Virus record (IMG/VR): IMGVR_UViG_3300027126_000001
Direction: 5' to 3' (one strand)
Length of the DNA stretch: 26,216 nucleotides
From: a virus
Taxonomy: Duplodnaviria; Heunggongvirae; Uroviricota; Caudoviricetes
Both the position numbers and the translations under genes were made by a program. This document shows, in pieces, positions 1-26,216 of this stretch. The notes under the pieces were generated by a model that saw only the letters and a program-made list of their open reading frames with translations, was not told where the DNA came from and searched no databases. How positions within the stretch are numbered: position 1 is the stretch's first letter; the number at the start of each line of letters is the position of its first letter.

Positions 1-194
1 TCAGGAAGAAAGCTACCTAAGGTTATGTACATGAATGCATCGAAAATGTATTCGTTTAGCTCAAGAGCCTTACCCATATAACCTGTAACAAGGTCTACTA
101 TAATGGCAATTACCATTACCATAAATGACATGAATCCAATTACAACTTTTTCGTTATAATCATTTGACTTTTTAAAAATGCTGAAAAATCCCAT
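1..194 (-). CDS. Membrane protein, 3' end truncated by window edge (MGFFSIFKKSNDYNEKVVIGFMSFMVMVIAIIVDLVTG...)
   Basis: Manual translation: ATG at 194, open to position 1, long hydrophobic segment. Not in the ORF track. Confidence 0.7.
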   Translation of the reverse strand, partial: MGFFSIFKKSNDYNEKVVIGFMSFMVMVIAIIVDLVTGYMGKALELNEYIFDAFMYITLGSFLP

Positions 195-281
195 AAAATA
201 TTTTTTAAGTTAGTTAGGGTATAACTAATTGGTAATAACAAAATTTTATAGTAACTTATTCAATTTATAATAAATAGGCAT

Positions 282-307
282 AAAAAAAAGAGGCACAAGG
301 CCTCTTT
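282..307 (-). terminator. Intrinsic terminator
   Basis: Minus strand AAAGAGGC-CTTGT-GCCTCTTT stem-loop followed by a T run, just downstream of the 329..562 gene. Confidence 0.75.
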
Positions 308-328
308 GGTGTTTAAGTAAAGTCTGTT

Positions 329-562
329 CTACTCTCCTATGTTCATATGTTTTAATTCCTTTGGTAGGAACTCAGTATTGACATGGCCGCAGGCCTTGCA
401 CGCGAATACCGGAATAGGCATGTAAGTGGTTTGGCCGGTACCTGTTAAAAGTCCCGATGCCTTTCTAATGTGAAGAGCTTCTTCAAAAAATGTATGATTA
501 CATTTCTCGCATTCTACCGGAAGTGTTTGATCAATCGATAGGTTTAATCTTGGTTGTTCCAT
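329..562 (-). CDS. Small Zn-ribbon protein
   Basis: CEKC...CKAC cysteine pairs. Likely start MEQPRL at 562 (ORF track starts at 586). Confidence 0.7.
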   Translation of the reverse strand: MEQPRLNLSIDQTLPVECEKCNHTFFEEALHIRKASGLLTGTGQTTYMPIPVFACKACGHVNTEFLPKELKHMNIGE

Positions 563-819
563 TGTTTTTGTTTTTGTGGTGTACATAGTTCATCCACCTT
601 AGCCTCAACACTGACAATGCTGAATACTGTTGCAGGTGACATTTCTGGGTTTTGTAACGAAAGTGATACTACCTTTTTCAACACTACATCTAGATTTTGT
701 GCAACCATTGCTGCACGAACAATCTCCACTATTGTACCAATTGATTTTTGGTGTGGACTATTCTGCAATAGTCTACCTTCTTGTAATAATTCGTGATACT
801 TTGCTACTGAATCTGACAT
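544..819 (-). CDS. Hypothetical protein
   Basis: 91-aa ORF tiling with neighbours on the coding strand. Confidence 0.6.
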   Translation of the reverse strand: MSDSVAKYHELLQEGRLLQNSPHQKSIGTIVEIVRAAMVAQNLDVVLKKVVSLSLQNPEMSPATVFSIVSVEAKVDELCTPQKQKQWNNQD

Positions 820-822
820 GTG

Positions 823-1122
823 TTATTTCTTCTTAGGGTAGTACTTCCTCTTCTTCTTAGTAGGTGTTGTTACTATGTCTACAAGATCTTTTGCCAACTG
901 CTGTGACTCTTCCTGTGTGGTAGGTGTATTTGTTACCTTGTCAATTTCTTTGATAAGTTCTTTTGCCGACTCTGTAAGACGGGCTTTTGTAGTATCCGGG
1001 GTAGTTGGAGTATCCTCTTCCATACTCTTTAACGTAGGCTGGTCTTTTGTTAGATAGTACCCAACTCCTGCCGACATTAACACTATAGATACAATTAGGA
1101 TGATAATTTCAATTCCGTTCAT
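823..1122 (-). CDS. Membrane-anchored hypothetical protein with basic C-terminus
   Basis: N-terminal hydrophobic helix IIILIVSIVLMSAGVGYYL and C-terminal KKKRKYYPKKK. Confidence 0.7.
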   Translation of the reverse strand: MNGIEIIILIVSIVLMSAGVGYYLTKDQPTLKSMEEDTPTTPDTTKARLTESAKELIKEIDKVTNTPTTQEESQQLAKDLVDIVTTPTKKKRKYYPKKK

Positions 1123-1136
1123 ATTGCTTTGTTTTG

Positions 1137-1222
1137 TCCCCCCTCCTTGGGTGGGGTGTTAGTAAAATTTGCGCGTGGCACCTTCGGTGAGGAGAGAAAG
1201 CCCCCTCCCCCCCTGCCGGTCC
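1137..1222. other. GC-rich structured intergenic element (possible ncRNA or regulatory RNA)
   Basis: C/G homopolymer runs and several potential hairpins (minus strand GGAGGGG-GCTT-TCTCTCC, CACC-GAA-GGTG, CCCCACC-CAA-GGAGGGG) in otherwise AT-rich DNA. No ORF. Confidence 0.4.
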
Positions 1223-1396
1223 TTACTTTGCTTTTGATTCTTCTGTTGAAGCTTTTCTATATTCTGTGATTAATTTCTTAACCTCTCCAATTGCTTTACG
1301 TGCATTGGCTTGTGACTTCTTAGTTGTTCCGTTGTGTTGTGCAACGAATTCTTCATACAACCCATCAATCTTTTCGAATAACTCTTGTTTGTTCAT
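1223..1396 (-). CDS. Hc1/histone H1-like small basic protein (57 aa)
   Basis: Manual translation MNKQELFEKIDGLYEEFVAQHNGTTKKSQANARKAIGEVKKLITEYRKASTEESKAK. The ARKA..E.KKL..EYRK.S pattern resembles Bacteroidota/Chlamydia Hc1. Below the ORF-track length cutoff. Confidence 0.65.
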   Translation of the reverse strand: MNKQELFEKIDGLYEEFVAQHNGTTKKSQANARKAIGEVKKLITEYRKASTEESKAK

Positions 1397-1418
1397 TTTG
1401 TTTGATTTTAAATTAGTA

Positions 1419-3053
1419 TTACATGAACATGCTAGGATCTACTCCTGCGTCTTGTCCATCTTTCTCTTTTATACTTGTGATAATACATTCTGTAATTAAC
1501 ATTGTTCCTGCTACTGATGCTGCATTCTCTAAAGCAAGTCTTGTTACTTTAGTCGGATCGATGATTCCTTCTGTGAGCATATTTACATACTCTCCAACTC
1601 TAGGATTAAACCCTTGCCAAATATCTCCGTCTACTAACCTTACCATTCTTTCGTTAATAGTGTCTTGAGTTTCACCTGCATTTAAAAGTATCTGTTCGAA
1701 TGGCTTTGTAATTGCTCTCCTTACGATATCGAATCCTTTTTGTTGATCTGGATGAGAAGCTACTGATGGATTGTTGTATAGGTATGCTGCTGCATTTAGT
1801 AAAGCGATACCACCACCTGGTAAGATTCCTTCTTGAAGTGCTGCTTTAGTTGCATGAAGAGCATCATCTACTCTATCTTTCTTCTCTTTCATTTCAACTT
1901 CCGTATGACCTCCAACATGAATCATAGCTACTCCTCCAATAAGTTTTGCCAATCTGTCCTGTAAGATTTCTTTCTCGTAAGGTGAAACTGTATTATCGAT
2001 TTGTTCTTTTAACTCTTCGATTCTTTTTGTAATAGCTTCTTCAGATCCTTTCCCATCTACAATGGTAGTATCATCTTTACCTACTGTTACTTTTCTAGAC
2101 TTACCAAACCATTCTAAGTTGAATTTATCTAGCTTCATTCCTTTCTCTTCTGATACAACTGTACCTCCTGTTAGAGCTGCAATGTCTTCTAGCATAGCTT
2201 TCTTCTTGTCTCCAAATTCAGGAGCTTTAACTGCTACTACTCTCAAGATACCTCTCATCTTGTTTACAACAAGTGTTGATAAAGCCTCTCCATCAATATC
2301 GTCTGCAATGATAAGCAAGTCTTTATTTTGTTGTGATACTGATTCTAATAATGGAAGCATCTCTTTTACATGTTGGATTCTTTTATCTGTGATAAGAATT
2401 AAGGGATTGTTTAGCACTGAAGTCATGGTACTATTATCTGTAACAAAGTATGGAGATTTATATCCTCTATTGAATTGCATACCCTCTACAGTTTCAAGAT
2501 AAGTCTCTCCTGTTTTGGATTCTTCAATAGTTACTAATCCATCTCTACCAACTTTATCCATTGCTGTTGCAATAAGATTTCCTACCTCTGGATCGTTGTT
2601 ACCTGAGATTGTTGCTACTTGTTTGATTTGCTCTTCATCTGTGATGTCTTTCGAGTATTGATCTCTCAAGTAGTTGACTACTGCTTTAGTTGCAATGTCG
2701 ATACCTCGCTTTACTTCTACTGCATTTGAGTTATCCAACTCGGCTAAACCTTGTTTGTAAATCTCTCTTGCAAGTAATGTTGCTGTTGTAGTTCCATCTC
2801 CAGCCAATCTTGCTGATTCGATTGCAACTTGTTTTACAGCTTGTGCTCCAGTATTTTCGATTGGATCTTCCAATACTACTTCTTTTGCTACTGTTACACC
2901 ATCCTTTGTTGATGTTGGATTACCTCCCTGTTGTTGAATGAATACATTCCTACCTGAAGGCCCTAATGTACATACAACTGCGTCCGCTAACTGGTCTACT
3001 CCTGAAAGTAGCTTCTCTCTGGCTTCTTTTGAAAAACTAATTTGTTTACTCAT
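1419..3053 (-). CDS. groL: Chaperonin GroEL
   Basis: TLGPSGRNV, TKDGVTVAKE, AGDGTTTATLLA, GGVAMIHVG and GIIDPTKVTRLALENAASVAG motifs; 544 aa. Confidence 0.98.
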   Translation of the reverse strand: MSKQISFSKEAREKLLSGVDQLADAVVCTLGPSGRNVFIQQQGGNPTSTKDGVTVAKEVVLEDPIENTGAQAVKQVAIESARLAGDGTTTATLLAREIYKQGLAELDNSNAVEVKRGIDIATKAVVNYLRDQYSKDITDEEQIKQVATISGNNDPEVGNLIATAMDKVGRDGLVTIEESKTGETYLETVEGMQFNRGYKSPYFVTDNSTMTSVLNNPLILITDKRIQHVKEMLPLLESVSQQNKDLLIIADDIDGEALSTLVVNKMRGILRVVAVKAPEFGDKKKAMLEDIAALTGGTVVSEEKGMKLDKFNLEWFGKSRKVTVGKDDTTIVDGKGSEEAITKRIEELKEQIDNTVSPYEKEILQDRLAKLIGGVAMIHVGGHTEVEMKEKKDRVDDALHATKAALQEGILPGGGIALLNAAAYLYNNPSVASHPDQQKGFDIVRRAITKPFEQILLNAGETQDTINERMVRLVDGDIWQGFNPRVGEYVNMLTEGIIDPTKVTRLALENAASVAGTMLITECIITSIKEKDGQDAGVDPSMFM

Positions 3054-3055
3054 AA

Positions 3056-3361
3056 CTACTCTTGTGATTCTTTAATTGTTGCTAAGATCTCTCTGTCTGG
3101 TGTAATAAAGTATTCCTCTCCTTCAAAATCAATTCGTAACGAACCGATCTTAGGTACTAGTATTACATCTCCTACTTTAGCTTTGACTTCTATCCATGTA
3201 CCGAACTCTGATTGTCGACCTGGACCTACTGCGATAACTTCTCCCATTTCTGGTTTTTCTTTTCCCATGTCCGGAATAATAATCGTTCCGTACATCTCTT
3301 CTCCTGTCTGTACAGGTTTGATAAGAACTCTATCGTTCTGTGGTGATAACTTTTTTGGCAT
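3056..3361 (-). CDS. groS: Co-chaperonin GroES
   Basis: PQNDRVLIK, GIIIPD-like mobile loop (GTIIIPD), KPEMGEVIAVGPG, VKVGD-like segment; immediately upstream of groEL. Confidence 0.95.
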   Translation of the reverse strand: MPKKLSPQNDRVLIKPVQTGEEMYGTIIIPDMGKEKPEMGEVIAVGPGRQSEFGTWIEVKAKVGDVILVPKIGSLRIDFEGEEYFITPDREILATIKESQE

Positions 3362-3392
3362 AAACTAATTTTAATTTTATAACTTATTTCTA

Positions 3393-3423
3393 TTAATATA
3401 AACTATTTTTTTCTAATATGCAA
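3393..3423 (-). promoter_or_regulatory. Bacteroidota sigma-A-type promoter upstream of groES
   Basis: TTG(3423-3421)-N20-TATATTAA(3400-3393). Confidence 0.7.
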
Positions 3424-3431
3424 CTATATTG

Positions 3432-3701
3432 CTAAAACTTATTGTCTAGATACGGTACACCCATAAAACCATGTATCCCTTCATTTTCTAACTGTATCTC
3501 ATACTGCTGCCAGTCTTCAGGTGATTGTGTTAAATCTCGCCAAGCAACATCGACACTGTATTTATCTGAGACTATAAAGCCCTCTTCGTCCTGTATAATA
3601 TGCCCTATTTCTACTATACTATGTAAATGGTACCCCAACTGTTGTATCTTTTGTTGAGCTTGTTGTTGTGTATCAAATTCGTATTTTGCAATTCTTATCA
3701 T
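3432..3701 (-). CDS. Hypothetical protein, companion of the fibre-like gene
   Basis: 89-aa ORF whose start overlaps the stop of 3698..5062 (ATGA). Confidence 0.65.
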   Translation of the reverse strand: MIRIAKYEFDTQQQAQQKIQQLGYHLHSIVEIGHIIQDEEGFIVSDKYSVDVAWRDLTQSPEDWQQYEIQLENEGIHGFMGVPYLDNKF

Positions 3702-5062
3702 GATGTTATTTCTACTAATTGTGAGTCTGTTAGTCTAGTTTTCCATAGTGCTGCGTAGTCAATACTAGCATCACCTTGTTGCCCTGAGTACCAGCTTCCT
3801 ACGTCAATTCTACTAAGCGGATTCCCAAAAGTCAACGTGCTTGTATTTGTTGCTACTTGTGCTCCATTTATATATAATTTAGAGTTACTTGAGCTATATG
3901 CTACAGCTACTCTAACACTGCCAGAGTATGATAGTGGACTTGTAAGTATTACTGTATCTCCTGTAGGTGTTGAACCTGATACGTGCACTGCTATTTGTGA
4001 ACTCTCCTCTCTACTGATATACACAAATGGTCCTGCACCCCCTGCCGGTATTGGGTATGACAGCCCTAGAATAATTGGATTTGATGCTGATATTGGAGCT
4101 GTAGGTAGATTTGCTTGAACGTAAATGGTACCCTCCTGCTGTCCTATTAAATCACTTGACGATGTTCTAAATAGTGAATCGGCTGTTCTTGTTACTGATT
4201 CACTGTTAGGTGTTTCGATATAACTTGTAGAGCCAAAGCCTCGTTCAAGTTGCAGGTACGCCAAGTCATGGTAAAAGCTTGCACTTAGGTATCTTCGGTT
4301 ATTTAGTGTACCTGACCCTGTAGTTGGTGCTAAGTATATAAAACGTGATGTACCACTGCCACTGTGATTAAACGTTATGTTTAGTTTGTAACTTGCGGTG
4401 TTATCGAGTTTTTCGTAAGATGCTGTGTAATATTTACTGTCAAATGTGCTTGTAAATATTCTACTTTCAAAATCAAATGCTATTTGCGGGTTTGATAGAC
4501 CTGTTGTAGCAGATCCTGTGGCCCATACAAAACTGCTAAGATACATCCACAAATTACGTACATTACCTTGTCTGACTACTGTGGAAAGTGTGTAGTACCC
4601 CGATCCTGATAGTGGCCCTAATCGGTAGGCGAGGCTTCCTGTTATATCACTTCCCCCTGTTCCCGCTGTTCCCGCTCTACTTCCTGTGTAGGTAAATCTT
4701 GTTGCAGGCAACCCTGCTATAGGTGCAATACTTTGTGTCTGCAGTAAGTAGTCTATACCGTCTCTCCATGCTTTGTTTGCAGACGAAGCAGTCACATACG
4801 GTGTTCCTGACAGCCCTATTTCGTTCAAGCTCTGTCTTTCTATCAATGTAGATGGGTAGGTACTTCCGGAATTATATGTCAACCTAGGTACATCTACTGA
4901 TCGTGTCACAAATTGACTCTGACTTGTAAATACATACCCTGAGGAGTTTCTTACAAATTGAAAATCCCCAGAGGTTGTGTTGTTAGGTATAGCTGTATAG
5001 ATGTCTCCTACTTTAAACCCTGTAGGAGTTATTAATAAACTTGCACTCTGTATTAATGTCAT
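3698..5062 (-). CDS. Putative virion fibre/decoration protein with C-terminal LamG/ConA-like lectin domain
   Basis: Ser/Thr/Gly-rich; PRLTY..., LQLERG..STSYIET....VTRTAD segment, and C-terminal VAVAYS..SKLYING..., IDYAALWKTRLTDSQL typical of phage LamG-like domains. Confidence 0.55.
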   Translation of the reverse strand: MTLIQSASLLITPTGFKVGDIYTAIPNNTTSGDFQFVRNSSGYVFTSQSQFVTRSVDVPRLTYNSGSTYPSTLIERQSLNEIGLSGTPYVTASSANKAWRDGIDYLLQTQSIAPIAGLPATRFTYTGSRAGTAGTGGSDITGSLAYRLGPLSGSGYYTLSTVVRQGNVRNLWMYLSSFVWATGSATTGLSNPQIAFDFESRIFTSTFDSKYYTASYEKLDNTASYKLNITFNHSGSGTSRFIYLAPTTGSGTLNNRRYLSASFYHDLAYLQLERGFGSTSYIETPNSESVTRTADSLFRTSSSDLIGQQEGTIYVQANLPTAPISASNPIILGLSYPIPAGGAGPFVYISREESSQIAVHVSGSTPTGDTVILTSPLSYSGSVRVAVAYSSSNSKLYINGAQVATNTSTLTFGNPLSRIDVGSWYSGQQGDASIDYAALWKTRLTDSQLVEITS

Positions 5063-5076
5063 ATAATTTCGTATAT

Positions 5077-5089
5077 ATTATAAATAGTA
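5077..5089 (-). promoter_or_regulatory. Second-class (possibly late) upstream motif TACTATTTATAAT
   Basis: Identical 13-mer also at 14957-14969 and 16300-16312, each 9-15 nt upstream of a start codon. Confidence 0.55.
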
Positions 5090-5102
5090 CATAGTATGGC
5101 TT

Positions 5103-7436
5103 TTAATGACCCTCGGCGAAGTTGTTTGCTATCTGCGGTGGTGCTTTTAAGGTTACTCCTGGAAGTTGTGTTGTGTTTTCCATCAACTCTTGTACATAAG
5201 GCATGAACATTTCTGCTTGATCTTCTCTTATGTTTATAATCAACTGGTCATGAATCTGAGCTTGTACTCTGGCATCTACTCCTAGTTCTTTTGCTTTTCT
5301 GTTAATTTGAATTGCTGCTCTGTTTACAACCGCTGCTGCAAGTGATTGTAACTGGTAGTTCAAGCAGTTGTTCAATCCATTTCGATAATCCCTATACATC
5401 TGCATTACAGGATCTTTCCCGTAGGTAGTCTCTAAATCCTTTCTAAATCTCCAATCTAATACTTGATCTCCAAATTTCTCAAAGATAAGTTTTACTTTTG
5501 GTAAGTGACGAATACGTCCTACTTTATTCTGAATAAAGCCATGCTTCTTTACCTGCTCTCTAGAGTTGATTCTCCATTCTTTTAATTGAGGAAAACCATC
5601 CAAGTATCCTTCCACTAAAGTGTCTGCTTCTTTCTGAGATATGTCTAAAGTCTTTGCTAATGCATATGCTTCCATTCCGTATGCAATTCCTAATGAGTAG
5701 GCTTTAGCTTGATTTCTTTTTACTGGGTCTAATTTTTTTAAAAAGATAGGTGATTTAGTATCAGGTGAAACACCGTTTGGATATTTTACTTTATCTTGAT
5801 CCAACTTCTCAGTTCTAATAGCGACAGTAGAATAGAAATCCCATCCGTTGTTAAAAATTTCTTGAAGATTAATATCACCTGCTACAGAAGCAAAGCAGTG
5901 AGGTTCTAGAGAAGTATAGTCATTATCGATTAACTTTCTTCCTACTCCTGCAATTAAAAACTCTCTTACTACATTTGTGTATTTTACAAGCAGTGGGGTA
6001 TCTTCTCCTTCCTCTTTAGGTTTAGGTAATTGCTGAGCATCTGAACCGTATCGTCCTGATACTGTACCGTTTTGTTTGTAATAGAAGTAATACCTTCCAT
6101 CCTCTTGTCCATCTAGAAACCTGTCGATGTAGGTTGACTTAATCTTTAGTAACTTATTATATGTTCTAAGATTATTTGCCCACTCGTATGTCTTAGACAA
6201 CTCCTCTAACATATCCATATCGAATTGATCTTGACCTTTTTTAGTCTGAGTGAGAGGTTTAATGCCCATGTACTTAAATGCAATCTCACCTAAGTGTCTT
6301 TTAGATTGAATATTCAAATACTCTCCTTCATTCTCTTCCTTCCACATTGACATAGAGATTCTAACAACTTCCATCTCATCTAATAGAGATAAGTCTCCTG
6401 TTAGTAAAAACTGCTTTACGTTACTCTCCTCTAACTCCTCAATAGCTTTTTTAGTTAATGTATACTTTCCGGTCTTAGCACTTCTTTCTAATGGAAGAGA
6501 ATGGAGCATAATTAAGTTCTGTGCCCAATTTCCTTTACTAGAAGGCGGGTAAGTATTTAGAGCTGTATCAACTACCCATTCTTTCGCTTCTGGGATATCT
6601 AAAATACTGTTAATTACGATTCTCTTATTTAATTCTAAATCGTTTGTAATATCCTCTTTAGTCTTTTCCAGTAATGGAAGATCTAGAGCTACCCCTAATT
6701 CCTCCATAGGTACTGTTACTTCTTTATAGAGAGGCATTACTTCGTCTTCAAAGAAGAATTTTTCTAGTTCTTCCTCTTTTAGTACTTTTATAAAGTGATT
6801 ACAAACTCTTAAAGTTAAGTCCGTATCAGCAGCAGCATACTTGGAAAGGATTGCCATATCTGCTTTAAAGATTTCGTAAAGATCTTTTGTAGTCGATCCA
6901 CCATTCTTCTTTATCGATTCCTTCAACTCCAACTGCTCTTGGTTGGCTGCTTTTTCAACATCTAACCCTATGTGCTGCTGGATGGAGATTGCTAAAGGCT
7001 TTAGTCCAAACACACCCATACCGGCACCCTCTTCCTGTACTGTATGCACAAGGAGCGCTGTATCTACCCAAAGATCTTCCAGTAATGATACTCCATAGAA
7101 GTTCTTAGTAATACGGCAGTCAAAAGAAGCATTGTGCATTACTAGCCTCTTACCCTTTAACATCGGTAGTAGCTTTTTAGTAATACCATGTGCTCCTTTT
7201 CCGCCAATGGTACATTCCTCCAATTGATTTGTTTCTGTATTCCATTTCTGAGTTGGAAGGTAAAATCCTATTCCTTCCTCGCCTGATACAGACCATCCTA
7301 CAACTTGATCTTTTCTTACGTTCAATCCTGTTGTTTCAGTATCGTAAGCAAGAACTTCTGATTGATTAATATGTTCGATAAGGAGGTTGATAGTCTCAAT
7401 ACTGTCGACGTGGTAGTACCTCTTTTCTATTTGCAT
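5103..7436 (-). CDS. polA: Family A DNA polymerase with 3'-5' exonuclease domain
   Basis: Exo I DTETTG, Exo II HNASFD, Exo III YAAADT; polymerase motifs TVSGRYGS, DYTSLEPH (A), RNQAKAYSLGIAYG (B), QIHDQL (C). Likely start MQIEKR at 7436 (ORF track starts at 7478). Confidence 0.95.
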   Translation of the reverse strand: MQIEKRYYHVDSIETINLLIEHINQSEVLAYDTETTGLNVRKDQVVGWSVSGEEGIGFYLPTQKWNTETNQLEECTIGGKGAHGITKKLLPMLKGKRLVMHNASFDCRITKNFYGVSLLEDLWVDTALLVHTVQEEGAGMGVFGLKPLAISIQQHIGLDVEKAANQEQLELKESIKKNGGSTTKDLYEIFKADMAILSKYAAADTDLTLRVCNHFIKVLKEEELEKFFFEDEVMPLYKEVTVPMEELGVALDLPLLEKTKEDITNDLELNKRIVINSILDIPEAKEWVVDTALNTYPPSSKGNWAQNLIMLHSLPLERSAKTGKYTLTKKAIEELEESNVKQFLLTGDLSLLDEMEVVRISMSMWKEENEGEYLNIQSKRHLGEIAFKYMGIKPLTQTKKGQDQFDMDMLEELSKTYEWANNLRTYNKLLKIKSTYIDRFLDGQEDGRYYFYYKQNGTVSGRYGSDAQQLPKPKEEGEDTPLLVKYTNVVREFLIAGVGRKLIDNDYTSLEPHCFASVAGDINLQEIFNNGWDFYSTVAIRTEKLDQDKVKYPNGVSPDTKSPIFLKKLDPVKRNQAKAYSLGIAYGMEAYALAKTLDISQKEADTLVEGYLDGFPQLKEWRINSREQVKKHGFIQNKVGRIRHLPKVKLIFEKFGDQVLDWRFRKDLETTYGKDPVMQMYRDYRNGLNNCLNYQLQSLAAAVVNRAAIQINRKAKELGVDARVQAQIHDQLIINIREDQAEMFMPYVQELMENTTQLPGVTLKAPPQIANNFAEGH

Positions 7437-7455
7437 AACTGATTTTATTATTGTG

Positions 7456-7486
7456 TAAAGGTAATAAAAGAGCTGCAATTAAGCAA
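7456..7486 (-). promoter_or_regulatory. Bacteroidota sigma-A-type promoter upstream of polA
   Basis: TTG(7486-7484)-N20-TACCTTTA(7463-7456). Confidence 0.6.
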
Positions 7487-7961
7487 CTCTTTCTTCAAAC
7501 TTTTTTATAATTACATTTGTTTCTACAGGTAACCATACCCCAATTGCTCCGTTCCTCAGGTATGACATCTTTATATTACTCTTTGATACTCTGTCATTAA
7601 TGTAATTTCTCATTTGATTTACATTATAGTAGTATACTTTTTCGGTAACTAAACTGTAACATATAATCCAATCCGACTTAGTTGTGTGAAACCATCCTAA
7701 TACCCCTTCTTTCTTATATAGTTCTAAAAAAGTTAGACCTGTTTCTGAGATATTTGTTTTAATATCCGCCCTATCCCAGGCATTAGTTTCTGTGTTTAAA
7801 AACTCTATATCTAAGCCTTTTTGTTGGTAGGCTTTGTTTTCGGTATAGTCTGTTAAATCCCGTACCTGTAACTTTTTGGATAAAATCTCAATAACGGCTT
7901 GTTCACCAAGACCTCCCTTTTTTAGATTCTCCAGGAAGGTCTGTTGTGTACCTGCCTCCAT
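7479..7961 (-). CDS. Putative PD-(D/E)XK restriction-endonuclease-fold protein
   Basis: GGLGEQAV helix, GLDIEF and ADIKTN (D-x-K) motifs, followed by FLELY. Confidence 0.55.
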   Translation of the reverse strand: MEAGTQQTFLENLKKGGLGEQAVIEILSKKLQVRDLTDYTENKAYQQKGLDIEFLNTETNAWDRADIKTNISETGLTFLELYKKEGVLGWFHTTKSDWIICYSLVTEKVYYYNVNQMRNYINDRVSKSNIKMSYLRNGAIGVWLPVETNVIIKKFEERVA

Positions 7962-8887
7962 TATTGTCGTAATGTTTTTGACATTCTACATTTAATGTCT
8001 GTAAAGAAGCTTGGAATTAATTCTTTATGTGAAGCTCTAATTGGATTAATATCTAATCCTCCTCTACGAGTATAAAGACAAGCTACCATTAATTCTTCTG
8101 GACTGTAAGCTTCTTTTAAGTGCATATAAATCATCTCACAAATTTCTTCATGGAAGTGACTTACTTGTCTATGACTTACAATATATTTTGCTAATGATTC
8201 TAAATCAGGAACAACTCCTGCTGTTGGCTTAATGTGAATAAATACATCACCCCAGTCTGGTTGGTTTGTTACTCTACAATTTGATCTTAATAGATTAGAC
8301 TGTACTTTTATTTCTCCAATTTCAAAGTCTTCAGCTACTTCTTCTGCTTTTAACTGTGTAGCATCTGAATGGTAAGAAGTAAATTCGATTTTGTTTAAGT
8401 CAACTAAAGCATCTAGTGGTGCATATCCTTTGAAGGCATAGCTTGGAGAATGATCTGAAGTGAACATCTCTACTTGTACTTTTGTTTGTAGTAAGTCAGA
8501 TAAGTCTTTCTTTACTCTTTGTTTTAGTAACTTAATACATTCATGATCTGTATCTCCTAATTGTGTCATATTGAATGAATTCAAATACAATTTAATTGAT
8601 TTAGACTCTACGTGAAGTTTTGAATCTGCTGGATACCAAATCTTTAGCATTCCAACTACTGGAAGTCCTTTTGTAGTAATTGCAGATACTTCATATGCAT
8701 TCCATACATCTCCTCCTACGAATGGAAGATTATTATCGTCAATTACATACGCTTCTCTATTCAAGTAACGTGGAATTTCTACCAATAGGCTCGGATCATA
8801 AGTATCGCTATAACCTGCTCCACCTACTTGTCCTAGATGCTTTCCTGCAATCTTTACAACTTCTGCTTGATTTAATTCTTGTGTCAT
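7961..8887 (-). CDS. queF: NADPH-dependent preQ0 reductase QueF (two-module type)
   Basis: QueF motif ESKSIKLYLNSF, catalytic SNCRVTNQPDWG, FHEEICE and YTRRGGLDINP. Confidence 0.93.
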   Translation of the reverse strand: MTQELNQAEVVKIAGKHLGQVGGAGYSDTYDPSLLVEIPRYLNREAYVIDDNNLPFVGGDVWNAYEVSAITTKGLPVVGMLKIWYPADSKLHVESKSIKLYLNSFNMTQLGDTDHECIKLLKQRVKKDLSDLLQTKVQVEMFTSDHSPSYAFKGYAPLDALVDLNKIEFTSYHSDATQLKAEEVAEDFEIGEIKVQSNLLRSNCRVTNQPDWGDVFIHIKPTAGVVPDLESLAKYIVSHRQVSHFHEEICEMIYMHLKEAYSPEELMVACLYTRRGGLDINPIRASHKELIPSFFTDIKCRMSKTLRQ

Positions 8888-8888
8888 A

Positions 8889-9413
8889 TTATTTTATGTA
8901 GTTTAATATTTGTTCAACTCTTTGATTAGGACTTCCTGTTACTGTTAAAAAATCTCCTCCAGCAAACTTAATTGACTTTAAGTTAATCTGAAATTGTTTA
9001 TCAATTGCTTCTCTCCATCCTTCATTCACACTTCTTACTCCATCATCTACTGATGCAAATTCGATAGGGAAGTAAATAAAATGTGTATACTGATGCCTAA
9101 CTCTTACCCAAGTATCTAATATGTAATCATATGCGCTAGTAGATAAGTTATCCATATAGGTAGAGTATACTACCAAATCCAAATAACATCTATCTAAGAT
9201 TACATCCTTAGGAGCTAATAGAGCTTCTAAATGGAAAGAAGAAATAGCAAGCTGTGTTTCAGAAGTTCCTGCTTCATTGATAGGAAATCCAAATTTACCA
9301 ACCGTTCTTGTTGATTCATTTATGAAATCATACTCAGGTAATTTACTTTTAAGTAATTCATATACTGTAGTCTTTCCTACTGATGATGCTCCTACTAATG
9401 CTATTCTTTTCAT
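8889..9413 (-). CDS. P-loop nucleotide-kinase-like ATPase (AAA_28/NadR-like)
   Basis: N-terminal Walker A GASSVGKTT, ILDRCYLD, DDGVR. Likely start MKRIALVG at 9413. Confidence 0.8.
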   Translation of the reverse strand: MKRIALVGASSVGKTTVYELLKSKLPEYDFINESTRTVGKFGFPINEAGTSETQLAISSFHLEALLAPKDVILDRCYLDLVVYSTYMDNLSTSAYDYILDTWVRVRHQYTHFIYFPIEFASVDDGVRSVNEGWREAIDKQFQINLKSIKFAGGDFLTVTGSPNQRVEQILNYIK

Positions 9414-9415
9414 AA

Positions 9416-9943
9416 CTAATTTTTTAAGAAATCTACCCAAAGACTTACTGATATACTATGTAATATATGAAATAATTCTTCAATCTCCAACCCTTTTATA
9501 GAAACTTTTCTACTACGAAGTATCTCTCCTTCATCTACTCCTTCTGTTACCCTATGAATAACACACCCAGAAGATTCTAATCCTATATCAAAAGCTTTTT
9601 GCTGAGGATCTTTTCCTTTTAATTCTGGATACTCAGTTATAAGTCCTGGATGCCCGTTATAGATTTCAAATCGATTACAGATATCTGCAGGCATGATTCG
9701 TAACCATCCATGTAGAGTTACCAAAGGATTTTCGTAACCGCTTAGTATCATTAACAATTCTTCCTCTGTAGGGTTATTCTCTACAAAAACTAAATGTTTA
9801 TCCTCTAAAGCCGGATGAATCTTTCTAAGATGCTCTGGTCTTTCGTTTGTTACTATCATATCAGGCCATCTTCCTAAAAGCTTTGATATTTCTACTATTT
9901 CACTTCCTGTCTGTGAGAAGAATGCTATGTGAGGTCTATACAT
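9416..9943 (-). CDS. PurN-like formyltransferase (candidate preQ1 formyltransferase, DpdN-like)
   Basis: YNGHPGLITEYPELKG and SGCVIHRVTEGVDEGEIL match the GAR-transformylase N-x-H-P and H-x-V-x3-D-x-G motifs. Confidence 0.85.
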   Translation of the reverse strand: MYRPHIAFFSQTGSEIVEISKLLGRWPDMIVTNERPEHLRKIHPALEDKHLVFVENNPTEEELLMILSGYENPLVTLHGWLRIMPADICNRFEIYNGHPGLITEYPELKGKDPQQKAFDIGLESSGCVIHRVTEGVDEGEILRSRKVSIKGLEIEELFHILHSISVSLWVDFLKN

Positions 9944-10118
9944 TTTTTACAGGTATTATGTTATCTTCATCTACAAAAAAGAACCGTTTCCCGACCCTTA
10001 AACTATATGCTGTTTTTCTTCCTAAATCTAAATTAATATATGCAAATACTTCTGCATCTATTATTTCATTATCAGAATTTAAAAGCACTTTTTCTCCTAT
10101 TTTATACCTTCTTTCCAT
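9936..10118 (-). CDS. Hypothetical 60-aa protein (SH3-like beta pattern possible)
   Basis: Overlaps both neighbours within the operon; YKIGEKVLL start. Confidence 0.6.
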   Translation of the reverse strand: MERRYKIGEKVLLNSDNEIIDAEVFAYINLDLGRKTAYSLRVGKRFFFVDEDNIIPVKNV

Positions 10119-10896
10119 TTACAAGCCATCTAAATTTATGGATGTTCTGAAGAATCATATTCGTATCTTCTGGTACGTAATTGATTAGTTCAAATAACTT
10201 TTGAGACTCTTTTGACCATAGTCCATCTGCTCTATACTCAACTCCTTTTATACCATGTACAACTGGATTAGAAGTATCTAAAGAATAGATCCATTTATAA
10301 TCTGAGTAGAAAGAAAACTCTTGAGGTAATCCACATCCTAATAGGTGATGCTTCTTCTCTTCGTTTATTACACCGTCTCTCAATAAGTCTCCCAGTAGCT
10401 TAACCCTTCCTAGCATCCAACTAACATACCTGTTAGGATGAGAAATTGTCTTTGTATAATACGAATAGTCGAATGAAATTGCAATCATATCTACATTTGC
10501 AATTTTATCCATATACTCATAACAAGTCTTAATTTGACTATAAGTCTTTCCTTGAACAACTCCTATCTTCTTTCCTGGAAGATCTCTATATTTGTAATTC
10601 CATTCAGTCATTTGCTTAACAGTCTTCTTTGCATCTTCTAAAGCATCTGGAACTATATACCAATCTGGTTTTAATTCTAGTACCCATCCTGCAAACTTCT
10701 CTGCATCAAAAGCTTCTTCTAATTCAAATATAGAATTATCTAAAATAATTTCTCTACCTGCTTCTTTAGCTTCTTGAAACTGTTTTAAGTATTCTGGATC
10801 TTCTTCAAATAAATGTACAAGTGCATAATCATAATCAGTATGCTTTTGTACTTCTTTAAATATACTCTTCGGTGATTCGTGTGCTATCTTAATCAT
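10102..10896 (-). CDS. dpdA: TGT-fold 7-deazaguanine transglycosylase (DpdA-like, compact)
   Basis: Motifs aligning by eye with TGT: ILDNSIFE (DSGGF), IVPD, GVVQG, HHLLG (YLMG), SLDTSNP (catalytic FD). No Cys-rich Zn site. Located in the que cluster. Confidence 0.72.
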   Translation of the reverse strand: MIKIAHESPKSIFKEVQKHTDYDYALVHLFEEDPEYLKQFQEAKEAGREIILDNSIFELEEAFDAEKFAGWVLELKPDWYIVPDALEDAKKTVKQMTEWNYKYRDLPGKKIGVVQGKTYSQIKTCYEYMDKIANVDMIAISFDYSYYTKTISHPNRYVSWMLGRVKLLGDLLRDGVINEEKKHHLLGCGLPQEFSFYSDYKWIYSLDTSNPVVHGIKGVEYRADGLWSKESQKLFELINYVPEDTNMILQNIHKFRWLVNGKKV

Positions 10897-11092
10897 TCTC
10901 TTCTGATGTTATAGTTTCTAAATCTTCTATTAATCCTCCTAATTGTGATTGCAATGCTTCCATAGCTTCTGCAATTTGATTATCAATAGCCATTTCAATT
11001 GCCTTGTACGCTATAGACACCGGTATCATCTCTGTCTTTAGATCTTCTATAAAGATCTTATTCTTTTCTATATACTCTACTGCCTCTTGCAT
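10889..11092 (-). CDS. Hypothetical protein
   Basis: 67-aa acidic helical ORF coupled to both neighbours. Confidence 0.65.
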   Translation of the reverse strand: MQEAVEYIEKNKIFIEDLKTEMIPVSIAYKAIEMAIDNQIAEAMEALQSQLGGLIEDLETITSEEND

Positions 11093-11616
11093 TACTCTCC
11101 TGTTAACTGTTTTAAGTATGACTTCTGAAGTTCTTTGTCTGTGAAGAACTGTTTTAAGTTAGGACGGAAGTAGTTTACATTCTTCATTACTTTTCTATCT
11201 CTTGTTCTATAAACAACAAAATAGTCTCCAACTTTTTCGTAATGACACTCCTCACCTTGCTCACTCGATCTTTGAATGACAGTTGCTTTAGCTTCTTCTT
11301 CTGTTTGGCAAGCTTTAGATAAATTTGACGCTTGAACCTCTTGATAGGCTGGCCATATCTTATCCTTAAGGCCATGTAACATAGTACCGTTCCCAGTGGC
11401 AACATAAGTAATATCGCAAAGAGCGTCCAGAACCTCAACGATGTCTCCTCTTTCGCAAGCTTCTCTATATTCTTCAAGTTCTTCAAGGATGAAATCGTAT
11501 ACGAACTCCCACTCTTTTCTCTCTGGTACTGTTGGTTCATAGTTATTAGGTTTGCCCATTACGGCATTAAATTCTTCTACCTCGTCAATAAAGGGTACTT
11601 TTGGATCTGTTATCAT
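11092..11616 (-). CDS. MazG-like/PRA-PH all-alpha NTP pyrophosphohydrolase
   Basis: VEEFN..., ILEELEEY...EVLDALCDITYV (EExxE...ExxD metal-binding motif), VQASNLSK. Confidence 0.85.
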   Translation of the reverse strand: MITDPKVPFIDEVEEFNAVMGKPNNYEPTVPERKEWEFVYDFILEELEEYREACERGDIVEVLDALCDITYVATGNGTMLHGLKDKIWPAYQEVQASNLSKACQTEEEAKATVIQRSSEQGEECHYEKVGDYFVVYRTRDRKVMKNVNYFRPNLKQFFTDKELQKSYLKQLTGE

Positions 11617-11631
11617 AACTTTACTTTTTAT

Positions 11632-11662
11632 TTAATATAGGAAATTGCCTCCGAAGAGGCAA
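11632..11662 (-). promoter_or_regulatory. Bacteroidota sigma-A-type promoter for the NTP-PPase/dpdA/formyltransferase/kinase/queF run
   Basis: TTG(11662-11660)-N20-TATATTAA(11639-11632). Confidence 0.7.
11645..11662 (-). terminator. Hairpin terminator with UUCG loop
   Basis: TTGCCTC-TTCG-GAGGCAA followed by TTT on the minus strand; a T7 run flanks it on the plus strand. Confidence 0.6.
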
Positions 11663-11668
11663 CTTTTT

Positions 11669-11869
11669 TTATTCTTCAATTACTTTTAGAATTTTAGATT
11701 GATTAACTCCTACTACTGAAAAGTTAGACTCTCCGTCGAATTCTTTATAGATTTTTGCTTCTGCTTCTGTAGCTGAAACTGCATCTACTAGATATAATTC
11801 TTTTACTCTTTGGATACGACCTCTGTCGTTTTCGTGCTCCAATTGCACGGTTACTTGCCAATAATTCAT
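11669..11869 (-). CDS. DUF4494-like small protein
   Basis: WQVTV..E...KELYLVDAVSATEAEAKI resembles the Bacteroidota DUF4494 pattern YLVDAxSxTEAEA. Confidence 0.55.
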   Translation of the reverse strand: MNYWQVTVQLEHENDRGRIQRVKELYLVDAVSATEAEAKIYKEFDGESNFSVVGVNQSKILKVIEE

Positions 11870-11880
11870 AGTGTTTAATT

Positions 11881-12588
11881 TTAGTTTTTATAACCTTTTG
11901 TGAACTGATAGAACTCTGCTCTTGCTGAATCTTCATTTAAGAAACATCCAGTTAACTTTGCAGTCTTCATTGAAGCTCCTTCATGCTTTACTCCTCTACA
12001 GCTTACACAATTGTGACCTGCTTCAATCATAACTGCTACCCCTAGATTACCTTCACAGATTTTATCTACTGCATTATGAATTGCAACTGTTAATTGTTCT
12101 TGGATTGCTCCTCTACGGGCAAACTGCTCTACAATTCTATTTAGTTTTGAAAGCCCTACTACCTTTCCATCTGGTGAAGGAACATAACCAATGTGAACTT
12201 TTCCTGTAATAGTCTGGTGGTGGTGAGAGCACATTGAGGTAAGAGGAATATTTCCTTCGAATACAATTCCATCATAACCATCTGAAGGGAATGCTGTAAC
12301 TCTTGTTAATGGTTCAAATCGTCCGGCCCATAAATCGTTTACATAAGCCTTTGCAACTCTTTTAGGAGTATCAGAAGAGTTCGGATCATTACTCCAATCG
12401 CATCCTAAAGCTGAAAGGAATTCACCAAATGCTACTGCTGCTTTGTCGATAATATCCTGCTTTTCTTCTTGAGTTAACCTTGCTTCTGGTCCTTCTATTA
12501 ATTGCTTTTTAGCCAATTGAGAGGAGATACCATTTGCGAATCCGGCTTGTACTAGTTCTGTACCGTCGATAAATTTTTTACTTGACAT
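11881..12588 (-). CDS. folE: GTP cyclohydrolase I
   Basis: DTPKRVAK, SMCSHH, GLSKLNRIV, RRGAIQEQLT, HNCVSCRGV. Confidence 0.96.
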   Translation of the reverse strand: MSSKKFIDGTELVQAGFANGISSQLAKKQLIEGPEARLTQEEKQDIIDKAAVAFGEFLSALGCDWSNDPNSSDTPKRVAKAYVNDLWAGRFEPLTRVTAFPSDGYDGIVFEGNIPLTSMCSHHHQTITGKVHIGYVPSPDGKVVGLSKLNRIVEQFARRGAIQEQLTVAIHNAVDKICEGNLGVAVMIEAGHNCVSCRGVKHEGASMKTAKLTGCFLNEDSARAEFYQFTKGYKN

Positions 12589-12628
12589 ATAAGATTGTTT
12601 TTATGGAGGTTCTACGACTCCGTTTCTA

Positions 12629-12659
12629 TTAATATAACACTTTTTATTTTATTATACAA
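12629..12659 (-). promoter_or_regulatory. Bacteroidota sigma-A-type promoter upstream of folE
   Basis: TTG(12659-12657)-N20-TATATTAA(12636-12629). Confidence 0.7.
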
Positions 12660-13055
12660 CTACTTTTTTAAATAATCCTGTATACTTTCACTATCACTTC
12701 TCTCCCAAGGATAAACAATCCACTCTGTTCCTGTTTCCTTTGCATAAAAGTCAGGAGTAAATGATGCTGTAGGTTTGTAGTGAAGTGTTGCTGTAAATCC
12801 TCCTACTGCTCTTTTTAGTGTTTCTCCTGTGTCGCAAATGTCATCCACTACCAAAGTATCCTTATTTGTTTTACTTACGTAAGGTATGTTTAATTTATGT
12901 GAGATCATTACTGCTGGTATCAATCCTCCTCTTTGTATTCCTGTAATAGATTTGATCTGTGCGCCTGATTGCTTTATTGTATTGCATAGGTCTTCAACTA
13001 AAATGTTAATATCATCCCAGCTTAAATAAACCTTGTTTCCTACTTTTAGTGCCAT
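12660..13055 (-). CDS. Purine phosphoribosyltransferase (Gpt/XGPRT-like)
   Basis: LSWDDI, GIQRGGLIPA, PRPP-binding LVVDDICDTGETL, WIVYPWE. Confidence 0.9.
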   Translation of the reverse strand: MALKVGNKVYLSWDDINILVEDLCNTIKQSGAQIKSITGIQRGGLIPAVMISHKLNIPYVSKTNKDTLVVDDICDTGETLKRAVGGFTATLHYKPTASFTPDFYAKETGTEWIVYPWERSDSESIQDYLKK

Positions 13056-13336
13056 TATATTCTCGCTATTGTTATACCTTCTGCTCCTACAATTTTCATC
13101 TGCGAAATCATATCATCTGCTGGTTGTTGTGGATCTGTTTCCTCCAACACATAGTTGATAAGTTCATCTATTGATACCTTGTCTTTGAATCCTGTCTTAC
13201 CTGAGTCACTTACTATTAACTCTAAATCTCCCTCTTTGGTTAATTTATAGTCCCAAATATAAAGCCCATCTGCTTTTGGGTAACTTTTTGAAAGCTCTCT
13301 GTCTCCTGCTAAATCTATTAAATCTTTTAGTGTCAT
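13055..13336 (-). CDS. Hypothetical protein
   Basis: 93-aa ORF tiling in the operon. Confidence 0.65.
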   Translation of the reverse strand: MTLKDLIDLAGDRELSKSYPKADGLYIWDYKLTKEGDLELIVSDSGKTGFKDKVSIDELINYVLEETDPQQPADDMISQMKIVGAEGITIARI

Positions 13337-13351
13337 AACTGTGTTTTTTAT

Positions 13352-13543
13352 TTACTTAATTGAATACTTGGTTTTACCGTCTGGTGATTGTGCTGCTATT
13401 TCTCCGTTTGCTAGAACTGTCAGTTGTAGGAAGTAGGTTGTTAGTAGTAGGTGTTTTACTTGTGCTGCTTCTATCTGTCCTTTCTTCCATAATGTATGAA
13501 GTACTGTCAATGTTTCAAACTGTGTTGCGTTTCTTACTGCCAT
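13352..13543 (-). CDS. Hypothetical protein
   Basis: 63-aa ORF on the coding strand filling the gap. Confidence 0.6.
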   Translation of the reverse strand: MAVRNATQFETLTVLHTLWKKGQIEAAQVKHLLLTTYFLQLTVLANGEIAAQSPDGKTKYSIK

Positions 13544-13550
13544 TTTACTT

Positions 13551-14135
13551 TTACTTTACTACCATTCTAACCATACATGCTCTACTTGCCTCAGGCATAT
13601 ATTCATCTGGGTTTGATAAGACTTTCTCAAGTTTATCACGAAGAGATTGTTTCATCATTTCATCTTGATACTCTTTGCTGCCAATATCTTGTGGAAATGT
13701 AGGATTGAAAGTAAGAGTGATTGTTCGGTAAGGTTCAAAATTTTCAGGATTATATATTAAAGGTCCAAATGTGCATCCCTCTTTTACCGGTTTGAAAATC
13801 ACTGTAGGGTCGTACATTTTTGGAGAAAACATAATTTGGTAAACATATGCGGTTTTTCCTTCATAGATTAGATCATTATCTAATAGTTTATGTGTGGACG
13901 TTTGAAAAGCCTTACCTGGTTCATTAGCTCCCCCAGTGTGAGTTATCCATTTTACTTCTTTAAAATGGAAATGTTCTTTTAAAATCCCTTCTGCAAGTTG
14001 TCTCTGCACTTTAGACATTTCAACTACGGCAGTAGGTTCTACTACAGTTGGGGATGAGTATGTAGCAAAGTGATGTCTATTGTCTGTGATAGGACCTAGA
14101 AGGTCAATAAATTTTTGTGTGATTTGATTTGTCAT
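13551..14135 (-). CDS. Hypothetical protein
   Basis: 194-aa ORF, no recognised motif. Confidence 0.7.
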   Translation of the reverse strand: MTNQITQKFIDLLGPITDNRHHFATYSSPTVVEPTAVVEMSKVQRQLAEGILKEHFHFKEVKWITHTGGANEPGKAFQTSTHKLLDNDLIYEGKTAYVYQIMFSPKMYDPTVIFKPVKEGCTFGPLIYNPENFEPYRTITLTFNPTFPQDIGSKEYQDEMMKQSLRDKLEKVLSNPDEYMPEASRACMVRMVVK

Positions 14136-14139
14136 AGTA

Positions 14140-14442
14140 TTATACTTCTCTTTGGTCTACTCCGTACTTCTCTTTAATTCCCATTACAAATTCCTTTGTC
14201 ATTCTACCCATAGCACCACTTGTCATAAATGGACTATTAACTTCATCGTAATGCTCTCTCCTATAAACGACTACTTCGCTTTTAAGTTGGTTATCTTCAA
14301 AATAGAAGAGCATACCTGGGATAAATTCTTTATCCTTTGTTGCCTCTAGAAATTTAGCCTTTGATTCTTCATACCGTTCTGGTAGAGGTTTTAGGTCTTT
14401 TAAGTTTAGGCTGCTGAAGTCATTTATTTGCTCTTTGTTCAT
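14140..14442 (-). CDS. Hypothetical protein
   Basis: 100-aa ORF with ATGA overlap to the HNH gene. Confidence 0.65.
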   Translation of the reverse strand: MNKEQINDFSSLNLKDLKPLPERYEESKAKFLEATKDKEFIPGMLFYFEDNQLKSEVVVYRREHYDEVNSPFMTSGAMGRMTKEFVMGIKEKYGVDQREV

Positions 14443-14945
14443 TTTTCTTTACTGTTTTTATAAGGTTTTCTTTTTTGTCGCCTTCCTTCTTCGTATGCTC
14501 TTTTTAAGCTCTCTGATACTTTTTTGGATCTGGCTTCTGGATCTTTAAGTGGGGATTTGATTGCTTTGTGGGATGTTTTTCGAATCTTATCTACTGTTTC
14601 TGGTTTCATTCCCTGTACCCATCCCTCCTCTATAATTCTAGGATCATTTACTTTCATTTGACGTTGCCTATCTCCTTTGTGAAACCACTTACTTCCTGCA
14701 AGTACCCAAGTCTCAAAAACTGTTCCCTCTTTCATTTTTCTCATTCTACTTGCCACTGCACTTGCTTCGGCTATATCTCCTTGAATAAGATGGATGTTGT
14801 AATGCTCTTCTATGGATACACATATTAGATTTTCTATAGAATTATTTTCTCTATTTCCATCTATATGATGTATTTCGTAAGTCCATCCATTCTTATCTTT
14901 AGGAATATCTCCATAATGCTTTTTCCAAATTCTTCTATAATCCAT
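14439..14945 (-). CDS. Free-standing HNH homing endonuclease
   Basis: EIHHIDGNRENNSIENLICVSIEEHYNIH HNH motif with a basic C-terminal DNA-binding tail. Confidence 0.85.
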   Translation of the reverse strand: MDYRRIWKKHYGDIPKDKNGWTYEIHHIDGNRENNSIENLICVSIEEHYNIHLIQGDIAEASAVASRMRKMKEGTVFETWVLAGSKWFHKGDRQRQMKVNDPRIIEEGWVQGMKPETVDKIRKTSHKAIKSPLKDPEARSKKVSESLKRAYEEGRRQKRKPYKNSKEK

Positions 14946-14956
14946 ACTATTGTTTT

Positions 14957-14969
14957 ATTATAAATAGTA
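14957..14969 (-). promoter_or_regulatory. Second-class upstream motif TACTATTTATAAT
   Basis: Exact copy of the 13-mer, 12 nt upstream of the HNH start. Confidence 0.55.
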
Positions 14970-14991
14970 GGCATTAACCAAAAGGCATAGA

Positions 14992-15771
14992 CTAAACTTC
15001 TCGAGCGTCTTGGAAAGCTATTATGTGAGGTCTCCAAGTCAACCTGTATCCATTATCTCGAACCCAATCAAACATTTTTGGATATGATTTGAATAAAGCC
15101 TCTCTTGTATCTCCAGCTGGCATGAAATATACTTTATCTTGTGGTATGTCTAATATCTTAATACATGCCATAATCTCTTCCAATGCTTCTTGATCCTCTC
15201 CGTCCCATACTGGTTTTAAGTGGTAGTCAGAGTGATAAGCAATTGATTTGGACATTGCATCGTAATTAAGTCTTAGCTTATTATGTTGTTTGATCATTCT
15301 TTCGTCTGTAATGTCTCCTTGAGGTGTTGCAATGCCAATCTTAGGGACAGAATTGCTGAACTTAGGGGAGATTGATAATAGATTAATTGGGTAATCCGTT
15401 TCAAGAAAATGACTTCCTTCGGTCTCAATTGTAATGAAAATATTTCTTTCATGTGCAAAATGTGTTAATTCGTTTACTAATGCTGGATGCATTGTAGGTG
15501 ATCCTCCTGTTAGCATCATCTCTGTGATGTGAGGATTCTTATCGTACATGTCGATAATGTCTTGAAAAGTGGAACTTCCCTTTTCTGGATGAATAGAACT
15601 ATACCAACTGTCGCACCATCCTCCATCTCCGAACCAGCAGCGGTGAGTACATCCAGTGGTGCGAATTACTACTGTAGGATATCCCGCTCTACTTCCCTCA
15701 CTCTGAACTGCAGTATACAATTCAATAATAGGAAGTGTCTTATTAAAATCCTCAATTCTTTTTAATCCCAT
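14992..15771 (-). CDS. queE: 7-carboxy-7-deazaguanine synthase QueE (radical SAM)
   Basis: VQSEGSRAGYPTVVIRTTGC, LTGGSP, TIETEG, SISPK, PRxHI-like end (WRPHII). Cluster motif CTHRCWFGDGGWC. Confidence 0.92.
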   Translation of the reverse strand: MGLKRIEDFNKTLPIIELYTAVQSEGSRAGYPTVVIRTTGCTHRCWFGDGGWCDSWYSSIHPEKGSSTFQDIIDMYDKNPHITEMMLTGGSPTMHPALVNELTHFAHERNIFITIETEGSHFLETDYPINLLSISPKFSNSVPKIGIATPQGDITDERMIKQHNKLRLNYDAMSKSIAYHSDYHLKPVWDGEDQEALEEIMACIKILDIPQDKVYFMPAGDTREALFKSYPKMFDWVRDNGYRLTWRPHIIAFQDAREV

Positions 15772-16291
15772 TTTTATTTCTATTTTTTAATGTTTCTGAT
15801 ATTTTTCTCTTTTGTTCCTCTGACATCGGAATGCCTTTATTTGTTCCTACCATTCCTTTCTTTGCTTTAGAAATCTTTTCTCCAAATTCCTTTGGCATTA
15901 TCTTTCCTGCATTTGAAATTCTTTTTCCTTCTTGGTAGGCTCTTTTTAGTCCTTCTGAGATTCTTTGTTTATGCTCTATGCTTTTTTTTGCTATCTGCTC
16001 TTTTATAATCCTATACATGTTTGCAGAAACCTTATACCTATTTTGATTAGGAGCTTCCATACTTGCCATCATCCATAAAGCATACTTTATTTTTTGACTC
16101 TTAGGATAAATCTCAGTAAGAAGTAGATGTGCTATAAAATGCTCTTTGGCTGTCAGTTCTACTAAATTATTTATATCATCTGTTCCTTTTACGCATTTAG
16201 GAATAATGTGATGAAGCTCTTTATATCCTTCGACTGTCTTTCTTTCTTTAGCTTTTAGTATTAGCTGGCTGTAAATTTTTTGATAATCCAT
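15752..16291 (-). CDS. Free-standing HNH homing endonuclease (MobE-like) with NUMOD3-type repeats
   Basis: ELHHIIPKCVKGTDDINNLVELTAKEHFIAHLLL; C-terminal SEEQKRKISETLK-type repeats. Confidence 0.87.
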   Translation of the reverse strand: MDYQKIYSQLILKAKERKTVEGYKELHHIIPKCVKGTDDINNLVELTAKEHFIAHLLLTEIYPKSQKIKYALWMMASMEAPNQNRYKVSANMYRIIKEQIAKKSIEHKQRISEGLKRAYQEGKRISNAGKIMPKEFGEKISKAKKGMVGTNKGIPMSEEQKRKISETLKNRNKNGIKKN

Positions 16292-16299
16292 ACTCTTTT

Positions 16300-16312
16300 A
16301 TTATAAATAGTA
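16300..16312 (-). promoter_or_regulatory. Second-class upstream motif TACTATTTATAAT
   Basis: Exact copy of the 13-mer, 9 nt upstream of the HNH start. Confidence 0.55.
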
Positions 16313-16333
16313 GTAGATTTCCGTTACCAGCTG

Positions 16334-16645
16334 TCACACCTGTTTTTTATTCATTTCATCTCTAGCATACAGAGATATAAACTCAGGTGTTGTTCTTCCT
16401 TTAGGTATTAGTATTTCTGCTAGGGGAGCTGCTATTGAAGTGTCTCCTGGATGTAGTATTAGTATTTCTTCATCCATGTCAAGTGTTACTAGAAACTGTA
16501 CTACCTGTCTTACCGTTAAAGGTTTTCTCTGATCTTGATTAATTACTAGTTTTGTTTTACCTTCTAATTTATCTGCTAGAGATATCTTTCCTGTATTATC
16601 ATCTAAAAAACCATTCTCTTGTAGAAACTTATTATCCAATGTCAT
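16334..16645 (-). CDS. Hypothetical protein
   Basis: Likely start MTLDNK at 16645 (ORF track starts at 16666). Confidence 0.6.
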   Translation of the reverse strand: MTLDNKFLQENGFLDDNTGKISLADKLEGKTKLVINQDQRKPLTVRQVVQFLVTLDMDEEILILHPGDTSIAAPLAEILIPKGRTTPEFISLYARDEMNKKQV

Positions 16646-16841
16646 AATGTTCCCAAATAGCCTCAATATGCTTTCTTAATTTACTCATAGCTTCATCAGC
16701 TTCTTTACATAGCTGAACTAACTCTGGATCTTCTTCTCCGTTGTATCCGTAATTCTCTATCCAATATCCAAATCCTTGATTATCGATTTCTCCAAATAAT
16801 TGTTCTGCTTCTTCTTCTGATAGTTTAATTTTACTCTCCAT
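16632..16841 (-). CDS. Hypothetical acidic protein
   Basis: 69-aa ORF overlapping the queD stop. Confidence 0.65.
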   Translation of the reverse strand: MESKIKLSEEEAEQLFGEIDNQGFGYWIENYGYNGEEDPELVQLCKEADEAMSKLRKHIEAIWEHYDIG

Positions 16842-17292
16842 ATATCGCTGAGTTTTTGTTATGTTCTTTAAATTCTACACTCACTACTCTTACTCTACCT
16901 TCTGTTTCTATTTGTATAAATTCAGATACTTTTTCGTAAATGTATTTTGCAAATTGTTCTGCTCCCGTTGCTGGAATTATTCTTAGTTGTATTATTTCTT
17001 CGTTGTGCATCTCTAATGCTTTTGGTAAGAATGGATCATCTTTTGCAATGATATAAGTATGGTCGAACATATAGTCCATCCACTCTTTAGGAGGCATACC
17101 ATGGATCTTATTCTTAGCTCTCTTCATTCCTCCAAAGTCCCACACCCAGTTTCTTTCGTCTAAGTCTCCTTCAAAGATAATTTTGAAAGAAATACCGTAC
17201 CCGTGAAGAAATCTACAATGAGTTCCTTCTGCTTTCCATTGACGGAATACTGTAGAGTACCCATCAAATACTTTTGTTGATTGAAATTTCAT
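16831..17292 (-). CDS. queD: 6-carboxy-5,6,7,8-tetrahydropterin synthase QueD
   Basis: HCRFLHGY, WVWDFGGMK, FDHTYI, TGAEQFAKYI, EHNKNSAIY (T-fold PTPS/QueD). Confidence 0.92.
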   Translation of the reverse strand: MKFQSTKVFDGYSTVFRQWKAEGTHCRFLHGYGISFKIIFEGDLDERNWVWDFGGMKRAKNKIHGMPPKEWMDYMFDHTYIIAKDDPFLPKALEMHNEEIIQLRIIPATGAEQFAKYIYEKVSEFIQIETEGRVRVVSVEFKEHNKNSAIYGE

Positions 17293-17295
17293 CTG

Positions 17296-17496
17296 TTAAA
17301 ATATTAAATTGTAAATTGTTGTCCATATAGCAACTGTTATAGCTCCTAATAAGATCCATATAATTACTTTTGTGTAGTCTTTCTTTCCTTCTCTGATCCA
17401 TACTTGTTTTTCTAGCTTAACTGTTTTAGGAGTGATAACTCTCTCAGTTAACTTTATATTCAAAGCCTGTTTTACGTGATCATTTACTTGTCTCAT
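17296..17496 (-). CDS. Small membrane protein
   Basis: C-terminal hydrophobic helix VIIWILLGAITVAIW. Confidence 0.65.
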   Translation of the reverse strand: MRQVNDHVKQALNIKLTERVITPKTVKLEKQVWIREGKKDYTKVIIWILLGAITVAIWTTIYNLIF

Positions 17497-17500
17497 ATCT

Positions 17501-17531
17501 ATAATATAATAAATTTATTTTATGATTCCAA
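17501..17531 (-). promoter_or_regulatory. Bacteroidota sigma-A-type promoter for the queD/queE run
   Basis: TTG(17531-17529)-N20-TATATTAT(17508-17501). Confidence 0.65.
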
Positions 17532-17942
17532 ACTTTTTGGGTAGTATTTTTCATATAATTCAGCTTCCTTTCTTCCACAATCATCACACTGTACTCCTCT
17601 CCCGACTGTGTTTAATGCTTGGTCGTACATACTGAGTCTGTCCAACTCTTCAAACTCTTCTGGGGTTAGATCTTCTCTTTCTAAATTCTTCCACCAATCC
17701 TTAGTATACCATTTTTTTGAGAATTCTGGATTTGTTTTTATTTTATTGTTGAACTCTTCTTGTGAAGGTGGCCTACTTAGTTTACCTTCGTGTTGGTTAA
17801 GAAGAGTCCTATAAGCATCAATTAAATCCCACTTCTCTTTTTGTGCTTCTGCTTCAGGAATAGGAATACATATTGATATGAATCCATGATAACAATTCTC
17901 TTTTTCTTCACCGCAGTGGTGACATTTTTCTAGTTTACTCAT
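17520..17942 (-). CDS. Hypothetical Zn-finger-like protein
   Basis: CHHC at the N-terminus and CDDC at the C-terminus. Confidence 0.65.
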   Translation of the reverse strand: MSKLEKCHHCGEEKENCYHGFISICIPIPEAEAQKEKWDLIDAYRTLLNQHEGKLSRPPSQEEFNNKIKTNPEFSKKWYTKDWWKNLEREDLTPEEFEELDRLSMYDQALNTVGRGVQCDDCGRKEAELYEKYYPKSLES

Positions 17943-18123
17943 CTTGATTTACATTTACGTTAATCATATTTGGCAGTACTCCTTGCGGACATCCTGCTGG
18001 TACTTTCTCCATTAGTTGTTTGTAGGTGTCGTCACCAACTATTCCATCAATGGTGTACTCTGTCTTAATTCCATTTTCATATATTGGAATTGAATATGTT
18101 TTTATATTTTCCATTACTTCCAA
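17935..18123 (-). CDS. Hypothetical protein
   Basis: 62-aa ORF tiling between neighbours. Confidence 0.55.
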   Translation of the reverse strand: MEVMENIKTYSIPIYENGIKTEYTIDGIVGDDTYKQLMEKVPAGCPQGVLPNMINVNVNQDE

Positions 18124-18452
18124 AACAATTGAACCATCATTATACTAAAAGCTAATCCTAAACAAATTAATGTTTTTAGAGTAAATGGTTCTTGAAACCA
18201 TGAATGTGCCATGTAACTAAATACTATTGCCCCTATTGAAAACCCCATCAATCTTGATGGCCATAACTCTCCTTCAAAATGGTCTACTAAGTATTTAACA
18301 GACATAAGGTATAGAAAGGAAATAGGCACTCCCATTAGCGAAACTGCCCATGGATGTTGTTTAAACCATTCCCATCTAAATTGTCCTTGTAATTGTACGA
18401 ATGTAAGTATTTGAGCTAGTACTCCAAAACTAAAACCTATTATAAATTTCAT
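18114..18452 (-). CDS. Small multi-pass membrane protein (possible DMT/SMR-like fold)
   Basis: About four hydrophobic segments in 112 aa; FQEPFTLKTLICLGL resembles DMT C-termini. Confidence 0.55.
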   Translation of the reverse strand: MKFIIGFSFGVLAQILTFVQLQGQFRWEWFKQHPWAVSLMGVPISFLYLMSVKYLVDHFEGELWPSRLMGFSIGAIVFSYMAHSWFQEPFTLKTLICLGLAFSIMMVQLFWK

Positions 18453-18763
18453 ATTAACTGTATTAGATAGTAACTTAACTTGTAACCCACAAATGCTCCT
18501 ATAGCTGATGGTACTGGGAATACTATTAATTTTCCTAAATCTGTAACATATTTTGGTCTGTTTAATAGTTTACCCATATAGGCGTAGTATGCTAGGTATC
18601 CTAACAAAACTGCGATATCTGTCTTTGTTGCTATAAATACAACTAGAGTTGCTCCTATGAAGGCAAAAGTAAAATTATCTCTTACTCCTTCCCAGATTTC
18701 TTTTAAAGTGGCATCTTTCCACTCTTTGACAATTTTTTTTACTTTTGCTTTTGGTGCTTTCAT
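18449..18763 (-). CDS. Membrane protein
   Basis: Hydrophobic segments FTFAFIGATLVVFIA and LIVFPVPSAIGAFVG. Confidence 0.65.
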   Translation of the reverse strand: MKAPKAKVKKIVKEWKDATLKEIWEGVRDNFTFAFIGATLVVFIATKTDIAVLLGYLAYYAYMGKLLNRPKYVTDLGKLIVFPVPSAIGAFVGYKLSYYLIQLI

Positions 18764-18766
18764 TTT

Positions 18767-19945
18767 TTAATTAGATAAAGGTGCTTTAATTGTTGGGTGT
18801 GATTGGTAATCGAATAATAATACATCTTCTGTTGATGAACAATATATTCCATCTCTAACATGAACTGTTGGTAAATCAAATCCTTCTCTTTGTATTTGTT
18901 CTTTGGCTTGTTCAATATGGTTTGAATACAAATGAACATCTCCTAAATTACCAATCAATTGGTCAGGAACCATGTTGACTTCTTTTGCTATTATTTCTAA
19001 TAACAATCCATAAGAAGCAATGTTGAATGGTAAACCTAAGAATGTATCTACTGAACGCTGATTCCACATTAAAGAGATTGCTCTGGTTGGAATATTTGCG
19101 TCATCCATAACTTTATTATGTCCTGATGGATAATGTAGCATAGCAGATTCAGCTTCTAATTTTTTTCTTAGTTCTAAATTTTTGTAAGCAATCTTAAATC
19201 GTTCATCCAAACTCAACTCTCTTGTATAAACTTGAAATCCATAATGACAAGGTGGAAGAACCATTTGGTCTAATTCTCCAACATTCCAAGCATTAACCAT
19301 CAATCGTCTTGAGTCTGGGTTTGTTTTAAGGTCGTTGATTAGGTTTTGGATTTGGTCTATTGAATTATTTTGGTATGTTACTTTAACAGCATATTTACTA
19401 TAATCACTACCATTACGAATTAATTCCATAACCTTAACTTTGTCAGAACTTTTTACATTTTCTAAATCATAATTTACTACGTTTTTTTTACCCCAACTTC
19501 TCCATTGCTTACCATAAATTGGACCTAAATCACCCCACTTCTTAGCAAACTCATCATCTGTTTTGATATTGTTGATAAATTCTTCTTGTGTTGAACATTT
19601 TACTAATTGACCAGCTTGTGAACTCATTAAATCAGCAACGCTTTCAGCTTTGTAAGCTGGGTTGTTTATGTAGTTCTTATAAGCGTCACCATCCCAAATG
19701 TGACAATTATTATCAACCAAATACTTAATATTTGTATCACCTCGAAGGAACCATAGTAGTTCTGTTACGATTGTTTTCCAAGGCATCTTCTTTGTAGTAA
19801 GCAACGGAAACCCATCTTTCATGTTATGTCTGATAGTATAACCGAAGATTGATTTTGTTCCTGTACCTGTTCTGTCTTTCTTATCAACACCATGTTCTAG
19901 TATGGTCTGAAGTAAGTCTGTGTATTGTTTGTCTAATTTATTCAT
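18767..19945 (-). CDS. thyA: Thymidylate synthase ThyA with insertions
   Basis: DRTGTGT, ELLWFLRG, LGPIYGKQWR, RRLMVNAWN, LPPCHY, QRSVDTFLGLPFNIASY, DVHLYSNH. Confidence 0.97.
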   Translation of the reverse strand: MNKLDKQYTDLLQTILEHGVDKKDRTGTGTKSIFGYTIRHNMKDGFPLLTTKKMPWKTIVTELLWFLRGDTNIKYLVDNNCHIWDGDAYKNYINNPAYKAESVADLMSSQAGQLVKCSTQEEFINNIKTDDEFAKKWGDLGPIYGKQWRSWGKKNVVNYDLENVKSSDKVKVMELIRNGSDYSKYAVKVTYQNNSIDQIQNLINDLKTNPDSRRLMVNAWNVGELDQMVLPPCHYGFQVYTRELSLDERFKIAYKNLELRKKLEAESAMLHYPSGHNKVMDDANIPTRAISLMWNQRSVDTFLGLPFNIASYGLLLEIIAKEVNMVPDQLIGNLGDVHLYSNHIEQAKEQIQREGFDLPTVHVRDGIYCSSTEDVLLFDYQSHPTIKAPLSN

Positions 19946-20147
19946 TCAAATAGTTATTAAAAATTTCTTTTGCTTTTTCTATATTGTCAGTATCTTCTTC
20001 TAGAAATGTCAGAATAATAAAATTGGCTTCTTCTTCAGTACATTTTTTATCAATGATGTCAATGTACGTTTCTACCTCTACTCCTAATGCTTCTGCCATG
20101 GCCATATCCATCATATCCCATAACCCTATTGCTTGTTTTTTATTCAT
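19938..20147 (-). CDS. Hypothetical acidic protein
   Basis: 69-aa ORF overlapping the thyA start. Confidence 0.65.
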   Translation of the reverse strand: MNKKQAIGLWDMMDMAMAEALGVEVETYIDIIDKKCTEEEANFIILTFLEEDTDNIEKAKEIFNNYLNE

Positions 20148-20148
20148 C

Positions 20149-20349
20149 TTACCAACTATCTACGTCTGTTAAATTTAATTCTTTATTTACTAAATCATTG
20201 TATACTTTTATAGTTTGACCTATACCACAATCTGATACTGACCAAGTCATATTACCGTACTTACCGTGAATAACTTTGATAGCAGCTGCCCATTCATCAT
20301 ACATGGCTTGCTGTTTATCATTTAGTTCAATTGTTATTTTGATATTCAT
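20149..20349 (-). CDS. Hypothetical protein
   Basis: Tightly tiled 66-aa ORF. Confidence 0.65.
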   Translation of the reverse strand: MNIKITIELNDKQQAMYDEWAAAIKVIHGKYGNMTWSVSDCGIGQTIKVYNDLVNKELNLTDVDSW

Positions 20350-20352
20350 TTT

Positions 20353-20544
20353 TTAATATTGTCTTAATTCTCTTTTGGATAGATTCCATCTTAAGCTACT
20401 TGATAGATCTGGATCTTGGTGTGTTTTGAAAAAATTATCTATGAGGTTATCTGCTACTCTATAGTGGAAATATGTTTCACAAGAACTAATTATTTGCATA
20501 ACCCATTCGTATACATCATGTTTGTTATTTGATTTTGCTGCCAT
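20353..20544 (-). CDS. Hypothetical protein
   Basis: Tightly tiled 63-aa ORF. Confidence 0.65.
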   Translation of the reverse strand: MAAKSNNKHDVYEWVMQIISSCETYFHYRVADNLIDNFFKTHQDPDLSSSLRWNLSKRELRQY

Positions 20545-20765
20545 TATAATTTACTAAATTTAATATACTCAGTGGCTTTACAAGCCTCTAAGAATCGTTT
20601 ATTTACTTGGTTAATTGAAGGTTTACGTCCAGTACGAGTTTGGAGTTTAGTTCTTGTTTTACCTTTGTGAGAAGCTTCACCCCAATTAATATAGTACCAG
20701 CCTGATTCTCTAACCAGTTGTACTTCATTTCCATTTACTGTCTTACTTGCTATAAAAGTTATCAT
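20544..20765 (-). CDS. Hypothetical protein
   Basis: Stop/start overlaps on both sides. Confidence 0.65.
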   Translation of the reverse strand: MITFIASKTVNGNEVQLVRESGWYYINWGEASHKGKTRTKLQTRTGRKPSINQVNKRFLEACKATEYIKFSKL

Positions 20766-21133
20766 TTAATTCTAGTATAAAGGTTACCTAATATGTTTTG
20801 TTTTTTACCTCTTATTTTATCTTCAAGGTCAGCTCTTTGTTTTGATACTTCTTCTTTGATTCGTTGTACAGCTCTTTCTGTCACCTTGGTATTAAGGTTA
20901 AGAGGGTAGATTTGTTTTGTATTTACAATTTCTGCTTTCTCTGTATCAATGATTAAATCAAGGTGAAGGCAAGGTACTTGAATGTAGTATTTTGAAACAT
21001 CTGGATCTTTAAGAGGTGTTTCTGCTTTAGGGTGGTAAAGTAATTTAAGAATATTTCTATACCCTCTCAAGTCTTCTTGAGTTAATTTAGTTCTAAATTT
21101 CTTAGATATCTTATTTTTAGTTTTTCTAAACAT
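20762..21133 (-). CDS. Hypothetical basic protein
   Basis: 123-aa ORF directly downstream of a promoter. Confidence 0.7.
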   Translation of the reverse strand: MFRKTKNKISKKFRTKLTQEDLRGYRNILKLLYHPKAETPLKDPDVSKYYIQVPCLHLDLIIDTEKAEIVNTKQIYPLNLNTKVTERAVQRIKEEVSKQRADLEDKIRGKKQNILGNLYTRIK

Positions 21134-21157
21134 AACCTTTGTGTTTTAAATTATACT

Positions 21158-21188
21158 TAAATATACGAAAAAAGACCTGCGTAAGCAA
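21158..21188 (-). promoter_or_regulatory. Bacteroidota sigma-A-type promoter
   Basis: TTG(21188-21186)-N20-TATATTTA(21165-21158). Confidence 0.72.
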
Positions 21189-21205
21189 GCCTTTTTCCAA
21201 TTATT

Positions 21206-21796
21206 TTACAAATATTTTTTCTTTAATATTACATCCCAATAACAAGTTGTGGTTTTAACTCCATCTACTGTAGAACTCCATACACATGGAAACTTCTTTC
21301 TAGCAATTGCTAATCTTCCCTCTGTAGTTTTAGCTACATGCTTTGTTTCTCTTGAATAATACAACCAGCATTCCCAGTAGTGATGTGGTTCTGTAGGAAC
21401 AAATGTTATTGCTATTTGATAACCAAAGAACACAAATGACCAAACTGGAGACCATTCAAATCTATAATCTGTATCTGTCCATTTTGTTTTCCAACCTAAA
21501 TCTACAAAATCAAATCCTATTTTTTTAGGAACTGATTTCGATCTTCTACTGTAATCATAGAATAGTTTTTCAAATCCTATTTTTTTAGCATTTGGATTTC
21601 TTTCTAGTTCAGCTGTGGCTTTGTCTGTGGCTTCTTGAATTGTTAGCATTTTCCATACTCTTGGTAAGAAATAAGGTGTACCAATAGCTGTTTTACCTAT
21701 ATAAATTTTAGGTTTAGGTGGTTTGAATGGAGAGAAGTAAACTTTCATCCAGTCAAATTTTCGTAAAAAATATTTTAGTTTATTTTTTAATTTCAT
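21206..21796 (-). CDS. Hypothetical aromatic-rich phage protein
   Basis: Trp/Phe-rich ORF. Likely start MKLKNK at 21796 (ORF track starts at 21829). Confidence 0.7.
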   Translation of the reverse strand: MKLKNKLKYFLRKFDWMKVYFSPFKPPKPKIYIGKTAIGTPYFLPRVWKMLTIQEATDKATAELERNPNAKKIGFEKLFYDYSRRSKSVPKKIGFDFVDLGWKTKWTDTDYRFEWSPVWSFVFFGYQIAITFVPTEPHHYWECWLYYSRETKHVAKTTEGRLAIARKKFPCVWSSTVDGVKTTTCYWDVILKKKYL

Positions 21797-22205
21797 TTTT
21801 TTCAGTTTTAATAATATAACCCTCTTCACACCACTTTAGATCTTTAACTTTTAAATCTTTAAAACCAAAAGATGATAAAGGCATTCCAACACTAATGTAA
21901 GGACCACCACTCGGATCTATCATATCAATCTTATCTTTAATAGATTCAACCATTCTGTTATACTTATCATAAACATATTGATGTGTTTCATCATCATATC
22001 TATGCACCTCTTCTTTAAATTGTTTTAAAGACATACAGTGATCACTATTGCAATTATCATCTATGTATTCTTTATATGCTCTTGTATAATCATTTGGCAT
22101 TCCAAATCTACAATACTCAAAGTTTCCTTCCCATAACACATTGCCATCGTCTTGCAATGTAAAGGTGAATATGTCACCATATCTATTTTTGTAAATTGTT
22201 CTCAT
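21780..22205 (-). CDS. Hypothetical protein
   Basis: 141-aa ORF with ATGA overlap. Confidence 0.7.
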   Translation of the reverse strand: MRTIYKNRYGDIFTFTLQDDGNVLWEGNFEYCRFGMPNDYTRAYKEYIDDNCNSDHCMSLKQFKEEVHRYDDETHQYVYDKYNRMVESIKDKIDMIDPSGGPYISVGMPLSSFGFKDLKVKDLKWCEEGYIIKTEKNEIKK

Positions 22206-22408
22206 AGTTTAATGTATTGACGTTTATATTTTGTTTGTTTCTCATTTAGCACAATGATGTACTTCTTTCCACTTTTAGTTTTATATACTTGAAATTTCAT
22301 TGTATCAATATAGTACCATTCTTGTGTATAAGAATGATCTTTGATTCTTTGTTCCACTGAACATGATGTCAGTGTTAGTAGTATGAGGAGTGTTAGTATG
22401 TATTTCAT
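22202..22408 (-). CDS. Putative lipoprotein
   Basis: MKYILTLLILLTLTSC lipobox-type signal peptide. Confidence 0.7.
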   Translation of the reverse strand: MKYILTLLILLTLTSCSVEQRIKDHSYTQEWYYIDTMKFQVYKTKSGKKYIIVLNEKQTKYKRQYIKL

Positions 22409-22521
22409 ATCTTATTTATTTTACAATGACATTTTCGGCATCGATAGTATTTCTTTTTGTAATTATATGCCCACCTATGTTTACAAAATAGTTGTTTAAA
22501 AATCTTGTAAATCTGAATCAT
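22405..22521 (-). CDS. 38-aa Cys-rich peptide
   Basis: Manual translation MIQIYKIFKQLFCKHRWAYNYKKKYYRCRKCHCKINKI. Fills the gap exactly, with ATGA overlap. Confidence 0.55.
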   Translation of the reverse strand: MIQIYKIFKQLFCKHRWAYNYKKKYYRCRKCHCKINKI

Positions 22522-22522
22522 C

Positions 22523-23079
22523 TTATTTCTTTTTAAATTGTTCAAACCATTTTGTAATATTGCTAATATTTTTCATTTCAGCAGAAAATTCTACAAGTAT
22601 GTCAATTACTTCTTCCTCACTATACTTATTCTTGTCTTGTTCTTGTTGCCATTTAGCACCTGCTGTAAACCCACAAACAAAATCAAATCTATTAGGCTCT
22701 AAAATAAATTTTCTAAATTCTTTAAAAGATTCTTCTCCTGCTATAAAAGAATCTTCTTCAATTGTTTCTTGTTTAGGTTCTTCTTTTGGAATAATGATTT
22801 CATATTCCCAACCTTGTTTTGTATCTAAAAAATTCTTTGGTTCATAAATAACTTCAACTTCCTCACAACTTGGATTCTTTACAAACCATTCTAAAAACTC
22901 ATCATCAATAGCTTGTACACCATCTTTGATTAAGTCTTGGTCTGTTGTTAGTATTATTTTTTTACTTGGAATTTCCTCCCCTTTAGGTTTCCTTTGGTAA
23001 TTATTAATTCTCTTATCCCCATCTTTAATTTCTTCATCATTTGTTATGTGTATATTCACATTAACACACCACTGATTAT
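22523..23079. repeat. Long imperfect direct repeat, copy 1 (paired with 25684..26216)
   Basis: Near-identical blocks interrupted by two divergent patches. Confidence 0.92.
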
Positions 23080-23173
23080 CAGGTGATACTTCGTTTTTAA
23101 ATAACCTAATACCGTCAAAACCTCTTAACATCCTACTTGGACTTAATGTTGTTAATACGTGTATGTTTTTCAT
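22523..23173 (-). CDS. Mosaic hypothetical phage protein, copy 1
   Basis: 216 aa; large blocks nearly identical to 25684..26216. Confidence 0.75.
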   Translation of the reverse strand: MKNIHVLTTLSPSRMLRGFDGIRLFKNEVSPDNQWCVNVNIHITNDEEIKDGDKRINNYQRKPKGEEIPSKKIILTTDQDLIKDGVQAIDDEFLEWFVKNPSCEEVEVIYEPKNFLDTKQGWEYEIIIPKEEPKQETIEEDSFIAGEESFKEFRKFILEPNRFDFVCGFTAGAKWQQEQDKNKYSEEEVIDILVEFSAEMKNISNITKWFEQFKKK

Positions 23174-23196
23174 AACCTTTGTTTTAAATTTATACT

Positions 23197-23227
23197 TAAA
23201 TATACGAAATTAAATCCGAGTTTCCAA
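23197..23227 (-). promoter_or_regulatory. Bacteroidota sigma-A-type promoter
   Basis: TTG(23227-23225)-N20-TATATTTA(23204-23197). Confidence 0.72.
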
Positions 23228-23695
23228 ATTTTTCATTATAATTCTATAAATTTTTTTATCCCTATGTGGATCTCCTTTCCCAATTGCTGGGTATATTATT
23301 GTACCTGAAAAATGTTTGTAGTAGTTATTTAGAGTGTTTTGATTCATTCTCTTTACTTTACCCCAACCCCATGAACCTTGTATGATAAAAAGGCGAGCGT
23401 TTGGGAAAGTTCTTTTAATAGTATTTAATAAAATACTTATACCTGTGTCTTTGTAATTATCATTTACCCCAATACATACACTTACACTTTTAACTGCAGG
23501 AGATACACGGTAATTACGTATTTTACTATTCAATTCAATAACGCCTATGCCTGATTGGCATAAACGTTTTATCTGTTTGATTTCAGTTGAATGTTTGGCT
23601 AGTAGGTATGTTTGTGAATCACCTATTAGGATATGTTCTTGACTGAAAGTAAAGACTGAGAATAGTATGAATATGTATTTATATAACTTTGTCAT
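23210..23695 (-). CDS. Putative secreted SGNH/GDSL-like hydrolase
   Basis: Signal-like N-terminus, LIGDSQT (block I), CIGVND (block III) and GDPH near the C-terminus. Confidence 0.55.
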   Translation of the reverse strand: MTKLYKYIFILFSVFTFSQEHILIGDSQTYLLAKHSTEIKQIKRLCQSGIGVIELNSKIRNYRVSPAVKSVSVCIGVNDNYKDTGISILLNTIKRTFPNARLFIIQGSWGWGKVKRMNQNTLNNYYKHFSGTIIYPAIGKGDPHRDKKIYRIIMKNLETRI

Positions 23696-24315
23696 GTGTT
23701 TTTATATTTCCAGATAAAACCTCCCGAGGTCTTAGCCCCACCTCGCAGGCATTGGCTAATTGCAGATACTGAGAGTTCTAGTTCTTGCCCTGCTTGAGAG
23801 GTGGAGTTCCATTCTCGGATAAATACCATGTCCCTAGTGTACTGTAGGATTGGTTTGCTAATTTTCCTTCTAATAGCATCTCTTTCTTCTGCGGTTCTGT
23901 TTTGCCAAACACTCTCTACCCCTCTCCTTCTATTTTCCCTCTGTTCAGTAGCTCTTTTTCCTCCATAGATGTCCTCATATTTCTTCCCTTTATAAAAATC
24001 CCGAATTTGATCTTTAGTTTTTTGTGAATGATTAGACTTAAATCCATCTCCCCCTTCTGTAATATTTACTAAAATTCCTCCTTCGCTTTTCCTACCTAAC
24101 TTTTTTATTAAAAGCACTTCTTCGCTACAAGCCTCCTCCCAAGTCAGTCCGTCTAGAAGTATTGTGACGGTATACCCTGTCTTGTTTGTAATTTTATACC
24201 AGTAACTGTTTCTTCCTTTTTTGCAAAAAGCTCTTGAATATCTTTTATCAGATCCTATTCCTATGTAAAAAATTTCTCCTGTGTCAACTCTTGTATGTGA
24301 ATAAACGTATGCCAT
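23692..24315 (-). CDS. Free-standing GIY-YIG homing endonuclease with NUMOD3/NUMOD1-type DNA-binding modules
   Basis: MAYVYSHTRVDTGEIFYIGIG..R, N-terminal GGDG/HSQKTK, C-terminal KPILQY...EWNSTSQAGQEL...AISQCLRG...GGFIWKY. Likely start at 24315. Confidence 0.82.
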   Translation of the reverse strand: MAYVYSHTRVDTGEIFYIGIGSDKRYSRAFCKKGRNSYWYKITNKTGYTVTILLDGLTWEEACSEEVLLIKKLGRKSEGGILVNITEGGDGFKSNHSQKTKDQIRDFYKGKKYEDIYGGKRATEQRENRRRGVESVWQNRTAEERDAIRRKISKPILQYTRDMVFIREWNSTSQAGQELELSVSAISQCLRGGAKTSGGFIWKYKNT

Positions 24316-24329
24316 GCTATTTCCTTTAG

Positions 24330-24338
24330 TATAAATAG
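24330..24338 (-). promoter_or_regulatory. Core of second-class motif (CTATTTATA)
   Basis: 15 nt upstream of the GIY-YIG ATG at 24315. Confidence 0.45.
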
Positions 24339-24364
24339 CTTGTTTGCACCATTTCTCTATAATA

Positions 24365-24982
24365 TCACATCCACCATTTTTCAATTTCTGACTCCATTAT
24401 TTTAAATAATAGCTTTCTTGCTCTGTCATGATTCAAATGTGCAACATTCATTGCTAATATTCTTTTCATATCAGATTCATCTCTACCATTTAAAGTAAAT
24501 ACTCCTTCTCCTTTTAATACTTTTTTATAAACTAAAGGATATTTTTTGAAATACTCATCATAATTTTCCCATACTTCTTCTGAATTGTATAATGAATTTC
24601 CTGTTCCATCATTACATGGTGTGAACCATACTCTGTCTTTACCGTAATCCATGTACTCCATGGCATATGTTTCATCTTGTACTTTTTCAATTAAAGAAAC
24701 ACATAATCTCATTCTACGAGCATCTTGTTGGGCTCGAGTATGCCGGTTCCTATCACCAATATATTTAGCTTGTGATTTGAGTTTATGTTTTAAAACTTCA
24801 AAAATATAGTGGGAATCCCAATTTCTATCTTTCCAGATGATTGGTAACCAATACCATAGATTCTTTACTCCATTCTTAAAGTACTTGTGATAGTATTTAC
24901 CATCATGGTTCCACCACAGCCATATTCTTCTAAAGAAGTTTGGTCTTGGTCTGTTTTTTATTTCTTCGAAAAAGTCTTCCAT
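24365..24982 (-). CDS. Hypothetical phage protein
   Basis: 205-aa ORF, no recognised catalytic motif. Confidence 0.75.
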   Translation of the reverse strand: MEDFFEEIKNRPRPNFFRRIWLWWNHDGKYYHKYFKNGVKNLWYWLPIIWKDRNWDSHYIFEVLKHKLKSQAKYIGDRNRHTRAQQDARRMRLCVSLIEKVQDETYAMEYMDYGKDRVWFTPCNDGTGNSLYNSEEVWENYDEYFKKYPLVYKKVLKGEGVFTLNGRDESDMKRILAMNVAHLNHDRARKLLFKIMESEIEKWWM

Positions 24983-24983
24983 A

Positions 24984-25076
24984 TTAATTACTTCCTTTAT
25001 TTATTAAATAATACCATAACCATATTATTCGGGGTCTTATAAATTCATAAGCTGCCCATATTAAAATCCATTTCAT
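24984..25076 (-). CDS. 30-aa hydrophobic peptide
   Basis: Manual translation MKWILIWAAYEFIRPRIIWLWYYLINKGSN. ATGA overlap with the upstream gene; fills the gap. Confidence 0.45.
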   Translation of the reverse strand: MKWILIWAAYEFIRPRIIWLWYYLINKGSN

Positions 25077-25483
25077 ACTGTATGCTCTATTTGTACTCTT
25101 ACACAATTTTGAGGTAATCTATGAATGTGTCTGTAATTGTTTATGTACCCCATCATATTTGCGCTACCAACTGCATTTGCAGAATGTATTACCACATCAA
25201 CAACAGGTTTACCATCTAGCCATTGATTGACTAGCCATTTAGTACAATCCATTCCAGTTTTCTCTTCAATGTTATCATAATTTAATTCGTAATTGTGATA
25301 CACGTTTGAGTGCCATTCGGCCATTGCTGAAGGCCCTAAATCATGATCTAATGAAATTACTTCAATGTTTTCTAATCCATAATAATTAACTTGATCTACA
25401 AATTGGTCATAGTTTCTAACTACTTTCCAAGTTGGGTCAACTGGTGTTCTTACATCATCTAGATATATTTTTATTTTATTCAT
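25073..25483 (-). CDS. Receiver-fold phosphoesterase-like protein (cyclic-phosphate-processing receiver type)
   Basis: IYLDDVRTP, ISLDHDLG, TGMDC.KWL, IHSANAVG motifs. Confidence 0.65.
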   Translation of the reverse strand: MNKIKIYLDDVRTPVDPTWKVVRNYDQFVDQVNYYGLENIEVISLDHDLGPSAMAEWHSNVYHNYELNYDNIEEKTGMDCTKWLVNQWLDGKPVVDVVIHSANAVGSANMMGYINNYRHIHRLPQNCVRVQIEHTV

Positions 25484-25703
25484 ATTATTTCTTTTTAAAT
25501 TGTTATAAACCGTATATTAATTTAGTAGTAAACATTCCTAACACCATACCAAAACAAACACAAATTATTGTCCATAGTATGTATTTTACCCAATCAATGT
25601 CGTATTTAAAATTATTTCTTTTACCATTTGTGTATTTTGTCTCAATAGCATCAGCAGCTTCTTCAAGTGTAAGTTGTTTCATATTATTTCTTTTTAAATT
25701 GTT
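25481..25703. repeat. 24-bp direct repeat (25481-25504 and 25680-25703) flanking one small gene
   Basis: catattatttctttttaaattgtt occurs at both positions; its 3' 20 nt also occur at 22523. Confidence 0.85.
25503..25682 (-). CDS. Small membrane protein
   Basis: Likely start MKQLTLEE at 25682; C-terminal hydrophobic helix. Confidence 0.6.
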   Translation of the reverse strand: MKQLTLEEAADAIETKYTNGKRNNFKYDIDWVKYILWTIICVCFGMVLGMFTTKLIYGL

Positions 25704-26216
25704 CAAACCATTTTGTAATATTGCTAATATTTTTCATTTCAGCAGAAAATTCTACAAGTATGTCAATAACTTCTTTTTCACTATAACTTCTTTCTTGTTG
25801 CCATTTAGCACCTGCTGTAAACCCACAAACAAAATCAAATCTATTAGCTTCTAAAATAAATTTTCTAAATTCTTTAAAAGATTCTTCTCCTGCTATAAAA
25901 GAATCTTCTTCAATTGTTTCTTGTTTAGGTTCTTCTTTTGGAATAGTTAGTCTATAAGGCTGGTTGGTTAAGTGTTCTACTTTTTTAACCTCAATAAATT
26001 CACAACTTGGATTTTTTACAAACCATTCTAAAAACTCATCATCAATAGCTTGTACACCATCTTTGATTAAGTCTTGGTCTGTTGTTAGGATAATTTTTTT
26101 ACTTGGAATTTCCTCCCCTTTAGGTTTCCTTTGGTAATTATTAATTCTCTTATCCCCATCTTTAATTTCTTCATCATTTGTTATGTGTATATTCACATTA
26201 ACACACCACTGATTAT
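25684..26216 (-). CDS. Mosaic hypothetical phage protein, copy 2 (5' end beyond window)
   Basis: Frame is open to the window edge; the ORF-track start is an internal GTG that encodes Val in copy 1. Confidence 0.72.
   Translation of the reverse strand, partial: NQWCVNVNIHITNDEEIKDGDKRINNYQRKPKGEEIPSKKIILTTDQDLIKDGVQAIDDEFLEWFVKNPSCEFIEVKKVEHLTNQPYRLTIPKEEPKQETIEEDSFIAGEESFKEFRKFILEANRFDFVCGFTAGAKWQQERSYSEKEVIDILVEFSAEMKNISNITKWFEQFKKK
25684..26216. repeat. Long imperfect direct repeat, copy 2
   Basis: Matches 22523..23079 through to the end of the window. Confidence 0.92.

Follow-up and report, generated by a model that had tools for sequence, protein, structure and literature searches.

The classic cases of complete base replacement with a known route (hmC in T4, hmU in SPO1, dZ in S-2L, and dU in PBS1) go via the nucleotide pool. 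In T4, the gp56 dCTPase removes the normal dNTP and yields the dNMP, the gp42 dCMP hydroxymethylase modifies it, and the gp1 dNMP kinase rephosphorylates the product; in addition, family A polymerases readily accept 7-deaza-dGTP analogues, and large phages often cluster genes of nucleotide metabolism. The closest described system is that of vB_FspM_immuto_2-6A, a Flavobacterium phage in whose DNA fdPreQ1, a formylated 7-deazaguanine, replaces all of the dG (the dG peak is absent; PMC10516641). The authors of that study (published in 2023) propose post-replicative insertion, inferring it solely from the presence of DpdA3; within the searched text, no role is given to the kinase and PRTase, and a MazG-like gene is named for phiST only. 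All DpdA enzymes tested so far act on DNA; DpdA3 failed in the E. coli plasmid DNA-insertion assay in which other DpdA types worked (PMC10516641).

The window analysed here is a stretch of 26,216 nucleotides from a Caudoviricetes virus (IMG/VR record IMGVR_UViG_3300027126_000001). Its block of genes at 5103-13055 belongs to an immuto-type Flavobacterium phage and makes up that phage's fdPreQ1 DNA-replacement system: the block shares 86.6% DNA identity and the PolA-to-PRTase gene order with vB_FspM_immuto_2-6A, with protein identities of 93.6% (DpdA3), 97% (MazG), 85% (kinase), and 80% (PRTase). Given these identities, the same modification (complete replacement of dG by fdPreQ1) is expected in the window phage; the initial annotation, made from the sequence alone, had predicted near-complete dG replacement, in agreement with the complete replacement found by experiment in the immuto phage (PMC10516641). 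Both the cluster and its modification have been published, and the window is a further member of a known system; the idea of a 'modified dGTP' route was put forward in 2019, for Campylobacter phages (PMC6884629). The neighborhood data call into question the published post-replicative mechanism of the immuto-type system.

All of the genes in the block are on the minus strand, co-oriented, and mostly abutting or overlapping, and all of those named by the initial annotation are present; by increasing coordinate, they encode PolA, a 160-aa protein, QueF, a kinase, a formyltransferase, a TGT-like protein, MazG, a DUF4494 protein, FolE, and a PRTase. FolE (11881..12588; Pfam E 8.5e-45, NCBIfam folE E 2.1e-43) is the GTP cyclohydrolase I for the first step in 7-deazaguanine synthesis, and QueF (7961..8887; Pfam QueF_N E 3.2e-33, Pfam QueF E 1.3e-20, NCBIfam TIGR03138 E 1.9e-77) is a bimodular NADPH-dependent reductase that converts preQ0 to preQ1. 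The pathway extends past the block with two more minus-strand genes, those for the radical-SAM CDG synthase QueE (14992..15771; Radical_SAM E 3.3e-07; in synteny with the gene annotated as QueE in immuto_2-6A) and the 6-carboxytetrahydropterin synthase QueD (16831..17292; PTPS E 2.7e-14; syntenic with the immuto QueD). QueC is absent from the window; the nearest genome has QueC at another place. The formyltransferase (9416..9943; Formyl_trans_N E 1.6e-13, top NCBIfam match PurN) is PurN-like, is predicted to act on the aminomethyl group of preQ1, and is named DpdN in the immuto phage (PMC10516641); across 56 homologues, conservation reaches at least 90% for N96, H98, D137, and an SQTG loop near the N-terminus.

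DpdA3 (10102..10896; 264 aa) is a minimal base-exchange enzyme with the TGT/DpdA fold. No Pfam family matches it; the best structural matches of its AlphaFold model (pLDDT 96.8) are TGT and DpdA, with VIA-align Z values of 18.1 for archaeosine TGT, 17.7 for Salmonella DpdA, and 16.1 for bacterial TGT. The three catalytic aspartates are kept (D53, D84, and D207, invariant in 40 diverse homologues), the CP220 homologue is 42% identical, and the nucleophile-region motif HLLG..P..F...SxDxSxP aligns to Salmonella DpdA chain 7ui4. The TIM-barrel, the aspartates, and this motif are shared with the DNA-acting DpdAs (bacterial DpdA/DpdB and Queuovirinae), and among proteins of solved structure the closest in sequence is a DNA-acting DpdA, the DNA preQ0 insertase. 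These likenesses, together with the action on DNA of every DpdA tested so far, argue for the post-replicative reading that the authors of the system propose. On this reading, DpdA3 would be a DNA transglycosylase of unusual efficiency, exchanging every G for preQ1 in finished or nascent phage DNA, where DpdN would then formylate it, and the kinase, MazG, and PRTase would serve general nucleotide supply (GTP for FolE, dNTP balance). The Ins8 (128 residues), the zinc site, and the ATPase partner of bacterial DpdA (PMC10164549) are all absent from the window system. The compactness of the TGT-like protein does not discriminate, because the DNA-acting phage DpdA of the VpKK5 type is likewise small, acidic, and without the zinc motif or subdomain, so the structure and charge of DpdA3 cannot separate the two routes.

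We surveyed the gene neighborhoods of 80 loci, all relatives at 51-97% DpdA3 identity, so that their synteny is partly inherited; the full-flank set comprises 40 metagenomic IMG/VR loci, each flanked on either side by at least 6 kb of sequence. The P-loop protein encoded next to DpdN (8889..9413, in an ORF that runs to 9440; AAA_28 E 6.9e-12, phrog_2107 'thymidylate kinase' E 2.3e-23) resembles (deoxy)nucleoside and dNMP kinases; its P-loop reads LVGASSVGKTT, the alignment places the likely start at 9413, and the Walker A motif, the DR motif, R136, and R174 are invariant in that alignment. In Foldseek, its model (pLDDT 87) is matched best by the NadR riboside kinase domain, dCK, dGK, dAK, and TMPK, and no polynucleotide kinase occurs among the 50 matches listed. 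Judged from this model, the kinase is a candidate for acting on free nucleosides or nucleotides, with a fold that does not tell a nucleoside from a monophosphate substrate, and it is a candidate for phosphorylating the modified nucleotide.

The kinase is encoded in all 40 full-flank loci, the same count as for QueF, DpdN, and FolE, and it abuts DpdA3 or DpdN in three loci (L007, L088, and L090). MazG is present in 31 of these 40 loci, and the PRTase is missing in 14 of 40. Four P-loop kinase families adjoin DpdA3 across Campylobacter, Cellulophaga, Chryseobacterium, and Aeromonas phages. In CP220, kinases flank DpdA3 on both sides (gp055, HD plus AAA_33; gp057, AAA_28), and gp057, which abuts DpdA3, is 31% identical to the window kinase; kinases are also found beside DpdA3 in phiST (CGPG_00066, AAA_18) and the Chryseobacterium phage MA9V-3 (AAA_18/33). 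In the Aeromonas phage Ahp1, a true T4 gp1-type dNMP kinase (Pfam DNMK, E 1.7e-17) is encoded next to a DpdA3-like gene, followed by a dUTPase-fold protein. Fusions also occur: DpdA3 is fused to DpdN in P0176 and P0191, and in L040 DpdN gives way to a kinase that carries a fused GNAT-like domain. CP220 (dADG) and phiST (dDG) resemble the window in having a DpdA3 homologue with an adjoining nucleotide kinase and NTP hydrolase and, like the immuto-type system, replace G completely; they differ in the final base (ADG or DG), in lacking QueF and DpdN, and in their AAA_18 and AAA_33 kinases, and CP220 has an HD hydrolase in place of MazG.

The consistent presence of a kinase at DpdA3 loci is suggestive, though not proof, of a base swap made on free nucleotides before replication, much as in the T4 hydroxymethylcytosine route; we consider this proposal the most likely one and give it about an even chance. 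MazG would hydrolyze dGTP to dGMP, both removing the competitor and supplying the sugar-phosphate; DpdA3 would exchange the guanine of dGMP (or deoxyguanosine) for preQ1; DpdN would formylate the aminomethyl group; the dNK/TMPK-like kinase would phosphorylate the formylated product, from which the host Ndk would make the triphosphate; and the phage polymerase would incorporate it to give complete replacement. The likeness to T4 would be the series of pyrophosphatase, dNMP modification, and phage kinase, and the difference would be a TGT-fold base exchange where T4 uses a thymidylate-synthase-like reaction. The dZ system (PurZ, MazZ, DatZ, DpoZ) is similar in its complete replacement and its MazG- and HD-type pool-sanitising hydrolases; here, however, no selective polymerase clade is evident and the analogue would arise by base exchange rather than by a PurA-like synthetase.

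The candidate for the dGTP-removing, dGMP-supplying enzyme is the all-alpha NTP pyrophosphohydrolase MazG (11092..11616; PRA-PH E 1.4e-10, phrog_671 E 8.4e-29); 35 homologues conserve its EExxE...ExxD...D metal motif. Although MazG is missing in 9 of the 40 full-flank loci, an NTP hydrolase of the MazG, HD, or DCD/dUTPase fold is present in 36. As controls, three loci of the Queuovirinae DpdA type, a DNA-acting DpdA that makes a partial, motif-specific modification, show neither a nucleotide kinase family nor an NTP hydrolase family over 7-10 kb.

Thus the kinase fold and its constancy, the other kinase families beside DpdA3 elsewhere, the hydrolases of three folds, the enzyme fusions, the Queuovirinae controls, and the failure of DpdA3 in the E. 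coli assay lend support, mostly comparative, to the pre-replicative route. Post-replicative insertion leaves a free-nucleotide kinase without a role, despite its being as constant as QueF and FolE and its recurrence as four families in distant lineages, and it departs from the classic replacements of known route. In its favor, 89 Streptomyces phage records without a DpdA3 match carry the kinase family as well (at the one such locus examined, no que genes are nearby), and MazG homologues occur in phage records without a DpdA3 match (such as Tenacibaculum PTm1 and jumbo phages). The relatedness of the survey loci, the absence of MazG and the PRTase from some of them, and the usual clustering of nucleotide-metabolism genes in large phages also count against the pre-replicative route. 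On balance, we consider post-replicative insertion possible but rather doubtful.

The initial annotation also offered the Gpt-like PRTase (12660..13055; Pribosyltran) as a builder of the analogue. Such a route has a precedent in toyocamycin biosynthesis, in which the PRTase ToyH acts on preQ0: preQ1 or formyl-preQ1 would be joined to PRPP, the kinase and ribonucleotide reductase would complete the deoxynucleotide, and DpdA3 would have another role. The PRTase is intact, with a conserved PRPP motif (DDIxDxGxT) and RGG loop, and in the Cellulophaga phiST group, which is fully replaced, homologues are encoded two genes upstream of a ribonucleotide reductase gene. However, the absences noted above (14 of 40) are joined by the Campylobacter DpdA3 phages, in which no homologue was found and which are likewise fully replaced; the closest solved relatives (1vdm, Sulfolobus GpT, and E. 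coli XGPRT) and the best NCBIfam match (xanthine PRTase) are xanthine/guanine PRTases; and the universally conserved DpdA3 would be left without a function. We consider this route very improbable. In the partly modified Queuovirinae, this domain forms an N-terminal fusion with FolE, so guanine salvage is the most likely role; in the pre-replicative route, the PRTase would return the released guanine to GMP and then GTP for FolE.

PolA (5103..7478; Pfam DNA_pol_A E 4.6e-56, DNA_pol_A_exo1 E 2.3e-10), encoded by the last gene of the block, is a family A polymerase that also has a 3'-5' exonuclease domain. It shares 95% identity with the immuto PolA and, in line with its description as divergent, only 25-28% over the polymerase domain with the best phage matches outside the immuto phages. 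It shows no special, DpoZ-like tie to the system, and no selective clade is evident: PolA is encoded near the cassette in only 32 of the 40 full-flank loci, is not found near the cassette in T4-like DpdA3 phages, and also adjoins the DNA-acting DpdA type. Given the tolerance of family A polymerases for 7-deaza-dGTP analogues, a special polymerase would not be needed.

Several small genes complete the block, three of which the initial annotation did not list: a 60-aa ORF between DpdN and DpdA3 (9936..10118; no family match, homologues in only 6 of the 80 loci), a 67-aa ORF between DpdA3 and MazG (10889..11092; no family match, homologues in 32 of 80), and a short DUF4494 protein (11669..11869; Pfam E 4.7e-12) whose match is limited to the model's first half (1-64 of 139 positions). 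The ORF beside PolA (7479..7961) is not queF, and its 160-aa product matches no Pfam, PHROG, or NCBIfam family. Its Atlas structure neighbors include NOV_C and PDDEXK_5 clusters (TM 0.58-0.73), consistent with a possible PD-(D/E)XK nuclease-like fold, and 13 of the 80 loci have a homologue abutting DpdA3. Relative to immuto_2-6A, the window has extra insertions: two HNH endonuclease genes that flank QueE, further ORFs spanning 13551-14442, and, ahead of PolA, a Laminin_G_3 gene.

The question raised by this gene cluster is by what means a phage comes to replace 100% of its G. The window is a single long run of minus-strand genes; the order within 5103–13055, as identified with Pfam, PHROGs, and NCBIfam, is PolA (a family A DNA polymerase that includes a proofreading domain), a 160-aa protein of unknown function, a bimodular QueF, an AAA_28 P-loop kinase (GASSVGKTT), a PurN-like formyltransferase (DpdN, 9416–9943), a 264-aa protein without a Pfam family (DpdA3, 10102–10896), a MazG/PRA-PH pyrophosphohydrolase, a short DUF4494 protein, FolE, and a small purine-type phosphoribosyltransferase (PRTase). 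All of the genes named in the initial annotation are present and co-oriented; polA and queF, which it had listed in succession, are both found, but the 160-aa ORF separates them, which makes queF second, not first, in the order after polA. QueE (14992–15771) and QueD (16831–17292) are encoded outside the interval first delimited, that is, FolE, QueE, QueD, and QueF all accompany DpdA3 in the window; no QueC was found in the window, and in the nearest genome compared its gene sits elsewhere.

The block shares 86.6% DNA identity over 94% of its length, and an identical gene order, with three Flavobacterium 'immuto' phages; the protein identities to vB_FspM_immuto_2-6A are 93.6% (DpdA3), 97% (MazG), 85% (kinase), and 80% (PRTase). 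Judged by sequence, the cluster is that of a further immuto-type phage with the published modification system: a new member of a known system, ordinary in itself. The near-complete replacement of dG that had been predicted is already an experimental fact for this close relative; the system is known, and its mechanism is directly testable. The 2023 paper PMC10516641, which gives the names DpdA3 and DpdN and describes the fdPreQ1 system of immuto_2-6A, states that DpdA is present in every 7-deazaguanine phage and that all of the modifications are hence taken as post-replicative, that is, as exchange of the base in finished DNA.

DpdA3 shares 41–43% identity over 98% of its length with proteins from the group of the Campylobacter phage CP220 and matches phrog_19058 (E 7.9e-54). 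An AlphaFold model calculated from an alignment of 40 representatives (36–64% identity) has a pLDDT of 96.8 and a TGT-type (β/α)8 barrel; the top 50 matches in Foldseek are TGTs throughout, and VIA-align ranks archaeosine TGT (Z 18.1), Salmonella DpdA (7ui4; Z 17.7), and bacterial TGT (Z 16.1) highest, with generic barrels behind them (Z ≤15.5). Three aspartates, D53, D84, and D207, are invariant in the 40 homologues. Because of these residues, and because the stretch that contains D207 (HLLG..P..F...SxDxSxP) corresponds in alignment to the Salmonella DpdA nucleophile region, DpdA3 very likely performs base-exchange chemistry; D53 and D84 would, by motif resemblance, be the remaining active-site aspartates (general acid/base and base recognition). 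Homology, barrel, aspartates, and the 7-deazaguanine genes alongside make the protein a member of the DpdA3 subfamily of TGT/DpdA transglycosylases. The activity implied by that name is exchange of guanine in DNA; the genome neighborhoods point rather to a nucleotide substrate.

The protein itself does not separate these two models. In bacterial DpdA the DNA-binding surface is formed by a large insertion, Ins8, and a zinc site, and DpdA3, described initially as compact, has neither; we rejected small size and zinc loss as marks of a small-molecule substrate, since the DNA-acting DpdA of the VpKK5 type (Queuovirinae) shares both and is likewise without Ins8, being only ~40 residues longer and equally devoid of CxCxxC (0 of 121 sequences, compared with 0 of 133 for DpdA3). 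Net charge was rejected as a discriminator as well (median pI 5.5 for DpdA3 and 6.1 for Queuovirinae-type DpdA). The structural neighbors of DpdA3 also include Cap10 bound to CdnD (PDB 9ntn; Z 14.0), an enzyme of the transglycosylase family reshaped for binding a protein substrate (preprint, 10.1101/2025.04.06.647259), so the TGT-type fold is not limited to polynucleotides.

The key clue to the mechanism is the kinase. Structurally, its model (pLDDT 87) resembles NadR's nicotinamide-riboside kinase domain, deoxycytidine/deoxyguanosine/deoxyadenosine kinases, and thymidylate kinases, all of which act on free nucleosides or nucleotides; on this structural likeness, a substrate of the same kind is predicted for the kinase in the window. 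No variation was seen in its alignment at Walker A, the DR motif, or the lid arginines. We surveyed 80 IMG/VR loci with DpdA3 at 51–97% identity, in 40 of which DpdA3 is flanked by 6 kb or more on each side; these loci are mutually related, so the more distant lineages carry more weight. At the 40 full-flank loci the kinase is always present, as are QueF, DpdN, and FolE; MazG is found in 31, any NTP hydrolase seed in 36, PolA (within 10 kb) in 32, and the PRTase in 26. The core cassette, T4-like myoviruses included, is FolE-(x)-DpdA3-DpdN-kinase-QueF.

In more distant phages the kinase is replaced by other families. In CP220, whose dG is fully replaced by dADG, an HD-plus-AAA_33 fusion is encoded on one side of DpdA3 and, on the other, an AAA_28 kinase with 31% identity to that of the window. 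In the Cellulophaga phage phiST (dDG, also fully replaced), the neighbor of DpdA3 is the AAA_18 kinase-like protein CGPG_00066, with MazG two genes away; in Chryseobacterium phage MA9V-3, the upstream neighbor is an AAA_18/AAA_33 protein; and in Aeromonas phage Ahp1, directly after a DpdA3-like gene come a T4 gp1-type dNMP kinase (DNMK, E 1.7e-17) and then a protein with the dCTP-deaminase/dUTPase fold. In all, kinases from four families and hydrolases with three folds occur beside DpdA3, and such non-orthologous replacement speaks for a function that is required. At three loci with DNA-acting DpdA of the Queuovirinae type, no such kinase or NTP hydrolase family occurs within 7–10 kb. DpdA3 could not be made to work in an E. 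coli assay (PMC10516641). The published post-replicative route, which the universal presence of DpdA was taken to imply, is a possible but less likely description of the DpdA3 phages.

The reading that we prefer, and to which we assign an even chance, is that the exchange precedes replication. MazG would hydrolyze dGTP to dGMP, DpdA3 would exchange the guanine of dGMP for preQ1, DpdN would formylate the product, the kinase and host Ndk would raise it to the triphosphate, and the polymerase would build the modified triphosphate into DNA; the released guanine would be salvaged by the PRTase. DpdA3 would then not be a DNA transglycosylase but the first member of the TGT family to act on free deoxynucleotides or deoxynucleosides by exchanging their base, supplying 7-deazaguanine dNTPs together with a dedicated kinase and a dGTP-removing hydrolase; we regard this proposal as evenly poised between right and wrong. 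The dCTPase, dCMP hydroxymethylase, and gp1 kinase of T4 mirror the proposed MazG, DpdA3, and kinase. One component of pool-level replacement of the T4 hmC or dZ type is represented here by the kinase (dNK/TMPK/NadR-RNK fold), a candidate for phosphorylating the modified nucleotide; MazG, with an intact metal motif, may be the counterpart of the hydrolase that clears the canonical dNTP. The metal-binding glutamates and aspartates of MazG are kept, and it is a candidate for the removal of dGTP; relatives also occur in phage records without a DpdA3 match, and its presence is suggestive, not diagnostic.

If the exchange does occur on free nucleotides, the variation in partners (the HD protein and two kinases in CP220; MazG and one kinase in the window) would reflect entry at the level of the nucleoside or the monophosphate. 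The HD hydrolase and two kinase domains of CP220 would fit entry of a nucleoside; this speculation matches a report of the ADG nucleoside in infected cells that is cited in PMC10516641. In the text searched, that paper leaves the kinase and the PRTase without an assigned role, and phiST is the only phage for which it brings up a MazG-like gene. The nucleotide-level idea has a precedent in the 'modified dGTP' mentioned for Campylobacter phages in PMC6884629, later set aside; our literature search for work testing or showing such a route found none.

Two roles proposed initially did not survive comparison, even as the neighborhoods strengthened the nucleotide-level idea as such. The PRTase had been offered as a builder of the analogue. 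It is Gpt-like and intact, with a conserved PRPP motif (DDIxDxGxT), solved relatives that include 1vdm (E 3.5e-12), Sulfolobus GpT, and E. coli XGPRT, and an NCBIfam xanthine PRTase match (E 3.3e-15) that falls short of that model's cut-off; from these similarities it is assigned as a purine (xanthine-guanine) phosphoribosyltransferase of the type I fold. No homologue was found in the fully replaced Campylobacter phages, and FolE of the Queuovirinae, whose modification is partial and at the DNA level, carries this domain as an N-terminal fusion. The PRTase is, therefore, tied to FolE and not to complete replacement, and synthesis of the modified nucleotide by the PRTase is highly improbable; its simplest role is to recycle released guanine to GMP and GTP. 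The fusion occurs in many Vibrio (e.g., gp32 of VpKK5, L092:6998–7900), Pseudomonas, Stenotrophomonas, and Sphingomonas phages, where it is annotated simply as GTP cyclohydrolase I.

PolA, in turn, had been cast as the polymerase that incorporates the analogue, with the selective PolA of the dZ system as the comparison. It is highly divergent, but we saw no specific link to DpdA3: in the loci compared there is no dedicated clade of the kind that characterizes the dZ type, no PolA lies near the cassettes of T4-like DpdA3 phages, and PolA also adjoins DNA-acting DpdA. 7-Deaza-dGTP analogues are readily used by ordinary family A polymerases.

DpdN (Formyl_trans_N, E 1.6e-13) is syntenic with gp067 of the immuto phage and conserves N96, H98, and D137, the catalytic Asn-His-Asp of PurN, in at least 90% of sequences; its motifs assign it to the PurN-type domains, and it is encoded with DpdA and FolE-to-QueF. 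A conserved SQTG loop lies where, in PurN, the phosphate of the phosphoribosyl substrate is bound, and is compatible with a nucleotide substrate. Fusions point in the same direction as the neighborhoods. DpdA3 and DpdN are fused in two proteins (P0176 and P0191; 447 aa), with the kinase immediately upstream. At one locus with QueF and no DpdN (L040:6123–7079), an AAA_28 kinase fused to a tentatively GNAT-like domain stands in for DpdN, and in P0232 (419 aa) DpdA3 itself carries a tentatively GNAT-like C-terminal domain. Both GNAT calls are weak (a sub-threshold Pfam hit and language-model neighbors), and the two C-terminal parts have no significant similarity to each other; they hint at an N-acyl (acetyl?) preQ1 DNA base, undescribed so far. 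Another DpdA3 fusion, P0244, is a weak lead: PHROGs labeled 'nucleotide kinase' are matched, but no P-loop is present in the C-terminal part.

Exchange on free nucleotides would make DpdA3 a new kind of nucleotide base-exchange enzyme and, with the kinase, potentially usable for the enzymatic synthesis of 7-substituted 7-deaza-dGTPs; the rule in the literature that a DpdA gene means post-replicative insertion would fail for the whole DpdA3 branch, which comprises >1500 clusters at 50% identity in metagenomes.

The Ahp1_CNU-2021 locus (L095:5995–7978), with a DpdA3-like gene (23% identical) and FolE and a radical-SAM gene upstream, all annotated as hypothetical, probably identifies an unrecognized 7-deazaguanine phage of the Straboviridae. 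A homologue of the kinase (27% identical) is also encoded by Streptomyces phage Enygma (L093:6222–7633) and in 88 further Streptomyces phage records; in Enygma it directly follows an FkbM-type methyltransferase, a MazG gene is located near DnaE, and no que genes are nearby. This setting may represent another nucleotide-level modification, or the protein may simply be a dNMP kinase.

Several features of the window lie around the modification genes. A scan of 4800–17500 for promoters and terminators gave counts no higher than in shuffled sequence, using promoter models that are not from Bacteroidota. HNH endonuclease genes (14439–14945 and 15752–16291) flank QueE, preceded by unknown ORFs at 13551–14135 and 14140–14442; in immuto_2-6A, by contrast, QueE directly follows two small ORFs, and the extras at 13551–16291 resemble insertions of homing endonucleases within the pathway operon. 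Just downstream of the replication/modification block, 1419–3361 encodes the phage's own GroEL (544 aa), together with an ORF in synteny with the annotated GroES of immuto_2-6A. Between GroES and PolA is a 454-aa Laminin_G_3 (concanavalin-like) protein (3698–5062; G+C 0.42 compared with ~0.35) where immuto_2-6A has no gene. The 392-aa thymidylate synthase homologue at 18767–19945 contains an insertion of ~120 residues, because the 266-position Pfam model spans residues 6–391. Finally, the 160-aa protein beside PolA (7479–7961) has PD-(D/E)XK-nuclease-like structural neighbors, and a homologue abuts DpdA3 in 13 of the 80 loci; homing, or attack on unmodified DNA, could be its role as a nuclease.

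Follow-up and report, generated by a model that had tools for sequence, protein, structure and literature searches.

A 7-deazaguanine DNA-modification gene cluster predicting fdPreQ1 in an Immutovirus-like phage from a riverine metagenome

Results

Gene cluster and closest relative

The interval 7961-17292 of IMGVR_UViG_3300027126_000001, of which the whole analysed stretch of 26,216 nucleotides is called the window below, is very probably (probability about 0.85) a 7-deazaguanine DNA-modification cluster giving fdPreQ1 in place of dG. The interval runs exactly from the stop of queF to the start of queD, and all cluster genes are intact ORFs on the minus strand, comprising queF, a P-loop kinase-like gene, dpdN, dpdA3, a MazG-like gene, folE, a purine PRTase gene, queE and queD (Table 1). 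The window belongs to an Immutovirus-like phage whose genome, of about 160 kb, was assembled from riverine metagenomic DNA, and the host of its relatives is Flavobacterium.

All six genes named in an earlier note on this DNA (folE, queD, queE, queF, a dpdA-like gene and a PurN-like gene) were recovered as intact ORFs. Five of them matched Pfam in HMM searches, and the dpdA-like gene, without a Pfam match, was identified by its PHROG family and by a modelled TGT fold; the E-values that identify the genes of the cluster are far beyond chance. The interval was also found to contain the kinase-like, MazG-like and PRTase genes and two HNH cassettes, which that note had not listed. The scores of QueF, FolE, QueE and QueD are below the NCBIfam curated equivalog cut-offs, which counts against the assignment.

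The fdPreQ1 precedent with DpdN in a Flavobacterium phage, given in the note, proved correct: complete replacement of dG by fdPreQ1 was measured in immuto_2-6A by Cui et al. (NAR 2023, PMC10516641), with fdPreQ1 at 345,000 per 10^6 nucleotides, dG absent and no dPreQ1. The DNA of that phage resists restriction enzymes having G in their recognition sites, and its gp067, a PF00551 protein, was named DpdN (PMC10516641). The synteny comparison proposed in the note gave 84.5% DNA identity over 75% of the window in a shared gene order, with 80-97% identity per protein across the cluster genes. The genes from queD to queF are identical in order and orientation, and PolA and GroES/GroEL lie beyond them. 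Since the cluster is a close copy of the sole gene set known for whole-genome replacement of G by formyl-preQ1, the window phage is, judged from its sequence, a new member of the published system and not a new system. Orthology to immuto_2-6A and the retention of catalytic residues thus support the DNA-modification reading of the note.

The two phages differ by about 15% DNA divergence, by the two HNH cassettes around queE, which are only in the window, by the genes between queF and PolA, which are not alike, and by an additional 454-aa Laminin_G_3 protein in the window. Immuto_2-6A, on which the chemistry was measured, came from the Baltic Sea, and the window phage is riverine. The fdPreQ1 identity, the 100% replacement and the restriction resistance are taken from the literature on this relative (PMC10516641), and we infer that the window phage makes fdPreQ1 DNA likewise; most or all dG of its virion DNA would be present as fdPreQ1, and the DNA would be resistant to G-reading restriction enzymes.

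Table 1. Features of the cluster, with identity to the immuto_2-6A orthologue
Feature	Coordinates	Strand	Description and family matches	Identity (orthologue)
queF	7961..8887	-	Bimodular NADPH-dependent preQ0 reductase, 308 aa; Pfam QueF_N 3.2e-33, QueF 1.3e-20	82% (gp69)
Kinase-like gene	8889..9413	-	P-loop nucleoside/nucleotide-kinase-like; Pfam AAA_28 6.9e-12, phrog_2107	
dpdN	9416..9943	-	PurN-like formyltransferase, 175 aa; Formyl_trans_N 1.6e-13	90.9% (gp67, DpdN)
Small ORF	9936..10118	-	60 aa, between dpdA3 and dpdN	54% (gp66)
dpdA3	10102..10896	-	Compact TGT-fold transglycosylase, 264 aa; phrog_19058 7.9e-54, no Pfam match	93.6% (gp65)
Small ORF	10889..11092	-	67 aa	37% (gp64)
MazG-like gene	11092..11616	-	NTP pyrophosphohydrolase, 174 aa; Pfam PRA-PH 1.4e-10, phrog_671 8.4e-29	97% (gp63)
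GC-rich hairpin	11645..11662	.	Terminator-like scan match	
Small ORF	11669..11869	-	66 aa; DUF4494 annotation in immuto_2-6A	94% (gp62)
folE	11881..12588	-	GTP cyclohydrolase I, 235 aa; Pfam GTP_cyclohydroI 8.5e-45	90.6% (gp61)
PRTase gene	12660..13055	-	Short purine (xanthine/guanine-type) PRTase, 131 aa; Pfam Pribosyltran; NCBIfam XPRT 3.3e-15, below cut-off	80% (gp60)
Two small conserved ORFs	13055..13543	-	93 and 63 aa	82% and 65% (gp59, gp58)
Insertion 1	13551..14945	-	194-aa and 100-aa ORFs, family not assigned; HNH_3 endonuclease, 168 aa	
queE	14992..15771	-	Radical-SAM CDG synthase, 259 aa; Radical_SAM 3.3e-07, phrog_2076 (QueE-like) 3.1e-53	91.4% (gp57)
Insertion 2	15752..16666	-	HNH homing endonuclease, 179 aa, and 110-aa ORF; phrog_655 3.2e-42	
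Small ORF	16632..16841	-	69 aa	86% (gp56)
queD-like gene	16831..17292	-	T-fold protein, phage variant, 153 aa; Pfam PTPS 2.7e-14, phrog_2389 8.8e-41	86.9% (gp55)

Proposed synthesis of preQ1

In the proposed pathway, GTP would be converted to H2NTP by FolE, which has the Zn-site segments CSHH and HNCVSCRG, and H2NTP to CPH4 by the QueD-like protein. The motif of the latter is CRFLHGY as compared with CxxxHGH, the first Zn His is replaced by Phe, and only one of the three canonical Zn histidines is left, which counts against the favoured explanation. CDG would be yielded by QueE, whose cysteines C41, C45 and C53 are invariant with the spacing Cx3Cx7C in place of Cx3Cx2C, which also counts against it. 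The same QueD variant was found in phiSM, Iggy and phi19:2, and the QueD and QueE variants both occur in phages that make 7-deazaguanine DNA.

The conversion of CDG to preQ0 is assigned to QueC, which was not found when 40 ORFs of the window, including every ORF of whole-QueC length, were scanned against Pfam. As queC is not in the window, this step would depend on the evidence of relatives or on a host gene, which counts against the favoured explanation. Both of the related genomes that were searchable carry QueC, 11 kb and about 30 kb away from queD, respectively, and it lies at a distance of 9 kb or less in 34 of the best 80 DpdA3 loci. Reduction of preQ0 to preQ1 would be carried out by the bimodular QueF, which matched Vibrio cholerae QueF (3bp1) at 1.6e-46 and retains the catalytic Cys segment SNC..NQPDWG and the QueF motif ESKSIKLY.

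Transglycosylase DpdA3

The exchange of guanine for the 7-deazaguanine base is attributed to DpdA3, a putative minimal TGT-fold transglycosylase. Its structure was predicted with a pLDDT of 96.7, all of the Foldseek top 50 matches were TGTs, and Z values of 17.5-18.1 were obtained against ArcTGT, bacterial TGT and DpdA (7ui4). D53, D84 and D207 are invariant, and the HLLG..DtSnP segment lines up with the part of bacterial DpdA that holds the Asp256 nucleophile (residue roles from PMC10164549).

FolE, QueD, QueE and QueF also make the precursor of queuosine in bacteria, and the transglycosylase of the cluster is TGT-folded, as would suit a preQ1 supply for queuosine in host or phage tRNA instead of DNA. 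This is extremely improbable, considering that the tRNA search gave no tRNA gene in the window, that QueA, QueG and QueH were not found by Pfam scans, that the CxCxxC Zn motif is absent from the DpdA3 sequence, which has no Zn subdomain typical of tRNA TGTs, and that DpdA3 is 93.6% identical to the one of a phage with fully modified DNA (Table 1).

Formyltransferase DpdN

For the final step, the 7-aminomethyl nitrogen would be formylated by DpdN, whether before or after base insertion, with 10-formyl-tetrahydrofolate as the predicted donor by analogy with PurN. The PurN catalytic residues Asn96, His98 and Asp137 align with the triad of PurN structures and do not vary among 26 relatives, in which the family-specific motif P-x-LKGKDPQ and the segment FSQTGSE are invariant as well.

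DpdN shares the Formyl_trans_N core and the Asn-His-Asp triad with PurN, its nearest family in both Pfam and NCBIfam, and has partial matches to PurN-like genes of cyanophages; it might accordingly be an ordinary purine-synthesis auxiliary PurN as in cyanophages, with the cluster ending at dPreQ1. That reading is very improbable. With 55 bits, DpdN stays below the PurN cut-off of 150; it is also shorter (175 aa versus about 210 aa), the match covers residues 53-150 only, FSQTGSE stands where PurN has its N-terminal GAR-phosphate loop, and the LKGKDPQ motif is peculiar to the DpdN family. DpdN also adjoins DpdA3 at nearly all loci (57/60 DpdN loci linked to DpdA3, 56/60 to QueF), no purine-synthesis gene other than the PurN-like one was seen in the window by Pfam scans, and the phage of the 91% identical orthologue was found to contain fdPreQ1 and not dPreQ1.

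Conserved module and the timing of base insertion

The P-loop kinase-like gene, for which ATG at 9413 is the likely start (a longer TTG ORF extends to 9440), is a constant and previously unremarked member of the fdPreQ1 gene set. It was found between dpdN and queF in 45/60 DpdN loci and 68/80 DpdA3 loci, and the order DpdA3-DpdN-kinase-QueF is kept down to about 40% DpdN identity. In IMG/VR, 73 of the best 80 DpdA3 loci also had DpdN; the modification, called rare in the earlier note, is thus rare among isolated phages only, and viral contigs from metagenomes commonly carry the module. Besides the kinase-like protein, this module includes the MazG-like hydrolase and the purine PRTase. The PRTase matches the PDB purine PRTases 1vdm and 4trb and E. 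coli XGPRT, with the PRPP loop VVDDICDTGET kept.

In the published post-replicative model, the base would be inserted after replication; the reading preferred here within that model is that guanine released by DpdA3 would be recycled by the PRTase through GMP to GTP for FolE, and the kinase would handle nucleosides or nucleotides. The same fdPreQ1 DNA could be reached by a pre-replicative route, unlikely but worth serious consideration, in which the substrate for base exchange by DpdA3 is not DNA but a free nucleoside or nucleotide. The MazG-like protein would convert dGTP to dGMP, the kinase-like protein would phosphorylate the DpdA3 product, host kinases would take it on to the triphosphate, and this would be incorporated by the adjacent PolA of the phage, in parallel with the T4 logic of dCTPase, dCMP hydroxymethylase and dNMP kinase; the PRTase would recycle guanine or make a 7-deazaguanine ribonucleotide.

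The pre-replicative route is favoured by the fold of the P-loop protein, which is that of a nucleoside/nucleotide kinase and not of a DNA-ATPase (pLDDT 90.8; NadR ribosylnicotinamide kinase Z 18.2, deoxyguanosine kinase Z 15.9, and thymidylate kinases), by its constancy at the loci, and by its CP220 homologue gp057 (31% identity, 3e-18), which flanks DpdA3 beside a fusion of an HD phosphohydrolase with a P-loop domain. In phi19:2 (phiST-type), the DpdA3 neighbours are an unrelated P-loop protein and MazG. G replacement is complete in all three lineages, ADG nucleoside was observed in CP220-infected cells, and the attempts of the authors to make DpdA3 work on DNA in E. coli failed (PMC10516641); DpdA3 is also only 264 aa long, without Zn subdomain, and acidic (pI 5.8). 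On the other hand, every DpdA tested (bDpdA, DpdA1 and DpdA2) acts on DNA (PMC10516641, PMC10164549), and the fold and catalytic Asp pattern of DpdA3 match polymer-acting TGTs equally well. The support comes from fold and gene neighbourhood, while kinases, MazG and PRTases are common among phage auxiliary genes, the phi19:2 P-loop and MazG proteins have no BLASTP similarity to those of the window, and guanine salvage explains the PRTase as well.

Comparison with other 7-deazaguanine systems

In the Campylobacter phage CP220 group (Firehammervirus), dG is fully replaced by dADG, and DpdA3 (gp056), 42% identical to that of the window, is directly adjoined by the kinase-like homologue. The group differs in its dADG end product, in an HD phosphohydrolase-P-loop fusion replacing MazG and in genes scattered among structural genes; a 25-kb stretch around its DpdA3 was examined and had neither QueF nor DpdN.

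Cellulophaga phages phiST and phi19:2, in which dG is fully replaced by 7-deazaguanine with DpdA3 and DpdL, are similar in QueD (66% identity to phi19:2), in DpdA3 (gp042; 23%, 2e-9) and in the clustering of QueE, FolE, a MazG-like protein, a P-loop protein and DpdA3 beside the replicative polymerase in phi19:2. They differ in lacking QueC, QueF and DpdN, in carrying the QueD paralogue DpdL, and in P-loop and MazG proteins without detectable similarity to those of the window.

Cellulophaga phage phiSM and Vibrio phage VH7D, with dPreQ1 and methyl-dPreQ1 made via DpdM, share the preQ1 pathway with QueF, a subsequent 7-aminomethyl decoration and the QueD variant CxxxHGY, but their decoration is a methylation by DpdM, of unrelated fold, and modified nucleotides make up only about 0.1-0.4% of the total. 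The bacterial Dpd system (DpdA/DpdB/DpdC; 7ui4) likewise uses a TGT-fold DNA transglycosylase with three catalytic/base-binding Asp, whereas bDpdA is about 400 aa long with a DpdA-specific insertion, depends on DpdB (a ParB-like ATPase), places preQ0 at <0.1% of G and works alongside a restriction module.

Hairpin, small ORFs and insertions

The hairpin separates an upstream group of genes, from queD to folE plus a small ORF, from a downstream one (mazG to queF); the same genome holds a 31-nt copy at another site, and related copies were found in G001. The 93-aa and 63-aa ORFs gave no match in family searches.

Both insertions are missing from immuto_2-6A. At insertion 1, the blastn alignment stops at 13547 and starts again at 14993, with adjacent immuto positions; at insertion 2, it stops at 15762 and starts again at 16632. 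The endonuclease of insertion 1 matched HNH_3 (7.4e-14) and phrog_12324, and the 194-aa ORF, alone of that insertion, is also in G001 (96%). At insertion 2, a 97% identical copy was found in another viral contig, L025, and an upstream repeat is common to the HNH genes of both insertions.

Gene content of the cluster and its relation to the immuto phages

All ORFs of the window, whatever their length, were carried by the minus strand. The six genes on which an earlier note had based the proposal of a 7-deazaguanine cluster (folE, queD, queE, queF, a dpdA-like gene and a PurN-like gene, the products of the last two being designated DpdA3 and DpdN, respectively) were all present and intact, and the cluster extended exactly from 7961 to 17292. 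In the HMM searches by which that proposal was to be checked, QueF matched both the QueF_N and the QueF domains and DpdN matched the PF00551 core (Formyl_trans_N, Pfam, 1.6e-13). Family assignments were based on Pfam, PHROGs and NCBIfam. A GC hairpin separates the queD-to-folE portion of the cluster from the mazG-to-queF portion. About 33 kb off, the genome contains a 31-nt copy of it, and the nearest related genome record (G001) has similar copies; the hairpin may serve as a terminator or as some regulatory element.

Features of the cluster and of its surroundings, from the highest to the lowest coordinates, with protein identities to phage immuto_2-6A
Feature	Coordinates	Strand	Identity (%)	Remarks
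Duplicated block, one copy	25679-26216			
cREC_REC receiver-domain protein	25073-25483	-		between the duplicated blocks
I-HmuI/NUMOD-type endonuclease	23692-24384	-		between the duplicated blocks
Duplicated block, other copy	22518-23079			
Thymidylate synthase	18767-19945	-		past queD
queD-like	16831-17292	-	86.9	
69-aa ORF		-		between queD-like gene and next insertion
Insertion: 110-aa ORF, HNH endonuclease	15752-16666	-		
44-nt common region, first copy	16273-16316			
queE	14992-15771	-	91.4	
44-nt common region, second copy	14927-14970			
Insertion: HNH_3 endonuclease, 100-aa ORF, 194-aa ORF	13551-14945	-		
Two small ORFs		-		between insertion and PRTase
Short purine phosphoribosyltransferase (PRTase)	12660-13055	-	80	
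folE	11881-12588	-	90.6	
66-aa ORF		-		between folE and hairpin
GC hairpin	11645-11662			TTGCCTC-TTCG-GAGGCAA
MazG-like NTP pyrophosphohydrolase	11092-11616	-	97	
67-aa ORF		-		between MazG-like gene and dpdA3
dpdA-like gene (dpdA3)	10102-10896	-	93.6	
60-aa ORF		-		between dpdA3 and dpdN
PurN-like gene (dpdN)	9416-9943	-	90.9	
P-loop protein	8889-9413	-	86	
queF	7961-8887	-	82	
Family A DNA polymerase (PolA)	5103-7478	-	95	past queF, followed by GroES, GroEL
89-aa ORF, 454-aa protein	3432-5062	-		between GroES and PolA
GroES, GroEL	1419-3361	-		

When the cluster was compared by megablast with 50,697 phage records, the only matches were to three isolates of Flavobacterium "immuto" phages, which account for four records including a RefSeq copy, with 84.5% DNA identity and 75% query coverage. 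The remaining 25% was accounted for by two insertions, both with HNH homing endonucleases, which border queE exactly at the gene junctions. The annotated region of immuto_2-6A agrees with the cluster in gene content and gene order.

DNA of immuto_2-6A was analysed by LC-UV-MS/MS, by which no dG and 345,000 fdPreQ1 per 10^6 nucleotides were found (Cui et al., Nucleic Acids Res 2023, PMC10516641); the identity of fdPreQ1 was backed by a synthetic standard, and the DNA withstood restriction enzymes whose sites contain G (PMC10516641). In the same work the PF00551 protein gp067 was named DpdN as the predicted preQ1 or dPreQ1 formyltransferase, and the authors' attempts to obtain DpdA3 activity in E. 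coli failed (PMC10516641). The precedent named in the earlier note, fdPreQ1 together with DpdN in a Flavobacterium phage, was therefore correct, and that type phage and the window are closely related. Orthology to immuto_2-6A with retained gene order supports the fdPreQ1 interpretation, and it supports the placement of the window within the published fdPreQ1 system, as one more member of environmental origin and not as a new kind of system. Chemically, fdPreQ1 is known from one phage isolate, to which the window adds a river relative with the whole cluster intact. DNA of phages with such a cluster would resist many restriction enzymes, and odd behaviour in nanopore or amplification-free sequencing may follow.

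The transglycosylase DpdA3 and the formyltransferase DpdN

No sequence match of DpdA3 was obtained in Pfam (TGT included), in NCBIfam or, by phmmer, in the PDB. Among 1.84 billion cluster representatives 1549 relatives were found, and 45 of these were aligned for the AlphaFold model (pLDDT 96.7). The best 50 PDB matches of the model by Foldseek were all tRNA-guanine transglycosylases (about 1e-7), and in VIA-align Z scores of 17.5-18.1 (rmsd about 3 A, about 231 residues aligned) were reached by archaeosine TGT, by bacterial TGT and by the bacterial DpdA structure 7ui4, the last of which is a DNA preQ0 insertase (Z 17.6). The fold search thus settled the modelled fold as that of a TGT (TIM-barrel). 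D53, D84 and D207 were invariant in the 45 sequences, with a spacing like that of Asp95, Asp130 and Asp256 of bacterial DpdA, which serve as general acid/base, in base binding and as nucleophile, respectively (PMC10164549). The 45-homologue profile aligned HLLG...iDtSnP, the D207 segment, with HLLGIARP...SIDSTTP of 7ui4, the alignment being weak (E 0.24). Neither a CxCxxC nor a CxxC motif was found in the 264 residues of DpdA3, so the mark of the Zn subdomain of bacterial TGT is missing. Identity was 93.6% to immuto gp65, 42% to gp056 of the Campylobacter phage CP220 and 23% (2e-9) to gp042 of the Cellulophaga phage phi19:2; since the CP220-group protein and phi19:2 gp042 represent the other two named DpdA3 lineages, sequence similarity places the protein in DpdA3. 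It is predicted to exchange guanine in DNA for a 7-deazaguanine.

DpdN was aligned with immuto gp067 over 175 of 175 residues (90.9% identity), and its match to cyanophage PurN-like proteins was limited to residues 58-159 (about 30-35%). Residues 53-150 aligned with PurN structures, and N96, H98 and D137 aligned with the PurN catalytic triad and were invariant across 26 relatives (40-93% identity); we take them to correspond to N106, H108 and D144 of E. coli PurN. Also invariant in the 26 relatives were FSQTGSE at the N-terminus, standing in place of the GAR-phosphate loop of PurN, and the family-specific motif P-x-LKGKDPQ. Together with its co-encoding in one cluster with DpdA3, FolE, QueD, QueE and QueF, these features support the assignment of DpdN to the group 1 formyltransferases of Cui et al. 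2023, predicted to formylate preQ1 or dPreQ1.

Enzymes of the preQ1 pathway

QueF is bimodular and was aligned over its full length with Vibrio cholerae QueF (1.6e-46). SNC...NQPDWG is kept, SNC202 with the catalytic Cys being aligned with the SNC of the V. cholerae enzyme, and ESKSIK is present at residue 94 (consensus E(S/L)K(S/A)hK); the TIGR03138 score was 260.6, below the cut-off of 293.45. FolE matched PF01227 (8.5e-45, 174 of 179 positions) and contains the segments CSHH and HNCVSC, which presumably provide the Cys/His Zn ligands as in the E. coli enzyme. QueE has three invariant Cys spaced Cx3Cx7C, the second and third being separated by as many as 33 residues in a distant relative, and matched phrog_2076 (3.1e-53), with every NCBIfam QueE model far below its cut-off.

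The queD-like product reads CRFLHGY and not CxxxHGH, and Phe stands where QueD of CP220 has the first Zn His, so that two of the three canonical Zn ligands and the canonical QueD signature are missing. It was filed, on its sequence, as a phage QueD-like T-fold protein (phrog_2389, 8.8e-41) and not as a canonical QueD. The same variant (CxxxHGY with Phe) occurs in the Cellulophaga phages phiSM and phi19:2, in Pseudomonas phage Iggy and in the present clade, and a single PTPS-family gene is present in each of immuto, G001 and CP220. Because of both observations it was considered a common phage form, and its reading as a degenerate QueD, defective in this phage in particular, was dropped, phiSM, Iggy and phi19:2 being phages with modified DNA. 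The family with the missing Zn ligands is the one assumed to make CPH4.

No queC was found when 40 ORFs of the window, including every ORF long enough for QueC, were searched against Pfam. QueC is encoded 11 kb from queD in immuto and about 30 kb off in G001, and it lay within 9 kb of DpdA3 in 34 of the best 80 of more than 571 IMG/VR stretches with a DpdA3 relative. As queC belongs to the cluster in many relatives but lies 11-30 kb away in the closest ones, the cluster has been rearranged within the lineage. The many relatives with queC within 9 kb of dpdA3 have 70-80% DpdA3 identity and include L084-L088, L091-L093 and L104-L111 among others from IMG/VR. The likely source contig of the window runs leftwards, away from the side where relatives carry queC.

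The kinase-like gene and the route of base insertion

The P-loop and MazG-like proteins had no significant match in the PDB by sequence only. The model of the P-loop protein (pLDDT 90.8) matched the ribosylnicotinamide kinase domain of NadR (Z 18.2) and human deoxyguanosine kinase (Z 15.9), and further thymidylate and deoxynucleoside kinases; its predicted fold is that of a small-molecule (nucleoside/nucleotide) kinase. CP220 gp057, directly adjoining the DpdA3 of CP220, is a homologue (31%, 3e-18), and on the other side of that DpdA3 an HD phosphohydrolase is fused to a P-loop domain. In phi19:2 (phiST type), the interval from DpdA3 to folE encodes a MazG together with another P-loop protein; a common origin with the P-loop and MazG-like proteins of the window was rejected since BLASTP gave no similarity, and the likeness was taken as functional analogy only. 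The PRTase matched archaeal purine PRTases and E. coli XGPRT, with the PRPP loop kept. The fdPreQ1 paper mentions no kinase or phosphoribosyltransferase and describes the gene adjoining DpdA3 in phiST as one without homologues in other 7-deazaguanine phages (PMC10516641). The module nearly always includes the kinase-like gene, and in Campylobacter phages the gene adjoins DpdA3, which is new with respect to that paper and offers a handle on how DpdA3 phages attain 100% replacement and on what DpdN formylates.

Provided that fdPreQ1 is made, the base is probably inserted after replication, as published (probability roughly 0.6). G in DNA would be exchanged by DpdA3, freeing one guanine per exchange, the freed guanine would be sent back to GTP for FolE by the PRTase and kinases, and DpdN would act on the base or on DNA. 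DNA has been the substrate of every DpdA tested so far, which favours this order of events over an unlikely one in which the module DpdA3-DpdN-kinase-QueF works before replication. In the latter, the substrates of DpdA3 would be nucleosides or nucleotides in free form, and the kinase would supply the phage polymerase with the modified deoxynucleotide. The NTP pyrophosphohydrolase, the base-exchanging enzyme and the kinase might accordingly be read as a T4-like trio making a modified dNTP, a doubtful proposal that likewise presupposes fdPreQ1 formation. Such a pre-replicative route is favoured by the complete G replacement in all three DpdA3 lineages, by the report of an ADG nucleoside in cells infected with CP220 (PMC10516641) and by the small, acidic and Zn-less DpdA3; a search of the literature collection used gave nothing on a nucleotide-pool route for 7-deazaguanines. 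If it were true, full replacement of G by fdPreQ1, and the dADG/dDG of CP220/phiST, would precede replication, like hmC in T4.

Distribution of the module

The earlier note had called the modification rare, which holds for isolates only. Among GenBank viruses, only four DpdN-type proteins were found in the published survey (PMC10516641). At least 120 full-length DpdN relatives (62-93% identity) were present among metagenome 90%-identity clusters, and in IMG/VR relatives with 37-93% identity were encoded at 60 loci, where DpdA3 (57/60), QueF (56/60) and the P-loop protein (45/60) were found within 9 kb. The order DpdA3-DpdN-P-loop-QueF was retained even at 40-57% DpdN identity. In the opposite direction, the best 80 of the more than 571 DpdA3 stretches contained DpdN in 73, the P-loop protein in 68 and QueF in 61. 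The DpdA3-DpdN-QueF system is thus rare among isolates but not in nature, and, with the module in dozens of viral contigs, full replacement of guanine by fdPreQ1 may be common in phages of the metagenomes sampled.

The whole stretch was found in one riverine metagenome run, which is probably its source, and smaller shares of it were contained in freshwater and lake metagenomes. Contigs of riverine metatranscriptome libraries from three other studies contained the stretch wholly or partly, and contigs of three such libraries covered the cluster, those of one library completely at 99-100% identity; they were not counted as proof of transcription, because RNA libraries can contain phage DNA and the contigs show neither strand nor level.

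Insertions and other features of the window

The two HNH cassettes are free-standing on either side of queE, are not present in the immuto phages and have a common 44-nt upstream and start region. A 97% identical copy of the 179-aa HNH protein is encoded in another viral contig (L025). In G001, a related HNH gene lies at another place in the cluster, and the 5' end of queE occurs a second time, about 1.1 kb upstream of queE itself.

Phage GroEL (544 aa) and GroES are 89% and 72% identical to those of immuto, respectively. The 454-aa protein encoded between GroES and PolA has a C-terminal Laminin_G_3 (concanavalin-like) domain, and immuto has nothing at this place. Two blocks of about 560 bp, at a distance of 3.1 kb from each other, are 96% identical, so that a Pfam-less ORF is present twice (216 aa and at least 170 aa). 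The thymidylate synthase has 392 aa against the 266 positions of the Pfam model, which it matched end to end, with about 120 extra internal residues; its immuto orthologue is 55% identical and longer still.
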